Counted from the first letter of the stretch, positions 1 through 64,000 are shown. The stretch is DNA of 64,000 nucleotides from a bacterium (GCA_017458675.1 JAFTAM010000016.1:15-64014), one strand, 5' to 3'. Notes: generated by a model from the letters alone, not told the origin. Translations and numbers: made by a program.

Positions 1-140
1 TTGCGCTGAAGCGAGCGTCCGAAGCGAAGCGCAGCCGCGGAGCGAAGTGCAGCCGCGGAGCGAAGTGCAAAACAAAACCGACATAGCGAAAACAAGCAAA
101 ACAGACATTTATTCAGATCCTTCGCTCAGGATGACAAAGG
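1..140. repeat. Partial copy (3' portion, cut by window edge) of the dispersed ~178-bp intergenic repeat family; ends ...cgctcaggatgacaaaggg
   Basis: Aligns by eye with 19230-19303 and with revcomp of 28238-28330 (gcagccgcggagcgaagtgcaaaacaaaaccgacatagcgaaaaca...cttcgctcag-atgaca). Confidence 0.5.
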
Positions 141-252
141 GAAAGCTCAGGACGGCAAAGCGCGGCGGCATAAAAAAAATCCTCTCATGCTCAATAAGAA
201 CATAAGAGGATTCTATCTTTGCAGACTCAGGCAAAAGGCGTTATTTGAGGCG

Positions 253-3200
253 TTATTTGATTACAACCTTGACGCCTTCGCTGCGTCCGAAGGTCTCCGG
301 AGAATACATCTCTTCGGCCTTGGCGGGCGGCACGACGAACGTGCCGGGCACCGTGGCTCTGAAGATGAAGGAGTAATCGTACTTGCCTGCGGGCAGAATC
401 AGGCGGAAGGCTTCCGCTCTCTCGTCGCGCAGGTTCTGATGGTCGAACCAGGTGGGTCTCCACCACCACCAGCATCTGAACTTTTGCTTCTCGGTTTCCG
501 GCAGGCTCTCGGTCATCTTCAAAGCGCCGTTGAGTATCTCGCCGCCGGCAGGGATAGGCACAACCAAAGCCACATGAGCGCGGCGGGCGGGAGCGACCAT
601 CTCTGTCTTGCAGCGGATGCGGGCGCCCAGATTGAACTTCCAGCTTCCGTCGGGCTGCTGAACGGCGTCCTTAGGATCGTCGACGCCTTCATAGGTGCGG
701 GCCACCGTGAAGCCGGCCTCCAAAGCCTTGGGCGCCAGATCCTTCAAAGCGTAGCTCAGACCCAGACGGTAATAGAGACGTCCCTGCCCCTGCTTGTCCA
801 GAATCATGTTGACGTTGTCGCCTACATAATTCATGGGCACGAAGGTCTCCTGATTGATATTCTGCCGACCCTTATACTGATGGGAGCCGACATACTGATC
901 GCCCAGCCACATTCTCAAAACGAAGTCGGGCGTCACCGATTCGTAAGTATTGAAATACTTATTTAAAGCCATGATCACATGGGCGTTGTTGTGGGTATTG
1001 CCCCAGTGGCCCCTGCGTCTGCCGCTCTGCAGCGTCTTGACGACCTTGGGAATGATATCGGCCTTGGGATTGTCGGCTATCAGAGCCGAGAGAACCAGAG
1101 CCTCAGACTTCATATCCGATTCCAGAATCAGATAGCCGTCGCTTTCGGTGAATTTTCCGATATTGGCGGTAGAAGCGGTCTCGGAAATGCTGTTGTTGAG
1201 AACCCGGCGTATCTCTTTGGCCAGAGCCTCGTCCTTCTCGCGGATTACCGGCAGATACCAGCCCAGGATATCGATAGGCAGATCGGCTATCTTCTCCCTC
1301 TTAAGCCTGGCGGCAGCCGCGGCGTAATCGACCTTTTCGGCCTGCCAGAGCACGTTGTCGGCATAGGCCTCAATGGTCAGCTTATAGAGGTGAGAATATC
1401 TGGAAGGGATATGCCTGTCAATGCTGCGCAGGTAGTCCATAGCCCGATCATAATTTTTCTGAGGCACATTATAGCCGTGCTTTTTGGCTATAATCAAAGA
1501 CTGCGCGCAGTGGACGGTGATATAAGGCAGAACGTCCTTGCCCTCGACCCAGATGCCGAAGCCGCCGGAACGGTCCTGACGGGTCAGCATTCTGTCGATA
1601 TCGCGCTGAGTCTGAGCTCTGACGTCCTTGGCAGAAGGCAGGTCCTTGGTCTTGAACTGGTCCAGCACCTCAAAGAGCTCTGAAGTGGCGATAATCTTGG
1701 AAGCCAGCTGCTCGGAACATTCAAAGGGATACTCGTAGAGGTAGATAACCGCGTCGACCAGTTCCTGCAGAGCCGTTGAGGACGTGGTGATCTCCATACC
1801 GCCGAACTGGGTATAGGCGTCCTTGGGACGGGATACCGGCTGCACCAGAGTCTTAGTACCGTCGCAGACGCCGTAAGTTGCAAAGCCTTCGGTGGTGCAG
1901 GGAGTATATACGGGAATCGTGCACTTGTGACTGTCGGCATAGCTTCCCGATACCGCGGCAATCTGAACCATGCCCTTGCCGACCTGATCGGCCTCCATGG
2001 GCAGACGCACCTCGCGGCGGCTGTCGGCGGGGATCTCGCAGACTACGCCGTTACCGGCGCAGAACTTAAGGTTGGAAGCGGCGGCGGCCACCTCGACCTG
2101 CATAGGCTTGTTGGTCTGGTTGTGGAGAATGACCGGCAGATCAAATTTGTCGCCGAAATTGAGGAATCGGGGCGCGTTGGGACGTACCATCAGAGGCAGA
2201 CAGGCGGTCAGAGAACTTTCGTCCTTGCCGAAGCGCGTCTCCTTGTCGGCGGCCACGGCCACGATCCGATAGCGGGTCAGATTGTCGGGCAGCTTGACGC
2301 TGAGACTTACTCTGCCGGCGCTGTCAGTTATGCCGGCCGCTTCAAACAGAGCCAGCGCGTCGAAATTGGAGCGCACCGCGATCGGAGCGCCGGGCCTCTG
2401 AGCTGCGGGAGCGGCCGCCGACTTCATAACGGCGCTTCTTTCTGCCTGCGGCATTGCCATGCCCTTAGCCGCGGGAGCGGCGTTCATCGCCATTCTCGGA
2501 GCTTCCATCGGCACGGCGCCGGCGCAGCATTCGTCCTCAACCATGTCGGCCGAATAGTTGGCGCCGCCCATCATGCTGTACATTCTGCGTTCAGAACCGA
2601 AGTTTAACCGGGAATTCTTTTCGCGCTTAGGCTTCTGATTGTTGAGAAGAACGGTCGATCTCAACAGGCCGGTACTGATGCTTCCGCTGCGGCTCAAATA
2701 GAAGCTGGGCAGAGGATCTGCAATCGCGTGGCCGCACAGAGCCCATACGGAATCGTCAACCACCACTACGGCTGTCTGAACGTCGGGAACGGGCTTGCCG
2801 CTGCAGTCCTTAACCTCGACGCTGATCTTTGCCGTATCGCCGGGACGCAGCTTGTCGTTGTCGGGGCGAACCTTTACATCGAGCTTCTTCTCTTTAAGAG
2901 AGACCTTAAGGTTCAGAGTACCTCTGGCGCAGGCCGGACGCACCGTGCCCTTAACAGGCTTGCCCTCCGCATCCAGACGCTCGCTCTGTCCGTTTACCGT
3001 TACGGTCAGATTGACGTTGGGAAGCCACTTGGGATCGATGGGAATCTGCAGCTCGGCGGTGCTGTCACTGATGCTCAGGGGCTCGTTTTTGACAAAGCCG
3101 TCGCGGGCCAGAGAGTACATTCCGCTCACGCCCTTGAAAGGCGACTGCACCAAGATCTTAGCGGTTTCGCCGGGTTCGTATTCGTCCTTATCGGGTATCA

Positions 3201-6200
3201 GAGTCAATTCTTCAATGGTGTTTCTGACATTTAAGGGCGAGGCAAAATTGCCTACGCAAAAGGTCCTGACCGTACGGTTGCGACGGCCGTCCTTGTCCTG
3301 AGTTTCCGCGGTCAGACGCCACAGGCCGGCCTTCGGGAAGGTGACGCTGCGCTTGATGGCCTTCGTCTCGGAAACGGCATTGTCCAGGAAGGACTCCATA
3401 ATCCTCTTGGCCAGCTTGCCTTCTCTGTCGTAGGAATATTCAAGGCGATCCCATTTCAGCCTGACGGGACGTCCCGCCGCCGCCTTGCCGCCGATATCGG
3501 CCACGATATATTCAATATCGTAGGGTTTATTTTCCGAATACCGGTAAATATCGGACTTGACGCCGATATAGACTTCGGAAGGATGGACCAGAATCGTCTT
3601 ATTGCAGGCCCAGCGCTGACGGTTGAGATCGGAAACGGCTCCCTCTATCTTTATATTCACCGGAGCCGGAGGCTCGCAGGTACCGAAGCTGATATTGAGG
3701 GTCGATTTGCCCATAGCGTCAGTGGCGCTGTTCAGAGAGTGGGAAACGCCTTCAAATTCTTCTTCCTCGATCCACCAGCAGCGCCAGATCGGCCGCCAGA
3801 TTCCGAAGGTAAAGCCGCGCCAGCCCGGAGGAGAGAAATACGCCTTGCCGGACTTAGCGTTCCAGGCGATCTCGGCATTGGAAACGCTGCCGCCGGAGAA
3901 ATAGGAAGCCTTAGCCGTAACCGAACCTTCCTTGCCCATAATGTTGTCGGGCTCCGAAGCGGTCGCGGTCACTTCAAATTCAGGCCGGCGGAATTCCTGA
4001 ACGTCAAAGCTGTGAGTATAGGAGTAATTGTTTACGCCGTTATCGCGGGGCAGCTCAAAGGTAACCCGGCTGGAGCCCAGATTGATGTTGTCCGGCAGAG
4101 CCAGTTCCAGAGAGAAGCCGCCATAAGCGTCGGTAGTCAGGCTGCCTTCGCTTATCTTGGCATATCGGGAGTCTTTCAATTCCCAGCGAACGCTCTGAGA
4201 CTCGCGCACCAGCCTGGCATTGTTTTCAGGACCGTAATTCAGACGGCCCAGCCAGCCCTTGATGCTGACCTTCTCATTGGGGCGGTAAAGACCGCGGTCG
4301 TTAAAGACGTACCAGAGGAAGCGGTCATTGGGGTCCTGTCTGGTAATACGATCGACGTTATAAACCGTATCTCCGTTATATGAAGCTTCGGCATAATAAT
4401 TGCGTCTGCCGTCGGCGCGGTTGTCCAAAACCGCTGCGCCGGTTTTATCGGTGACGGCCTTCTGTCCGGCCAGGCGGACTTCAGCGCCGGCCTGAGGCAG
4501 ACCGGTCTTTAAATTGGTGACGACGCCGTAAACATGGTCTCTGTCAACATAAGTGTCCAAAGCCAGGTTTGAAGACTGCAGCCAGAGACTCTTGCTGATC
4601 GTGCCGCCGCCGTCGCTGTCATACTCCAAAGCCAGCAGGGCCAGACTGCGGCCGTCCTTAACGGCTTCGGAAACATCGATCTCGGTCTGAGTCAGCTCGC
4701 CGGGTTTGCCGTCAATGCTAATAGTTTTGTACCAGACCTCTTTGCCTACGCCGGCATAATCCTTGAGCTTCTTAAACGAGCGCAGACGCCATTCATCGTT
4801 ATACTTTTCCCAATCGCTTATATCGGCCTTGAACAGCTTGGCTCTCAGCTTTTTAATATTGGCAGTATAGACGGAATAGACCTTATTGTTGTCGGGATCG
4901 AGCATATTGACGCCCGAGCCGGGAGCATACATATAAGGCTCCGGCGGTCCGACCTTAAACGTGAAGGAGCCGGACTTGCCTAACTTCTGACCGTAAATAT
5001 CGGTAATTCCCGGATTTAAGCGGACCGTGTAAGTCGTATTGCACTTAGTGTCGGCGTTAATAATAAATGTGCTGCCGGAGGCAGAGGGAACGACTTCTTT
5101 AGCCTCGGGCTTTATGGAAGCGACGTATTTGTCGGCAGGGAACTTGCTGATATCGAGCTGATTGTTGAATCTGAAGGCAAAACTGTCGTTTTCGCTCAGA
5201 TAATCTCTGCCCCAGCGCCCGCTGCCGTTGGTGTCGACAACCTCCAGAGGAGGATAGGTAGAGAAGGTATAGGACTGATCGGCCGCCGTTTTCCGCGGGC
5301 CCTCCGCCGATACCGCTCCGGCCTGCACTACTACGCTGTATTTGGTGTCAGGCTCCATGTCGGAGTCAAGCTTAAAGATAATATAGCGATCCGCCGGAAC
5401 GTCCTTCAGCTTGGATTTAATGGCGGAGGCTCCTTCAGCCTTGGAATCATCCAGATCCGCCAGTTTAAGCGCGCTGACCGCAAACTTCTTTTCTTTCAGG
5501 AAGCCGCTCTTGCCGACATAGACAAAGGGCTGCAGCTTTTTAGCGTCGACCCTTTGATTGAAAACCAGAGCAAAGACAGGACTCACTCCCGTGATCTGTC
5601 CCGCGGCAGGATACCTGTCAATGATCTTCAGAGTTTCGGTAGAGAAACTGAAGCTGTAGGCTTTATCTATCTTTTTGCCCAAGGCGTCCTGCAGATCGGC
5701 GTCTACGCTGACCGTATACTCGGTGGACATGGGCAGATACTGCCCCTCGGGATCAAATATCGCCGTCTTTGTGCCTAACCAGCGCCAGGTTCCTTTTACC
5801 TCGGGCTTAATCGAGGCCGGAGCATGAGCGCGGCTCTCCGCCACGCCCTGCAGGCTGATCATGGGCTTGCTGAAGGAGAGCGTCATTCCCTGAACCATGC
5901 CGACCTCGCCCTCGGGGCTGTAGCGTATCAGCGAAGAAGGTTCGCTGTCTCCCGCCGCAGCTTCGGGCAGAGCGTTGATGGCCTTCAGCTCTTCGGGATC
6001 CGGAAAAGGAACCTTGACGGTCTCGCCTCCCCGGGGAGCGGGCAGACTCTTTTCACGGACGTTGAAATCTTTGCTCAGGTCCTCGCTCGGAGGCAGAGGC
6101 GGCAGACGGTGCAGAATTTCTTCCGCCCTGCTGCCGGAAAGCTTCTGAGCGGCAGCCAGCTGAGTAAGCTTAGAAGTCGATCCGGCTTCCTCGCCCACAG

Positions 6201-6402
6201 AGAGAGTAAAATCGAACTGCTGTTCCTTTTCTTCCTCGATCTGGCCGTTTCCGCCGGTCTTTGATTTGTTGTCTTCCATTGATACCTCACCGCCGGAACC
6301 GGGTCCGGGCTCTTTTGAAAAAACCTTATGTACGTTAAGGCAGATTACCAGTACAAATACTGCCAATACTGCACATAAACCGTATATCAAACCGGATTTC
6401 AT
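253..6402 (-). CDS. Alpha-2-macroglobulin family protein (2049 aa), N-terminal signal/anchor, CxEQ thioester-type motif (YPFECSEQ)
   Basis: Six-frame ORF; size and domain order typical of bacterial A2M (MG domains; thioester-like CSEQ; C-terminal receptor-binding-like region); hydrophobic N-terminus MKSGLIYGLCAVLAVFVLVI; AAGGGGG RBS 8 nt upstream of ATG. Confidence 0.85.
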   Translation of the reverse strand: MKSGLIYGLCAVLAVFVLVICLNVHKVFSKEPGPGSGGEVSMEDNKSKTGGNGQIEEEKEQQFDFTLSVGEEAGSTSKLTQLAAAQKLSGSRAEEILHRLPPLPPSEDLSKDFNVREKSLPAPRGGETVKVPFPDPEELKAINALPEAAAGDSEPSSLIRYSPEGEVGMVQGMTLSFSKPMISLQGVAESRAHAPASIKPEVKGTWRWLGTKTAIFDPEGQYLPMSTEYTVSVDADLQDALGKKIDKAYSFSFSTETLKIIDRYPAAGQITGVSPVFALVFNQRVDAKKLQPFVYVGKSGFLKEKKFAVSALKLADLDDSKAEGASAIKSKLKDVPADRYIIFKLDSDMEPDTKYSVVVQAGAVSAEGPRKTAADQSYTFSTYPPLEVVDTNGSGRWGRDYLSENDSFAFRFNNQLDISKFPADKYVASIKPEAKEVVPSASGSTFIINADTKCNTTYTVRLNPGITDIYGQKLGKSGSFTFKVGPPEPYMYAPGSGVNMLDPDNNKVYSVYTANIKKLRAKLFKADISDWEKYNDEWRLRSFKKLKDYAGVGKEVWYKTISIDGKPGELTQTEIDVSEAVKDGRSLALLALEYDSDGGGTISKSLWLQSSNLALDTYVDRDHVYGVVTNLKTGLPQAGAEVRLAGQKAVTDKTGAAVLDNRADGRRNYYAEASYNGDTVYNVDRITRQDPNDRFLWYVFNDRGLYRPNEKVSIKGWLGRLNYGPENNARLVRESQSVRWELKDSRYAKISEGSLTTDAYGGFSLELALPDNINLGSSRVTFELPRDNGVNNYSYTHSFDVQEFRRPEFEVTATASEPDNIMGKEGSVTAKASYFSGGSVSNAEIAWNAKSGKAYFSPPGWRGFTFGIWRPIWRCWWIEEEEFEGVSHSLNSATDAMGKSTLNISFGTCEPPAPVNIKIEGAVSDLNRQRWACNKTILVHPSEVYIGVKSDIYRYSENKPYDIEYIVADIGGKAAAGRPVRLKWDRLEYSYDREGKLAKRIMESFLDNAVSETKAIKRSVTFPKAGLWRLTAETQDKDGRRNRTVRTFCVGNFASPLNVRNTIEELTLIPDKDEYEPGETAKILVQSPFKGVSGMYSLARDGFVKNEPLSISDSTAELQIPIDPKWLPNVNLTVTVNGQSERLDAEGKPVKGTVRPACARGTLNLKVSLKEKKLDVKVRPDNDKLRPGDTAKISVEVKDCSGKPVPDVQTAVVVVDDSVWALCGHAIADPLPSFYLSRSGSISTGLLRSTVLLNNQKPKREKNSRLNFGSERRMYSMMGGANYSADMVEDECCAGAVPMEAPRMAMNAAPAAKGMAMPQAERSAVMKSAAAPAAQRPGAPIAVRSNFDALALFEAAGITDSAGRVSLSVKLPDNLTRYRIVAVAADKETRFGKDESSLTACLPLMVRPNAPRFLNFGDKFDLPVILHNQTNKPMQVEVAAAASNLKFCAGNGVVCEIPADSRREVRLPMEADQVGKGMVQIAAVSGSYADSHKCTIPVYTPCTTEGFATYGVCDGTKTLVQPVSRPKDAYTQFGGMEITTSSTALQELVDAVIYLYEYPFECSEQLASKIIATSELFEVLDQFKTKDLPSAKDVRAQTQRDIDRMLTRQDRSGGFGIWVEGKDVLPYITVHCAQSLIIAKKHGYNVPQKNYDRAMDYLRSIDRHIPSRYSHLYKLTIEAYADNVLWQAEKVDYAAAAARLKREKIADLPIDILGWYLPVIREKDEALAKEIRRVLNNSISETASTANIGKFTESDGYLILESDMKSEALVLSALIADNPKADIIPKVVKTLQSGRRRGHWGNTHNNAHVIMALNKYFNTYESVTPDFVLRMWLGDQYVGSHQYKGRQNINQETFVPMNYVGDNVNMILDKQGQGRLYYRLGLSYALKDLAPKALEAGFTVARTYEGVDDPKDAVQQPDGSWKFNLGARIRCKTEMVAPARRAHVALVVPIPAGGEILNGALKMTESLPETEKQKFRCWWWWRPTWFDHQNLRDERAEAFRLILPAGKYDYSFIFRATVPGTFVVPPAKAEEMYSPETFGRSEGVKVVIK

Positions 6403-6527
6403 AGTATTCCCCCTTTCTTATAAAAATAGTTTTACAGCTATTAAATACAATTTAAAGCAATAATTCCTTAAAATTTTAAGAAAAGCATTTAAAATGCTCA
6501 CTATAGTTTATTTTAACATAAAATGGC

Positions 6528-6590
6528 GCGCTTATGCGAAAAACAGCAGAATGCGGAGGCAAGATTCAACCCTGCGCTCAGAATGACATT
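6528..6590. repeat. Short fragment (3' ~60 bp) of the intergenic repeat family upstream of the A2M gene
   Basis: gcgaaaaacagcagaatgcgg...cctgcgctcagaatgacatt matches 3' end of element at 19245-19303. Confidence 0.35.
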
Positions 6591-6675
6591 AAGCCGGCTT
6601 GGAACGGCATCGGCCGGGCCAAGACTTTAAGTGAGAATCCGAGAATGAGCAGCCGCTTCAAAACACCGCAAATGT

Positions 6676-6707
6676 AAAAAGGCTGCCGCATATCCGCCGC
6701 GGCAGCC
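6676..6707 (-). terminator. Rho-independent terminator of the TGS/uridine-kinase-like gene
   Basis: Perfect 9-bp stem ggctgccgc/gcggcagcc (6681-6689 / 6699-6707) followed on minus strand by TTTTTAC. Confidence 0.6.
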
Positions 6708-6727
6708 TTAAAAGCTCAGATCAACAA

Positions 6728-8410
6728 CTAATATTTGTAGATGCTTCCGCCCAGGAATTCGCGCAGAACCGAATTTTTAGGAATCCATTCGTCGCTCATG
6801 GGCACCACCAGTGAGAGGAAGCGGAGCATATCCCGAGCCATGAGATAGGCCGGGCTGTCCTCATTAACTTCCATAAGATACTGCCAGCCGAAGACGCGGA
6901 ATACGGCTAATTCATAAGGCAGGGCCGAATTGAACATGGCGTCGGCCAGATGCTGATAGGGGAAGATATATTTATTCTCGCCCTTGCGTACGCTGGGCCA
7001 GCGTTTAATAGTGCTTTCCGCACTGACGCCGCGGTAGCGCCGGTCGCGGATAATTCTGCGCAGCAGACGGGCATAGGTGGTCGGCACGCGGGCGCCGAAG
7101 TCCAGATTTACCTGGGGCAGAGCGCTGACGAAAACAGAATAGGCGTTGGCCTTATCCACCGCCCCGGTTATTGCAGGATTAAGACCGTGAATTCCCTCAA
7201 TGAGCAAAATCTGATCCTCGCCGATCTGCATTTCGGTTTCCTGCTCCTTGGGAACGGGGCGCTGAGTCACAAAATCATAGTGAGGAATCGACGTAACTTT
7301 CCCTTCCACCAGAGAGCGCAGATCGCGTTTAATGCGCTCTACGTCCAGAGCCTCCAGAGCTTCGAAATCGTATTCGCCGTTTTCATCCTTGGGGCACTGT
7401 TCGGCGGGAATGTAGTAATCGTCCAGACCTACATAAATGGTTTCTTTGCCCATGGCCTTCAGATGAGTGGAAAGACGCCGGACCGTACTGGTCTTGCCTG
7501 AGCTGGAAGGACCGGAAACGAAAACGACCTTGACCGTTTCCCGTTTGATAATTTCAGAAGCGATCTGGGCAATGCAGATCTCCTGCAGGGTTTCAGACAC
7601 CTGTACCAGATCCTGGCCGCCTCCGTCTAAAATAACCTTGTTCAGCTTGCCGACCGTGCCCACCGACATGCGCTTATTCCAAGTTCTAGCCTGTTTGGCC
7701 GCTCCCAGCATAAAGTCCTTAAGCTCCTTTGCGGGCAGTTCTTTGCCTTCTTCGGTTATCAATATGCCTTCGGGAATGCCGACAATTTTAATTCCCTTCA
7801 GGAAACCGGCGTTAGGAACAAAGGGACCGTAAGCTAAATCGGTATAATCGCCGATGGTCACCGTGCCAAAGCTGTCGCCTACCCAGCCGTGCATGAGCTG
7901 ACGCCGATCGCCTTCAGGATCCTCAACCATACGCAGCGCAGCGGCGGCAGAAATAGCATGAGTCACCATAGGAACGCACTGAAAGATCATCTGCTGATAC
8001 TGCTCGTTAAGCTTTTCACCTAAAGCTACCGTATCGCCGCCGCCTTTTACCTCAAAGAAAAGCTGACTGTGCAGAGACTGGCCGACCTCCAGGCGCATAT
8101 TGGGATCGACCGCCTTAGCCGCGGCAAAAAGCAGAGCAGATGCGCTGCGCGTGATGATATGGCGTCCAAAATAATTATCTTTCAAAATCGGCTTGGCGAC
8201 GCAGCTGCAGACTACCCTATGAGTGAGATTTACCACCTGGTGGTCGACAACGGCTCCGACTATTCCCTTTTGAGCGGCAGCTTTAAAATAATCCTGCTGA
8301 GAGCTGTCAGGCCCAAGTTCGGCTCCGGTCTCAGCTATCAGAGGCATGTATATACCCCTTCCGTATTCTATTTCCCGGATACCGTTGGGTAAGGTCACTT
8401 GGCATAACAT
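6728..8410 (-). CDS. Uridine kinase/phosphoribulokinase-family P-loop nucleoside kinase with N-terminal TGS-like domain
   Basis: Walker A FVSGPSSSGKTST; N-terminal QVTLPNGIREIEYGRG resembles ThrRS/TGS fold; 560 aa as in the known TGS+PRK fusion family. Confidence 0.7.
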   Translation of the reverse strand: MLCQVTLPNGIREIEYGRGIYMPLIAETGAELGPDSSQQDYFKAAAQKGIVGAVVDHQVVNLTHRVVCSCVAKPILKDNYFGRHIITRSASALLFAAAKAVDPNMRLEVGQSLHSQLFFEVKGGGDTVALGEKLNEQYQQMIFQCVPMVTHAISAAAALRMVEDPEGDRRQLMHGWVGDSFGTVTIGDYTDLAYGPFVPNAGFLKGIKIVGIPEGILITEEGKELPAKELKDFMLGAAKQARTWNKRMSVGTVGKLNKVILDGGGQDLVQVSETLQEICIAQIASEIIKRETVKVVFVSGPSSSGKTSTVRRLSTHLKAMGKETIYVGLDDYYIPAEQCPKDENGEYDFEALEALDVERIKRDLRSLVEGKVTSIPHYDFVTQRPVPKEQETEMQIGEDQILLIEGIHGLNPAITGAVDKANAYSVFVSALPQVNLDFGARVPTTYARLLRRIIRDRRYRGVSAESTIKRWPSVRKGENKYIFPYQHLADAMFNSALPYELAVFRVFGWQYLMEVNEDSPAYLMARDMLRFLSLVVPMSDEWIPKNSVLREFLGGSIYKY

Positions 8411-8441
8411 ATCGGCTCACCTCGCTGATTAAAAGATATCT

Positions 8442-10385
8442 TTAAGGGGTTCTTCGCCTTCCTCTCCTCCCCCTTGCACTATCTGCAATTTTTGCAGTTT
8501 TCCGTTCCTTCCCCTGAGCGAAGGAGCGCTTAGCTCTGCGTTCGCTCAAAAAACCTGAATTTTTACGGCGTCTTTCAGAAGCGCCGTTTTTCGCCTTAAC
8601 GCGTCCCTTATGCTCTCTGCCGCCCGGAGTATTGCTTCGCTCCCGGCTTTCCTCGTTTTTTTTAGCTTTATTGCCTCCGACGGAACCTTTTCCGTCCTCC
8701 AACGACATAACTTTGGCTTTAGCGGGAGAAATCAACCGCGCCTTTATCGGTTTTCCGCCGCCGCGGCTGTTCTTCAGTCCCTCCAAAACCGCGGCGGCCG
8801 CGTCTGTGGGGACCTCTGCGAAGGAGGTATGACTGCGGATTTCAATTTCGCCTATATCCGCCTTGGCCAGACCGGCAGCCTCGCTGCAGAGCTTCAGAAC
8901 CGAACCGACCGTGCAGCCGTCGTGCTTTCCGACGCTCAGCTGAATAAAGCTCATGCCCAGGCTTTCCGAAGCGGCAATTTTATCGGCCAGCCTGCGCAGC
9001 AGTTTATTGCTTTCTGCTTTAGATTCCCTTCTGCGTTCCGGGACAGGCACGTCCCAGCCGGATTCAAACACCGCCCGGGCCTGAGGCAGCAGGCTCAAAG
9101 CTGCGGCCAGCGCCTCATTGGGGCCCAGATAGGCCAGCAGTTCCGAAGCCAAAAGCACATATTTATCGTTTTCGTCGTAGGAAATATGCTCGCTCACATA
9201 TTTATGAAACTGTTCCCTGAGCCTGCGGCGAACGTCTTCGGCTTGGGGCAGAGTGCAGAACTGCGGACGCAGGCCGGCCCGGCTGAGCAGACGCTGCAGA
9301 TGAAGCGTCTCTCTTCCGGAGGCAAAGGTTATAGCCTTGCCGGTCCGGCCGGCCCGACCGGTGCGCCCGACCCTATGGATATAGGTCTCCGTATTCTGAG
9401 GAACGCCCATGTTGAATACATGGGTGACGCCCTGCACGTCCAATCCCCGGGCCGCCACATCGGTTGCAATTAAATATTTAAAATTGCCGGACCGGAAACA
9501 GTTTAAGGTTCTGGTACGCTCCGCCTGAGCCATATCTCCGTGCAGAGACAGTACATTTACGCCCATCCCGATAAGCTCCTGTGCCGTTTCATCGGTTTCA
9601 GCTTTCGTGTGACAAAAAATAATCGCCGACTGAGGTTCTTCGACGCAGAGCAGATTGGCCAGCGCCTTGAGCCGATAGGGCTTGGCGACCTCATAAGCTT
9701 CATGCCTGATATCCTTGGCCGCCGCCAGACCGATACTGACAGAGATGCGCCTGCTGTTATGCAGGGTTTTCGAGGCCAGCTCCTCCATTTCCGGCGGCAG
9801 CGTCGCCGAAAACAGCAGACTCTGACGTCCCTCCGGCAGGGCGGCTAAAATTCTGTCGAGTTCCTCGGCAAAGCCCATATCCAGAATTTCATCGGCCTCA
9901 TCCAGTACTAAAACCCGGCACTCGGACAGGTCCAGGCTGCCGCGCTCCAGATGATCGAGCAGACGTCCGGGAGTGCCCACAATTATCGCTGGTTCCGCCT
10001 TCAGGGCCCGCAGCTGCTCGGCATAGCCGCCGCCTCCGTAAAGCAGAGCGGTCCTTGCCTCCAGGGAGACAAAGACCTTGGCCACCTGCATGGCCAGCTC
10101 TCGGGTAGGCAGTACTATCAGAACCGACCCCGGTCTTTCATTGCGCTCATCGTTGAGCAGCGGCAGGGCAAAAGCCAGCGTTTTTCCCGTACCCGTACAG
10201 GACTGCACCAGCAAATCGCGTCCGCTCACAATATCTTCCCAGCAGTCTTGCTGCACCTGGGTGGGCATTCTGTAGTCCAGAGCGCCCAGACGTTCCTGCA
10301 GCCTGCCGCGCAGAGGCCACTCTGTAAAAGGAATCAAATCCATAAAATACTCCGCTGAACACAAAAACGGCGTCCGAGTCAGCAT
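8442..10385 (-). CDS. DEAD-box ATP-dependent RNA helicase (DeaD/CsdA-like) with C-terminal DbpA-type RNA-binding domain and basic RG-rich tail
   Basis: Motifs PTQVQ (Q), CTGTGKT (I), VLDEAD (II), SAT (III), HRVGRTGRAGRTG (VI); alternative start at M15 (10343) also has GGAG RBS. Confidence 0.9.
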   Translation of the reverse strand: MLTRTPFLCSAEYFMDLIPFTEWPLRGRLQERLGALDYRMPTQVQQDCWEDIVSGRDLLVQSCTGTGKTLAFALPLLNDERNERPGSVLIVLPTRELAMQVAKVFVSLEARTALLYGGGGYAEQLRALKAEPAIIVGTPGRLLDHLERGSLDLSECRVLVLDEADEILDMGFAEELDRILAALPEGRQSLLFSATLPPEMEELASKTLHNSRRISVSIGLAAAKDIRHEAYEVAKPYRLKALANLLCVEEPQSAIIFCHTKAETDETAQELIGMGVNVLSLHGDMAQAERTRTLNCFRSGNFKYLIATDVAARGLDVQGVTHVFNMGVPQNTETYIHRVGRTGRAGRTGKAITFASGRETLHLQRLLSRAGLRPQFCTLPQAEDVRRRLREQFHKYVSEHISYDENDKYVLLASELLAYLGPNEALAAALSLLPQARAVFESGWDVPVPERRRESKAESNKLLRRLADKIAASESLGMSFIQLSVGKHDGCTVGSVLKLCSEAAGLAKADIGEIEIRSHTSFAEVPTDAAAAVLEGLKNSRGGGKPIKARLISPAKAKVMSLEDGKGSVGGNKAKKNEESRERSNTPGGREHKGRVKAKNGASERRRKNSGFLSERRAKRSFAQGKERKTAKIADSARGRRGRRRTP

Positions 10386-10474
10386 ATGCAGCTCCGCCGC
10401 CGTCTCAATTATTTATACGTTTAAAAGCAGGCCCGCTTCAAAACGCGGGCAGACCGCCGCACGGAAACCCGCCG

Positions 10475-12298
10475 TCAGTTGCCGTTCAAATAATATTCCA
10501 ATAAGGCCTCTCTGAAGGACGGACGCTGCAGCTTTCTCAAAGCCTTGGCTTCAATCTGGCGGCTGCGCTCTCTGGTAACATGGAAGATATGACCGACTTC
10601 CTCCAGAGTGCGGGTATGTCCGTCCAAAAGTCCGAACCTAAGCACAATAACCTGCTTCTCACGCTCGGATAAGCAGCCTAAAGCCTCGTTGAGCTTTTCC
10701 CTGAGACAGACGCTGGAAGCGGCCTCCTCAGGAGAAACAGCGCCTTCATCCTCGATGAAATCGCCCAGGTGAGAATCTTCCTCTTCTCCTATAGGAGTTT
10801 CCAGAGAAATAGGCTCCTGCGCGATCTTCTGAATCTCTCTGACCTTGGCTTCTGCCGCAGCCATTCTCCGGCCGTATTCCTCCTTGTAGCGGTTATCGTC
10901 CACGGTGATCTTTCTGTTGAAAGTTTCTGAAAGCTCAGCGCAAAGCTGTTCCGGCTCGACAGGATACATTCTGGCCGCAATTTCTTCAATGGTTGGATCA
11001 CGGCCGTTCTCCTGAACCAAAGCCCGCATGACCTTAGTCAAACTGCTGATCTTCTCTACCATATGCACGGGAATGCGGATGGTTCTGGCCTGATCGGCCA
11101 AAGCTCTGGTAATAGCCTGTCTGATCCACCAGGTTGCATAAGTGCTGAACTTATAGCCCTTGTGATAATCAAACTTTTCTACGGCGCGTATGAGTCCCAG
11201 ATTGCCCTCCTGGATCAAATCCAGAAACAGCATGCCGCGGCTTATGTACTTTTTGGCAATGCTGACTACCAGGCGCAGATTGGCTTCCGTAAGCTCCCCC
11301 TTTGCATCCGAGCCTTTGCGTATGACGGAGTCTATGCGCTCAAACTCCTCTTTGCGCGCAATATCCTCACTGTTCCCGCTCTCGGCGGCGGTCTTCAGCT
11401 TTTCGTAATATTTGCGCCGAGCCTGCTTCCAGCAGCTTTCTACAAACTTCTGACGGTCTATCAGCTCCTTAAAGCCGCTGATCCACACATCGGTTCCGCA
11501 GCTTCGCAGCTTATTGACCAAATCGCTGACAGAATAGATATTATTGCCGCTTCCGCCTACCAGATCCAAATCGTCTTCTTCATCAATATTTAAAGCGACA
11601 GAAGTGATCTCTCTCGCTTTAGCCTCTTCGATTAAGGTATCCAAAACTAAATTTCTGAAGTCATCCTGCTTTAAAATCTCTTCCGAAGCGTCAAAGCCTG
11701 CCTCAATAAGCTTGCCAAGCTCATTTTCACGTTCCTGATTGAGCAGAGAAACCTGGCCGATCTCCTTAAGATATTGGCGAACCGGATCTTCAACGTTGAT
11801 ATCTACGGTACTGGAAGGCACATATTTCTTTTTGCGCCGTCCGGACCCGCTTAAAACAGCGTTCTGATGGCTGCGCTTTTTTCCTGAGCGCGCCTTTTTA
11901 TCCTCAGTGTGCGCATTTTTTAAGGCAGCTTCTTTTTTTATAACCGCAGAGGGAGCTTCAGAAGCGGCAGAAATGATATCAGAGGGGATATCGGAGATAT
12001 AAGAAGACACTGCGTCCCTGCTTTTATCATAGGCTACGGCGTCTAAATCCTCAAAAATGTCGCCGCCTGCAGCATCCGGCTCAAAACTCGGAACAGTTTC
12101 TTCAAAATCAGAATAGAAATCACTGCCCAAAACTTCAGGCACAGCCTTTGGCTTAGGCGCGCGTCTGTTTACAGCCCTACCGGCAGCCTTAACCGACTCA
12201 GGTGCTGCTTTGGTTGCCGAATGCCGCCTGACATCAGCGGAAGCTTCCTGACTTCCGCCATCCTGACGCCTTTCATATTTTTCGTTATACTCAACCAT
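10475..12298 (-). CDS. rpoD: RNA polymerase primary sigma factor sigma-70
   Basis: Region 2 signature [40 protein letters not shown]; region 4 [30 protein letters not shown]; classic dnaG-rpoD neighbourhood. Confidence 0.95.
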
Positions 12299-12818
12299 AA
12301 CAAACCCTATCTTTTAAAAGAACAAAAAAACTAACCTGATCTAATTTCACGCAGAACCGCTCCGGGACAACGCCGTTCCCGGGAGCATACGCCGGTTGTT
12401 CAGCTCGCTGGATGGCCTATATAAAAGCTATCAGCAAAGCTTAATAAGAGAAGCTGCATTCTCTTTACATTTTCTTTAGACTAAATATATAAAAGTCTTT
12501 TCGTTTATCGTTAAAAATATGTAAAAAAAGTAATATAAGTGTATCGCAAACAGATAAAAGATGATATAATGTTTTATTTTGCCTATTTTAGCTCTGAAAA
12601 TCTATCTAAAAACCGCTTCTTACTCAAAGCGCTGCCTGAGCATAGGCCGAGTATTCCGGGCGCAGCATTGCCGACAAAAGCTATCGGAAAAACGCCGCTC
12701 TTTCTTTAGATAAAAACGCTCTAAACCTTTGTTTGTTTTGTAAAAGAAATGTAAACAATAGCTGCTTAACTATTCCTTTAAAGGCTATAATAATGATATA
12801 ATCAAAAGGTTACGATTA
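12299..12818 (-). promoter_or_regulatory. Unusually long (~520 bp) AT-rich intergenic/leader region upstream of rpoD with several TATAAT-like boxes
   Basis: Local AT-richness in a GC-rich genome; gatgatataatg and ggctataataatgatataatc motifs; no ORF. Confidence 0.3.
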
Positions 12819-13607
12819 TTATTCTGTTTTGAGTTCCTCGATCTGAAGACCTTTTTCCGAATTATAGGTAAAATTTCCCAGGCCGTGTCCGTTGGGAGAG
12901 GGACAGGAAATCGTATAGCCGCCCTTATTTAAAATATAAACATAGGGCTTGCCGTCAACCGGGCAAAACAGCTCTCTGGGCATATATACAGGCTTCAGAG
13001 CTGCCAGATTCGCAGGATAAGCCTTGTTATGATCCTTGGCATACAGTTCACAGCGCGTCGCCAAAGCTTCAATGTTTTCCGTACACTGAACTGCCAGGCG
13101 TTCAACCCTCTTGCCCTCGGCCGCAAAGCGCAGCCAAGCCCAGTCTATATTGGAGAGAGCAGGCAAATATTCGGCATAAAGCTCCGGCTTAGGCATTTTT
13201 AAAGTATAAGAGCAGTAATCGCGGACAGGCTCATAAATAAACGGCAGACCGCTCGCGGGTTCATTTCCCAAAGCCACTCTGGGCGCATCTTTCGGAAGTC
13301 CGGCATTAAAGCTCTTTTCCAGGCTTTCCAGACTGTGAGGATAGCGTCCGCTCTGCATAAAATAATATTCGATCAAAACCTGCAGACGTGCATAGGCCTT
13401 TATTCCCTCCGCCCTGAGAGAGCGGAGATCCTTAGTTTGCCCGGCGCTTCCGGACGCATCCGCCATATAAGCGCCGCCCCCGTTCAGACAGCCGCTGCCG
13501 CCGCTTTCAGAAAGTTCAGCCCGCAGCGGAGCCGCAAGAGCCGCCGCCGCCCCCAGCCCCAGACAGACAGTTCTGAAAGCCTTAAATAATCTGCAATTAA
13601 AAAACAT
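12819..13607 (-). CDS. Hypothetical secreted protein (signal peptide, Cys-containing)
   Basis: ORF between dnaG and rpoD; N-terminal hydrophobic AAAALAAPLRA signal-like segment; no recognisable domain. Confidence 0.5.
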   Translation of the reverse strand: MFFNCRLFKAFRTVCLGLGAAAALAAPLRAELSESGGSGCLNGGGAYMADASGSAGQTKDLRSLRAEGIKAYARLQVLIEYYFMQSGRYPHSLESLEKSFNAGLPKDAPRVALGNEPASGLPFIYEPVRDYCSYTLKMPKPELYAEYLPALSNIDWAWLRFAAEGKRVERLAVQCTENIEALATRCELYAKDHNKAYPANLAALKPVYMPRELFCPVDGKPYVYILNKGGYTISCPSPNGHGLGNFTYNSEKGLQIEELKTE

Positions 13608-13820
13608 TACGCTTCATCCTTAAAACTGTAAAATGTTAACCAAAATATTACAAAAGAGCCGTTTGTTCCTTCGTTATATCGCTCCAGACAGGTATCGTCT
13701 TTATAATTATCGGAACCCGATCTTGAATTATAAACCTTTCTCTTGAGCAGACTGAGCAGCCCGCTCTGTAGTTTTCGGCCAGGCGGAAACTATCTCGGCT
13801 TATCGGCGCAGCAGGCGGCT

Positions 13821-15566
13821 TCAGGATTCTGAAAGCAGTCTTTTATACTCCTCAAAGTTTGGGACCTGATCCGGCGGAGTTCCCTTTTTTAGCGCCAAAA
13901 GCACCTGCGGGCGCAGAATAGCAAGACGCTTTTTTCTGTATTTATCGACTATATCCAGAGCTAATTTTTTGGCGTCGTCAAGTTCCGATTCAGGCGCCTC
14001 GACAGCAAAAAGCCGATAGACTCGCTCCTGCAGACTCATAGGATCTTCGGCTCCGAAAAGTTCTACGGTCATAATCGGCTTATGTCTGTCTTTCATAGCC
14101 CAAATCCTGCCGAATATTTCCGCCAGTTCCGCATCCTCTATTAAACTGATATCTAAAAGATTCTGCAAATCCGCCGCCCACTCCGGATGCAAGCTGCAAA
14201 GGCTTAAAAGTCTTTCCTCAGAGCTCAGATCTATCCACCTGCGGGCGGAGCTCAAGCTTATTCCCGCCGGCGAAGAGACGCCCTGACCGTTTGGAGCGGC
14301 CTTCTGCAGGCTGCGGCGCAGAGCGGAGAGGGACAGCTCGCCGACATAATATTCAAGCTCGCGCAGATAAGCCTCTCTGCGCACGGGATTGCGTATTTTT
14401 GCGATAAAGGGCATAACGGCTTTTACAAACCCTTCCTTGCCCTCAGGAGTAGAAACGTCAAATTTATTCAGCTGATGATTCATCTCAAATTTGACGATGC
14501 CGCAGCTTTCGGCCAATACTTTTTCTATCGCTTCACGTCCGCCCTTGCGGGCCAGGGAATCGGGATCCTCGCCTTCAGGGAAGGAAACCGTCATAACCTG
14601 CAGCCCGGCTTCCTCCAAAACGGCATTGCCCTTAATAACGGCATTTATTCCCGCATCATCGCCGTCGTAAGCCAATATAACCTGACCGGTATATTTTTTG
14701 CAGAGGTCCGCCTGCTCCGGCGTCAAGGCTGTCCCCAAAGTGGCCACGCAGCAGCCTATGCCGACCTGATGCATGGCAATCACATCCAGATAACCTTCTG
14801 TTACGATCGCTCGGTTTTCCCGGGATATCTGACCTCTGGCGACATTAAGGCCGTAAAGGTGATGTCTTTTGGAATACCATTTAGTTTCCGGAAAATTGAT
14901 ATATTTTGGGGAATTGTCCTCAACGATCCGCCGTCCCCCCATAGCAATGACCCTGCCTCTGAAATCGCAAATGGGAAAGATGAGACGACCTCCCAGAAGC
15001 TCTCTGGATCTCTGGTTGAGCACTCCGCACCGCTGCGCTTCCGCTTCCGAAAAGCCCGCCTCCTTCAGAGTTTTCCAAAAGGCCGCCCCGTTCGGAGGAG
15101 CGTAACCCAAGCGGAATTTTTCGGCTATGCTTCTGGAAATGCGCCTTTTTTTCAAATACTCCCGCCCTGCGCCGCCTTCTTCGCCCGCAAGCAGAATTTT
15201 GCCATAAAGCTCGCAAACGCGGTTCAAAAGCTCATAGCCGCGTTTTTTTTCGGTATCCTGCGAGGGAGCGTATTCAAGAGGAAGTTCTACCCCTACCTCA
15301 GCGGCCAGCTTCTGCACGGCTTCATAGAAGCCCATGCCTTCAGATTTCATTAAAAAAGAAAAGATGTTCCCGGACTCCTTGCAGCCGAAGCAGTGCCAGA
15401 AGCCCCGATCCGGATCCACATGGAAAGACGGCGTCCTTTCATTATGAAAGGGGCAGCTGGCAACATAACGGCTGCCTACGCGCCGTAACTGCAGATAGCG
15501 GCTCATTATTGCGATCATGTCCGCTCGCTCGGCAATTTCATTGATGGTGCTTTCAGGAATTCTCAT
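13821..15566 (-). CDS. dnaG: DNA primase
   Basis: CHC2 zinc finger CPFHNERTPSFHVDPDRGFWHCFGCKESGN; TOPRIM region (EGYLDVIAMHQ...YDGDDAG); upstream of rpoD. Confidence 0.9.
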   Translation of the reverse strand: MRIPESTINEIAERADMIAIMSRYLQLRRVGSRYVASCPFHNERTPSFHVDPDRGFWHCFGCKESGNIFSFLMKSEGMGFYEAVQKLAAEVGVELPLEYAPSQDTEKKRGYELLNRVCELYGKILLAGEEGGAGREYLKKRRISRSIAEKFRLGYAPPNGAAFWKTLKEAGFSEAEAQRCGVLNQRSRELLGGRLIFPICDFRGRVIAMGGRRIVEDNSPKYINFPETKWYSKRHHLYGLNVARGQISRENRAIVTEGYLDVIAMHQVGIGCCVATLGTALTPEQADLCKKYTGQVILAYDGDDAGINAVIKGNAVLEEAGLQVMTVSFPEGEDPDSLARKGGREAIEKVLAESCGIVKFEMNHQLNKFDVSTPEGKEGFVKAVMPFIAKIRNPVRREAYLRELEYYVGELSLSALRRSLQKAAPNGQGVSSPAGISLSSARRWIDLSSEERLLSLCSLHPEWAADLQNLLDISLIEDAELAEIFGRIWAMKDRHKPIMTVELFGAEDPMSLQERVYRLFAVEAPESELDDAKKLALDIVDKYRKKRLAILRPQVLLALKKGTPPDQVPNFEEYKRLLSES

Positions 15567-15723
15567 TTTCTATCCCGCTGAATTGTATACATATCTAAGT
15601 CTAAGCAATATACGGTCAAAAAAAAATGGATTTACAAAGGTTTAATACAGAAAAATTCAGAATTTATAAAAGAGGCTTTTTGTCTGAATTATATGAGGTC
15701 ATAAAAGAGGCTGATAAAATATA

Positions 15724-16284
15724 ATGAAAAAAGAAGACTTTAATATAGATAAAGAAAAAACCTACAGCGTTTCGCTATCAAAATTTTATATGCTGTCGCT
15801 GTTCGGCGTCATTGCCAGCTGCCTGTTTTGCTGGCAGGGCATAAGACTTATGAGCGGGCGCGGCGACGACATGGATCCGCTGGTGATATTGATGGCTTCG
15901 GTTCCTATACTGGCAGGAATCGGCATAATAATAATTATTGTCATGATATATATAACTTACCAGGGACGCAAAGTAACCATATCCAATAAAGCCGTAACCT
16001 ATCAGCGCAACAATAAGGAGCCGGTCGTACTGAACTGGCGCAACGTCAGATTCGTGACCCGCAAGACTACCGACAAAAGCATGCTGGACAGAACCAGCGT
16101 AACCGACGGAGAATTTACTTTCCAGATTGAGCGCTTTTTCTTCCCCGATTACGATAAAATGACGATCGCGCTGAGAAAGATTAAAGAAAAGAGAAAGAAG
16201 GATTCTGATACCATCAGTATCAGAGCCACATCGAGCAACGACGACCTCAAAGCTTTAGGCATAATCAGAACAAACTATCAATAA
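15724..16284 (+). CDS. Hypothetical membrane protein (two N-terminal TM helices, small cytoplasmic domain)
   Basis: ORF with strong terminator downstream; hydrophobic segments LSLFGVIASCLFCW and ILAGIGIIIIIVMIYI. Confidence 0.5.
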   Translation: MKKEDFNIDKEKTYSVSLSKFYMLSLFGVIASCLFCWQGIRLMSGRGDDMDPLVILMASVPILAGIGIIIIIVMIYITYQGRKVTISNKAVTYQRNNKEPVVLNWRNVRFVTRKTTDKSMLDRTSVTDGEFTFQIERFFFPDYDKMTIALRKIKEKRKKDSDTISIRATSSNDDLKALGIIRTNYQ

Positions 16285-16306
16285 CTAAAGCTCAAAAAAC
16301 AGAAAA

Positions 16307-16342
16307 ACAAGGCTTTCAGCAATTGCGAAGCCTTGTTTTTTT
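16307..16342 (+). terminator. Rho-independent terminator after 15724-16284
   Basis: Stem acaaggctt/aagccttgt with 12-nt loop followed by TTTTTTT. Confidence 0.6.
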
Positions 16343-16412
16343 CTCGTCAGCCGCAGAACGGGAAGCTGCCGAACAGTTAAATACTCCCTGAACAGAGCAT
16401 TCAAAATACTTG

Positions 16413-17120
16413 TCAAAATCCCGTAAGCTCTTTAACTTCCCTGTCGCTCAAAAAACGGTATCTGCCTCTGGGAAGATTTCCTAAAGACAGAGAGCCGAAG
16501 CGAATCCGCTTTAAAGCGGAGACTCTGCAGCCTACTGCCGCCAGCATGCGTTTAACCTGATGCTTGCGTCCCTCATGAATAGTCAGCTCTACTTGTCCCT
16601 CAGATAAAATTTTGACCTTAGCCGGAGCGGTCCAGCCGTCATCGAGACACACGCCCTCTTCCAGAAATTTAATTTCTCTTTCTCCGGGAAGAGAATCAAC
16701 ATCAGCAATATAAACTTTATCTACTAAATGACTGGGATGCAGCAAACGCTGAACAAAACCTCCGTCATTAGTAAACAGCAGCAGGCCTTCCGTATCGCGA
16801 TCCAAACGCCCTATCGGGTAGATGCGCTGCCTGATATCTTTAACAAACTCCATAACCGTACGGCGGCCGGCTTCATCTCTGACTGTCGTCACAAAACCTT
16901 TGGGTTTATTGAGCATGAGGTAAATTTTTTCAGGCTCGGCGCCGCCCAGGCGTCCCCAACCTTCTATCTCAATACAGTCACAGACCGAATCGACTTTACT
17001 GCCAAGTTCTGCAACGCAGCCGTTTACCTTTACTGCGCCAGCGGATATAAGCTCCTCGCAGCGCCGCCGGGAAGCGACTCCGTAAGAGGCCATAACCTTT
17101 TGCAGACGTTCCGGAGCCAT
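16413..17120 (-). CDS. rRNA pseudouridine synthase, RsuA/RluB family (S4 domain + catalytic domain)
   Basis: S4-like N-terminus (LQKVMASYGVASRRRCEELISAGAVKVNG); catalytic motif PIGRLDRDTEGLLLFTNDG with conserved Asp. Confidence 0.85.
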   Translation of the reverse strand: MAPERLQKVMASYGVASRRRCEELISAGAVKVNGCVAELGSKVDSVCDCIEIEGWGRLGGAEPEKIYLMLNKPKGFVTTVRDEAGRRTVMEFVKDIRQRIYPIGRLDRDTEGLLLFTNDGGFVQRLLHPSHLVDKVYIADVDSLPGEREIKFLEEGVCLDDGWTAPAKVKILSEGQVELTIHEGRKHQVKRMLAAVGCRVSALKRIRFGSLSLGNLPRGRYRFLSDREVKELTGF

Positions 17121-17144
17121 ACCTGATACAGCTGCAGAGAATAA

Positions 17145-17576
17145 TTAAAATACCGTTACGCGCAGACTGCGTTTTAAAGGATTGTCGCGGTGCTCCCAAA
17201 GATAAATTCCCTGCCACCGACCCATAGCCAATTTGCCGTCGATCACAGGAATGCTTAAGCTTACATTGTTCAAGGCCGCTTTAATGTGAGAAGGCATATC
17301 GTCTTTGCCCTCCTCAACGTGCCTGAACCATTCCTGGAAAGGAACCATGCAGTTCATGAAAGTCTCTAAATCGTGAGCCGCGTCAGGGTCATGATTTTCC
17401 TGTATGCAAAGACTGCAGGAGGTGTGCAGAACAAAAAGATTGCACATGCCGTCTTTTACACCGCTATTAGAAACGATTTCTTGAATCTTATCGGTGATGT
17501 TGTTCAGGCCCTGGCTGGCGCCATTGCCTTTATTCGTATCGAAGGTAATAATTTCAGAAAACATAGTGCCTGCCAT
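17145..17576 (-). CDS. YjbQ/UPF0047 family protein (secondary thiamine-phosphate synthase enzyme family)
   Basis: 143 aa; family-typical segments LFVLHTSCSLCIQENHDPD and GRWQGIYLWEHRD. Confidence 0.8.
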   Translation of the reverse strand: MAGTMFSEIITFDTNKGNGASQGLNNITDKIQEIVSNSGVKDGMCNLFVLHTSCSLCIQENHDPDAAHDLETFMNCMVPFQEWFRHVEEGKDDMPSHIKAALNNVSLSIPVIDGKLAMGRWQGIYLWEHRDNPLKRSLRVTVF

Positions 17577-17762
17577 GTTCTAATTGTCGAGGCAATTTCC
17601 TTCTGCGCTTTTCAAGCAATTTAGGCAAGAGCAGCAAAAATAGATTCATACAGACTTACTGTATTAGCAGGATTGCCGCCCCCTCGGCAAGCATGAGAAG
17701 GACTAGAAAAGGCTGTATAGAAGGCGTCTTTTTATCCTAAAACTAACGGAATAATTTAGCTT

Positions 17763-19010
17763 ATGTCTTTTGCTGCAAGCAGTGATCTGCATAAAAAAAA
17801 CAGCATCACCCGCTGGGATTTATTTGCCTGTGTCGCCGGACGTCCGGAGGGCATAGCTTTAACCAGGCTGGCTCACGTACTCCATGTGGAAAGAGAACGG
17901 TCCCTGATTGTTCCCCTGGGCGAGCTGGAGGACGAAGAGCTTATCGTCTGCGACAGCAGAGATCACTATATACTAAGCAGCAAAGAGGCAGCAAAGAAAC
18001 TGCGCTATACGATAGCTTACGCGCTGGCTTACGACTACGACTACAACGCCTACTTCAGCGAAGACATGGTGGCCTTCCTGAAAAAAGCCTACCGCAGCGA
18101 TCATTTCAGCACCGGCGATGTTTCCGAAAAGCTTATGAAGCCGGAGCTTATCACCAGGCTGGTTCATAACGACCTGCTTTTAATTTATAAATACGAACCT
18201 TTTACTGGACGTATAGTTGAAAATCCGTTTTTAGACGGCTTATGCGACTATCTGAAAATTAAGCGCGCCAAAGCCTTTTTCTTCCGCAAAAAGATCTCCA
18301 TGGGGAGCGTTTTGGAGGGGCGCAGGGAACAGCTCGACAGCAGCGACAGTCAGAACCTCTCCGCCGCCCGTAAATTTTTCTCCGGCCGCAATTTTAAAAA
18401 TGTCAACTGGGGGTTAACAGATAACGGAAAGTATATCAAGGAGAGCGTCGAGCGCGAGGATTCGGAGTTATTTGACCCCGAATCGAGCGCTTGCTTCCAG
18501 AAGGCCTGGAACGCAATGCAGGCCAACGTCAGCCGCTCGTCCAAGCTGAGCGTAGACGCTATAAAGCTTTACCATAAGCTGACCATGGCCAACACCGATA
18601 TCCCCAGCACTTATCGCGACCATGACGTAATGATCGGCAACAACCCCAATTTTAAAGCAGCCGTACCTTCGGAAATTCCCTATAAGCTGTCGAACCTGGT
18701 AAATTATCTGGCCGCTGCCAGCCCCTCGGACTTTGAATCGGTTCTGGACGTCTGCGCCTACGCCTACAATGAGTTCATCCATATTCATCCCTTCTCCGAC
18801 GGCAACAGCCGCACCGCCAGAATAGTCCTGGCCCATATCCTCAATCTCTTCCATATGCCGTTTGAAAAGATCCCTCACAGCTTCGAGGTGAGGTTCTTAA
18901 TCGTTACCAAGGGTTTAAAAACCAGAGACGACAACGAACTGAAGTATGTTTTGGAAGAGATATATTTAAACTGCATGAACCGCCTGGAGTTGGAAAAGGT
19001 GATGGGCTGA
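17763..19010 (+). CDS. Fic/DOC family protein with slightly degenerate Fic motif (HPFSDGNSRTAR)
   Basis: Fic core HPFxDGNxR at residues ~340-350; 415 aa. Confidence 0.85.
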   Translation: MSFAASSDLHKKNSITRWDLFACVAGRPEGIALTRLAHVLHVERERSLIVPLGELEDEELIVCDSRDHYILSSKEAAKKLRYTIAYALAYDYDYNAYFSEDMVAFLKKAYRSDHFSTGDVSEKLMKPELITRLVHNDLLLIYKYEPFTGRIVENPFLDGLCDYLKIKRAKAFFFRKKISMGSVLEGRREQLDSSDSQNLSAARKFFSGRNFKNVNWGLTDNGKYIKESVEREDSELFDPESSACFQKAWNAMQANVSRSSKLSVDAIKLYHKLTMANTDIPSTYRDHDVMIGNNPNFKAAVPSEIPYKLSNLVNYLAAASPSDFESVLDVCAYAYNEFIHIHPFSDGNSRTARIVLAHILNLFHMPFEKIPHSFEVRFLIVTKGLKTRDDNELKYVLEEIYLNCMNRLELEKVMG

Positions 19011-19107
19011 AGCGTTCTTCACTCCGCAGAGCAAACCTACGCGCCCCCCTCCTCCCCTATGCCGCAGGAGCTGCAGCCGGGCCTTAAAAACCAAAAACCT
19101 CCTTATG

Positions 19108-19390
19108 CTGTCAGCGCAAATGCAATGTCGGTAAGTTAAGCAAAAACAAGCTTTTAGCATACATTCTTAATAAAGGTTTTCTTTGACGCGTACGCGGAGA
19201 TTCGAGCGTAAGCGAGCGCGGAGCGGTAGCGACAAAGAAAACCGGCATAGCGAAAACATGCAGAACATGATCTAAAGATTCTTCGCTGCGCTCAGAATGA
19301 CAGAGGAAACATTTACAAGCCTAATGCAGAAATGCTATTGTGCCATTTTTAGCAAGTTATTGCCTTAACTTTATGACATTGGCGCAAAGG
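19108..19390. repeat. Copy A of dispersed intergenic repeat (core ~19127-19303, 177 bp, termini tgtcgg...gaatgacag) plus ~85 bp extension shared with copy B
   Basis: ~85% identity by eye with 22607-22875; core matches revcomp of 28238-28415 and partial copies at 1-140 and 6528-6590. Confidence 0.6.
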
Positions 19391-19412
19391 AGGTCTTTTA
19401 TTTTCCGAGCTT

Positions 19413-21398
19413 TCAGCTCCTATGAAACAGCCGCTCCAGCATGCTCTGTTCCAATATAATGCGGGTGGGACGGCCGTGAGGACAGTAGCGGGAATGTTCG
19501 ACCCTGAGCATATCGTTGACCAAAGCGCTCATAGCCTCCATGGACAGGACCTCGCCGGCCCTTACCGAGGCCTTGCAGCTGGCCATAGCCCTGACCTTTT
19601 CCCTGAGATTTTCTGCCGCCGTTCTTCTTACCGACAGCTTTTCCTGAGCCAGTTCCTCGATAAGCTCCTTAAAAGCGGCGGCCGCCTTCTTAAAGGGCAG
19701 CGCTGCCGGGACGCCTCTGACGATAACTTTGCCCCGGCCAAAGCCTTCGGCTTCATAACCGAACTCCTTGAAAAGCTGCGCATTTTCTTCCAGAAAGGCT
19801 TCTGCAGACGGAGTAATTTCAAAAATTTCCGGGATCAAAAGTCCCTGCGAACGCTCGCTCAAAATGCGGATATCCCGAAAGCGCTCATAATTAATGCGCT
19901 CCTGAGCGGTGTGCTGATCGACGAGCCAGAGTTTTCCTTCCATTATGCCTACTATGAAGGTCCGATAAACTTGACCCAACACCTTAAAAGGCGCCCCAGA
20001 GCTTTCATTAAAGCCCTCCAGCAAGGATTGACCGGCAGCGCGGGAGGCGGTGGAAAAGACCGCGCTCACATCGGCCAAAGCGGCGGAATTTCTTTCCGCA
20101 GAACCGGCGGCGCATTTTTCCGGCCCTTCAGCATTATTTTCCCTGAAACCGTCTTCGCTTAGAGAAATATCTTCAGAACAGCTCCGATCTTCCGAAACGC
20201 CGTCCAAGCTCCGGACGTCGGGCTCGGCAGTTCTCGGCTCAGGAACTCCTATACCGGCAAAAACCGGGCCGTCTGATTTCTGTTCCGCAGCCTCTGTAAA
20301 GCTCTCAACTTCAGATTCAAAGCCAGCGGCTTCAGAGTTCGGCCTCGAATTCTCCGTCTCATGACTGCGCTTTTCCAGAAAAGCAAAATGCTTTTCCAAT
20401 ACGCTGTCAGCGCCGGCATTTTCCAGAGCTTCGCGAACCGCGTGATAAACCGCCGAAAAGACCGGACGGGGATCGGCAAAGCGCACCTCGAGCTTAGTGG
20501 GATGGACGTTGACGTCGACAAAAGCAGGATCTACGCTCAGACGAATCATCCCCATAGGGAAGCGTCCGCGCTCGATCAGAGGCTCAAAAGCCTCGGAAAG
20601 CGCCTGAGAAAGATTCTGAGAACGAATAATTCTCCCGTTCATAACAAAAAGCTGACAGCTGCGCGTCGTCCTGCTGAACTGAGGACGCACTATAAAGCCG
20701 TCTGCACTCACTCCGCCGCCGCGTCCCATAACCGGAATAAAGGCGCCTGCTTCCAGCTTCCACAAAACGGCCAGACGTCGGTCCGAAGTCATGCCGGAGC
20801 TGAAATTAAATACTTCTTTATCATTGGAAAGCAGCTGAAAAGCCACTTCGGGCCAAGCGGCGGCCATGCGTCCGACCAGCTCGGTAATCTGCGCCGCTTC
20901 GGCGCCGGCAGAGCGCAGAAACTTCAGACGCGCCGGAGTATTGAAAAAGAGATCTCTAACTGTAATGCTCGTTCCCGGAGCCGCCGCAGCCGGAACGATG
21001 CGGGGCTCTTCCGGGCCCGCCATAGTCAGCTTATGACCTTCCAAGGCGCCGGCAAGCGAGCTTTTGATTTCCAGGCGGGAAACCGCCGCGATGCTGGGCA
21101 GAGCCTCGCCGCGAAAGCCCAGCGTGTAGAGATTATCCAAATCCTCCCAGGCGGCAATTTTGGAAGTTGCAAAGCGCTGCACGGCCATCTGCATATCGTC
21201 CGCGCTCATTCCGCAGCCGTCATCGGCGACTTTGATATAAGTCCTGCCGCCCTCGCGGATAGAAACGGAAATGCGGCCGGCGGCGGCGTCCAACGCGTTT
21301 TCCAAAAGTTCCTTGACGACAGACGCGGGACGGTCAACAACCTCGCCGGCGGCTATGCGTTCCGCCACCTTCTTATCTAAAAGACGAACCTTATTCAA
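19413..21398 (-). CDS. mutL: DNA mismatch repair protein MutL
   Basis: N-terminal GHKL ATPase signature KIAAGEVVDRPASVVKELLENALDA; 661 aa with C-terminal dimerisation domain. Confidence 0.9.
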   Translation of the reverse strand: MNKVRLLDKKVAERIAAGEVVDRPASVVKELLENALDAAAGRISVSIREGGRTYIKVADDGCGMSADDMQMAVQRFATSKIAAWEDLDNLYTLGFRGEALPSIAAVSRLEIKSSLAGALEGHKLTMAGPEEPRIVPAAAAPGTSITVRDLFFNTPARLKFLRSAGAEAAQITELVGRMAAAWPEVAFQLLSNDKEVFNFSSGMTSDRRLAVLWKLEAGAFIPVMGRGGGVSADGFIVRPQFSRTTRSCQLFVMNGRIIRSQNLSQALSEAFEPLIERGRFPMGMIRLSVDPAFVDVNVHPTKLEVRFADPRPVFSAVYHAVREALENAGADSVLEKHFAFLEKRSHETENSRPNSEAAGFESEVESFTEAAEQKSDGPVFAGIGVPEPRTAEPDVRSLDGVSEDRSCSEDISLSEDGFRENNAEGPEKCAAGSAERNSAALADVSAVFSTASRAAGQSLLEGFNESSGAPFKVLGQVYRTFIVGIMEGKLWLVDQHTAQERINYERFRDIRILSERSQGLLIPEIFEITPSAEAFLEENAQLFKEFGYEAEGFGRGKVIVRGVPAALPFKKAAAAFKELIEELAQEKLSVRRTAAENLREKVRAMASCKASVRAGEVLSMEAMSALVNDMLRVEHSRYCPHGRPTRIILEQSMLERLFHRS

Positions 21399-21410
21399 TT
21401 CTTACTGCCT

Positions 21411-22232
21411 TTACTCCGACTGCAATTCATCGACGCGCACAAAGCTGAAGCCGCGCTCTCTGAGCTTTTCAATAATGACCGGCAGAGCCAAAACCGTCTG
21501 CGTACGGTCTCCGCCGCCGTCGTGCAGAAGCACGATATCGCCGTACTGGGCGTCATTGACTACCCGCTCGATAATGACCTCTTCTCCGGGGAGCTGCCAG
21601 TCGCGGGGCCAGTTAGACCAGAGCACTACCTGCTGTCCCAGGCTGTAGGCCTGGCGCAGGGTCCAGGGATAACGCATTCCGTAAGGAGGGCGGATAAAGC
21701 GGCAGGGCTCGCCGGAAACGCGGCTCACCGCCTCAATGCCGCGGCGTATCTGATCCAGCGATTCAGCCGGGGTACAAGCCATGAGATTTTTGTGGGAAAA
21801 GCTGTGGCTGCCCAGCAGGTGGCCTTCAGCTTTAATTCTGCAGATAAGCTCCGGATAAAGCAGAGCGTTTTCGCCCACGCAGAAAAAAGTGGCCTTAATA
21901 TTTTCCCGAGCCAAAATATCCAGAATTTTCGGAGTATTGTCGGGATGAGGGCCGTCGTCGAAGGTAAAGGCAAATTTCGGCTCGCTGCGGCTTCCGTGCG
22001 AAATAACTGGACCGTATAAGGAGGAGCGGAAATTGACGCAGGGCTCCAGCGCCGCCCCCAAAGCCAGACAAGCCGCATATCCGCCGCCCAAGAGCTTCAA
22101 GGTTCTAAATTTTGAAGGCAGCAGAGACCAAAGGCCCAAGGCTATGGCGCCCGTTCCCAAAACATAAGCCGTATGATAGTTTTCATGAACCCAATTGCGG
22201 AGCTTGTCATAACCGAAATCCATACTTTGCAT
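21411..22232 (-). CDS. Polysaccharide deacetylase (NodB homology domain) family protein, membrane-anchored
   Basis: NodB motif FTFDDGPHPDNTPKILDIL...ATFFCVG; N-terminal TM helices. Confidence 0.85.
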   Translation of the reverse strand: MQSMDFGYDKLRNWVHENYHTAYVLGTGAIALGLWSLLPSKFRTLKLLGGGYAACLALGAALEPCVNFRSSLYGPVISHGSRSEPKFAFTFDDGPHPDNTPKILDILARENIKATFFCVGENALLYPELICRIKAEGHLLGSHSFSHKNLMACTPAESLDQIRRGIEAVSRVSGEPCRFIRPPYGMRYPWTLRQAYSLGQQVVLWSNWPRDWQLPGEEVIIERVVNDAQYGDIVLLHDGGGDRTQTVLALPVIIEKLRERGFSFVRVDELQSE

Positions 22233-22471
22233 CCTTCCGTTTCCCGTTCGTCACTTTTGAAAATTAAACCAGCCCTTACATATCTCCGCACAATAGCCGT
22301 ACAGACAGAGAAAGCGCCGAGTCAATGGCTATTATACAAAAATACGCGCAAAAAATACAGGCAGAGCAGCCAATCTAAGCTGCCTTCAGCCTGTTTTGCA
22401 GAAATAATCGGGACGCCAAAAATGCGCTGCAGCTTTAAGCTCCGCTGAAGGCGCGGTCATCATACGCCTCA

Positions 22472-22875
22472 CTGCCGGCAAATTAAGCAAAAACAGCTTT
22501 AAGCATACACGCTTTACACAGGTTCTGTTCTGCACAGGAGCGAGCGTCTTAGCTAAATGCAGCCGCGGAACGAAGCGCAGAACAAAATCGACATAACAAA
22601 AAACTACTGTCGGTAAGTAAAGGAAAAACAAGCTTTTTGCGTACATGCTTAATAAAGGTTTTCTTTGACGCGTACGCGGAGATTCGAGCACAGCTTCGCG
22701 CGGAGCGGCAGCGACAAGAAAACCGGCATAGCGAAACAAGCAGAACATGATTGATAGATTCTTCGCAGCGCTCCCTGCGGCAGGAGAAGCGTTTACAAGC
22801 ATAATGCAGAGATGCTGCCGTGCCATATTCGGCGAAAGACAGTCTTAACTTAAGAATATTGTCATACGCCGCTGC
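22472..22875. repeat. Tandem pair of intergenic repeat elements (copy C 22472-22606, copy B 22607-22875)
   Basis: ctgccggcaaattaagcaaaaacagcttt and ctgtcggtaagtaaaggaaaaacaagcttttt both resemble the copy A 5' end; B is ~85% identical to A over ~260 bp. Confidence 0.6.
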
Positions 22876-22968
22876 GCCCATGTTAATCCTGAGCGCTCGT
22901 ATTATGAGCAGGAGAAAATACCGACCTGCCCCGCTGACCGTCAAACGAAGGCAATGATATAAACCGGC

Positions 22969-23955
22969 TCAGGAAGAGCAACCCTTCCAAAGGCGCCGAT
23001 AAAGCTGACGGTGCGGCGGGGCCAGCTCTGCCAAAACCCGATTTTCAGCCTGAAAGCGGGCCAGAGCATATCTGTCCATACAGAGCTCTCTTTCTCTCCC
23101 TGTATCGGTCCCGCTTTCCGCTGTAAGACGCGCCTCGGCGGCATGGGCAAAATCCTCCTGGCATATCCGTCCGCTGCGGACTCCGAAATAGAATTGAGAA
23201 AAATCTGTTTCATTGAGCGGCGAAGCGTATTTATAGCCTCTGCCCACGTACATGGGAGCCGCTCTGAGGCCGCAGTCCAGCTGAGCGTCCAGAAGCTCGT
23301 ACCAGACCGCAAGGCTTTGCATATCGACGCTGCAGCCGCCCCGCTGCAGCAAATAGAAGCGTTCAAGATATTCAATTCTCTTCCATAGAGCCAAAGCCTG
23401 ACTGCGGCAGCACTGAGGACTCTGAAAATAGCGGTAGGCCTTCTCAGTTACCGTGAGGCGCAGACCTGACGCCCTGTCGGCAGGAACGCTTATCAGCCCT
23501 TTCCGCTGCAGCCAGGCGGAAGCCTCGGCGCATAAATTGCCGATTTTCGCTTTAAATAACCGATTATACATACCTTCAGCCATATTTCTGAGCTTCTGCA
23601 GCGTCAGGAAATAGATAATTTTATTGACGACATATGAGATTCTGCACGGCTTAAGGATGCAGAAATCAATATGCTGAAATTTGTGTTTCAGTTCGCCCGG
23701 AGACGTGGAAGCCGTCAAAACTAAGTTCCTGCGCCGAGGATATTTTCGGCCGCTTTCCTCCAGCAGCCGCAGCTGCGAAAGTCCCCTGCAGGCTAAATCC
23801 CATAAAACCAGAGTGTAGCTTTTTTGAAAAAGATGCTTTTTTAAGGACGCTGAATCGCAGCCGGAAACGGCCGCGCGCACTCCCCTGCCTTGCAGAGCTC
23901 TGCAGAGCATAGAGTTAAAAAGTTCATCTTCGCTGAACAGACATACTGAAAACAT
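22969..23955 (-). CDS. Hypothetical protein with N-terminal receiver(REC)-like domain and uncharacterised C-terminal domain
   Basis: REC-like landmarks SED (acidic pocket), LVLWD (phospho-Asp position), VLTAS (Thr), ILKP (Lys); no known output domain recognised. Confidence 0.5.
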   Translation of the reverse strand: MFSVCLFSEDELFNSMLCRALQGRGVRAAVSGCDSASLKKHLFQKSYTLVLWDLACRGLSQLRLLEESGRKYPRRRNLVLTASTSPGELKHKFQHIDFCILKPCRISYVVNKIIYFLTLQKLRNMAEGMYNRLFKAKIGNLCAEASAWLQRKGLISVPADRASGLRLTVTEKAYRYFQSPQCCRSQALALWKRIEYLERFYLLQRGGCSVDMQSLAVWYELLDAQLDCGLRAAPMYVGRGYKYASPLNETDFSQFYFGVRSGRICQEDFAHAAEARLTAESGTDTGRERELCMDRYALARFQAENRVLAELAPPHRQLYRRLWKGCSS

Positions 23956-23985
23956 ACCCCTCCTAATAGAGGCCCGTACAGGCCT

Positions 23986-25014
23986 CTATCCGATATTGTT
24001 TATACAACTGTATAAAGGCAGAAAAAGTCCCAGCAGAACCAGACCGATAAAACCGCCCATAACCGTGAGTATCGCCGGTTCCAGACAACTGTAGAGGCTG
24101 TCTATGCTGCAGCGGCTCTGCTCGTTATAGACCTTTGACAAATTTTTCAGCATAGCCTCCAAACTGCTGCTTTCAGAGGCTACCCGCATCGCCGCGATAA
24201 ATTTTACGGAAAAATATCCGGAAAGCTGCATGGCCTCAGGCAGATCGCCGCCTTCCTTCAGCTCCGCCGCCGTCTCCTCCAGGGCCTGCGCCAATGGGTA
24301 ATTGGCCAGGGACATGCCGGTTAAATGCAGAGCCGAGACCAAAGAGAGACCGCTTTTTACCATCAGAGCCAACACCCGGCAGAAGCGCGCCATTACAACC
24401 GCTTTAGCCAGATTGCCTATTACCGGCAGAGTCAAAACGTATTTCTGCAGAGTCCAGACAGACTGCGGAGTCATAAAATAGAATTTAACGCTTATCAGCA
24501 GAACCGCAGAGCAGACAAAAAGCAGCTTTATAAACCAGCCGCTGCGCAGCAGGGATACCGCCGCGATCAGCAGCTTAGTCAAAATCGGCAATTCCTGAGA
24601 AGAAGACTCAAAAATCGGCACAAACGCCGGAAAGACATGAGTTACGGTTAAAATCATCAGAGACAGCATCGCCAGAATCAGAATAATCGGATACTGCAGA
24701 GCCGCTTTCAGACGGCGCTTTAAGTTCAGCTCAAACTCATACAAATCGCCCAGATGGATAAGCAGCTCGGCCAAAGAACACGAGCTCTCCCCGGCCTGCA
24801 TAATTCCTATTTCCAAAAGAGAAAAATCTTCCGGCCAGGCGCTGCAGGCCTGCGAAAGCACGCTTCCTTCAGAAACCGCTCGGCCGACTTCAATCCAAAC
24901 CCGCTTCCTTCTGGATGAAACGCACATCTCAGCCGCAGCCTCTAAAGCTCTGACGATAGGAACGCCTGAATTGAGCATAACTCCCAGTTGACGGTACAAA
25001 AATACACGCTCCAT
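23986..25014 (-). CDS. Type II secretion / type IV pilus platform protein, GspF/PilC family (two T2SSF domains)
   Basis: Polytopic membrane protein with duplicated T2SSF-like segments. Start placed at internal Met (MERVFLYRQLGV) to avoid a 124-bp overlap with the upstream gene; six-frame ORF extends to 25140. Confidence 0.7.
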   Translation of the reverse strand: MERVFLYRQLGVMLNSGVPIVRALEAAAEMCVSSRRKRVWIEVGRAVSEGSVLSQACSAWPEDFSLLEIGIMQAGESSCSLAELLIHLGDLYEFELNLKRRLKAALQYPIILILAMLSLMILTVTHVFPAFVPIFESSSQELPILTKLLIAAVSLLRSGWFIKLLFVCSAVLLISVKFYFMTPQSVWTLQKYVLTLPVIGNLAKAVVMARFCRVLALMVKSGLSLVSALHLTGMSLANYPLAQALEETAAELKEGGDLPEAMQLSGYFSVKFIAAMRVASESSSLEAMLKNLSKVYNEQSRCSIDSLYSCLEPAILTVMGGFIGLVLLGLFLPLYSCINNIG

Positions 25015-25016
25015 AC

Positions 25017-26303
25017 CTACCTCCAATCCAGCTCGGAAAGGCAAGCCGCGCTCAGCGTTCCGTCCGCTTTGGGAACGGCCAGCCAAAGGCCGCCGGCAAC
25101 CGTATTGATATACAGCCTGCTGTTGCAGGGATCGACACAAAGTCCTCCGGGCGCAGCCTTTCTCAGCTTCTCGGGAAGCTTTAATCTCTGCCAGACCGGC
25201 TTAACCGAAACGCCGTTATCTTTGTAAATTACACAGTATAAATAGCTGCTGTCAACGGTATAAATTACCGAGCCCCAGCCGTTGACCGCCACGGCTCTCA
25301 GAATTCCGCAGTCCTTGTAGGGACAGACTATTTTTTCTCCCCAATAGCCGCAGGGTCCGAATTTTTCATAGCTGCCGCCGGGGGGAGCTCCGCCCCAGTA
25401 AGCGGCGCGCAGACGGCGCTCCCGGCCTTCGCACAGCCATAACGTACTGCCGTATTGATCGCAGGCGATGCTGGTGAGATCAGCCAAGGGTTCGGATTTG
25501 CATGTAAAAAAGGTACTGTCTGTCCAGAATGCGATTTTGTTGTCGCGGGAATCGTCTAATACCCACAGGGCTCGGTTGGCTTTATCGGCGCAGAAGACGA
25601 AATTGCCCTCCTTATCGGCGGCTATGCCTGCAAAAACAGGACTATAGCCGTTTTTAGGCTGCGGACATTTATATTTGAAGATCATTTTAAATTTGCCGAT
25701 ATCGCTCAGAATTAACTTGGCCAGATAGCCGCGGCCGCCGTCGGCCAGCCACATTAAACCGGTTCCCGGATGGCCCGCCATAGCCGAGGTGTGCCAGTTC
25801 TCGTCAAAAATTACGCTTTTGAAGCTTAGCAAGCCGTCATACCAATAATTGCGGGCCTGCCAGGTTAAAGGGCCTCCGTCGGCAAAATCTACCTCGCTGT
25901 CATAACAATGCAGGCTCACAGGAGCGCTGCGATCCACGGGACAGAGTTTCCTCAGCGAGCATTTGGGAGAATTCGGCGCCCAGGCTGAAACGGTCAGCAG
26001 ACAGAAATCCTCGGAAAAAGGCTGTCGCTCCGCCCGCCATTTATAAGACGAATATACGCCTTTTCCGAAGCCCTCCTGACTGCCGCCCAAGAGTTTTTCC
26101 GCTCCGAATTGCCATTCCTCCATCTTTTCCTGAGCCAAAAAGGCCGCCGTCGTCGCTTCTTTAGTGGTTCGCGCCGCCCTGGTTCCGAAGGCATACAGAC
26201 TGAACAGATGGGCGCAGGCTATAAACAACAGAGCAAATGCAATAATCAGCTCAAGCAGAGAATAGCCTCTCAGACCTACACGGCAACTGCACATTTTATT
26301 CAT
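25017..26303 (-). CDS. Prepilin-type N-terminal cleavage/methylation domain protein (pseudopilin-like, 428 aa) with large C-terminal beta-rich domain
   Basis: Class III signal peptide GLRG-YSLLELIIAFALLFIA with Glu at +5 after the predicted cleavage Gly. Confidence 0.7.
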   Translation of the reverse strand: MNKMCSCRVGLRGYSLLELIIAFALLFIACAHLFSLYAFGTRAARTTKEATTAAFLAQEKMEEWQFGAEKLLGGSQEGFGKGVYSSYKWRAERQPFSEDFCLLTVSAWAPNSPKCSLRKLCPVDRSAPVSLHCYDSEVDFADGGPLTWQARNYWYDGLLSFKSVIFDENWHTSAMAGHPGTGLMWLADGGRGYLAKLILSDIGKFKMIFKYKCPQPKNGYSPVFAGIAADKEGNFVFCADKANRALWVLDDSRDNKIAFWTDSTFFTCKSEPLADLTSIACDQYGSTLWLCEGRERRLRAAYWGGAPPGGSYEKFGPCGYWGEKIVCPYKDCGILRAVAVNGWGSVIYTVDSSYLYCVIYKDNGVSVKPVWQRLKLPEKLRKAAPGGLCVDPCNSRLYINTVAGGLWLAVPKADGTLSAACLSELDWR

Positions 26304-27027
26304 CCCCCTTTACCTGCACCTGCGTGCGCAGTATAACGCCTCCGTCATTGCCGCGGCTTTGACCGCCCTTCAGACTGAAAGCGGCAGAAGCGCCCCGCAA
26401 TTCCAAATCCACATAGAGCCTGCCGCCTCTGGCCATTCGATTCAAAGACGAAATGCCGATATAACTGATATTCCGGCTCAGCAGCCTTTCGGAAGCGACG
26501 CAGTCTTTTCGGTTGAGAGAAGAAGCGCTGGCCTTAAAGCCGGATTTATAAACAACCCTATAAAGACATTTATCTCTGCAGTTCCATTTCAATCCGATTA
26601 CCTGAGGATTTTTGCCATCTGCCGCCCGCCGCTGATAGACAAAATTAAAATTGCTGTCAGGCCTGCTGGCAAAAGAGCAGCCCTCTCCCCATTTCTGAGC
26701 CGTAACCGAAGCGGGCCACAGCACCTTGCCGCACCAGCGCAGCTCACGGCTGAGACGGTCGGCGGCCGAAGCCAAATCGCGAAATTGCTGCGTATCAGAC
26801 ACGCTTTCATTGTTAGTGCGCACCGAAGCGGAGGTCAGCTCTCCCACCAAGCCGGTTATCATTAAAAAAAGGCTGCAGACAATTAAAATCTCAGGAAGGG
26901 TATGGCCTGCAGAATTACGTCCCGACGCAGACAGCAATGCTCTGCGCCCGCAGAATTCTGCAGCTGAACCTCTCAGAATGTTACGGCATAAAATCGTCCT
27001 GATATATTCCATAATCCCACCCCTCAT
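26296..27027 (-). CDS. Prepilin-type N-terminal cleavage/methylation domain protein (pseudopilin-like)
   Basis: SAG-HTLPEILIVCSLFLMITGLV with Glu+5; true start probably an internal non-ATG codon (ORF leader too long). Confidence 0.6.
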   Translation of the reverse strand: MRGGIMEYIRTILCRNILRGSAAEFCGRRALLSASGRNSAGHTLPEILIVCSLFLMITGLVGELTSASVRTNNESVSDTQQFRDLASAADRLSRELRWCGKVLWPASVTAQKWGEGCSFASRPDSNFNFVYQRRAADGKNPQVIGLKWNCRDKCLYRVVYKSGFKASASSLNRKDCVASERLLSRNISYIGISSLNRMARGGRLYVDLELRGASAAFSLKGGQSRGNDGGVILRTQVQVKGDE

Positions 27028-27616
27028 TATTGTCGGCCAACAGGCTTCTCACTATGCAGGAATCGCCCTTAACGCTGCTCAAGGTATTGGGCAGCATGCC
27101 TCTAATCTCGATCTGTCCGTTTCTGTTCTTCAAAATCTCAAAGCAGCCGCTGCCATGCTCAGGCACATAAACTCTGGCCCAAATCCGGCTTCCGTCTTTA
27201 CCTCTTTCGGGCGTCGCCAAAGAGTTGCCGGCGGCCCCCGTCAAAGCGGCCAAATTATCGCATGAACCGTAAAAACGAAGGAAGCTTTCTCCCGATTCAG
27301 CCAGGTACCAGGCCTGCATATCGCGCTCCAAGACTCCGTAAAAGCGCCTGTCGGTATGCAGAAGCAGCAGATAAGACGCGCAGACGGTAAACATAACGGT
27401 TATCATCAGCATGGACATAACCAGCATGCCGCCTCTGATGCCGCGGCCGCGCAGGCGGAAAGAAAAGAACGAAGCTGCGCTTCTTCGGCGCGATTGAAAA
27501 TTAAATAATTCTTCTTTAAGAGGCAGTAAAAAATCGGCTCTATTAAAATCCGAATACAAATATGCTGAAAACATATCCCCCCCCAAATAATAAAAATGTA
27601 TTTTTTTCTTTTCCAT
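26981..27616 (-). CDS. Putative minor pseudopilin, GspK-like (hydrophobic N-terminal helix without Glu+5)
   Basis: RGIRGG-MLVMSMLMITVMFTV; position in pseudopilin cluster; true start probably internal. Confidence 0.35.
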   Translation of the reverse strand: MEKKKIHFYYLGGDMFSAYLYSDFNRADFLLPLKEELFNFQSRRRSAASFFSFRLRGRGIRGGMLVMSMLMITVMFTVCASYLLLLHTDRRFYGVLERDMQAWYLAESGESFLRFYGSCDNLAALTGAAGNSLATPERGKDGSRIWARVYVPEHGSGCFEILKNRNGQIEIRGMLPNTLSSVKGDSCIVRSLLADNNEGWDYGIYQDDFMP

Positions 27617-27655
27617 CTGCAGCCCCGATCCTTTTTTGCAGAAATATTTTTTTTG

Positions 27656-28066
27656 TCAGGCGCCTTTGAGAGAGGAAGGAAAACTCCAGCTGATATGAAG
27701 CCGGTCGGATAGGTCCACCAGAGCTTTAATGCGCCGCCGCCACAGCTCCTCGGCCAGATCCAGCGATTCCCTGGCCATACGCAGATATGCTGAACCGCCT
27801 CGGGCGGCGATCCATTTATTCATGCAGCTCAGCAGAGTCTGCAGCGAATCGGCTTCCTTGCGGTAAACGCCCCTCAAAGTCTTTTCCACCTGCGCCCTGC
27901 GGGTGCGTCCGGAAACCTGAGCATACAAACAGTCAAATTCTCTCTGCAGCGACTGACAGCGCTGCTCTATCTCCTCGCTTATGCTCCCCCAGCGCCGGGA
28001 AAGTTCCAAAGGAGTAATTCTTTTGCAGACGGCTTTCTGCAGTAAAACAGGCAAACAGTTAAGCAT
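27656..28066 (-). CDS. Hypothetical protein (136 aa, Arg/Glu-rich, helical)
   Basis: ORF only; first gene of the apparent minus-strand pseudopilin operon. Confidence 0.35.
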   Translation of the reverse strand: MLNCLPVLLQKAVCKRITPLELSRRWGSISEEIEQRCQSLQREFDCLYAQVSGRTRRAQVEKTLRGVYRKEADSLQTLLSCMNKWIAARGGSAYLRMARESLDLAEELWRRRIKALVDLSDRLHISWSFPSSLKGA

Positions 28067-28237
28067 AACGCACCCCCGTATATTCCGAAACGGATAAAGT
28101 TTATGCTCAATAAATAGCAGCTCGTCTGGAAATTATTTAGAAAAATACTGCTCGGCTGACCGATGTCGTTAAGTTAAGAATAAATTTAGCTGAAAATGCG
28201 CGGCAAAATATCTGCGCTATGCTTGCAAACGTTTGAC

Positions 28238-28415
28238 CTGTCATTGAAAGCGCAGCAAAGAATCTTTCAAACATAGTCCGCATGTTAACGATATGTCGGT
28301 TTTCTTTTGCACTTCACTCCGCGGCTGCATCCGGATCGGACGCTCGCTCTTGAGCAGAACAAAACCTGCGTAAAACAGATTTGCTTAAAGATGCTTTTGC
28401 ATAACTTGCCGACAG
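28238..28415. repeat. Complete 178-bp copy of the intergenic repeat element in inverted orientation, termini CTGTCATTG...CCGACAG
   Basis: Reverse complement matches the copy A core and the window-start partial copy; terminal inverted pentamer CTGTC/GACAG. Confidence 0.6.
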
Positions 28416-28790
28416 CGCTCGGCAGACAGGTCATATTGAACGCTGAAGCGGCAGCGGCCGGCAGCGGTCTTGCATATGCTGCTTTGACTGTTTTTATGAA
28501 AGATATCTCATAACAGCCGCGTTACTGCCGCAGCGCACGGACATACCGCTGCAGCGCGGCGTTTCGGAGCTATCGGCAATACTTGCCTGCATAAACTGCA
28601 GGGCGTTTTGCCAGCGCCGGATATTATATGATTGTCCGCTCAGATTCGCCAATGCCGGAATTACAGAGCCTGACAGCCCGGCGCTGCCGGCGCCGGCCGG
28701 GAAGGGCTGAATTGCTCCGCCGAAAATCTGCAAAAAATTTTTTGTAAGCGGCAGGAAAAATCTCAGTCCGCGTATTAAATTTTATATACC

Positions 28791-31166
28791 GTGATTGAAA
28801 CAGCACACATCCTCGTTCTTGAGGACGACGCTTCACTGCGGGAATTGTTGGTGAGCGTCCTTCAAGATGAAGGTTTTGATGTGGAGGCTGCGGCCGGGGG
28901 GGAAGAAGCTGTTGAAATCGCCTCACGTAAATTACTCGATCTGGTCATTTTAGATATACGCATGGAAGGCCTCGACGGCCTGGAAGCTCTGGCTTTGATG
29001 CGCAGCAATCTGAAAGAGGCGGCGTCTCTGGTAATAACCGGATACGCCAGTGAGGAAGATTCGATACGGGCCCTCCGTCTGGGTGCAGCGGATTATCTGC
29101 ACAAGCCCTTCGAGCTCAATATTTTTCTCGATAAAGTCAGCGAGCTTCTGCAGCTCACCAAAAAGAGACGGCGAATTTCCTATGTAAATGAAAAACTGCA
29201 GACTCTGTTTTCCTATGCCCTGACAACCTTAATTTCCTCTCTCAGCGGCAGAAAGCTGCAGGAGCAAGCGGCCGCCTCGGCGGCTTCCGCCGCCCGAACA
29301 GCCCGCAGTCTGGCTGATTTAATGGGACTTGAACCGCCGGCGATCCAGCAGGCAGAATTTGAAGCGATTCTGAGAGCGCTTTATAAATTAAAGGCTATAA
29401 GCTGCCTGCCCGGAGAACCCGCCGCTTTACGGCAGTCGTTCGCTCAAAGCGCCGGCGACGAATATCAGCAAATCAGCCAGGCGGCCGAAACCGTCCTGCA
29501 GATTCTTTTCAGCTCCGAAAAAAAAACGCTGCAAAGCGGTCTTGAAGGCTGGATAGAATCTCAGTGCGGCGGCGAGACAGCCGAAGTTCTGTTTTCCGAG
29601 CGCTCTTTTAAAGACTCAAAAGGACGCCGATACCTTCCCTGCCTCGCAGAAGAGCAAAACGGCGAAGGCAGCGGAGACTCGGCCGCTCTGAGCATAGCCC
29701 TGACAATGTGGCATACCGGCCGGAAGGAAGAAGCCTGCCAAATCTTCCGCAGGCTCTCTTCATCAGAAAATATCCTTTGCAAAAGTCAGGCCTTTCTATA
29801 TTTAGGTCTCTTCGATCTGCAGAAGCAGCAGACAGACCTGGCAAAAAGCTTCTTTGACAGCGCTATGCGGCAGGCGGTCCGGCTGGGCCCCCTGGCCTTA
29901 GGCAAAAGCGCCCTCCAAATAGGCATTAGCATCGCCGGCGCAAACGATGAACTGAGTCAGAAATATCTTCGTGCCGCTTACAGCATTCTGGATAAGCTGC
30001 AAGCTGCTCCATGGAACGCCTGTGCATTCTTTGCCCTGCTTAACGCCAATCAAGCCGATCCGTCAGCCTGCTGCCTAAATCTGCAGCTTATTATCGAAAA
30101 CGGCGATAATCGGGCCGAAGCCTGTTTCCCCATACTGCTCCGCAAATTAGCTGAGCTGCTGATCTATTGGAAGGAAGCGCCTCCGACGGCTTCAGATTCC
30201 GGATACGGCCTCTTCAGCGAGCTATTGACAAAATTCTTAAAACAGAACATTGCCGCCTGCGTAAAGCTGATAAGCCAAAACCGCCTAGACTCCAAAACCT
30301 GTGCAGCCATATGCCGTTTCATTGAAACTAATCAGCAATACTTTCCCTACCATAAACTGCAGCAGCTTCCCATAACCGTGGCTTGTCCGCCGCCGCCCGG
30401 CTATTCTTTGGCCTGCAGCGAACAGCAAAAAATCTACATCGTCACCATGGGTCAAGTGCTCGTTCGGCTGGGGACGGCTCCGCCTGACAGTAAAATCTGG
30501 CTTACTTCCAAAATAAAGCAGTTATTCGTCCGTCTGGCCTGCGCCGGAGGACCAGTCTCCATTTCGCAGATTATCGAAGAATTCTGGCCCAACGCCGTCA
30601 ATAACGGACAGGCCAGTCTTTGGAAAGCCCTTTCCTCAATCCGCCGCATTTTAAAGCCGCACTGCCGTTTTGACGATCCCATTCTGCGCACGGACGACTG
30701 TCTCACCGTCAGTCCGCGTCTGATTCTGAGCAGCGACGCCGAAGAGCTCGAGCAGAATTGGAAATATTATCGGCAGAATCACCGCCTTCAGCATTTAAAG
30801 CGCATTCTGGAATTGTCCGAAGGGCCTTTTATGCCAGGCCTGGACAGCGAATGGGCCATGGGTAAAAGACAGCGCTTTAATTATCTCTGCAATGAAGCCG
30901 CCCTTAAGCTGTTTGCTCACTATCAGCAGCAGAACGACTGGTCCAGTATCCTGGAACTGAGCCATATATGTCTGCGCCAGGACCCCCTGAACGAATCGGG
31001 CTGTGAAATGCTCATGCGCGCCCATATGGCTCTCGGACAGCCCTCGCAGGCCCTGAGCTGTTACGGACACTTTAAAACCGGACTGAGACTGGCTCTGGAT
31101 ATTGAGCCCGGCAGCGCGCTCAACGCTCTTTTTAAGAAAGCGAAGGCGATGAATGAAAAGCTATAA
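28791..31166 (+). CDS. Response regulator: N-terminal REC + central winged-helix (OmpR/trans_reg_C-like) + C-terminal BTAD (SARP/AfsR-DnrI-type) domain
   Basis: REC motifs ILVLEDD...VILDIRMEG (Asp), VITGY (Thr), LHKPF (Lys); BTAD-like C-terminus (EWAMGKRQRFNYLCNEAALKLF...CLRQDPLNESGCEMLMRAHMALGQ); GTG start; translationally coupled to the downstream kinase. Confidence 0.85.
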   Translation: MIETAHILVLEDDASLRELLVSVLQDEGFDVEAAAGGEEAVEIASRKLLDLVILDIRMEGLDGLEALALMRSNLKEAASLVITGYASEEDSIRALRLGAADYLHKPFELNIFLDKVSELLQLTKKRRRISYVNEKLQTLFSYALTTLISSLSGRKLQEQAAASAASAARTARSLADLMGLEPPAIQQAEFEAILRALYKLKAISCLPGEPAALRQSFAQSAGDEYQQISQAAETVLQILFSSEKKTLQSGLEGWIESQCGGETAEVLFSERSFKDSKGRRYLPCLAEEQNGEGSGDSAALSIALTMWHTGRKEEACQIFRRLSSSENILCKSQAFLYLGLFDLQKQQTDLAKSFFDSAMRQAVRLGPLALGKSALQIGISIAGANDELSQKYLRAAYSILDKLQAAPWNACAFFALLNANQADPSACCLNLQLIIENGDNRAEACFPILLRKLAELLIYWKEAPPTASDSGYGLFSELLTKFLKQNIAACVKLISQNRLDSKTCAAICRFIETNQQYFPYHKLQQLPITVACPPPPGYSLACSEQQKIYIVTMGQVLVRLGTAPPDSKIWLTSKIKQLFVRLACAGGPVSISQIIEEFWPNAVNNGQASLWKALSSIRRILKPHCRFDDPILRTDDCLTVSPRLILSSDAEELEQNWKYYRQNHRLQHLKRILELSEGPFMPGLDSEWAMGKRQRFNYLCNEAALKLFAHYQQQNDWSSILELSHICLRQDPLNESGCEMLMRAHMALGQPSQALSCYGHFKTGLRLALDIEPGSALNALFKKAKAMNEKL

Positions 31167-33855
31167 AATATCTTTAACCGTAATTATCTGCATTGTGGGA
31201 TTTCTTTTACTGACGCAGAACCTGCAGGCCTGCCGGCCGGCCGATTATGCCGACTCCTTCCCCAAAATGCTCCTGCTGATTTTGGGAATTGCGCTGGAAA
31301 CGCACCCTATACGCTTCGTTCCGTTCGGACGCTTCAGCTGCGCCTGGGCCTGCTGGCTGGCCCTGGCTCTGGCCGTTCCCGGCAATATTCCCCTTCTCTG
31401 GGCAGTCATATTTCTATGTATGCTGACAGAGCGCCTGAGATTATATTTTTCAGCGAAACGCTCAGTTCATACCGCAGCCGCCTCCGCTGAAAACGCAGTT
31501 AAATCTGTTTTTACCGCTCCCTATCTGACGGAAACGCCTGAAAAGCAGCGGCAGGAATGCAGGCCGGCTGAAACCGCCCTGCTCCTTTCCGCCTGCAGTC
31601 TGCTGACTCTGACGGTATCTCTCTGGATTCTGGCTCAGAGCGGCTGCTCGCCGGAAACGGCGGCTGACGCAGGCCTCAATGCTCTCCGAGGGGACGTACG
31701 CTTTACCGATGCCGAGCTCTTGCCGCCGGCCGTTATCGGCCTTTATCCGCTGCTCAACACCGTTCTGCCCTTTATATTTATTCCCGGCCTAAAAGCTGCG
31801 GCAGAGCCTGAAGCGGCTATGCGCCGGCAGCGTCTCTCCGTCTGCGAGCTGAGCCTGGGCATTCTGGGGCTGGCCGCCTATAAAAGCCTGAACGGCGATT
31901 TCTGTTTATTTGTTCTGATTACGGTCGCCGTAATCAGCTGCCGCGCCTGGGGCTTTGCCGTCTTTCAGAGCGAAGACTGGCTGCGCAGCCGGCGTCTCAG
32001 CAGAAGCCTGGAGAATAAAGACAAAAAGCTGCTTGCCGTTCAGAAGGACTGCAGCGATCTATCCATACAGCTTCGCAGCGATCGTCAGGAGCGCCAGCTT
32101 GTCAATATTATCGAACAGGAACTGACCCTGAGAAATAACGGAGAGACTTTAAAGACAGCCTTAGAACTTACCGCCAAAATGGTAAATATCGAACAGGCTG
32201 CCATTTTCGGCAGCCGCAGCGGCCGTCTGGTTCCCCGCTTCTATATTAAAGAGGACGAGCTTCTCAAAAACTGGGATCTATTGGACCTTCAGGACCCTCT
32301 CCTGAATATGGCCTGCTGCCGCCGGACGGCTGTTACTCTGCAGGAATTGGCAGAATCAGATCTGCAGCTGCCGCCCGGTCCATTTGCTTATCCCTTTCAG
32401 ATAGCCGTATTTATGGCGGAAGGTTCCGTTCTTTGGCTGGCCCGCTCACATAAAGAATTCAATGACAGAGAAATACGCCTCTTAAAAGAAGCCGCCTTAA
32501 AAATCGGCCTGGCCGACCGTGAATCGCAGCATGCCGAGGATCTGCAAAAGCAGCTGCAGGAGCTGGCTCAAGCCAACGCCTATTTGTCAGCCTGGAATGA
32601 GAGAATCAACGAATTTATGGCCGGCCTTAACCGGGCGCTGGATTTGAGCGGCAGCCGGGCTGCTTTAAATGAAATTGAAAGTCTCGTCAAAACCATTATT
32701 GAAGCAGACTGCGTATGCTTCGTATTCGGCGGAGAAAACGACGGCGAAAAAGAGCAATCCGACTGCGAAAGAGAAGCGGCTCCGCCGCCTCAGCCTGTTT
32801 CAGCGGAAAGCCGCCGCTCGCTTGAGGAACTGCGCCGCTGCGTCTGCCGCAACCGACGTCCCCTGCTCATTGACGATCTCAGAGGAAGCAGATTTAAGCC
32901 TCCCCATCCTGAAATAATTTCGATCCTGGCAGTGCCCGTCATGAGCCGCTATCTGAGCGAAGAGTGCGATTCCGACGAACCTGACAAATGCCGCGCCGTA
33001 AGCGACGCCGTCATCCTGGGCGCCTGCCGAACCGACGCCTTTTCCCGACAGGATCAGGACATTATGCAGCTGCTGGCCGAACGCCTGGACGTTATATTGC
33101 GCAGCCGCCGTCTGCAAATGCAGCTGCAGAGGGCCAATCAGGATCTGAAGAAATCGCAGGCCTCCCTGATCCAGTCCGGCAAAATGGCGGCCATAGGACA
33201 GATGGCCGCAGGTCTGGCCCATGAGCTTAACACCCCTCTGGGTTCGGTAATTCTGGGCATCGATTCCGCCGCTCTCAGTCTGAAGCGTGAAAAGACGCAG
33301 ACCGCCGCCGAAAGGCTGGATACCGCCAAAAAAGCCGCTCAGCACGCGCAGAGCATCATAAAAAATCTGCTCTATTATTCGCGGGAGGAAGCTCAGAAAG
33401 ACCTCCGTCCCATCAATTTAAATCTGATCATAGACGACGCCATCGCTTTAATCGGACACAGGCTCAAAAAATGCGGCCTTACCGTCAGAAAAACTTTGGG
33501 AGAGCTCCCTCTATGCACAGTCAACCGCAGCGAAATGCAGCAGGTCTTTACCAATTTAATACTCAACAGCTGCGACGCCGTAAAGGACAGCCCCGAACCG
33601 CATATTTTGGAAATCAGCTCGCATATAGATTCAAAGGGACTCGTCGAGCTATGCTTTAAGGACAACGGCTGCGGCATAGCCCCCGACCATTTAAAGCGTA
33701 TATTTGAGCCCTTTTTCACCACCAAGGAGCCAGGCTGCGGCACGGGTCTCGGCCTCTCCGTAAGCCGGGAGATTCTCTCCAAACTGAACGGCGAGCTCCT
33801 GGCCGAATCGTGCCCCGGGAGCACCGTATTCACGGTAAAGCTGCCCTGCGGATAA
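31153..33855 (+). CDS. Sensor histidine kinase (multi-TM N-terminus, GAF-like middle region, HisKA + HATPase_c)
   Basis: H-box MAAGLAHELNTPLGSV; N/G boxes FTNLILNSCDAV, DNGCGI, GCGTGLGLSVSREIL; overlaps the RR stop by 14 nt. Confidence 0.9.
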   Translation: MKSYKISLTVIICIVGFLLLTQNLQACRPADYADSFPKMLLLILGIALETHPIRFVPFGRFSCAWACWLALALAVPGNIPLLWAVIFLCMLTERLRLYFSAKRSVHTAAASAENAVKSVFTAPYLTETPEKQRQECRPAETALLLSACSLLTLTVSLWILAQSGCSPETAADAGLNALRGDVRFTDAELLPPAVIGLYPLLNTVLPFIFIPGLKAAAEPEAAMRRQRLSVCELSLGILGLAAYKSLNGDFCLFVLITVAVISCRAWGFAVFQSEDWLRSRRLSRSLENKDKKLLAVQKDCSDLSIQLRSDRQERQLVNIIEQELTLRNNGETLKTALELTAKMVNIEQAAIFGSRSGRLVPRFYIKEDELLKNWDLLDLQDPLLNMACCRRTAVTLQELAESDLQLPPGPFAYPFQIAVFMAEGSVLWLARSHKEFNDREIRLLKEAALKIGLADRESQHAEDLQKQLQELAQANAYLSAWNERINEFMAGLNRALDLSGSRAALNEIESLVKTIIEADCVCFVFGGENDGEKEQSDCEREAAPPPQPVSAESRRSLEELRRCVCRNRRPLLIDDLRGSRFKPPHPEIISILAVPVMSRYLSEECDSDEPDKCRAVSDAVILGACRTDAFSRQDQDIMQLLAERLDVILRSRRLQMQLQRANQDLKKSQASLIQSGKMAAIGQMAAGLAHELNTPLGSVILGIDSAALSLKREKTQTAAERLDTAKKAAQHAQSIIKNLLYYSREEAQKDLRPINLNLIIDDAIALIGHRLKKCGLTVRKTLGELPLCTVNRSEMQQVFTNLILNSCDAVKDSPEPHILEISSHIDSKGLVELCFKDNGCGIAPDHLKRIFEPFFTTKEPGCGTGLGLSVSREILSKLNGELLAESCPGSTVFTVKLPCG

Positions 33856-33976
33856 ATAATAAACCTGCAGAATCTGGCTGCAAGCTGACAGCCTTAACCG
33901 CCCGTTTCTCATTTTTTTCAGGCGGTTCCTCCATAATCAGTATTGTCAAATATTCATTAACGGAGGTGAGAAATCT

Positions 33977-34942
33977 GTGAATGACGCTATCCGCTTGCCT
34001 TTTTACGACAAACAGGAATATCTGAAAAACCTAAGGCCTATCAACGACCTTATGTTTCGCCTCTGCGCTAAATCCAAAAGCTGGTGCGAAGAGCTGCTGC
34101 GCACAGTTTTCGACGACGGTAAACTTACAGTAGAAGAAAACTGCGTTCAGTACGATTTAGCCAATCCCGGCCGCCGTTCCGTCATTCTGGACGCCAAATG
34201 CCGCTTAGGGAACGGCGATCTGGTTAATATCGAAGTTCAAACCGGCGAGCACGGCGATCATCAGAGAAGAGTACGTTTCCATTCTGCCCTGCTGACCGCC
34301 GAATCCAGCCTGCCTCAGATGGATTTTGCGGATATTCCCAATGTCTGCATAATTTATATATGCGAATTTGATATTTTCGGCTACAATAGTCCTATATATA
34401 AGGTTGACCGCGTGCTGCGCGGCTTCGGCGATGTATTGGATAACGGCTGTACGGAAATATACATAAACGCGCTGGCCAGGGACAATTCCAAAATTTCTCG
34501 GTTAATGGAGATTTTCGTAAACCGGGACGCCTATAACTTTGAAGATTTTGCCAATATTTCCACAATCAAACATTACTTTTTCAACTCTCGGAAAGGACAG
34601 GAAGAAATGGACGAAGCTCTGGAAAATTTATTTAAGGGCAGTTTAGCCCAGGTCAAAGCGGAAGCAATAGCTCAAGGTTTAGCTCAAGGCATGGCTCAAG
34701 GCATTGCTCAAGGCAAGGCTCAAGGAATTGCTGAAGGCAAGGCTCAAGGTATTGCTGAAGGTAAGGCTCAAGGTATTGCTCAAGGCAAAAAAGAAGGCAT
34801 AATATCCGTATTTATCAATCTGGTGAAGGACGGATTAATTTCTGTAGGCGAAGCCTGCAGACGCGCTGAGATATCAGAGGAAGCGTTCAAAGCTTTTATG
34901 GAAAAATACAGCCAGGAACAGGCTCAGATACAACATAACTGA
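33977..34942 (+). CDS. Rpn-family recombination-promoting nuclease / putative transposase (PD-(D/E)XK, YhgA-like) with C-terminal (AQGI/AEGK)n repeat
   Basis: N-terminal YhgA-like region (PINDLMFRLC...NIEVQTGEHGDHQRRVRFHSALL); 12-nt periodic gctcaaggxattgctcaaggc repeats encoding AQGLAQGMAQGIAQGKAQGIAEGKAQG; GTG start with GGAGGTG RBS. Confidence 0.8.
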   Translation: MNDAIRLPFYDKQEYLKNLRPINDLMFRLCAKSKSWCEELLRTVFDDGKLTVEENCVQYDLANPGRRSVILDAKCRLGNGDLVNIEVQTGEHGDHQRRVRFHSALLTAESSLPQMDFADIPNVCIIYICEFDIFGYNSPIYKVDRVLRGFGDVLDNGCTEIYINALARDNSKISRLMEIFVNRDAYNFEDFANISTIKHYFFNSRKGQEEMDEALENLFKGSLAQVKAEAIAQGLAQGMAQGIAQGKAQGIAEGKAQGIAEGKAQGIAQGKKEGIISVFINLVKDGLISVGEACRRAEISEEAFKAFMEKYSQEQAQIQHN

Positions 34943-34981
34943 ATACTGCGTTCATACTCCAGACCAATATTGAAATATAAA

Positions 34982-35024
34982 GGCCCGGAATGACAGCTGC
35001 CGTGTCATTCCGGGCCATTTTTTT
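34982..35024 (+). terminator. Rho-independent terminator after the Rpn gene (possibly bidirectional)
   Basis: Perfect 14-bp stem ggcccggaatgaca/tgtcattccgggcc followed by TTTTTTT. Confidence 0.7.
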
Positions 35025-35063
35025 CAGCTGCTCAGCAGCTGCCTTGCAGACAGCTGCTAAGAA

Positions 35064-36752
35064 TTAGAGTCTTGCCTCTTCCGGCTCAGCTGTTTTTTCA
35101 GCTTCAGCGCCTTTGGCGCCGTCAGCTTGAATTTCCGCTGCGGGTACCTCGGGAGAACCTTTCGCTTCAGAGACGTCGGCAGAATCTTCCGCCTTTTCAC
35201 CCTGCTGAGCCTGGGCGGCAAGCACGGCCTGGCTGGTTCCGGTCTTCGACCACCATACCGAATAGGCAAGAATCAGAATTGCCGTCGTAAAGCCAACGCC
35301 GGCCATTACATACCACATGTAGGGCGCGTGATGGCTCTGATACATAATCTGCGTCAGTTCCTGGGGAGTCTGGCCGCTGAGCTCAATTAAACGGCTGAAA
35401 GCTTCGCCGTGAGGAACGGCGGCGGCCTCGTCGGCAGGAAGCAGGTTCATGGAAGCGATCAGTTCCCGGGAGAAATTGTCCTTAGAGGAAAAGAAATCGT
35501 AGAGCCTGGGACCTACAAAGCCCTCCAGAGTAGAGCCGATGGCAAAGGACATCTGAGCCAGACCCAGATACATGGCCTTTTTATCGCTCGAAGCCAGATG
35601 CGTGCCCACGAACTCGCTGAACTTGGGGCTGGAAAGCATTTCGCCTACGCTGAAGACGGCGATGGCCATTAAACAGGTCCAGCCCATATGGGAAAGACCC
35701 AAAAGACACATAGCCAGCGCGGCCAGCGAAGTACCCAGAGCGATGCTGCGCAGGATCTTCATCTTGGAGGAAACCCAGGCAAAGAAGAAACAGGTCGTCA
35801 TAATCAGCGCGCAGTTGAGGTTCATCATGCCCTCTGGCTGCACATAGGACTTGGTCTTGTCCAGGATCATCACAAAGCCTATAATCTTGTTGTCCATGCT
35901 GAAGAACTGCGAAACTGTGCTCACCACGTCCCGGCTGTCCACCCAGTCGCGGATGTACAGCGGCAGAACGTCGAAGAGGCAGTTGAACATGAAGTAAAAG
36001 CCTGTGAAGATTGCCAAAAAGACGCACAGATGGGGACGCTTGAGCTCGTTCCAGGTATCGGCGGCCAGACTGCGCTGCTTGATATTCTTTTCCTTAAGCT
36101 CCTTCTGACGGGCCAGACGCTCCTCCAAACCGGGCTCCTTATAAGTAAGAAGCAGAATGAAGTTGCAGGCGATGATGGCGGCGCAGGCAAAGAAAACGTG
36201 GCTCCACTCCATCTTGCGCAGGAAACCGGCCATCAGGGGACCGATAAAACCTCCGATATTTACGGTCTGATAGAAGACGCCCCAGGCCATGGAGCTGTTC
36301 TCCGGCTTGGTGCTTTTGGCCAATGTGCCCTGAATGCCCGGCTTAAAAATAGCCGTACCGGTGGCCAGACAAATGGCGCCCGCCAAAAATCCGTAAAAGG
36401 TGGGGAAAAAGGCCATTATCAGATAAGCGGTCATCTTGACTACCGTGGAGATGCCGATCATCAGCTTATAGCCGTAACGATCGGCCAGACCGCCCACAAA
36501 GATAGGCACAAACCCCTGGAATCCCGACCACACCATCAAAATGATGCCGAACTTGGCGGCGGTTATGCCCAAGCCGCCCTCAGAGGCCGCGGTGGTGGCA
36601 TAGAGACCGGCCACGGCGCGCACGCCGTAATAGGCCAGTCTTTCTACCATCTCCATGGCGCCGACTATCCAAAATACATAACCCAGGCTCAGGATAGCCG
36701 CAAAAAGCCCTAGCTGCTTTATATCGGTATTGCTGCCTTTAGCTTCCGTCAT
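35064..36752 (-). CDS. Proton-dependent oligopeptide transporter (POT/PTR2 family, DtpT-like) with charged C-terminal tail
   Basis: PTR2 signature GAMEMVERLAYYGVRA (ExxERFxYYG); 12+ TM MFS fold. Confidence 0.85.
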   Translation of the reverse strand: MTEAKGSNTDIKQLGLFAAILSLGYVFWIVGAMEMVERLAYYGVRAVAGLYATTAASEGGLGITAAKFGIILMVWSGFQGFVPIFVGGLADRYGYKLMIGISTVVKMTAYLIMAFFPTFYGFLAGAICLATGTAIFKPGIQGTLAKSTKPENSSMAWGVFYQTVNIGGFIGPLMAGFLRKMEWSHVFFACAAIIACNFILLLTYKEPGLEERLARQKELKEKNIKQRSLAADTWNELKRPHLCVFLAIFTGFYFMFNCLFDVLPLYIRDWVDSRDVVSTVSQFFSMDNKIIGFVMILDKTKSYVQPEGMMNLNCALIMTTCFFFAWVSSKMKILRSIALGTSLAALAMCLLGLSHMGWTCLMAIAVFSVGEMLSSPKFSEFVGTHLASSDKKAMYLGLAQMSFAIGSTLEGFVGPRLYDFFSSKDNFSRELIASMNLLPADEAAAVPHGEAFSRLIELSGQTPQELTQIMYQSHHAPYMWYVMAGVGFTTAILILAYSVWWSKTGTSQAVLAAQAQQGEKAEDSADVSEAKGSPEVPAAEIQADGAKGAEAEKTAEPEEARL

Positions 36753-36769
36753 ACTTATTTAACCTCAAA

Positions 36770-38503
36770 TTATTTTTTGCTCTCTTCGCCCCCGCCTTTA
36801 GCCTTATCAGTCCCGCCGTCTGCTTCCGCTGTTCCGACGGCGCCCTTATCTGCCTTAACCTCTGCTCCGGTTTCTTTCTGCGCTTCCGCAGTTTCGGGAG
36901 CAACCTTAAAATCTTCCGCATCCCTTTTCGAATCGGCCTCAGACGCAGCGGCTTCTGCAGGTTCCCCGGTCTTTACAGCCTTATCCCCGGCATGGCGTCC
37001 GTACCACACTGAATAAGCAAACATCGCCAAAGCCGTAAGCAGACCGATAGCTCCGAAGAAGAACCAGACATTGGCTACGGCAAAATCGCTGTACATCTGC
37101 CTGGTCAGCACGTCGGCAGAAATACCGCTGACCTCCGTTAAACGCTCAAAGGCTTCTCCGGGAGGTATAGCCTCCAGCTGGTCGGCGTTCATATTGTAGG
37201 CTTCGCCCAGCAGCTTTCGGGCAAAAGTATCTTTAGAGGAAAAGATCTCGTAAATAAACGGTCCGAAATAACCCTCGAGGGTGGCGCTCACCGCATAAGA
37301 GACCTGAGCGATGCCCAGATAGGTGGCCTTTTTATCGTCAGGGGCCAAATAGTTGCCCACAAATTCACTGAATTTAACATTGGAAAACATCTCGCCCAGA
37401 GTAAAGACTACTACGGCCAGGGCGCAGATCCAGCCCATATGGGATACGCCCAGCAGAGCCATGGAAGCGGCCACAAAGACGAAACCCAGGGAGATACTGT
37501 GCAGAATCTTCATCTTAGATGACAGATAAGCAAAGATAAAGCAGACCGTCATAATGATGGCGCAGTTTATGTTGAGCATTCCCTCAGGCTGAACAAAGCT
37601 GCCGGTTTTATCCAGAACCATGATGAAGCTGATTATCTTATTCTTAACGTCAATATGCCAGGAGGTCAGAGTATTGACAATATCGGTGCTGTTGACCCAG
37701 TCGTTGATGTGCAGGGGCAGAATATCGAACATATAGCTGTACAGCAGATAAAAGCCCGAAAATATAAACAGGAACAAATACATTTTCGGGTCCTTAATTA
37801 CTTCAGCGCCGTTTTTCAGCAACGCTCCGAAGCCCTGACGCTTCTTCTCGTTCTCAGCCTTCAGCTGCTCGCGCTCCTCGCGGCCGGGCTCCTTATAGGT
37901 AAGCAGAATCAGCAAATTAACGCTGCCGACAATGGCGCAGGCCAGAAAGACGTAATCCCAGGACATCTTTCGCAGATAGCCAGCCACCAAAGGAGAAAGG
38001 AAAGCTCCTAAATTTACGGCCTGATAAAAAAGTCCCCAGCCCAGAGAGGAGTTTTCCGGATTTGTGGCCTTTGCTACCGCTCCCTGAACGCTTGGGACCC
38101 AGAAGGAGGTTCCTACCGCCAAAACGACTACGCTCACCAAAAAGCTCCAAAAATCGTGGCAGAAGATCATCATGACAAACGAGGCGGTCTTCAGAAGGGT
38201 TGAAACGCCCATCATCAGCTTATAGCCGTATTTATCGGCTAAGCCGCCTATAAAAAACGGCAGAAAGCCCTGCAGCGCAGACCATACCGCCAGGATAACT
38301 CCCAGCCGGGCGACAGTTATGCCCAAGCCGCCTTCAGCCGAGGGAATTACCGCATACAGCATAACCAGCGAGCGAAGGCCGTAAAAGGCCAGGCGCTCCA
38401 CCATTTCCATTCCCCCCAGACACCAAAACATGTAGCCCAAACTGGCCAAAGCGGCCCATAGACCTAAATTACCGGAATTTTCCTTAACTTTGTCCTGCGG
38501 CAT
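36770..38503 (-). CDS. Proton-dependent oligopeptide transporter (POT/PTR2 family), tandem paralogue
   Basis: GGMEMVERLAFYGLRS; collinear similarity to 35064-36752; acidic/Lys-rich C-terminal tail. Confidence 0.85.
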   Translation of the reverse strand: MPQDKVKENSGNLGLWAALASLGYMFWCLGGMEMVERLAFYGLRSLVMLYAVIPSAEGGLGITVARLGVILAVWSALQGFLPFFIGGLADKYGYKLMMGVSTLLKTASFVMMIFCHDFWSFLVSVVVLAVGTSFWVPSVQGAVAKATNPENSSLGWGLFYQAVNLGAFLSPLVAGYLRKMSWDYVFLACAIVGSVNLLILLTYKEPGREEREQLKAENEKKRQGFGALLKNGAEVIKDPKMYLFLFIFSGFYLLYSYMFDILPLHINDWVNSTDIVNTLTSWHIDVKNKIISFIMVLDKTGSFVQPEGMLNINCAIIMTVCFIFAYLSSKMKILHSISLGFVFVAASMALLGVSHMGWICALAVVVFTLGEMFSNVKFSEFVGNYLAPDDKKATYLGIAQVSYAVSATLEGYFGPFIYEIFSSKDTFARKLLGEAYNMNADQLEAIPPGEAFERLTEVSGISADVLTRQMYSDFAVANVWFFFGAIGLLTALAMFAYSVWYGRHAGDKAVKTGEPAEAAASEADSKRDAEDFKVAPETAEAQKETGAEVKADKGAVGTAEADGGTDKAKGGGEESKK

Positions 38504-38650
38504 ACCGACCTGCTTTCTCTAAATAATAATTATGAACGAACCGGCCCGCCTCAGCCGAAGGCATGAAGGCATCCGCCGAAAAATAAAAGCCGCCCGCATA
38601 AAATATTCATTTATCCTGCGGCGGCTTTTAAATGCAAAATTTAAAGCATA

Positions 38651-41323
38651 TTATAAATTGCTGCTGCGGTTCTTAAAGAGACGGAAACCTCCCCTGGCGC
38701 TGTCCTGCGAAGTCGTAACCTCCTCGCCGCGGACCTGCTTTTTAACTATCTCCGACCACTCCTTATGCTCGCGCTCATACAGCTGCTGCTGCTCAAAGAG
38801 AGCCTTCTTGAGACGGTCCAGCTCTTCGCGCAGCCCGGAGGTTTCCTGTCTGGCGTCTTCAAGCATGCGGTCTTTGACCTCAGTCTCGGCCTCGAGAGCC
38901 TGCAGCTCGGCCATGAGATCCTCGGGAGCGTCAAAACCTGCAGCGGCGTCTTTATTATCCAGCTCATAGCGCAAAGCTTCGATCTCCTCTCGGAGTTCCT
39001 CATTCTGAGCCGTCAGCTCGTCCAGTTCGCCGCCGACCGGCTCCTCAGCCAACTGACGTTCCGCTTCCTGAAGCTTATCTTTAGCGTCCTGAAGCTCGTT
39101 CTGCAGATTCCGAATCATTTGCTCGGCCGCTTCTATTGCTCCGTCTGAATTCTTAGAGCCGGAATTGCCGAGCTGAGCCGTCAGATCCTCATTCTTAGCC
39201 TGCAGACTGCTTACAAGTCTGAGCAGCTTAGTTTTTTCAGCTTCCATATTGCTGCTGAAGAGAGCGCTCTCAGAACTTATCTGAGCCACTATCTCTCTCT
39301 GCTGCTGAAGCTGATCCTGCAGAGACACGATCTCCTTCTGCGCTTCCTGCAGGGCTTGGTCATTGGCGGAAGCAGAATCGCTCTGCTCTTCCTCCAAAAC
39401 TTTCAAACGGGCGCGGCATTCTTCAAGTTCTTCTTTAAATTGCTCGTTCTCAGCCTCCGCCTTCTCCAAAGCCGCTTCAGCCTCGGCGGCCTTGGCTTCG
39501 TTAGCCTCATTGGCTTCACTGAGCTCAGCCAGCTGATTTTCCAGTTCTTCAGCTTTAGCTAAAGCCTCTTGCTCGCTGCGGGCGGCTTCCTCCACCATGG
39601 ATTCCAACTCGTCCATCTGAGCGCCTGAAGAAGTAGAAGCTGTGCGCACGGCGACAAGCTCCTCCTGAAGGCGCTCAGCCTCAGCCTCTTTTTCACTCTG
39701 CAGCGCCGTCAGAGCCTGCACCTCATCGCTGAGTTCCTGATTGCGATCCTTGATAACCAGATACTGCTCCTGTAATTTGAGATAAGTCTCCTTGGCGGTA
39801 TCTGAAGCTTCCTTCAGCTCGTCATATTCCGCCTTAAGTTTATCATAAGCTTTATCTGAAGATCCCAGCTGGTCAATCTGCTCGCTGAAATTCTTATTCT
39901 CTTCCTTCAGGCGGCCGTTCTCGCTCTGGAGCTTATCAACCATAAGCTGAAGCGTCGAAGTTTCCTCTTCGCAGGCTTCATAACGGCCTTCCAGAGTTTC
40001 TATATATATCTTTAATTCTTCGACATGCTCGACTATCTTCTGAGCAAAATCCTCATTGCTCAGACTGTGCGCGTCAAGAGGCTCGCGCAGAGCTTCCAGA
40101 CGGTCCAGAATGGCTGCGACATTGTTCTTAGCCGCATATTCGGCATGCTCCGCCACAAAGCGCTCATGTTCAATGCGGACGTTATTGTATTTTTGCAGCA
40201 GAAGATCGTATTTTTTCTGAAGCCCGTCTAAATTTGTTTCCAGTTCTTTGAATCTTTCGGCGTTTTCTTCCCCGCCTAAAGAAATTGTATTGACGTCGGA
40301 TCGTATAGCGTCTAAGTCCTTCTGCAGAGTTTCCCGCAGAGTTTCCAGGTCTGTTTTGCTGATCCCGACGGCGGTCTCCTTATCAGGAGCGGCCTCGGCA
40401 GACTCTCTTTTGGCTAAGCTTGCTTCAATAAAATCCCGCAGCGACGCAAGTTCTTCTCTGACTCCGCCATCAGTGCGGACGGCTTCCGCGTCCGTTTTCA
40501 AGGCGTTCAGCTTTTCTTCTATGCGCGAAAGCATCTTATCGGAGCTGTTGGGAGCGGGAATAGGCAGAGAAGCCACGGGAGCTTCCCGCCGCGATTCGTT
40601 CAGCAGCTTAATAACCCGGGCCTGAGCGCGCATAACCGGCTCCATAACCTTATTAAGGGCCTTTTCAAAATCGGACGTATCGCTTTTTCTGTTCTCGCCG
40701 CCCTTGCCCCCATAACCTTTGATACCGACAAAATTGCCGCAGATTTCCGACTTTTCCGCCAGAGGCTTTTCCATCATGCTGAAGCGCTTCTGAAGCTCGT
40801 ATTCATCGGCGTCCATATCGTAAAGCGAGTCATAATCCAAAGAGATATCGGCGTTTCCGCCGTTCTGGCTGACTACGTCAAACTTGGAGCGCACAACGTT
40901 GGGCGTTCTTTCAGGCATAAACTCCTGGGCTTCGGTCCCCTCGTTCACGTTTTCCTCAGCCATGGAGGCGGCTATCGCCTTAGCGCCGGCCTTGGCGGCG
41001 ATATTAGGAGGCGCAAACGCAGGCGTCTCATTCTCATAGCCGAAATTTTCATATCCGTAATAGCTGGCAGGATCCTCGCCCGTCTCGGAAGGAGACCCGC
41101 CCAAATAACCTCCCTGCGCTGCGCCGGACTTAGCGCCGGACCTCCCTTCTTCATGAGGAACGGAATACTTATCCAGCAGCTTCTGCACCTCTGCGCTGCG
41201 CAGAACCATTTCGCCGGCTCTCCTGGAAGCGGTTAATTTCCCCTCCGATATCCATTCTCTGATAGTATCGGCAGATACGGAAATTAAATCGGCAACTTCA
41301 TCAATAGACAAAAACTTAGACAT
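38651..41323 (-). CDS. Large N-terminal HTH (MerR/excisionase-like) + ~600-aa coiled-coil protein
   Basis: HTH LSIDEVADLISVSADTIREWISEGKL; long E/Q/L/A/K-rich heptad region; start chosen at internal Met (six-frame ORF extends to 41401). Confidence 0.6.
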   Translation of the reverse strand: MSKFLSIDEVADLISVSADTIREWISEGKLTASRRAGEMVLRSAEVQKLLDKYSVPHEEGRSGAKSGAAQGGYLGGSPSETGEDPASYYGYENFGYENETPAFAPPNIAAKAGAKAIAASMAEENVNEGTEAQEFMPERTPNVVRSKFDVVSQNGGNADISLDYDSLYDMDADEYELQKRFSMMEKPLAEKSEICGNFVGIKGYGGKGGENRKSDTSDFEKALNKVMEPVMRAQARVIKLLNESRREAPVASLPIPAPNSSDKMLSRIEEKLNALKTDAEAVRTDGGVREELASLRDFIEASLAKRESAEAAPDKETAVGISKTDLETLRETLQKDLDAIRSDVNTISLGGEENAERFKELETNLDGLQKKYDLLLQKYNNVRIEHERFVAEHAEYAAKNNVAAILDRLEALREPLDAHSLSNEDFAQKIVEHVEELKIYIETLEGRYEACEEETSTLQLMVDKLQSENGRLKEENKNFSEQIDQLGSSDKAYDKLKAEYDELKEASDTAKETYLKLQEQYLVIKDRNQELSDEVQALTALQSEKEAEAERLQEELVAVRTASTSSGAQMDELESMVEEAARSEQEALAKAEELENQLAELSEANEANEAKAAEAEAALEKAEAENEQFKEELEECRARLKVLEEEQSDSASANDQALQEAQKEIVSLQDQLQQQREIVAQISSESALFSSNMEAEKTKLLRLVSSLQAKNEDLTAQLGNSGSKNSDGAIEAAEQMIRNLQNELQDAKDKLQEAERQLAEEPVGGELDELTAQNEELREEIEALRYELDNKDAAAGFDAPEDLMAELQALEAETEVKDRMLEDARQETSGLREELDRLKKALFEQQQLYEREHKEWSEIVKKQVRGEEVTTSQDSARGGFRLFKNRSSNL

Positions 41324-41479
41324 GACTTTTTTATTTTCTAGATAAGCTCCTTGTTTCCTATTCGGCAGAGATACAACTCCCCAATTACAATATTGCGTCA
41401 AGCGCCGACTTCAACCAGGAACGAACAAATTCAATTCAGAAATAGCGAAGGAGCAAAGTTCTGCAAATATGATCTGCAA

Positions 41480-42373
41480 ATGAGGTCTTTAAATATGAAT
41501 TTCAAAAAGAGTTATATTTCTTTGTTAACCGCCGCGCTGCTCTTATCCGGCTCCATAGCCTGCGATCGGCAGCCTGCCAGATCGGACGCTCCGAAAAATA
41601 TAGTTTCCAATACCGGCTTCCAATCCGAAGGTCTGGCGGCCGAGCGCTATGAATCGGTTACGGGACTGGCGGTTTACGGCTCCGCCGGGGATATCAAAGT
41701 GCATTTGGCCGCTCTGGCCGAAAAAGCCCCGGATAATATAGACAGATTCTTTCTGCTGCTCAATTCCAAAGCCCCCAACCAGGCTATTTTAGTACAGGCG
41801 CCTGATGTAATTCCGGCTCAGGCGATAGAAAAGCAGATTAGCAGCAAAGTTACCGTAACCGGCAGCGTTAAATCGGTTAACTGTCCGGACTTGGACAGTT
41901 TCATCAGCAAAAACTTCGGCACCGATTTAGCTAAAACCGCCCAAGGCGAGTTAGCCTACATTGCTGCGGAAGCTCCCTTTGACTTTAATCTGGAGCCCGC
42001 TTCGGAAAAGAAGCAGCAGAAGGTAGAGATTTCTCTCGAAGGCACGCCTCTGGGAGCTCCCGCCAAGCCGGAGACAGAATCCGAAAAGCCGCAGCCCCCC
42101 GCCGCTGAAAATGCCGAATCCGACGGTGCGGCCGTTCCTGCGCAGACTCCCGACAAACCGGTTTCCGCCACCGAACAGATAAAAACCATAGAACCTCCGC
42201 CGGTCTCTCAGGGACACACCGTGCAGGCCAAAGCGCTCCCCAAAGCTGACGCAGGCAGCCGCCAGCCGGAAGCGCAGGCTCCGCAGGAAGCGCCTCCCGC
42301 CGAACCTGCGCCCACACCCATAGCTTCGGAAGCGGACCGTCCTTCCGATCTGCCCACTCCCGTACAGTATTAG
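41480..42373 (+). CDS. Secreted/lipoprotein-like protein with Pro/Ala/Glu-rich low-complexity C-terminus
   Basis: Signal peptide MNFKKSYISLLTAALLLSGSIAC; start moved to an internal Met to remove overlap with the divergent upstream gene. Confidence 0.5.
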   Translation: MRSLNMNFKKSYISLLTAALLLSGSIACDRQPARSDAPKNIVSNTGFQSEGLAAERYESVTGLAVYGSAGDIKVHLAALAEKAPDNIDRFFLLLNSKAPNQAILVQAPDVIPAQAIEKQISSKVTVTGSVKSVNCPDLDSFISKNFGTDLAKTAQGELAYIAAEAPFDFNLEPASEKKQQKVEISLEGTPLGAPAKPETESEKPQPPAAENAESDGAAVPAQTPDKPVSATEQIKTIEPPPVSQGHTVQAKALPKADAGSRQPEAQAPQEAPPAEPAPTPIASEADRPSDLPTPVQY

Positions 42374-42424
42374 CGCGCCGATTCCGAAACCGCCGCAATT
42401 TTCACATGACGAAAGAGGATAAAA

Positions 42425-44083
42425 ATGGCACTTCCTAAGATAGATGAATTCAAGGTTAATCTGCAGATTTTTAATACCGAAGCCCTGCATGCGGACTTTG
42501 CTCCCTGGAAGCGCAGCGAACGCGGTCAGCAGGTTTATATAAAGCTGCTTAAAGACGATCAGACCGCCCTGCTTTACGTAGGTGAAAATTGCGTTTTGGA
42601 CGCTCAGATGCAGCAAATTCTTATGCGTCTGGTCAACGACGGCTGGAGCGTAGCCGGCGAAATGACCGTCAGCTTTGACGGCAACAGCGATCCCGGCATC
42701 GATCCTTACGTCTATCAGGACCCCATAGTCGTAGAGCTGGGACGCGGCCTGCTGCCTCTGGTAGACCCCCAGTGCGGAGCTCCCTTAGTGCAGGCGATGC
42801 CCCATCTGCGCGACGAAATTGCCAGAGAATCCGGCTTAGTCCCCGCCGGCATCAGAATCAAAGACAACTTAAAGTTAGATCAGTATCAGTATAAAATTTT
42901 GCTGAAAAACTCTCCCCTGACCGACGGAGAAATATTCCTGGACCGCTTTTTGGCCATAGGCTCCTTTGACCAGCTTTCTTCCCTTGAAGGCTGGAGCGCC
43001 GTCGAGCCCACCTATCGCATGAAAGCCAAATGGATTCTGGAGAATCAGAGAGAAAAGGCAGAGAAGCTCGGCTGCGTCCTGGTAGGCCCCCTCCAGGTGC
43101 TGCTGACCCATATCAAGGGGCTGATGCTGGAATCTGCGCCCGAGCTGCTCGGTCTGCAGGATACCTTCAACCTTATCTCCCGCCTGCAGATAACTCATCC
43201 GGTCGTAGTCGAAGAATTTATCACCAATTACAAAAATCTGCGGGCTCTGCGCAAGATCCTCCAGAACCTGCTGAGGGAGCGCGTAGCTCTCAGCAATCTG
43301 GTGACTATTCTGGAAACCGTAGGCGACAATCTTGACAATATTCAGGAGACGGAAATCGTGGTTGAGGCCTGCCGCCAGGCCCTGGCCAGACAGATCTGCA
43401 GCGCCAACCTCAATCAGAACAACGAATTGCTGGCCATCATCACCGGTCCGGAAATCGAGGGTTTAATTGCCGAGCTGAAGGAAATGAATTACATCAACCC
43501 CATCGGCAGCACCGACTTTGAAGAAAAAGCCGACATTGTGGCCTACGCTCTGAAATCAGGTTTGGAGGAAGCCGGAAATCCGCCCGTAGTCGTAACCGAC
43601 GGCAGACTGCGCAACTTCCTCTCCCGCCTCATCGCTTCCGACCTTCCCGGCTTATGCGTTCTCTCCACTCAGGAAGTGACTCTGGGCCACGTTAAATTGA
43701 TCGTCAACGGCGTAGCCGATCTCAAGGACAATAAAATTCAGAGCGAGCCTCAAAGCTTCGAGGGAGACGAAGTCGAAAGCGTCGACAGCGAATTTATCGA
43801 CGAAAACGGCGAAGAGGCTGCCTCCGAATTGATACCCGAAGCCGACGAAGAGCAGGTTGAAGAGATAAAAGAGGAAGAGCTTAACAGCATACCGGAGGAC
43901 CTGAGCTCAGAAAGCGGCGACGATCCCAAAGTCCCGGAAGCGGACAAAACCGCCGAACTGGAACAGGCAGAAGCTGAAAAAGAGAGTCAGCCAGCCGATA
44001 CGGAAGAACAGGAAGCCAAAGACGCTCCCGAAGATAAAAGCGCCATAAAGGTGGATAATATTCTGAGCTTCCTCAAAAAATAG
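42425..44083 (+). CDS. Standalone FlhA/SctV (FHIPEP) cytoplasmic-domain homologue lacking the transmembrane export-gate domain; acidic C-terminal tail
   Basis: Collinear match to the FlhA linker + cytoplasmic domain: DPIVVELGRGLLPLVD...LRDEIARESGLVPAGIRIKDNLKLDQYQYKILLKN (cf. FlhA DPLELEVGYRLIPMVD...IRDNMDLQPARYRILMKG); ILQNLLRERVALSNLVTILETV (cf. VLQNLLDEKVPIRDMRTILETL); PPVVVTDGRLRNFLSRLI...LCVLSTQEV (cf. PVLLVNHALRPLLSRFL...VVLSNLEL). No TM helices in the ORF; AAGAGGA RBS. Confidence 0.75.
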   Translation: MALPKIDEFKVNLQIFNTEALHADFAPWKRSERGQQVYIKLLKDDQTALLYVGENCVLDAQMQQILMRLVNDGWSVAGEMTVSFDGNSDPGIDPYVYQDPIVVELGRGLLPLVDPQCGAPLVQAMPHLRDEIARESGLVPAGIRIKDNLKLDQYQYKILLKNSPLTDGEIFLDRFLAIGSFDQLSSLEGWSAVEPTYRMKAKWILENQREKAEKLGCVLVGPLQVLLTHIKGLMLESAPELLGLQDTFNLISRLQITHPVVVEEFITNYKNLRALRKILQNLLRERVALSNLVTILETVGDNLDNIQETEIVVEACRQALARQICSANLNQNNELLAIITGPEIEGLIAELKEMNYINPIGSTDFEEKADIVAYALKSGLEEAGNPPVVVTDGRLRNFLSRLIASDLPGLCVLSTQEVTLGHVKLIVNGVADLKDNKIQSEPQSFEGDEVESVDSEFIDENGEEAASELIPEADEEQVEEIKEEELNSIPEDLSSESGDDPKVPEADKTAELEQAEAEKESQPADTEEQEAKDAPEDKSAIKVDNILSFLKK

Positions 44084-44085
44084 CG

Positions 44086-45213
44086 ATGAAGAAGAGCGCC
44101 GTCTATATTCTGCTTAACCTGCTGGCCTGTTTTGCCGCCGCTTTTGCTCTGTCGACCTGGACTCTGCCCGATCTGGGCGATTCAAACCTGCTGCCGGTTC
44201 TGATGTCCTTCTGCGGTTTGGCTCTACCTCTGCCGTTGGGCGTTCTGGCCGATAAATTCGATCACAACGCCGCCGTAACCGCCGCAGGCTGTCTGGTCAT
44301 ATCCCTGGCCTTTGCCTTTGACGGCATGTCCATTCCGGTCGCCGCGCTCAGCGGGCTGGGGATAGCCCTGCTGCAGGCGGGAACGGCGGCGGAGATTTTA
44401 GGCGTCTGGCCGGAGCGGATAACGCCGGTGGGACTTTTCATGGGAGGCAGCCTTTTAGGTTTTGCTTTGGGTATGTACGCAGGCGGCCCAGCTAAAGAGA
44501 TATCCTACGCGGCGCCTCTGTTTTCGCTCTTTTTGTTTACCGTTTTGTTTGTAATTTTCAATTACAAAACCAATCCCCAGTTTGTTTCGGAAAATCCTGA
44601 TTTTAAATTAACTAAAATTCCCAAAAAGGCTTTTATCGCACTGATTTTGATATCAGCCGCAGCCGCTCTGCATCTGTATGTAAAAATAACCACCTCGGAG
44701 GCTCTGTGGCTTAACAGCTACAGGCTTTATGCCGCCTTTGCCGGCGCCTTCGGCCTGGCCCTGGGCGCCTTTCTGGCCGATCGCTTCGGATTGATGAAGA
44801 CGACGCTTTTCAGCACCCTGTCAGCCGCTCTGCTGTTCATGTTCTTCGATAAACCGCTCTGCGGCCTGCTGGCTCTGCTGGCTTTCCACTGCACAGTTCC
44901 TGTTTTAGTGTGGGTCTGCGGAAAACTTTGGAAAGATAAAAGAGCGGCCTCCTTCGGAGTATTCTCCCTGGGCGCTTTTTTCGGAGCCCTTCCTCTCTGC
45001 TTCGGCTGGCGGCCCTTGACTTCGCATACCGTGTGCGCCGCTGTCTTTTTAGGCTGCGCTTACGCCGCTCTGCGGCTGGCATACGATATGCTTCATCCCA
45101 TCGATCAGACCTCGCCCAAGGCCATGCAGACCGCCATAATCGAACGTCATAACCCCTTAAAAGTCGCCGCCAAAGAAAAAGAGCCGCTCCCGCCGGAGCA
45201 GCCCGAATCATAA
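44086..45213 (+). CDS. MFS-type membrane transporter (12 TM)
   Basis: MFS motif-A-like GVLADKFD and LGAFLADRFG in each half; highly hydrophobic; starts 3 nt after the FlhA-C-like stop. Confidence 0.65.
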   Translation: MKKSAVYILLNLLACFAAAFALSTWTLPDLGDSNLLPVLMSFCGLALPLPLGVLADKFDHNAAVTAAGCLVISLAFAFDGMSIPVAALSGLGIALLQAGTAAEILGVWPERITPVGLFMGGSLLGFALGMYAGGPAKEISYAAPLFSLFLFTVLFVIFNYKTNPQFVSENPDFKLTKIPKKAFIALILISAAAALHLYVKITTSEALWLNSYRLYAAFAGAFGLALGAFLADRFGLMKTTLFSTLSAALLFMFFDKPLCGLLALLAFHCTVPVLVWVCGKLWKDKRAASFGVFSLGAFFGALPLCFGWRPLTSHTVCAAVFLGCAYAALRLAYDMLHPIDQTSPKAMQTAIIERHNPLKVAAKEKEPLPPEQPES

Positions 45214-45251
45214 TATTTATTTACCGCCTGATTATCACTCAGCGGAACCGT

Positions 45252-46496
45252 CTATAAGTCCAGAGGGCAGCCCATTGCTCCCTCCTTGTAGACGGGCGCC
45301 TGAAGCTGCTTATGCTCGGCGTGATCGCCCATCCATTTAATTTCAATAACCTCGGCGTTTTTTACCGCTTGAGCCTCCAGTTCCTCAAGCTCCATGGCGC
45401 TCTCCAGATCCAGAACATCCTTGAGACGGGCTTTGGTGCAGGGATGCTTGGCCAGCATCAAGGAACAGCAGTCTTCGTAGGGACGGGCGGAAAGCTCATA
45501 AGCACCGATCTCGCGGGATAATTTAATTATATCGTCTTTGTCGGTTCCGACTAAAGGACGCAGCATTGGCAGCTCGGCGGCTTCATCTATTACCCGCATA
45601 TTGGGCAGCGTCTGCGAAGCCACCTGTCCCAGGCTTTCGCCGGTAACCAAAGCTAAAGCGCCTTCGCGCTCAGCCACCTTGGAGGCTATGCGCACCATAG
45701 AGCGGCGGTAGAGGATCATGCGCATATCGGCAGGAGTCATGCTCAGAAGCTCCTCCTGCACCGGCGCGAAGCTGACCAGATACAGCTTGGTCTTATACTG
45801 GTAACGGGTGAGCAGATCCGCCAGAAGCGTGCAGTTTTCCAGACTGGCTTTATTGGTAAAGGGATAGGAATGAAAGTGGCACATAATGACGTCGGCGCCG
45901 CGCTTCATCAGCTGCCAGCAGGCTATGGGCGAATCGAAGCCGGAACTAAGCATACCGACGACCTTTCCGGCCGTACCGCTGGGGAGTCCACCCGGTCCCT
46001 GACGGCGCTCGCCGGAAATAAGAGCCAGCTTTCCCACAAGCTCCAGACGCACGGTAATATCCGGATTAGTTAAGTCTACCTTAATATCGCGTCCGGAAGA
46101 GAGACATTTATCAAATATATAGCCGCCTATCTCTCTTTCTATTTCTCCCGAGCGCATGGGGAAACTCTTATCGGCGCGGCGGCAGCGCACGGCAAAGGTG
46201 CGCCCCTGAGTCTCCTGAAAACATTTCCAGGCAGTCTCTTTCATTGTCTCAAAATCCTGGGGAACCTCGTAAGCGACGGCGTAGTTGGCAACTCCGAAGA
46301 CGCCGCGCATGCGCCGATGCACCTCTTCAATATTATCCGTATCCAGCTCAAAGGTCACGCGTCCAAAGAGTGAACGGGCGGAAATTTTGCCGAAATCCTG
46401 AAAAGCGCGGCGCAGGTTTCTGATAAGCTGCTTGACAAAGAGATTGCGGTTATTGCCCTTTAGGGCTATTTCATGATAATGAACAACTATCTGCAT
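45252..46496 (-). CDS. thiI: tRNA 4-thiouridine(8) synthase (THUMP + PP-loop)
   Basis: N-terminal MQIVVHYHEIALKGNNRNLF (ThiI/THUMP); PP-loop LSSGFDSPIA. Confidence 0.9.
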   Translation of the reverse strand: MQIVVHYHEIALKGNNRNLFVKQLIRNLRRAFQDFGKISARSLFGRVTFELDTDNIEEVHRRMRGVFGVANYAVAYEVPQDFETMKETAWKCFQETQGRTFAVRCRRADKSFPMRSGEIEREIGGYIFDKCLSSGRDIKVDLTNPDITVRLELVGKLALISGERRQGPGGLPSGTAGKVVGMLSSGFDSPIACWQLMKRGADVIMCHFHSYPFTNKASLENCTLLADLLTRYQYKTKLYLVSFAPVQEELLSMTPADMRMILYRRSMVRIASKVAEREGALALVTGESLGQVASQTLPNMRVIDEAAELPMLRPLVGTDKDDIIKLSREIGAYELSARPYEDCCSLMLAKHPCTKARLKDVLDLESAMELEELEAQAVKNAEVIEIKWMGDHAEHKQLQAPVYKEGAMGCPLDL

Positions 46497-46560
46497 AACA
46501 ATTAATCCTCAATTTTCAGCCGACATAATCTGGAGAAGCGGACGGTCTCTCAGCTCGCTC

Positions 46561-47130
46561 TCACTCGCCGGCAGCCTCGACGGTCAGACCTTGGCTCTTA
46601 AGCAGCGCGCAGGCTACGCCGTCGGCAGTCAGGCGCGTTCCCTGAACGCCGCCCGTACTGCCGCAGCCGCAGGAGGGACTGTGCTGCTTCAAAACGGCCC
46701 GGCAAACTTTAAACCGTTCAGCTGTACGGTAAGCTATCTCTGCTCCTTTAATAAAATAAAACGAAACATCCTCGCCTTGTCGGTTAATCACTCTGCCGCA
46801 TCCATCCAGGACCGCCTGTCCGCTCTCGGTAACCCCGGAGGGCGTTCTGGGTGTGGGAAGGCCGCCCTGTACTTCGGGACAGACCGGGATCAGCTCCCCC
46901 GCATTAAAGCGTCCGCATAAGCTCAAGTCCGGCTTTGATTTGCCGTCATAGCGGCAGGGAACGCCCAGCAGACAGGCTGAAACCAGCGCCTGCGGCTGCG
47001 CGGATTTTTCCAATTCGGCATAGATATCTTCAAAAAGAAGCTTAAGCCGCCGCGAACGCTCCATAGGATCCGGCTCACGGGCGGCTTCTTCAGAGCGTCG
47101 GCGCAAAAACTCGCTCAATTTATCTGACAT
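46561..47130 (-). CDS. DUF523 / TudS-like [4Fe-4S] thiouracil desulfidase family protein
   Basis: Family hallmark ACLLGVPCRYDG plus downstream Cys residues (VCPEVQGG, SPSCGCG). Confidence 0.7.
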   Translation of the reverse strand: MSDKLSEFLRRRSEEAAREPDPMERSRRLKLLFEDIYAELEKSAQPQALVSACLLGVPCRYDGKSKPDLSLCGRFNAGELIPVCPEVQGGLPTPRTPSGVTESGQAVLDGCGRVINRQGEDVSFYFIKGAEIAYRTAERFKVCRAVLKQHSPSCGCGSTGGVQGTRLTADGVACALLKSQGLTVEAAGE

Positions 47131-47135
47131 GCTCT

Positions 47136-48347
47136 TTATATCCTGCGCCTCACCAGTTGGCAGCTCGGCCCCTGACTGGCATAAATATATACATAATCAT
47201 TCAGAACGGCTATGCTGAAACCGGTGCAGCCGATGAGGGGCTTGAGCTTCATAGCCGCTTCAGGCTCGGAAAAGCGTCCGTCCTTCAACGCTGAATAATA
47301 AATTGTCTGACCGTCCTTGCTGAGAGAAGCCACATAAAGGCTGCCGTCCTTATCCTGGCAGGAGCTCAGACTCGCCCCCAAGGGCGCCTCGCCCTTGGCC
47401 GGAGGCGCCGCTTCTACATTCTGCCAGCCGCCGTCCTTCCAAAGACGTACCTGACGGCGGGCGTTCTCGCCCTTGCGCAGGCGGGGCAGATCGTAAACCA
47501 AAAGGGCGTGTCTGCCGCTGCCGTTGTTGCTTACGGAAAAATTGAGGCCGAACTTGCCGGAAGCCACTTTAACAGGTTCCTCATTGGTCCCAATAAGCGG
47601 CTTTATATAAGAGCTGAGCAGACCGCTGCCGTCGTTCCAAACACAGACAAAGCCGCCGTTTTCCTCTCCGCCCATCTCGATGCGTTCTCCGCCGGCGGCA
47701 TAGCGTCCCAGATTGTTGGCTCTGGGGCGATCTGCTCTCAAGGTGGGGTCGAAAAGAGCCGCCTTCACCTTGAAGCCCTCCGCCAGCCAGCCGAAGCAGA
47801 GAGCCGGCTTTCTTCCGGAGACTCCGGCTATATTGACCGCGGTTTCGGAAACGCTGTCGGAGACAAAGCTGTCGCAGACGGCCGGCTTGCTGAAGCTCCA
47901 GCCGCTGTCGCCGGAATAAGCGTACATGACTTCAAAGGCGTTAGGCCCCTGATCGACAATATTGTGCTGAAAAATAATGCCGACCGTCTTTTTGGCCAAA
48001 GCGCAGGATACTTTGCGCACGCCCGGCATGTTGTAGCCAAAGAAGGGAGACTTGACGTCGGTCCACTTTTTTCCGTCGTCGGAAACCGAGAAAGCAAATT
48101 CCGGAGCCTTTATCTTATTGTTGGGATTGCTGCAGCCGAAAAATACCTGCAGCTTGTTGAGATTCATCAAATGGGGATCGACCACCAGGCCGCCGGAGGT
48201 ATCGGGAACGCCCATGCTCTCCCATTTGGGAGCTTCGGCCCAGGCTGCGTTTTCAGCCTTAAAGGCAAAATGCAGCACGCCGCCCAGCAGCGTCAAAGCG
48301 GCCGCTCCCAACGCGGCCTTTTTTCTTAAACCGTTTAATATACCCAT
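47136..48347 (-). CDS. Secreted BNR-repeat / sialidase-like beta-propeller protein
   Basis: Signal peptide; BNR (SxDxGxxW) motifs SVSDDGKKWT and YSGDSGWSF. Confidence 0.65.
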   Translation of the reverse strand: MGILNGLRKKAALGAAALTLLGGVLHFAFKAENAAWAEAPKWESMGVPDTSGGLVVDPHLMNLNKLQVFFGCSNPNNKIKAPEFAFSVSDDGKKWTDVKSPFFGYNMPGVRKVSCALAKKTVGIIFQHNIVDQGPNAFEVMYAYSGDSGWSFSKPAVCDSFVSDSVSETAVNIAGVSGRKPALCFGWLAEGFKVKAALFDPTLRADRPRANNLGRYAAGGERIEMGGEENGGFVCVWNDGSGLLSSYIKPLIGTNEEPVKVASGKFGLNFSVSNNGSGRHALLVYDLPRLRKGENARRQVRLWKDGGWQNVEAAPPAKGEAPLGASLSSCQDKDGSLYVASLSKDGQTIYYSALKDGRFSEPEAAMKLKPLIGCTGFSIAVLNDYVYIYASQGPSCQLVRRRI

Positions 48348-48542
48348 TAAAAATCACCTTAATAATAAAACTCAGCTTTATATTTTCCCTATCTGAACAA
48401 GCTTTCATTTTTATACAAAATATGCCTGCCTGGATATTTATGCAGTTCAATAATAAAAATGAGCGTTTATCGCAGCCGCAGGCATTTTCGCCGCCAAGCT
48501 GCAGGCGGGAGAAAAACAATTTCTATAGAAACGCCTTGACTT

Positions 48543-49598
48543 ATGATTCCCAAAAACTACCGCACCCCGGCCGCTCAGGAGGCCCTAAACCGAATATTGA
48601 AGGAAGCCTTTACGGCCGGCGATATCGCCAATTTGATGGCTTCCGTAGATTCAGAAGCCAAGCCGGAAAAGGCCCTGCAGTTCTTTGACGCCTCCGCCGT
48701 TCAGGCCGTAGCCGTAAGAACTGAAGGCCGCTGCGCCGGCTGGCTCAAGCGAGAGGACTGCCTGAATTCGGAAGCTTCCTCGTGTGCGGAAATTATGCGT
48801 CCCTTCTCGGAGCATCCGGTCATAAGCGACCGCGCGCCCCTGCAGGAGGTCATTCTGAGCCTGGCCAAGGCCTCTCCCGTCTTTGTCAAAATTCTGGGCG
48901 AGACGGCCGCCTGCATAACTCTGCGCGACATCCAGGACGCCCCGGTGCGCATGTGGCTGTTCGGCCTGATCTCCTTAATGGAAATGCTCATGTACCGAGG
49001 CGTGGTCAGTCAGATGCCCGGCGATACCTGGAAGGAATTTATTTCCCCGGGACGTCTGGCCCGAACCGAGGCTCTCTGGGAAGAGAGGCTCAGACGCGGA
49101 GAAAAGATCGCGCTGATTGACTGCCTGCAGTTTGCCGACAAGGCCGATATACTGCTGCGCAACCCCAAGACCGCCGACGCTCTCCACTTCGCCTCGCGCC
49201 GCAAAGGTCAGGAATACTTTTCGGAGCTGGAAAACCTGCGCAACAACTTAGTCCATTCCCAGCTTTTAACCGAGGAGAATATGCCTACCATCACTTCCCT
49301 GGCTCTGACCATGGACATACTGCTGATGGTAGAAAGCACCCCGCTCATGCCTAACTCCGACAAGCCCATACAGGACTTCAACAACCTGGCCGAGCTCATA
49401 CAAAAGCACCGCGGCGATTTCCCGGCCCTGGCCTCCCTGCCCGGCATCGTCATTCCCCCGCCCACTCCCAAGGGGAAGCTCCCTCCCCAGCGCAAAGCGC
49501 CCAAGCCGCCCAAAACTCCCCAGACTCCGGAGGCCGCCAAGGCGGCTGAAGAAGCGGCTCTGCGGCGCCGGCAGCGCCTGGAAAGCCAAAACTCGTAA
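48543..49598 (+). CDS. Hypothetical protein with Pro-rich basic C-terminal tail; contains an Rx4H (HEPN-like) motif ENLRNNLVHS
   Basis: ORF with terminator downstream; motif observation only. Confidence 0.5.
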   Translation: MIPKNYRTPAAQEALNRILKEAFTAGDIANLMASVDSEAKPEKALQFFDASAVQAVAVRTEGRCAGWLKREDCLNSEASSCAEIMRPFSEHPVISDRAPLQEVILSLAKASPVFVKILGETAACITLRDIQDAPVRMWLFGLISLMEMLMYRGVVSQMPGDTWKEFISPGRLARTEALWEERLRRGEKIALIDCLQFADKADILLRNPKTADALHFASRRKGQEYFSELENLRNNLVHSQLLTEENMPTITSLALTMDILLMVESTPLMPNSDKPIQDFNNLAELIQKHRGDFPALASLPGIVIPPPTPKGKLPPQRKAPKPPKTPQTPEAAKAAEEAALRRRQRLESQNS

Positions 49599-49623
49599 TT
49601 ATTTGTCTCTATTCATTTTCAGA

Positions 49624-49657
49624 CTGCGGCAATTGATTATTCCGCAGTTTTTTTTTG
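49624..49657 (+). terminator. Rho-independent terminator after 48543-49598
   Basis: Stem ctgcgg/ccgcag with 12-nt loop then T9. Confidence 0.6.
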
Positions 49658-49745
49658 CCCAGACCGGCTGCCCGTACAAGGGAAGTTTTTAAATATTTTT
49701 TTACTTTAATAGCTTTCCCGACGGGAGGAAAGCAAGCCTCAGCCT

Positions 49746-51596
49746 TTGAAAACGCAGACCACTATGACAAACACCACCTGCAAAAATCAAAAGCTTGTAG
49801 CCTGGGTCGAGAAGATCGCCCAGCTTTGCACTCCGGACAAGATTCACTGGTGCGACGGCAGCCAGGAAGAGTATGACCGCCTCTGCCAGGAAATGGTCGA
49901 ATCCGGAACCTTTATCAGATTAAACCCCGAAAAGCGTCCCAACAGCTTTTTGGCCCGTTCCGACCCCGGAGATGTAGACCGAGTCGAAGACCGCACCTTC
50001 ATCTGCACGACCAAGCGTGAAGACGCCGGCCCCACCAACAACTGGATGGCCCCCGACAAGATGAAGGAAATCCTGCGCGGCCACTTCAAGGGCTCCATGA
50101 AGGGCCGTACCATGTACGTCATTCCCTTCAGCATGGGTCCCTTAGGCTCGCACATCGCCCAGATCGGCGTCGAAATCACCGACAGTCCTTACGTTGTCTG
50201 CAACATGCGCATTATGACCCGCATGGGCGCCAAGGTTCTGGACATCCTCGGCGAAGACGGCGAGTTCGTCCCCTGCCTGCACAGCGTCGGCGCTCCCCTT
50301 GAGCCCGGACAGAAAGACGTCGCCTGGCCCTGCGACGCCGACAATAAGTACATCGTTCACTTCCCCGAAGAGAACTCCATCGTATCCTACGGCTCCGGCT
50401 ACGGCGGCAACGCTCTGCTCGGCAAGAAGTGCCTGGCTCTGCGCATCGCCACCAACATGGCCCACCGCGAGGGCTGGCTGGCCGAGCACATGCTCATCCT
50501 GGGCGCCGAGTCTCCCGAAGGCGAAACCACCTATGTGGCCGCCGCTTTCCCCAGCGCCTGCGGAAAGACCAACTTCGCCATGCTCATTCCTCCCGAGAGC
50601 TTTAAAGCCAAAGGCTGGAAGATCTGGACCATCGGCGACGACATCGCCTGGATCAAGCCCGGCAAAGACGGACGCTTCTACGCCATCAACCCTGAAAACG
50701 GCTTCTTCGGCGTAGCTCCCGGAACCTCCGAAAAGTCCAACTACAACGCCATGGCCAGCTGCCGCGCCAACACCATCTTCACCAACGTGGCTCTGACCGA
50801 CGACGGCGACGTCTGGTGGGAAGGCATGACCAAAGAGGCTCCCGCTCACCTGATCGACTGGCAGGGCGCCGACTGGACGCCTGACTGCGGACGTCCCGCC
50901 GCTCACCCCAACTCCCGCTTCACCGCGCCCATTCATCAGTGCCCTTCGATCTCTCCCGAGACCGAAAACAGCAACGGCGTGCCCATCTCCGCCTTCATCT
51001 TCGGAGGCCGCATGAGCACCACCATGCCTCTGGTATATCAGGCCTTTAACTGGGCTCACGGCGTTTATATGGCAGCCACCGTCGGTTCCGAAAAGACCGC
51101 CGCGGCCAACGGCAAGATCGGCGAAGTCCGCCGCGACCCGTTCGCCATGCTGCCCTTCTGCGGCTACAACATGGGCGACTACTTCGATCACTGGTTCAAT
51201 ATGGGCCGCAAGAATACCATGCCCATTCCCATCTTCCGCGTCAACTGGTTCCTCAAGAAGGACGGCAAGTTCTTATGGCCCGGCTTCGGCGACAATATGC
51301 GCGTCCTGAAGTGGATCATCGACAGAGTTCACGGCCGCGCCAAGGCGATCGAGAGCCCCGTCGGCTTAATGCCCACCTATGAGGACATCGACTGGACCGG
51401 CCTCGACATCACCAGAGAAGACTTCGACGTCCTGATGACCGTCGACAAGAAAGCCTGGAAGAATGAGCTGCTGCTTCAGGAAGAGCTCTTCATGCGCCTC
51501 AGCGAGCGTCTGCCCCGCGAGATGATCATGGAGCGCCAGCAGTTCCTCAGCCGCCTCAACCGTTCCAACGACGTCTGGACTCCTCCTCACAACTAA
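49746..51596 (+). CDS. pckG: Phosphoenolpyruvate carboxykinase (GTP-dependent)
   Basis: Characteristic GTP-PEPCK sequence throughout (FPSACGKTN kinase-1a P-loop, [36 protein letters not shown]). Confidence 0.95.
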
Positions 51597-51621
51597 GGAC
51601 AGAGGTCTCTGAGTGAATAAA

Positions 51622-51656
51622 ACGCCTGTCTTAAAACAAAGGCAGGCGTTTTTTTT
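51622..51656 (+). terminator. pckG rho-independent terminator (island-proximal copy)
   Basis: acgcctgtctt/aaggcaggcgt stem followed by T8. Confidence 0.7.
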
Positions 51657-51746
51657 GCAGAAGGCGGATTCTCCGCCGCCGTTCAGAAAGGCGGCAAAAT
51701 TTCACCGGCCGCCCGAAGCTGTACTCATACGGCAGACACACGGCGG

Positions 51747-52121
51747 TTATTCAGCTTCAGCAATATCATACGGGAATTCCGGTTCTGTTCTGAAGTCCGC
51801 TCCGAATTCAGAAAAAGCTCTGACATACTTTATTATCTCTTTCGCCTTCCCGCTTATGACAAAATCCGAACTTTGCAGCAGGGATTTTGCCTCAAGATAA
51901 TTGCACTGCCTGAGCTTAGCCAGGCACTTGATCACATTGAGCTGCGGGCGGTCCGTTTTTGGAATGGTTACCGTATAAACGGTTTTATCAGCTTTAATCG
52001 GCGAAAAATATGTTGTCGCCCAACCCCATCCACACTTAGGACAAAGCATCCCACAGGAGCCAGACTCATGATAATATTCCATCAATTCACCGCATTTTTC
52101 ACAACAAGTAGTTTCAGTCAC
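51747..52121 (-). CDS. Small zinc-ribbon protein with C-terminal domain resembling ribosomal protein L7/L12 C-terminal fold
   Basis: CxxC...CxxC (CEKCG...CPKCG); C-terminal NVIKCLAKLRQCNYLEAKSLLQSSDFVISGKAKEIIKYVRAFSEFGADF patterns like L7/L12 CTD (NVIKvvRe.tGLgLKEAKdLVe.aP.vvKegvsKeEAeeiKkkLEeaGAkV). Confidence 0.5.
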   Translation of the reverse strand: MTETTCCEKCGELMEYYHESGSCGMLCPKCGWGWATTYFSPIKADKTVYTVTIPKTDRPQLNVIKCLAKLRQCNYLEAKSLLQSSDFVISGKAKEIIKYVRAFSEFGADFRTEPEFPYDIAEAE

Positions 52122-52633
52122 TGCTTTCCTCCTGGATAAAATTTTTTAAAACATCCTCTATTACTATAATCTGGCTTCTTAGGTGCATCTTGCCTACTTC
52201 CGGCTACGAAATACCTACCATTTGGATAAACCCACACTTTTTTTGTAGGTGCTTCAACGATAACGTTTAGTTTGTTAGCAAGATTTTGAGCAAAACCTTC
52301 AGATTCTGCACCAGTGTCACAAGAGAACAAACGAATTGATTTGTTTTTTAAATCTGAGTTTTTCTTAAATATCTTAGAGGCCATTCGATGATCAATTTCA
52401 ATAGAAATGCCATTATTCTGAATCTCAATAGTAGTAGAAGTTCCATGAGCAATAACATCATAAAATCCGTTTCTGTCAATATCTTTGCGTTTACGGATAA
52501 ATTTACTGAAATTATCATTAAAAGACATATAATCTACACTACCAGGAACAGCCAAACTACCATATGTGTTTGAATAAATTCCACTTTTTCCAGCTCCCAT
52601 TTTTACATCCGCCTCTTTCTGCAAGAAATCCAA
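52118..52633 (-). CDS. Hypothetical 171-aa protein with His...Cys dyad arrangement (VIAHGT ... RLFSCDTGA) suggestive of a caspase-like (clan CD) peptidase/toxin domain
   Basis: Conserved-looking HG then xCxxG spacing typical of the caspase/gingipain/CPD fold; overlaps neighbours by 4 and 31 nt (operon). Confidence 0.45.
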   Translation of the reverse strand: MDFLQKEADVKMGAGKSGIYSNTYGSLAVPGSVDYMSFNDNFSKFIRKRKDIDRNGFYDVIAHGTSTTIEIQNNGISIEIDHRMASKIFKKNSDLKNKSIRLFSCDTGAESEGFAQNLANKLNVIVEAPTKKVWVYPNGRYFVAGSRQDAPKKPDYSNRGCFKKFYPGGKQ

Positions 52634-53277
52634 TCAGGATAATGCACAAATTTAGTTTTGTTAATAACATCTGCAAAAATGGAATCAGGCATTGCACCAT
52701 ATACAAGTACAACTTCTGGCAGTAATTCTTCTAACATTGCCTTAAGACCATGTTTAAAAAAATACTTATCTTCTCTGCTACGAATTCCTCCATAAGTGCC
52801 TATAGACACAATACTATGCTTCGGAATTCCAAGGAATGCGAATTTTTCTGGAAGTATTTTTGTAGTATAACTACGTTCATCACCCCAGCGAATATTCGGT
52901 ATTACATAAACGCCACGTTTTTGATAATAATAGCCCACTGCACGATTTCTATAAGTATTTGACATCTGTGCTTGCAGAGGCATGTCACGATACAAAGAAT
53001 TATCTAATGTAACAATACCTGCAAAAGTTTTTATCAATTCATAGTACTTCTCAGGATTTTTTAAAATATCACTAAACTCAATATCATATTCATAAAACGT
53101 GACAAATTCAGAATGATCGCCACTTTGAGAAATTTTAGAAAATGGAATCACACGTTTAGGGATAATAATTTCCGATGGTTTCTCAATACAAGGCATTTCA
53201 AGAATACCATCAAACTTTGCGCCTTCAACAAATTCAGGATTAAAGCCATCATCAATTATAATTTTATGTTTAGGCAT
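52603..53277 (-). CDS. Hypothetical 224-aa protein (island cargo, first gene of three-gene operon)
   Basis: AT-rich ORF; no domain confidently recognised. Confidence 0.5.
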   Translation of the reverse strand: MPKHKIIIDDGFNPEFVEGAKFDGILEMPCIEKPSEIIIPKRVIPFSKISQSGDHSEFVTFYEYDIEFSDILKNPEKYYELIKTFAGIVTLDNSLYRDMPLQAQMSNTYRNRAVGYYYQKRGVYVIPNIRWGDERSYTTKILPEKFAFLGIPKHSIVSIGTYGGIRSREDKYFFKHGLKAMLEELLPEVVLVYGAMPDSIFADVINKTKFVHYPDWISCRKRRM

Positions 53278-53499
53278 AATAGCTCCATTCTACTTAAAAA
53301 CGCAACATAAAACCGTATCAATCAATAAAGTACACAGATTATTAATTGACAAAATAATATAAATGTGCTATTATGCAATATAGTTATATGTGTTCAATAG
53401 CACTTAACATTAAAACGCATGTTTTTACTGCGGCAACAGTTAATTCGTGCGTTTTTCTATTTTACAGGTAAAACATTGCAATTTAAGTATAGATAATAA

Positions 53500-54597
53500 T
53501 TAATCTCTAAATAAAGAAAGAAGATCGTAGTAAAAATACAAACGATTTCTTTTTTTACCATCTGTAAATAATAACCCCCTTTCAACCATAATATTCAAAT
53601 ATCTATTAATTGTCGCTAAAGGAATGCCTGTGAATTCATGTAAAAGTCTAGCATCAAATATCGGCATCTGATATATCCCATCAATGATTTTAACTATACT
53701 GCTAGATGATTTAATAAGTCCACATGCTATTTCCATATGCTTTGAATATAACTCATTAACATTAGAAATTATTTGAACATATTTTTTACATTGCTTTGCG
53801 ATAATATCTAAAAAAAATTTAATCCAATCATTCCATTTTTCAGGCAAACGCGTATCATTCAACATTTTGTAATATTTAAGTTGATCTCTTTCAAGCGCCT
53901 CACTAATAAAGAAATAAGGAAGTTCTAACTGTGATTGAAAATAAAGATATAAAGGAATCAAAATCCTGCCAACACGTCCATTTCCATCACTAAAAGGATG
54001 AATAGTTTCAAATTGCGCATGAACAATAGCAACTCTAATCAATGGATGAATTCTATCTGTAGGTGAATTTAAATATTGAATAAAATCTTTCATTAGCTGT
54101 GATACTCGTTCTGGCTCTGGTGGAATATAAACAAGTGTTCCATCATTTTTTCCAACATAATTTTGATGATCTCTATATTCGCCTACAGAATTTTCATTTT
54201 TTCTTACTTTTCCACTCATTAATTGTTTATGTATAATCTTAAAAAAATCATCAGAAAAATCCCCTCTTTTAAGCATATGAAACCCAATTTGCGTAGCTGT
54301 AAAATAATTATCTACTTCATTTAAATTTTTATTATCCTCATCACGTACAATTTTATTAATTAATACACCATCTAAAGTAGCTTGAGTTCCTTCCATCATA
54401 GAAGATTTCATAGCTTCTTTTTGTTGTAAAGTTGGCATAAACCAATTTGGATTAACTTTACTGTCTTTAATTTTTTCCTTATAAACTTCAAACATCGATA
54501 CTGCCTGAATTAATTCATCAAGAAATACACTATAATCCAGAATTCCATAGGCTTCCGGTAATGGTTTTGGCGCATAAGGTTTTTTCATATTACTCAA
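53500..54597 (-). CDS. Fic family protein, class II-like (canonical HPFSDGNGRVGR motif plus N-terminal inhibitory SxxxEG motif SSMMEG)
   Basis: HPFxDGNGRxxR at ~res 200; [ST]xxxE[GN] at ~res 65; AT-rich codon usage unlike the host genes. Confidence 0.85.
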   Translation of the reverse strand: MSNMKKPYAPKPLPEAYGILDYSVFLDELIQAVSMFEVYKEKIKDSKVNPNWFMPTLQQKEAMKSSMMEGTQATLDGVLINKIVRDEDNKNLNEVDNYFTATQIGFHMLKRGDFSDDFFKIIHKQLMSGKVRKNENSVGEYRDHQNYVGKNDGTLVYIPPEPERVSQLMKDFIQYLNSPTDRIHPLIRVAIVHAQFETIHPFSDGNGRVGRILIPLYLYFQSQLELPYFFISEALERDQLKYYKMLNDTRLPEKWNDWIKFFLDIIAKQCKKYVQIISNVNELYSKHMEIACGLIKSSSSIVKIIDGIYQMPIFDARLLHEFTGIPLATINRYLNIMVERGLLFTDGKKRNRLYFYYDLLSLFRD

Positions 54598-54720
54598 TAT
54601 TTTATCTCCTAAATCATAGAATACTCTAATATAGAATCATTGTCAATAGTTTTTGAGCGGGATTTTCTTTTTTTTTATTTATAAAGTCAATATCAATACA
54701 TTATTGTCATAAAATATTCT

Positions 54721-55233
54721 GTCGGTTCCGAAAAGACCGCCGCGGCCAACGGCAAGATCGGCGAAGTCCGCCGCGATCCGTTCGTCATGCTGCCTTTCTG
54801 CGGCTACAACATGGGCGACTACTTCGACCACTGGTTCAATATGGGCCGCAAGAATACCATGCCCGTTCCCATCTTCCGCGTCAACTGGTTCCTCAAGAAG
54901 GACGGCAAGTTCTTATGGCCCGGCTTCGGCGACAATATGCGCGTCCTGAAGTGGATCATCTACAGAGTTCACGGTCGCGCCAAAGCTGTTGAGAGCCCCG
55001 TCGGCTTAATGCCCACCTATGAAGACATTGACTGGACCGGCCTCGACATCACCAGAGAAGACTTCGACATACGGATGACCGTCGACAAGAAGGCCTGGAA
55101 GAATGAGCTGCTTCAGGAAGAGCTCTTCATGCGCCACAGCGAGCGTCTCCCCTGCGAGATGATCATGGAACGCCAGCAGTTCCTCAGCCGCCTCAATCGT
55201 TCCAACGACCTCTGGACTCCTCCTCACAACTAA
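54721..55233 (+). pseudogene. Displaced, decaying duplicate of the pckG 3' end (encodes only the last 148 codons)
   Basis: ~97% nt identity to 51081-51596, with a 3-bp deletion and several nonsynonymous changes (IDRVHG to IYRVHG, VLMTV to [15 protein letters not shown] to [10 protein letters not shown]). Confidence 0.8.
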
Positions 55234-55258
55234 GGACAGAGGTCTCTGAGTAAATAGA

Positions 55259-55293
55259 ACGCCTGTCTTCAAATCGAGGCAGGCGTTTTTTTT
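55259..55293 (+). terminator. Duplicated pckG terminator (distal copy)
   Basis: acgcctgtctt/gaggcaggcgt stem followed by T8. Confidence 0.6.
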
Positions 55294-55429
55294 ATCGACA
55301 AAAATTTATGTTTTGGCAAAAGATCTTTAGAGCACGCTAAGAAATGACAATTCGTTAAGCTGGACGTTTATCGTTTTCACTCTATAATGCATTCATTCTT
55401 CAGATTTTGCATTATATAACTAAATCAAA

Positions 55430-56038
55430 ATGACCTCTGCAGACTTAAGTACAAACAGTCCGCCGCCCGTCACCCTCTGGCGGCTCTTTCGGGAAATGCT
55501 GCTGATCAGCTCCTGCACCTTCGGCGGCGGCTTTGTCATTGTGGCCTTTATCCAGGAAAAATTCGTGGATAAACTCAAATGGCTGGAGACCGAGGAGATG
55601 CTCGACATAATATCGGCCGCCCAGTCCGCGCCCGGACCGGTGGCCGCCAACACCTCGGTCATGCTGGGCTATAAGCTGGCCGGCATTCCCGGCGCGCTGC
55701 TGTCTCTGCTGGCGACCTCGCTGCCGCCGCTGCTCATCATGATCCTGGCCGCCGAATTTTTCGACAGACTCAGCGACAACCGCTTCTGCCAGATCTTTTT
55801 CAAATACTCCCGCCTGGCCATTGCCGCCGTTACGATCAACGTAACTTGGAACCTGGTCCTGACCGTAAAAAGCAAGCTGGGCGCCTCCGCGCTCTTTGCC
55901 GGGGCCGTAATCGCTCTGATGATGGTATTCTTAAAAATACCTACGGCATATTATATCGTCTTCGGAGGCCTTTTCGGATACTGCTTCTATAAAAATCCGC
56001 CGTCCAAGGACCAAAAAGCCGAAGGAGTTCAGCCATGA
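55430..56038 (+). CDS. Chromate transporter (CHR family) short-chain subunit 1
   Basis: FGGGFVIVAFIQEKFV...SAAQSAPGPVAANTS CHR signature; 202 aa; 4-nt overlap with partner. Confidence 0.8.
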   Translation: MTSADLSTNSPPPVTLWRLFREMLLISSCTFGGGFVIVAFIQEKFVDKLKWLETEEMLDIISAAQSAPGPVAANTSVMLGYKLAGIPGALLSLLATSLPPLLIMILAAEFFDRLSDNRFCQIFFKYSRLAIAAVTINVTWNLVLTVKSKLGASALFAGAVIALMMVFLKIPTAYYIVFGGLFGYCFYKNPPSKDQKAEGVQP

Positions 56039-56643
56039 TCGCTCTGAGCACCCTGCTGAATCTGTATTACACCTTCTTCTGCATCGGCATCGTCTGCTTC
56101 GGAGGCGGATACGCCGCCGTCAAGCTGACCCAGGAGCAGGTCGTCTCCGTCAACGGCTGGCTGACCTTCGACCAGTTTTCCCAGATTCTGGCCATCTCGG
56201 AAATGACTCCCGGACCTCTGGCTCTCAATGCGGCCAGCTTCGTGGGGACAAAATTAGCCGGCTGGCCGGGCGCGGTTTTCGCCACTCTGGGCCTGCTGAC
56301 CGCCCCCGCCCTGATAACCGGCGGCCTGGCCTGGCTCTACGGCCGCTATAAGGAGTGTCAGAGCGTCGAGGCAGTTCTCAATGGCATAAAACCGGTCGTC
56401 ATCGGCATGCTGGCCTCCGTGGCCGTCTCCTTTACGGCCAGGGGCGTAAATATCTGTCAGGACTTCAGCGACATGGAGGCCCTAAAAGAAAGCCTGCCTG
56501 ATTTTTCATGGCCGTCGGTCTTTTTTATCGCTCTGCTCCTCTGCGGGCTCAGGTTCAAAAAGTTCAACTCCATAAGCGCCATTCTCGGCATTGGACTTTT
56601 CGGCATTCTCCTGGAGCTCATTATCCCGCAGTTTCATTTATAA
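56035..56643 (+). CDS. Chromate transporter (CHR family) short-chain subunit 2
   Basis: FGGGYAAVKLTQEQVV...EMTPGPLALNAASFVG; paired with upstream half as in split ChrA systems. Confidence 0.8.
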   Translation: MIALSTLLNLYYTFFCIGIVCFGGGYAAVKLTQEQVVSVNGWLTFDQFSQILAISEMTPGPLALNAASFVGTKLAGWPGAVFATLGLLTAPALITGGLAWLYGRYKECQSVEAVLNGIKPVVIGMLASVAVSFTARGVNICQDFSDMEALKESLPDFSWPSVFFIALLLCGLRFKKFNSISAILGIGLFGILLELIIPQFHL

Positions 56644-56653
56644 ATCTGCCCCG

Positions 56654-57574
56654 CTACCAATCGTCCGGCAGAAAGAAACCGTCTTCGCCGAAAGGGTCGC
56701 CGCCTCTGCTGAATACCATCTGCCTGGACCAGCTTTTCATAAGCGGATTTCCGGCAAAGCCGTCCGCTCCGGCGGGCAAAGTGAAAGTACATTCCCTCCC
56801 CTTATATGCGGCAATTTCAAAGATTAACTCAAAACGGTCCGCCAAAAACTCATCAAAAAAGCCTTCTTCTCCCTCTAAGGCGTAGCCGATTAGTTCATGC
56901 CTGCCATTATACAAACCATAAGCCCGGCCGCAGCTCTGCAGCTTCCATTCCATATCAGACACGGAGCGGGCCAGAAAACCGTTCTGCACAAAACCAGCAT
57001 AGCACGAACAAAGAGCGGAAGCCTCAGCCGGGCCGACCTCTTTAAGGCGCGCTCTGCTTCCCTCCGCCGGCGGAGAAGAAACTGTCAAAAGACAATGGCC
57101 CCCTTTAACTTCAAAGCCGAATCGCTCATAAAATTCCGGGATAAAAGTAGAAAGGACCAGAACCTGCCAGCCATTTGCGGCCATATCGGCCTGAATCCGC
57201 CGCAAAATACTTCCGCTCAGCCCCAAGCCCCGCCATTCTTTGTCGGTGCATACTCCGACAATAAAGCCGCAGGGGATAAAAGTACCCGTCTTTTGGGCAA
57301 AAATCTCCCGCGTAAACACCGCGGCCATACTGATCAGCCTGTCGCCGCAAGCTATTCCGTATACGGCGGCTTTTTCAAGATAGTGCAGAATTAAGTTCTC
57401 GTTCCCGGCGTCCTCGGGAAAGCAGGCGCCCCAAAGCGCAAAGATCTGTTTCCCCGACCGGCATAATCCGGCAGTAAACCGGCTGTTTCCGAGAGTAATG
57501 CTCCCCTGTGCAAAAAGCGAAGCGGGATTCTGCTTCATAACGCTCTTTAAAGCGCCGACCGGCGACAAATCCAC
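56654..57574 (-). CDS. GNAT family N-acetyltransferase (with C-terminal extension)
   Basis: Acetyl-CoA-binding motif VCTDKEWRGLGLSGSILRRI. Confidence 0.65.
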   Translation of the reverse strand: MDLSPVGALKSVMKQNPASLFAQGSITLGNSRFTAGLCRSGKQIFALWGACFPEDAGNENLILHYLEKAAVYGIACGDRLISMAAVFTREIFAQKTGTFIPCGFIVGVCTDKEWRGLGLSGSILRRIQADMAANGWQVLVLSTFIPEFYERFGFEVKGGHCLLTVSSPPAEGSRARLKEVGPAEASALCSCYAGFVQNGFLARSVSDMEWKLQSCGRAYGLYNGRHELIGYALEGEEGFFDEFLADRFELIFEIAAYKGRECTFTLPAGADGFAGNPLMKSWSRQMVFSRGGDPFGEDGFFLPDDW

Positions 57575-57575
57575 G

Positions 57576-58499
57576 CTACAAAAGCCTTCCCATATAAATC
57601 TTATTGAAGCGGCAGGGCAGCCAGGAAAGCTTGGAAGTGCGCAGTCCCTGATCGCCCATATCTTCCTCGCGGTTTACATAGGCGGCATCGCTCCATTCGC
57701 GGAGCAGAAATTCATGGGCCAGCCAGGCGTACATATCGCGGTATTCGGGAATGCACTTTTCAAAATGGACGCTGACCATATCCGAGCCATTGCATTTACT
57801 GGCAATAGAAAAGCCGACCGGACGGCCCTTATCGAAGATCACGCAGCCCTTGGCGCCGACCTTTGTGCAGGCTTCCAGAGCTCTGCGCACGGCATAGCAT
57901 TCCAGAACCCGCATCCTGGTTTCTTTGATATCCTCGCCGATACCGGCTTTTTTGTCCTTGTACCAAGCCTCGTAGACTTCCAGACAGCTGGCCAAATCGC
58001 CATCATCGTAGCTCTTATATTCCACATCGGGAAAGCGGCGCAGAAAGCTGCGGATCCGGTTGCGCTTGCCCCGGTAATCGTGACCGTCCAGCGCAATCAT
58101 CGCCGAAGTTTCGTAAATATACTCAAAACTGTCCCGATCTTCTTCTATCTGGACCGAACCGGCGAAATCCGTTTCAAGCTGATCCTTAACAGCCTCCGGA
58201 ATCCAAAGCTTAAAGTTTTCCTTGCGGTTTCCCGCCCTGTCAAATGCTTTCAGAACCGTCTCCCGGTAAGCTCCCGCACTCCAGACGCCGGACTTTAAAA
58301 AGGGAATCATGCAGTAAAAACTGCCAGCGGCATTGCCGCCCAAAAGATAGACGGCCAGCTCGTCCTCGGCCATTAAAATATTGTTTTCAGATCCCCAGCA
58401 GTACCAATATAAAAAACAGTCGCAGGCCCCGTTTCTGCTTTTGACAAAGCGATCGAAAAGGGGCTTGTCTTCTAAGACAATAGTTCTAAAATTCAGCAT
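57576..58499 (-). CDS. DUF2156-like protein (phosphatidylglycerol lysyltransferase C-terminal / FemAB-like fold), adjacent to GNAT
   Basis: ~300 aa; N-terminal L.DKPLFD...FLYWYCW pattern and common GNAT+DUF2156 adjacency; recalled from memory, not verified. Confidence 0.5.
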   Translation of the reverse strand: MLNFRTIVLEDKPLFDRFVKSRNGACDCFLYWYCWGSENNILMAEDELAVYLLGGNAAGSFYCMIPFLKSGVWSAGAYRETVLKAFDRAGNRKENFKLWIPEAVKDQLETDFAGSVQIEEDRDSFEYIYETSAMIALDGHDYRGKRNRIRSFLRRFPDVEYKSYDDGDLASCLEVYEAWYKDKKAGIGEDIKETRMRVLECYAVRRALEACTKVGAKGCVIFDKGRPVGFSIASKCNGSDMVSVHFEKCIPEYRDMYAWLAHEFLLREWSDAAYVNREEDMGDQGLRTSKLSWLPCRFNKIYMGRLL

Positions 58500-58611
58500 A
58501 CAGATTTAATTATACATAAGATACAATTATTTGACAAACGGCCCGCAAAGAGCGAAAACGTCTGCGAGAGTATATTGCCGCATCATGCGGCGGCTGCTCA
58601 GCAAGCGCGCT

Positions 58612-60378
58612 TCAGCGCTTGGGGCGCTTTTTGACTTTAAGCTGTACTTTATTGCGCTCATCCTGCCGCTCCAAATCCTCTTTCTTGTGGCGCTTCACTT
58701 CATTCTTCAGCATTGAAACGCGTTCCGCAAAATCCGCTTCTGATTTCTGGTAATCCGCAAAGGGAATTTCCAGCCAAGCCGGAGCTCTGTCCTTAATTTC
58801 CAGAACTTTAATCTGCAGCACCGATTTATATACTACCGTATCATCGGGAGCAGGAAGCCTGCCCAGCAGGGACATGACCAAGCCGCCGATAGTCTCGGCC
58901 TCCTCATCCTCAAAGGAGAGCTCCAACTCTCTGGCCGACATCACTTTCATAGCCTCGTCAGCCATAGCTTCGGCGACGTCCTGAATCCAGTCGTCCACAT
59001 TCCAGCGAGCCGCCCGTTCCTTAGTCAGCTCCCTTATGCGCTTTTCCACCAATTCCTCGCCGGCCTGACGGCAGATGTCCGCGCCGTATCCGTCATACAT
59101 CTCCTGCTCTAAGTCCTCATGCAGTTCTTCCTCCAAAATGCTGTGCAGAGCTTCAGAGACCGCCTCCGCAAAAGCTTCGTGCATCAAATCTGAAAGATCG
59201 CTTAAAGCCACCGTATGCTCAACCTCCCAAATATTGCACACTCTGTCAAAACTGATGGGAGGACGTTCTTCTTCCTCAAACTCGTCATACACCTCGCCGA
59301 CAATCTCTTCTACCAAATCTTCCATGGTGACGATGCCGGCTATGCCGCCCTTCTCATCGACGACGGCGGCCATATGCACCGACTTTTCACACATTTCCAA
59401 AAAAGCGGCTTCCAAAGTGACCAGCTCATGGATAATCGGATAAGGCTGGGCATGGAGCTTTACCGGATCGTCGGCGCGCCCTTCGCGGACGGCCTTATAG
59501 AGATCGCGCACCAAAACCATGCTTTTGGTATCGTCCAAATCCTTGTTAAAAATAGGATAGCGGCTGCAGCGGTAGCGCTGGAGCATACAGAGGGCTTCCC
59601 GCACCTTAGTATCGGCCTGAAAGGCCATGACTTCGGTGCGCGGCACTATTACGTTGCGAACAATCTCCTTGTCAAAGTACAAAATTTCCTGCGCCCATTC
59701 GCCGGTCTCATCGTCTACCAGATCGGCGTTGATGCTGTTTTCCAATGCGCTGCTCAAAACTTCGCGCGAAACCGGCTTTTCTAAATTCTGGTAAATAGGC
59801 AGCCCCAAAACGCGCAGTCCGAACCGGGTCAATCCGTTCAGAATATTGGCCAGAGGGCGCAGAACTACGCCGCTGATCTGCATGGGACGGTGAACGAATC
59901 TTGCCACTCGCTCCGGATGATGCAGCGCCAAACTTTTAGGTACCATTTCGCCGGTAACGACATGAATATAAGTTAAAATCGCCAGCGCTAAAAATATCGA
60001 AATAGCGTGGACCGTGCTTTTGCCCAAAACAGAGGTAGCCGTCAGGCCGAAGTCCGAGGCCAGCTTAAAAAAGATTGTGGCCAGAGCATCCTCGCTGTAA
60101 ACGCCCAGGCCCAGACTGGCAAAGGTTATGCCTAACTGAACAATCGTAAAATAATTGTCAAAACTGACCGTATTAGTTTTAATGGCCAGAAAATCCTTAG
60201 CCCATTTTACATTTTTTCCGTCTTTTTCACCGGTTTTAATTATGGTATCCAGCTGAACGTTATTAAAACTCAGCAAAGCATACTCGGCGGCCACATAAAA
60301 TGCGTTGATCAGGATTAAAACTATCAAAACGCCTGCCTGCATTAAGGATTCCTGCAGAACCTCGGTATCTATACTCAT
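58612..60378 (-). CDS. CNNM/CorC/TlyC-family protein (DUF21 + CBS pair + CorC_HlyC) with long acidic/basic C-terminal extension
   Basis: DUF21 N-terminus (LINAFYVAAEYALLS), CBS region, transporter-associated domain. Confidence 0.85.
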   Translation of the reverse strand: MSIDTEVLQESLMQAGVLIVLILINAFYVAAEYALLSFNNVQLDTIIKTGEKDGKNVKWAKDFLAIKTNTVSFDNYFTIVQLGITFASLGLGVYSEDALATIFFKLASDFGLTATSVLGKSTVHAISIFLALAILTYIHVVTGEMVPKSLALHHPERVARFVHRPMQISGVVLRPLANILNGLTRFGLRVLGLPIYQNLEKPVSREVLSSALENSINADLVDDETGEWAQEILYFDKEIVRNVIVPRTEVMAFQADTKVREALCMLQRYRCSRYPIFNKDLDDTKSMVLVRDLYKAVREGRADDPVKLHAQPYPIIHELVTLEAAFLEMCEKSVHMAAVVDEKGGIAGIVTMEDLVEEIVGEVYDEFEEEERPPISFDRVCNIWEVEHTVALSDLSDLMHEAFAEAVSEALHSILEEELHEDLEQEMYDGYGADICRQAGEELVEKRIRELTKERAARWNVDDWIQDVAEAMADEAMKVMSARELELSFEDEEAETIGGLVMSLLGRLPAPDDTVVYKSVLQIKVLEIKDRAPAWLEIPFADYQKSEADFAERVSMLKNEVKRHKKEDLERQDERNKVQLKVKKRPKR

Positions 60379-60383
60379 AAAGT

Positions 60384-62000
60384 TCAGCGTCCTCCCTTGC
60401 CGGCTTTCATAAATTTATCTTCTTTAGAAATATTTATCGTTTTCCGGACTCCGGCGGCAGTCTTGCCGCGTTTGCGGTCTACAGCCTTGCGAGCGTGCTT
60501 TTTGTCAGTTTCATCAACAATATTGTTGCCCAGCATCACCTCCAGAAGATCCTCAGAGGTCAGAATACCCAAAACGTCGTGTTTTTCATCCTGAACAACA
60601 GCCAAAGAAGCATAATGAGAGTTTAAATTGTCTCTGACGTCGGCTAAATCATCCTGCAGGCTGCAGTAGACCAGCAGATCGCGCTTCAAAAATCCGTGCT
60701 GGAAGAGCAGTTCGCCGCCCATGCGCTCGCCGGCCCGATTCTCCGCCATTCGCACCGCTCTGTGCCTGGCTCGCTCTAAAATGCGCGCGCTGCCTGAACT
60801 CCTGCGCAGATCTTCGGAAATGTGCCCTTCAGCCGCTCCCAGAGACTGCGTAAGCTTGTCCAGTTCGCTCAGATATTTGTCCTCGGCTCTCTTTATGGAC
60901 TCCTGTTTTTCTCTTTCAATATCGTCAAGCACCGCTTTATCGATCTCTGCGCAGGCCGAAGCAAATTCCTCCAAACTCAGCTCCGAAAGATCCTTGTAGC
61001 CCAGCTTTTGGCAGACCTCTTCCGTAAGCCCCTTGGCCACGACAAAGCAGACGTCTTTAATGTGAACTAAGCCGATAATGCGCTTGCCGCCCTTGTTTTT
61101 TCCGTAAACAGGCAGGCGGCTGTAGGGAGAAGCGTCAAAGCGCTTCAGCACGCTTTCCATATCTTCGTCCAGGCGCAGAGAAACCAGAGTGCGCACTTTT
61201 TCATCTTCGCCGCCGGCAGTTTCATCGTCGCTTTTGGAAGCGTGCGCAGCTTTGCCTTCTTTTAAATTGCGTATCTTGACCACAAAGCGCACCGGATCGG
61301 AATCGGGGATCGGCGAAAAAATATCTTCTACCTTTAAATTGACAAAGCCCAGAGCGGAAGTCATGCGCTTGCGATCCTCGGTATTGAGATCCTTCACGCC
61401 GCTCACCATCGTTAAAATTTCATCTAAATTGTTGGCTGAATTTTCGTCCTCATCAGTTGCAATACGCAGAAGCTTTAAAATGAAAAGGCCCGAACCGTTG
61501 AGAATTTTAATGAGCGGGCGAAATACTTTCATCGCCCAATCAACCAATACTACCAGCGTAAAGGCGGTCTTTTCCTTGCGCCGGTTGGCTATGGCCTTAG
61601 GCAGCAGTTCGCCCAAAAGCACCTGCAGCAGAGTAAAAAAAACTATCAAAGATACCTTAGTTATATGGGCGGCCACCTCCGGGGAAACAGACAAAATACT
61701 GCTGACGCCGGGGATAAACAAATGAGCCATACAGCGTTCGCCGATTATGCCCAGCAGCAGACTGGAAACTGTAATGACCACCTGGCATCCGGAGGCGCAT
61801 TCGTCCAGCGCGGTTTTAGTCTGAATATGTTTCAGCAGGCGCTCTGCCGATTCTCTGTCGCTGCTGCGCTTGCCCGAAGCCAAAAACTTTATATGCTCTT
61901 TATCGGCGTCTACTATCGCCAGTTCGGCGGCGGATGCCAAAGCCGTAACCATTATCAAAACGGCGGTTAATACTACAGCCGATACCAATTCTATACTCAT
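60384..62000 (-). CDS. CNNM/CorC/TlyC-family protein, tandem paralogue
   Basis: DUF21 (TALASAAELAIVDAD), CBS pair (RIIGLVHIKD...), CorC-like C-terminus. Confidence 0.85.
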   Translation of the reverse strand: MSIELVSAVVLTAVLIMVTALASAAELAIVDADKEHIKFLASGKRSSDRESAERLLKHIQTKTALDECASGCQVVITVSSLLLGIIGERCMAHLFIPGVSSILSVSPEVAAHITKVSLIVFFTLLQVLLGELLPKAIANRRKEKTAFTLVVLVDWAMKVFRPLIKILNGSGLFILKLLRIATDEDENSANNLDEILTMVSGVKDLNTEDRKRMTSALGFVNLKVEDIFSPIPDSDPVRFVVKIRNLKEGKAAHASKSDDETAGGEDEKVRTLVSLRLDEDMESVLKRFDASPYSRLPVYGKNKGGKRIIGLVHIKDVCFVVAKGLTEEVCQKLGYKDLSELSLEEFASACAEIDKAVLDDIEREKQESIKRAEDKYLSELDKLTQSLGAAEGHISEDLRRSSGSARILERARHRAVRMAENRAGERMGGELLFQHGFLKRDLLVYCSLQDDLADVRDNLNSHYASLAVVQDEKHDVLGILTSEDLLEVMLGNNIVDETDKKHARKAVDRKRGKTAAGVRKTINISKEDKFMKAGKGGR

Positions 62001-62275
62001 AGAAATATGTATATGTTACCGTAACGGTGAATTTTCAGATTAAATACGCCGAGCGATCGTCAGGACGGGCGTAAATGCTTTAAGCGAAGTTTATTCTTCT
62101 GAAAAAATCTCTGAAAACTTCTTTTGCGCGCCTAAACTGCTGAAAGCTCTGAAAACTTTTTATACTCTTTAAGCTGCCTGCCGATCTGCGCCGCTGCGCC
62201 TGTAAAGGGGGAAGTTTTTAGGACAAAAGCGAATTATTAAGATATTTTATGCTCAGGCAGCTTAAGGAGTATTTT

Positions 62276-62800
62276 ATGACAGAGAGCACAGCCGCTCAGG
62301 CGACGGTAGGCAAGGACTGCGTTGTAGGTATACATTACAAACTTACCAATCCCGAAGGAATAATTCTCGATCAGTCTGACGGCGAACCGCTGGAATACCT
62401 GCAGGGACATCACAATCTTATCATCGGCCTGGAAGAAGCCATGGAAGGGCGCAAAGTCGGCGACAAGTTTAAGGTAACGATCCCTGCCGAAAAGGCCTAC
62501 GGAAAATATGACCCCAAATCCCGCTTTTCCGTCAAGCGCGAAGATATGGGTTTAGAGAATCAAGTAGCTGTGGGAATGCCGGTAAGACTCACTACCGACA
62601 ATGGCATTATCTTTGCCCACATCGTCGAAATCAGCGCCGACAAAATCGTTTTTGACAGCAACCATCATTTAGCAGGCGTCGACTTGACCTTTGACGTCGA
62701 AGTGGTTTCGCTGCGTCCGGCAACAAAAGAGGAAATAGCCAACGGGGGACTGCACACCGGCTGCGGAGGCAACTGTCATTCGTGCAGCGGCTGCTGCTGA
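62276..62800 (+). CDS. slyD: FKBP-type peptidyl-prolyl cis-trans isomerase SlyD with Cys/His-rich metal-binding tail
   Basis: VGIHYKLTNPEGIILDQSDGEPLEYLQGHHNLIIGLEEAMEG; C-terminal CGGNCHSCSGCC; start taken at second Met. Confidence 0.85.
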   Translation: MTESTAAQATVGKDCVVGIHYKLTNPEGIILDQSDGEPLEYLQGHHNLIIGLEEAMEGRKVGDKFKVTIPAEKAYGKYDPKSRFSVKREDMGLENQVAVGMPVRLTTDNGIIFAHIVEISADKIVFDSNHHLAGVDLTFDVEVVSLRPATKEEIANGGLHTGCGGNCHSCSGCC

Positions 62801-63026
62801 AAAGCTCTTTAAAAGATTAGCTCGGGTCCTCTTTCAAAGGACTGAGTCTTTAAGATTTTTGGCCTGATTTCATTCCTGCGGCGCAGCGAGCGCCTTCCTG
62901 CAGCAGAACATAGGCCAGCCGCTTTGATTCGCAGGCAAAAGCTCTCCTGAAGCCGATCACATTATGCGGCCTGCTCAGCAATAATGACAGACATATTTTG
63001 CCAGTATGAGGGAAAGGTCCCGGATT

Positions 63027-64000
63027 ATGGATTCAAACAAACAAGATAACCTAAATAACGAGCTTAACGCCGCTCGCTTAAAATCCAGACCTCAGCCCGG
63101 CCAATTATCAGCTGCCAGCAGAGAATCTGTTCCGGCTTCCCAGATTAGTTCGGAAGGCCGTCTGAGCTTAAATGCTCCGGTTCATAACGGACAAGCCGCG
63201 GCAGCGCCGCTTGTGATGCGCCAGCGCAGCGGAGGGCTCGGAAGCTTACAGCAAAAAGTCCAGCAAGGACTCAATTCCGGCGCAGTTCATAATACAAGAG
63301 TATACGCTTCCGCAAATACAGCCCCTTCGTCGTCAGCCGGACCGCAGAATCTGCAGCCGGGCGCCGCTGCGATGCGAACCGGTTCTGTTCAGAGACCGGC
63401 CGGGACGTCTGCCGATTCTGTAAACAGCGGCGCAGTGCATTCTGCCCAGCCTCAGCGTCCTGTCTCCGCCGTCCCCGTACAGGGCGCGCGCACAGCCTCT
63501 ATGGCCGCCCCCGCGCCGCAAAGAACCGCCGCTCAGCCTGCCGGTTCTTCAGGCAATTCTGCGATACGCGCCGCTTCGCCCGCTCAGCGGCCCGCCGCGG
63601 CCGCACCCGTACAGGGCGCGCGCACAGCCTCTATGGCCGCTCCCGCGCCGCAAAGAACCGCCGCTCAGCCAGCCGGGACTTTAGGCAATTCTGCGATACG
63701 CGCCGCCTCGCCGGCTCAGCGGCCCGCCGCGGCCGCACCCGTACAGGGCGCGCGCACAGCCTCTATGGCCGCTCCCGCGCCGCAAAGAACCGCCGCTCAG
63801 CCCGCCGGGACTTTAGGCAATTCTGCGATACGCGCCGCTTCGCCGGCTCAGCGGCCCGCCGCGGCCGCACCCGTACAGGGCTCGCGCACAGCCTCTATGA
63901 CCGCTCCCGCGCTGCAAAGAACCGCCGCTCAGCCAGCCGGGACTTTAGGCAATTCTGCGATACGCGCCGCCTCGCCGGCTCAGCGGCCCGCCGCGGCCGC
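63027..64000 (+). CDS. Partial (3' beyond window) ORF encoding a low-complexity Ala/Pro/Gln-rich protein with near-perfect 44-aa tandem repeats
   Basis: ATG preceded by GGAAAGG RBS; open frame to window end (absent from the supplied track, apparently because it has no stop in the window); repeat PVQGARTASMAAPAPQRTAAQPAGTLGNSAIRAASPAQRPAAAA. Confidence 0.6.
   Translation, partial: MDSNKQDNLNNELNAARLKSRPQPGQLSAASRESVPASQISSEGRLSLNAPVHNGQAAAAPLVMRQRSGGLGSLQQKVQQGLNSGAVHNTRVYASANTAPSSSAGPQNLQPGAAAMRTGSVQRPAGTSADSVNSGAVHSAQPQRPVSAVPVQGARTASMAAPAPQRTAAQPAGSSGNSAIRAASPAQRPAAAAPVQGARTASMAAPAPQRTAAQPAGTLGNSAIRAASPAQRPAAAAPVQGARTASMAAPAPQRTAAQPAGTLGNSAIRAASPAQRPAAAAPVQGSRTASMTAPALQRTAAQPAGTLGNSAIRAASPAQRPAAA
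63474..64000 (+). repeat. 132-bp tandem repeat array (at least 4 units, continuing past window end) inside the partial ORF
   Basis: cccgtacagggcgcgcgcacagcc recurs at 63474, 63606, 63738, 63870; units ~97-100% identical. Confidence 0.8.

Follow-up and report, generated by a model that had tools for sequence, protein, structure and literature searches.

The window analysed here, the whole of a 64,000-nucleotide stretch of bacterial DNA (GCA_017458675.1 JAFTAM010000016.1:15-64014), contains an island of four genes, all encoded on the minus strand where the original prediction had placed them: those for a class II Fic protein, a DUF4417 protein, a putative peptidase toxin and a candidate immunity protein (Table 1). 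The foreign composition claimed for this island is borne out by its GC content, 33.1% against 51.6% for the 64-kb window. Its left end adjoins the first copy of a direct repeat, which contains the 3′ end of pckG, the intact gene for a GTP-dependent PEPCK (49746-51596), and its right end is followed by the second copy, which runs on into the native downstream flank. The two copies, of 576 and 573 bp, are 94.4% identical, and the open reading frame left in the second (54787-55233, 148 aa) is decaying, with non-conservative changes and a one-codon deletion relative to pckG. Neither an integrase nor a transposase was found within the island, nor were any phage genes. Since the same gene order is found in two independent assemblies, on separately assembled contigs from different samples (L188 and L189), the island is not an assembly artefact.

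Table 1. Features of the island and of its borders (positions counted from the first letter of the window).
Feature	Position	Strand	Description
Direct repeat copy 1	51081..51656	+	pckG 3′ end and terminator hairpin
Foreign island	51657..54720	.	3,064 bp; 33.1% GC
Candidate immunity protein	51747..52121	-	124 aa, GTG start
Putative toxin, clan-CD C80/CPD-like	52118..52600	-	160 aa, ATG 52600
Leader codons, toxin N-terminus	52553..52600	-	MGAGKSGIYSNTYGSL
DUF4417 protein	52603..53277	-	224 aa, ATG
Spacer between Fic and DUF4417	53278..53499	-	AT-rich, 27% GC
Class II Fic, SoFic-like	53500..54597	-	365 aa; Fic_N and Fic core
Direct repeat copy 2	54721..55293	+	displaced pckG 3′ fragment and terminator copy

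The first of the four genes in the direction of transcription encodes a Fic protein whose assignment to class II held up: Pfam models match both its N-terminal part (Fic_N, PF13784, E 3e-12) and its core (PF02661, E 8e-23), the core motif reads IHPFSDGNGR, and the inhibitory motif SSMMEG (SxxxEG) lies ahead of the core in that chain, at residues 65-70. The PADLOC model for SoFic covers the full length of the protein (residues 5-364, E 4e-99), while the score with the NCBIfam SoFic equivalog NF046030 is 132 bits (cutoff 550), and the protein is probably best described as SoFic-like rather than as a SoFic equivalog. Like SoFic (PMC3667792; PMC12249575), it combines HPFxDGNGR with an N-terminal (S/T)xxxE(G/N) inhibitory helix and is similar in length and in its C-terminal region, which yields weak HTH matches at most. 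Unlike SoFic, it has no AS1-like small ORF downstream (no credible one was found in the spacer that follows it) and sits within a DUF4417 toxin module, in what appears to be its regulator slot, a linkage that was not found in the SoFic literature searched. Minus-strand promoter-like sites lie upstream of Fic (54646-54618) and within the spacer (53397-53370). SoFic has been described as an abortive-infection toxin and single-gene defence system (PMC12249575), and is modelled as a single-gene system in PADLOC; in Shewanella it binds its own promoter and AMPylates EF-Tu (bioRxiv 10.64898/2026.07.09.737422).

The three smaller proteins had at first been thought to match no nameable family. This was incorrect for the 224-aa protein, which is a DUF4417 protein (PF14386, E 2e-46; score 158 bits, gathering cutoff 28.9) aligned to the profile from position 2 to position 182 of 183. 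Many acidic and polar residues are invariant in DUF4417, and the model predicts a fold resembling a TIM barrel, for which the best non-self matches are TGT/DpdA-type enzymes, phage “queuine tRNA-ribosyltransferase” proteins among them, at Foldseek scores that are non-significant to marginal (PDB E 0.02, BFVD 3.5e-3). DpdA pairs with a ParB-like partner, DpdB, and DUF4417 is itself often fused in phages to a ParB-CTPase fold, as in IPP48 gp28. Unlike DpdA/TGT enzymes, DUF4417 shows no detectable sequence similarity to them and is linked to protein toxins, and the 7-deazaguanine synthesis genes of Dpd systems were not noted in the loci examined. In phages, streptococcal ones included, DUF4417, often ParB-fused, opens the late operon just before terS-terL-portal, and in cluster A mycobacteriophages it is gene 1, with a variable ORF coming after it each time; a recognised toxin-immunity pair is annotated beside it in none of 492 phage records with DUF4417.

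Directly behind the DUF4417 stop codon, 2 nt past it, lies the ATG of the putative toxin. The 171 aa originally ascribed to this protein corresponded to an ORF (52118-52633) opening at a TTG for which there is no support; the NCBI record and all homologues use the ATG (MGAGKSG..., 160 aa). Of the two gene overlaps then described, that of 4 nt (GTGA) is real, whereas that of 31 nt is an artefact, because the ORF call had been extended to the upstream TTG. A His-Gly...Cys dyad of the caspase/CPD type had also been proposed, with structure prediction as a means of checking it. The AF2 model (pLDDT 81) indeed brings clan-CD peptidases to the top of a Foldseek search: the best PDB match is the Vibrio cholerae MARTX CPD (3gcd; E 3e-4, prob 1.0), followed by SAVED-CHAT, GPI transamidase and TcdB CPD (8tl0, 7wld, 3pee) and caspases, at TM values of 0.35-0.44 that are weak in absolute terms. 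H52-G53 follow one strand of the model (47-50) and C94 another (89-92), and none of the three residues varies among the 76 unique members of the family, of which 25 are fused and 51 stand alone. Pfam Peptidase_C80 (PF11713) scores 13.6 bits against the window protein (cutoff 23.8) and matches 15 of 44 family members (best E 5e-4), DUF4347 matches 16 of the 44, and all of these hits are below the gathering threshold, so the family is C80-like and lies outside Pfam PF11713. From the model, we assign the 160-aa protein, a putative peptidase, to the caspase/CPD-like cysteine-peptidase fold (clan CD, C80-like). With the C80 domains of MARTX and TcdA/TcdB CPD and with adhesin DUF4347, it shares an alpha/beta clan-CD fold and, with C80, a His-Gly after one strand and a Cys after the next, separated by 42 residues here and by 45-49 in C80 enzymes. 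It differs from C80 domains in being about 40 residues shorter, in staying below the Pfam thresholds, and in having a dedicated candidate immunity protein; it would also act on another protein, unlike the InsP6-activated, self-cleaving C80 domains.

The overlap between the toxin stop and the GTG of the last gene is preceded by an AGGAGG ribosome-binding site, and the 124-aa gene is coupled translationally to that of the toxin. Its product begins with a C4 zinc ribbon (C7, C10, C27 and C30, invariant in the family) and ends in the family motif PEFPY. Residues ~45-112 appear to be L7/L12-CTD-like: 10 of 40 family members are hit by Pfam Ribosomal_L12 (PF00542), the best at 7e-6 (E 0.1 for the window protein alone), and hhalign comparisons with the L12 CTD, for which hand-entered L12 sequences served, gave probabilities of 77-85% and P values of 6e-6 to 2e-5, about 1e-5, over 69-71 columns. 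The zinc ribbon and L7/L12-CTD-like C-terminal half of the original prediction are thus upheld. The zinc-ribbon gene lies right behind the toxin domain at 78 of the 80 genome loci, and the other two end at contig edges before its position; it therefore follows the domain in every complete locus, both where this stands alone and where it tips an Rhs/FhaB protein, and the pair also occurs as an orphan (L059). Because the gene is always found there, we take the 124-aa protein to be the cognate immunity protein. PADLOC models (2.0; 2023) gave no match at E<=1 for DUF4417, the toxin or the 124-aa protein.

Elsewhere, the toxin domain forms the C-terminal tip of giant proteins, among them a Fil_haemagg protein of 3,421 aa and an RHS protein of 2,918 aa, and also of RHS proteins of 669 and 471 aa and others. 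An exhaustive search yielded 2,873 representative clusters with the domain, which is C-terminal in many, and giants with related domains in internal tandem arrays of 4-7 copies; no relative of the toxin family was found in 2.9 million viral contigs (IMG/VR). In Rhs and CDI proteins the pair of toxin and partner exists with no DUF4417. The 160-aa protein thus appears to be the stand-alone form of a polymorphic-toxin C-terminal domain, and the toxin-immunity reading proposed at the outset is sustained by the place of the domain at the tip of Rhs/FhaB-like proteins and by the zinc-ribbon gene that always follows it. A “Tox-Caspase” is listed by Zhang et al. (2012; PMC3482391).

The N-terminal ~15 residues of the toxin make up a leader with the consensus M-G-x-G-x-x-G-x-[YF]-x-x-T-x-G, within a segment (residues 1-19) that is disordered in the AF2 model (pLDDT <50). 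Directly next to close homologues of the DUF4417 protein (57-71% identical) stand small toxins of 10 or more unrelated families, EndoU_bacteria, Ntox50, DUF6883 and PBECR1 among them, each with its own small gene downstream; the leader is common to these otherwise unrelated toxins, and several leader-bearing clusters have no Pfam match. Association with DUF4417 is tight, since it is found in the locus of 37 of 40 leader-bearing stand-alone toxins and of 0 of 24 fused ones (Fisher 1e-14), 89 of 93 matches to a leader regex in 1.9 Mb scanned lie within 2.5 kb of DUF4417, and, in a non-redundant set of 64 metagenome loci anchored on DUF4417, about 61 carry an ORF with the leader at the stop of that gene. 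In nearly all loci the toxin gene begins right at this stop or overlaps it, and multi-cassette arrays surround a single DUF4417 in two of them (L026 and L064). DUF4417 and the shared toxin leader are the organising principle of these loci, with DUF4417 as the constant member, and the module can be described as a polymorphic toxin-immunity system whose constant partner is new. The gene arrangement, DUF4417 and then swappable leader toxins, is widespread; no description of it was found in the literature searched.

Of 114 loci, 58 have an XRE/M78 pair (XRE-HTH and ImmA) upstream of DUF4417 and 7 have Fic there; the two never occur together. All 13 strong SoFic-like matches in the sampled loci (1.9 Mb) adjoin a DUF4417 module, and Fic is a recurrent part of the module, not an accidental neighbour. 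The XRE-HTH and ImmA/IrrE (COG2856) genes stand directly upstream on the same strand, like ImmR/ImmA and CapH/CapP pairs, which derepress operons of mobile elements and of defence systems upon DNA damage; the window differs from ImmR/ImmA-type loci in having Fic in place of the XRE and ImmA pair. The module is present in both monoderm and diderm phyla and is flanked mostly by housekeeping genes: the 140 neighbours sampled include four type I R-M specificity subunits, defence genes being only mildly represented nearby, and no secretion-system, terminase, portal or capsid families. Leader-toxin modules also occur on viral contigs (L095-L098 and L100), one of them beside prophage integrases (L100).

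With moderate confidence, we read the island as a self-contained four-gene conflict module, most likely serving intracellular growth arrest triggered by stress or phage. Expression would be gated by the upstream regulator, be it the XRE and ImmA pair or Fic, the leader would be recognised by DUF4417, which would control the fate of the toxin, and the immunity protein would neutralise the protease by binding it tightly. Toxin in excess of its immunity protein, or escaping from it, would cleave something essential in the cytoplasm, perhaps in the translation apparatus, as the L7/L12-CTD-like immunity protein hints, and so bring about an abortive-infection-like arrest inside the producer cell. 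Fic may act as a second effector as well as a regulator, and small mobile islands and prophage ends would be the carriers. There is a partial parallel in TAC systems, which comprise three co-transcribed genes whose constant third protein recognises a short conserved extension. The module likewise has three genes, one of whose products bears a short conserved extension; however, this extension belongs to the toxin here and to the antitoxin in TAC, in which a SecB-like chaperone takes the third place, whereas DUF4417 looks enzyme-like. Similarities with polymorphic toxins (CDI with CdiA-CT-CdiI, Rhs, LXG, MuF) comprise variable toxin domains each with a cognate downstream gene, recurrent families (Tox-Caspase-like, EndoU_bacteria, Ntox50 and BECR RNases), cassettes swapped next to a conserved N-terminal element, orphan and arrayed cassettes, and a toxin domain that elsewhere tips Rhs and Fil_haemagg proteins. 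Unlike those systems, the window toxin is a separate 160-aa protein whose conserved element is only ~15 residues long, the constant partner is a separate cytoplasmic protein rather than a secretion or trafficking domain, and no recognised export pathway (T5SS, T6SS, T7SS, Sec, PVC or MuF) was found nearby. Zhang et al. (2012; PMC3482391) describe several delivery routes for polymorphic toxins, at least eight, and DUF4417 was not found in their paper.

These likenesses also suit an exported inter-bacterial weapon, in which DUF4417 would be the trafficking adaptor of a new delivery route and dock leader-tagged toxins to the phage packaging machine or particle for injection into cells without the immunity protein, a reading we consider rather unlikely. 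Docking of this kind to the DNA-packaging machine or particle has been proposed for MuF-fused toxins, which include EndoU and Ntox50 (Jamet et al., 2017; PMC5576092), and a conserved N-terminal element, swappable cassettes and toxin domains like those of CDI, Rhs and MuF are polymorphic-toxin hallmarks; moreover, a co-expressed immunity gene, swappable cassettes and arrays are classic signs of exported toxins and not of abortive infection. The place of phage DUF4417 ahead of the packaging genes or as cluster A gene 1, the modules on viral contigs, and an occurrence in monoderms and diderms that fits an envelope-independent carrier all favour export as well. Yet most modules stand isolated, surrounded by housekeeping genes and without phage structural genes, in contrast to muf genes, 96% of which are in prophages or prophage remnants (PMC5576092), and the toxin family is without relatives in IMG/VR. 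The window island, too, is devoid of phage genes; the 160-aa protein has neither a signal peptide nor a trafficking domain, no secretion gene is present, and a role of DUF4417 as a virion or packaging protein has no support.

We find it improbable that the parts are independent, that is, that a selfish, TA-like toxin-immunity addiction cassette stabilising the island, a DUF4417 enzyme that acts on DNA or RNA, such as a phage-derived TGT/DpdA-like base-exchange or modification enzyme, and a lone SoFic defence gene merely share insertion hot-spots. SoFic is known as a defence system of a single gene (PADLOC model; PMC12249575), the TGT-like fold and ParB fusions of DUF4417 suggest a nucleic-acid function needing no toxins, and DUF4417 and the toxin-immunity pair do occur apart, in the phage records and in Rhs and CDI proteins, respectively. 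Nevertheless, independence leaves unaccounted for a leader found in at least 10 unrelated toxins only when these are beside DUF4417, the abutting or overlapping of toxin start and DUF4417 stop, the 37/40 versus 0/24 association, and the adjoining of a module by every strong Fic match in 1.9 Mb. A more specific role for DUF4417, to which we assign an equally small likelihood or slightly less, is that of a TGT/DpdA-like handling enzyme that would read the ~15-residue tag and load, or covalently couple, effectors onto DNA or the packaging machine.

C80 and DUF4347 domains are self-processing, which counts for a reading of the 160-aa protein as a processing or maturation peptidase rather than a toxin, with the zinc-ribbon protein as its substrate or regulator. 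Processing or maturation is the usual task of CPD/caspase-like domains within large toxins and adhesins. Such a role would also agree with the internal tandem copies in giants and with the description of most Tox-Caspase domains as releasing peptidases (Zhang et al., 2012; PMC3482391), but it is very improbable given that the close-family domain sits last in Rhs/FhaB proteins with no toxin behind it, is always followed by a dedicated small gene, orphan copies included, and fills the position of the bona fide toxins EndoU and Ntox50 in DUF4417 loci.

The module provides a first context for DUF4417, a domain present in roughly 500 sequenced phage genomes and in thousands of loci from metagenomes, and its 15-residue leader offers a search tag for mining new toxin families. 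The zinc-ribbon and L7/L12-CTD-like protein is a candidate for a new family of immunity proteins against caspase-like toxins, and the finding that SoFic-type Fic proteins are physically linked to a further toxin module is relevant to the regulation and use of SoFic. If DUF4417 did read the tag as a handling enzyme, it would constitute a new intercellular route for toxins and effectors, and would explain why DUF4417 and a variable ORF are found together at the head of the streptococcal phage packaging operon and, in cluster A mycobacteriophages, at gene 1.

The four minus-strand genes of the island very probably represent a toxin-immunity-DUF4417 architecture, for which the analyses establish what the toxin and immunity proteins are and how they pair, the linkage of DUF4417 with a leader-bearing toxin, and a slot for a regulator. 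The ORFs lie where the original prediction had placed them, in DNA that is, as it had also claimed, foreign in composition (33.1% GC against 51.6% for the window), and the toxin stop codon does overlap the start codon of the 124-aa gene, as GTGA, with an AGGAGG ribosome-binding site just upstream. The further overlap of 31 nt described between the 224-aa gene and a 171-aa toxin gene is not real but a product of extending the ORF to a TTG, since both the NCBI record (hypothetical protein IJT93_00795, 160 aa) and every homologue place the start at the ATG at 52600, which lies two bases past the DUF4417 stop. Two copies of a direct repeat, 94.4% identical, bracket the island, and the second is damaged by non-conservative changes and a one-codon deletion (see table). 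This suggests entry as a small circle bearing its own pckG 3' end, as a single (Campbell-type) crossover would yield the repeat structure. No integrase or transposase occurs within the island; scanning the whole window detected neither tRNA genes nor Rfam RNAs, so that a tRNA attachment site is not involved; and, for an empty site, exact look-up of the PEPCK protein gave no record. An assembly artefact is ruled out because two contigs assembled separately from different ruminant-gut samples (L188 and L189) show the identical arrangement. The immunity gene has 44% GC and the toxin, DUF4417 and Fic genes 29-34%, a difference given which the cassette may be a mosaic.

Coordinates of features in the window and in compared loci (L handles)
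Feature	Locus	Position (strand)	Size	Description
Island	window	51657-54720		
Direct repeat copy 1	window	51081-51656	576 bp	3' end and terminator of intact GTP-PEPCK gene (pckG)
Direct repeat copy 2	window	54721-55293	573 bp	decaying pckG fragment, runs on into native downstream flank
Immunity gene	window	51747-52121 (-)	124 aa	
Leader	window	52553-52600 (-)		
Second Fic-like ORF	window	17763-19010 (+)	415 aa	far from island
Cassette pair	L026	~8.4-11.8 kb		two leader-toxin cassettes of different families around a single DUF4417
Cassette pair	L064	~10.0-12.7 kb		as in L026
Leader fusion	L133	636 onward	373 aa	leader and DUF6883-like N-terminus, unrelated C-terminal region
Orphan pair	L059 (Pseudomonas)	14259-14893		truncated toxin domain (90 aa) and full zinc-ribbon immunity gene
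Truncated DUF4417	L005	5481-6014	177 aa	61 aa by gene callers
Regions with two different DUF4417 genes	L096 (viral contig)	1432-3633 (-); 4447-7470 (+)		
gp1 and gp2	L195 (Mycobacterium phage Pukovnik)	366-1873		gp1 is DUF4417, annotated 'nuclease'
gp23	L193 (phage A25)	4654-5037		ORF overlapping phage DUF4417 end
Javan91_0030	L194	4654-5022		ORF overlapping phage DUF4417 end

The 160-aa protein is predicted to be a clan-CD toxin domain. A word-indexed search with it retrieved 85 protein clusters, nearly all of ~160 aa and without Pfam annotation, and an AF2 model built on 44 of these (pLDDT 81, disorder confined to residues 1-19) gave as its top Foldseek match in the PDB the V. cholerae MARTX CPD (3gcd; E 3e-4, prob 1.0), with further matches to SAVED-CHAT, GPI transamidase, the TcdB and TcdA CPDs and caspases. 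In the model, His52-Gly53 follows a strand (47-50), as does Cys94 (strand 89-92), and all three residues are invariant in 76 unique sequences of the family. Sub-threshold Pfam matches to Peptidase_C80 (15/44 members, best 5e-4) and DUF4347 (16/44) agree with the fold result and are independent of it. The caspase/CPD-like fold with a His-Gly...Cys dyad that was originally proposed is thus supported by structural matches, albeit weak ones of modest TM-score (0.35-0.44 against clan-CD structures), by these profile matches and by dyad invariance. Searches of solved-structure sequences, with single proteins and with family profiles, returned chance-level matches only, among them one between the toxin and the retron Eco8 RT (E 0.1) that was dismissed, and PADLOC and NCBIfam yielded no match for any of the three small proteins. 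With a cutoff of E<=1e-3, an exhaustive HMM search found the domain in 2,873 representative clusters, many of which have it C-terminally in proteins 200-1,400 aa long. Proteins of 3,000-6,800 aa (P0209, P0210, P0211, P0216 and P0266) contain four to seven tandem internal copies of a related domain, which are presumably repeats of the CPD/DUF4347 type in giant surface proteins.

When 185,579 species genomes were scanned, relatives of the toxin domain numbered 151; they are spread over Firmicutes, Mollicutes, Actinobacteria, Bacteroidaceae and Proteobacteria, and cultured strains of Pseudomonas and Brevibacillus are among them. In the best 80 of these 151, the domain either stands alone (~160 aa) or is the last domain of large proteins, such as a Fil_haemagg protein of P. 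congelans (3,421 aa), an RHS protein of a Clostridium (2,918 aa) and shorter RHS fragments, and a homologue of the 124-aa protein is the next gene in 78, the remaining two loci ending at a contig edge. By sequence, this pairing is the genomic hallmark that defines a toxin tip and its cognate immunity gene. Zhang et al. (2012; PMC3482391) list 'Tox-Caspase' with the immunity proteins Imm36 and Imm57, and a zinc-ribbon immunity family for it is absent from the table rows consulted. In the family found here, four cysteines are invariant and P-x-F-P-Y recurs as a C-terminal motif, and the likeness of its C-terminal half to the L7/L12 CTD, noticed originally, was upheld by Pfam Ribosomal_L12 matches in 10/40 members (best 7e-6) and by hhalign against L7/L12 sequences (probability 77-85%, P ~1e-5 over the whole CTD). 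The orphan pair in L059, which lies downstream of that locus's principal toxin/immunity pair at a distance of 3.8 kb, is of a kind typical of CDI and Rhs loci. In one lineage (L005-L007 and L083), the DUF4417 gene is truncated upstream of an intact toxin/immunity pair, and an additional 81-aa ORF follows the immunity gene.

DUF4417 (PF14386; E 2e-46), to which the 224-aa protein belongs, together with the leader appears from sequence comparison to be the organising principle of the module. In the toxin-anchored genome set, a DUF4417 gene, either abutting upstream or just past the immunity gene, is present in 37/40 loci of stand-alone toxins with an intact N-terminus and in 0/24 of fused toxins (Fisher 1e-14). 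Close homologues of it (57-71% identical) precede other toxin/immunity pairs, namely EndoU_bacteria with a 126-aa protein (Lentisphaeria MAG), DUF6883 with DUF4926, and PBECR1 with a 112-aa protein; DUF6883 has been classed as a BECR RNase (bioRxiv 10.64898/2026.08.28.747851). The window, EndoU and DUF6883 toxins share an N-terminus (MGAGKSGIYSNTYGS, MGTGKPGRYLNTRGS and MGAGISGNYTNTKGS, respectively). An ORF with the strict leader starts -20 to +60 nt from the DUF4417 stop in 39/64 non-redundant DUF4417-anchored metagenome loci, and an obvious leader variant occurs in a further 22; conversely, a six-frame search of 1.9 Mb of locus DNA gave 93 matches to the strict leader that begin at a start codon, and 89 of them have a DUF4417 gene no more than 2.5 kb away. 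At least ten unrelated clusters follow the leader, C80-like (27 loci), EndoU (23) and DUF6883 (14) ones as well as Ntox50, PBECR1 and several without Pfam match. In fused versions of the toxin, the match to the profile sets in at position ~12-16; the leader thus stands in for the large N-terminal region. Programmed read-through or frameshifting that would fuse DUF4417 to the toxin is rejected by relative frames that vary among loci: the two genes share a frame in L001 and are shifted by one or two bases in the window and in L104. Several loci have the order toxin-immunity-DUF4417 in place of DUF4417-toxin-immunity, and the L133 fusion may be a chimera, a frameshift or larger leader-tagged cargo. 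The segment G-I-Y-S-N-T of the window leader resembles switch I of EF-Tu (G-I-T-I-N-T), the stretch that SoFic AMPylates; the likeness is too short for significance, probably due to chance, and given no weight here.

The remaining island gene matches Pfam Fic_N and Fic over a 365-aa ORF in which the active site (IHPFSDGNGR) and the class II inhibitory motif (SSMMEG) were both confirmed. We call it a SoFic-like class II Fic because the PADLOC SoFic model matches it over its full length (E 4e-99) and the NCBIfam SoFic equivalog does not reach its cutoff (132 bits against 550). In studies of other SoFic proteins, SoFic is reported to be toxic and is described as an abortive-infection effector, encoded in E. 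coli upstream of a 47-aa antitoxin, AS1 (PMC12249575); it is also reported to AMPylate EF-Tu switch I and to use its C-terminal wHTH to bind its own promoter (bioRxiv 10.64898/2026.07.09.737422). No credible AS1-like ORF lies downstream of the window Fic. In 58 of 114 non-redundant DUF4417 loci, the two ORFs upstream encode an XRE-HTH and Peptidase_M78 (ImmA/IrrE) pair; a class II Fic takes its place in seven, the window among them, and the pair and Fic never occur together. The Fic proteins in this slot are 34-54% identical to that of the window and retain both motifs. As all 13 strong SoFic-like matches in the compared loci adjoin a DUF4417 module, and as the slot is shared with XRE/M78, Fic is a recurrent module component in a regulator position, which agrees with the reported promoter binding. 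The second Fic-like ORF of the window matches an HMM of the module-associated proteins (E 4e-7).

The building blocks (Fic, a Tox-Caspase tip and an immunity gene) are of known kind. In the literature searched, we found no description of a separate, constant DUF4417 combined with a 15-residue leader universal on otherwise unrelated small toxins and an XRE/ImmA-or-Fic slot, nor, among the four papers there that mention DUF4417, any on toxins; Zhang 2012 (PMC3482391) and Jamet 2017 (PMC5576092) do not belong to these four. DUF4417 looks like an enzyme or specific binding site, not a passive scaffold, as acidic and polar residues are invariant at many of its positions, D92, D98 and N128-x-R130-W131-x-D133-E134-R135 among them. 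The AF2 model (pLDDT 88.5) alternates strands and helices, and its PDB matches are weak, to TIM barrels with tRNA-guanine transglycosylase (TGT) first (E 0.02-0.2, TMq 0.41-0.50). In a viral structure library, phage 'queuine tRNA-ribosyltransferases' rank best after three DUF4417 homologues (E 3.5e-3, prob 0.99), and a relationship to TGT is suggestive only. A Brig1-type DNA glycosylase identity for DUF4417 was discarded, UDG-like structural matches being short and weak and no paper in the literature searched connecting the two.

DUF4417 is present in 492 phage records, at the head of the late operon of streptococcal and lactococcal phages, where a variable ORF and then terS-terL-portal come after it, and as gene 1 in cluster A mycobacteriophages; in Pukovnik, gp2 is a small HEMGH zinc-metallopeptidase-like protein. 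Phages often fuse it to a ParB-CTPase fold (bioRxiv 10.1101/2025.10.10.680097). IPP48 gp28 combines the two in this way. Such fusions recall the paired proteins DpdB (ParB-like) and DpdA (TGT-like). The ORFs overlapping the DUF4417 end in L193 and L194 have loosely leader-like N-termini (G-x-Y-x-x-T; MSDKGDKYGTEYST and MSKKGKPYGTEYTT), and terS, not an immunity-like gene, comes next. Viral contigs carry a small number of leader-toxin modules, one of which (L100) adjoins two serine integrases and an endolysin. L096 has a phage-type DUF4417 beside the large terminase and, divergently, a Fic-DUF4417-leader-toxin-small-ORF module. This phage context, along with the polymorphism of the cassettes and their arrays, speaks for the main rival, export by a phage-packaging-linked route that would be analogous to that of MuF toxins; yet most modules lack surrounding phage genes, and we consider it unlikely. 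Module flanks are mostly housekeeping genes, and 140 sampled neighbours include four type I R-M specificity subunits, two HipA and two resolvases and no secretion-system, terminase, portal or capsid families. A phage origin of the toxin family is rejected, no relative having been found among 2.9 million viral contigs (IMG/VR). Independence of the parts from one another is less probable still, as it leaves the shared leader unexplained. That the 160-aa protein is purely a processing peptidase is very improbable for a domain that is terminal in large proteins and has a dedicated partner.

We favour an autonomous module, set off by stress or phage, that would arrest growth from within the cell, since it is self-contained, present in monoderm and diderm phyla, mostly outside prophages and headed by regulators typical of mobile stress/defence operons; as a whole package, we give this reading an even chance. 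The locus sets compared are the best 80 matches of pattern-based scans and not a census. The immunity protein would neutralise the toxin by binding, DUF4417 would recognise the leader, and Fic or XRE/ImmA would gate the module. Speculatively, an immunity domain resembling L7/L12 and a Fic that would act on EF-Tu point to translation as the area that such a growth-arrest module may target.
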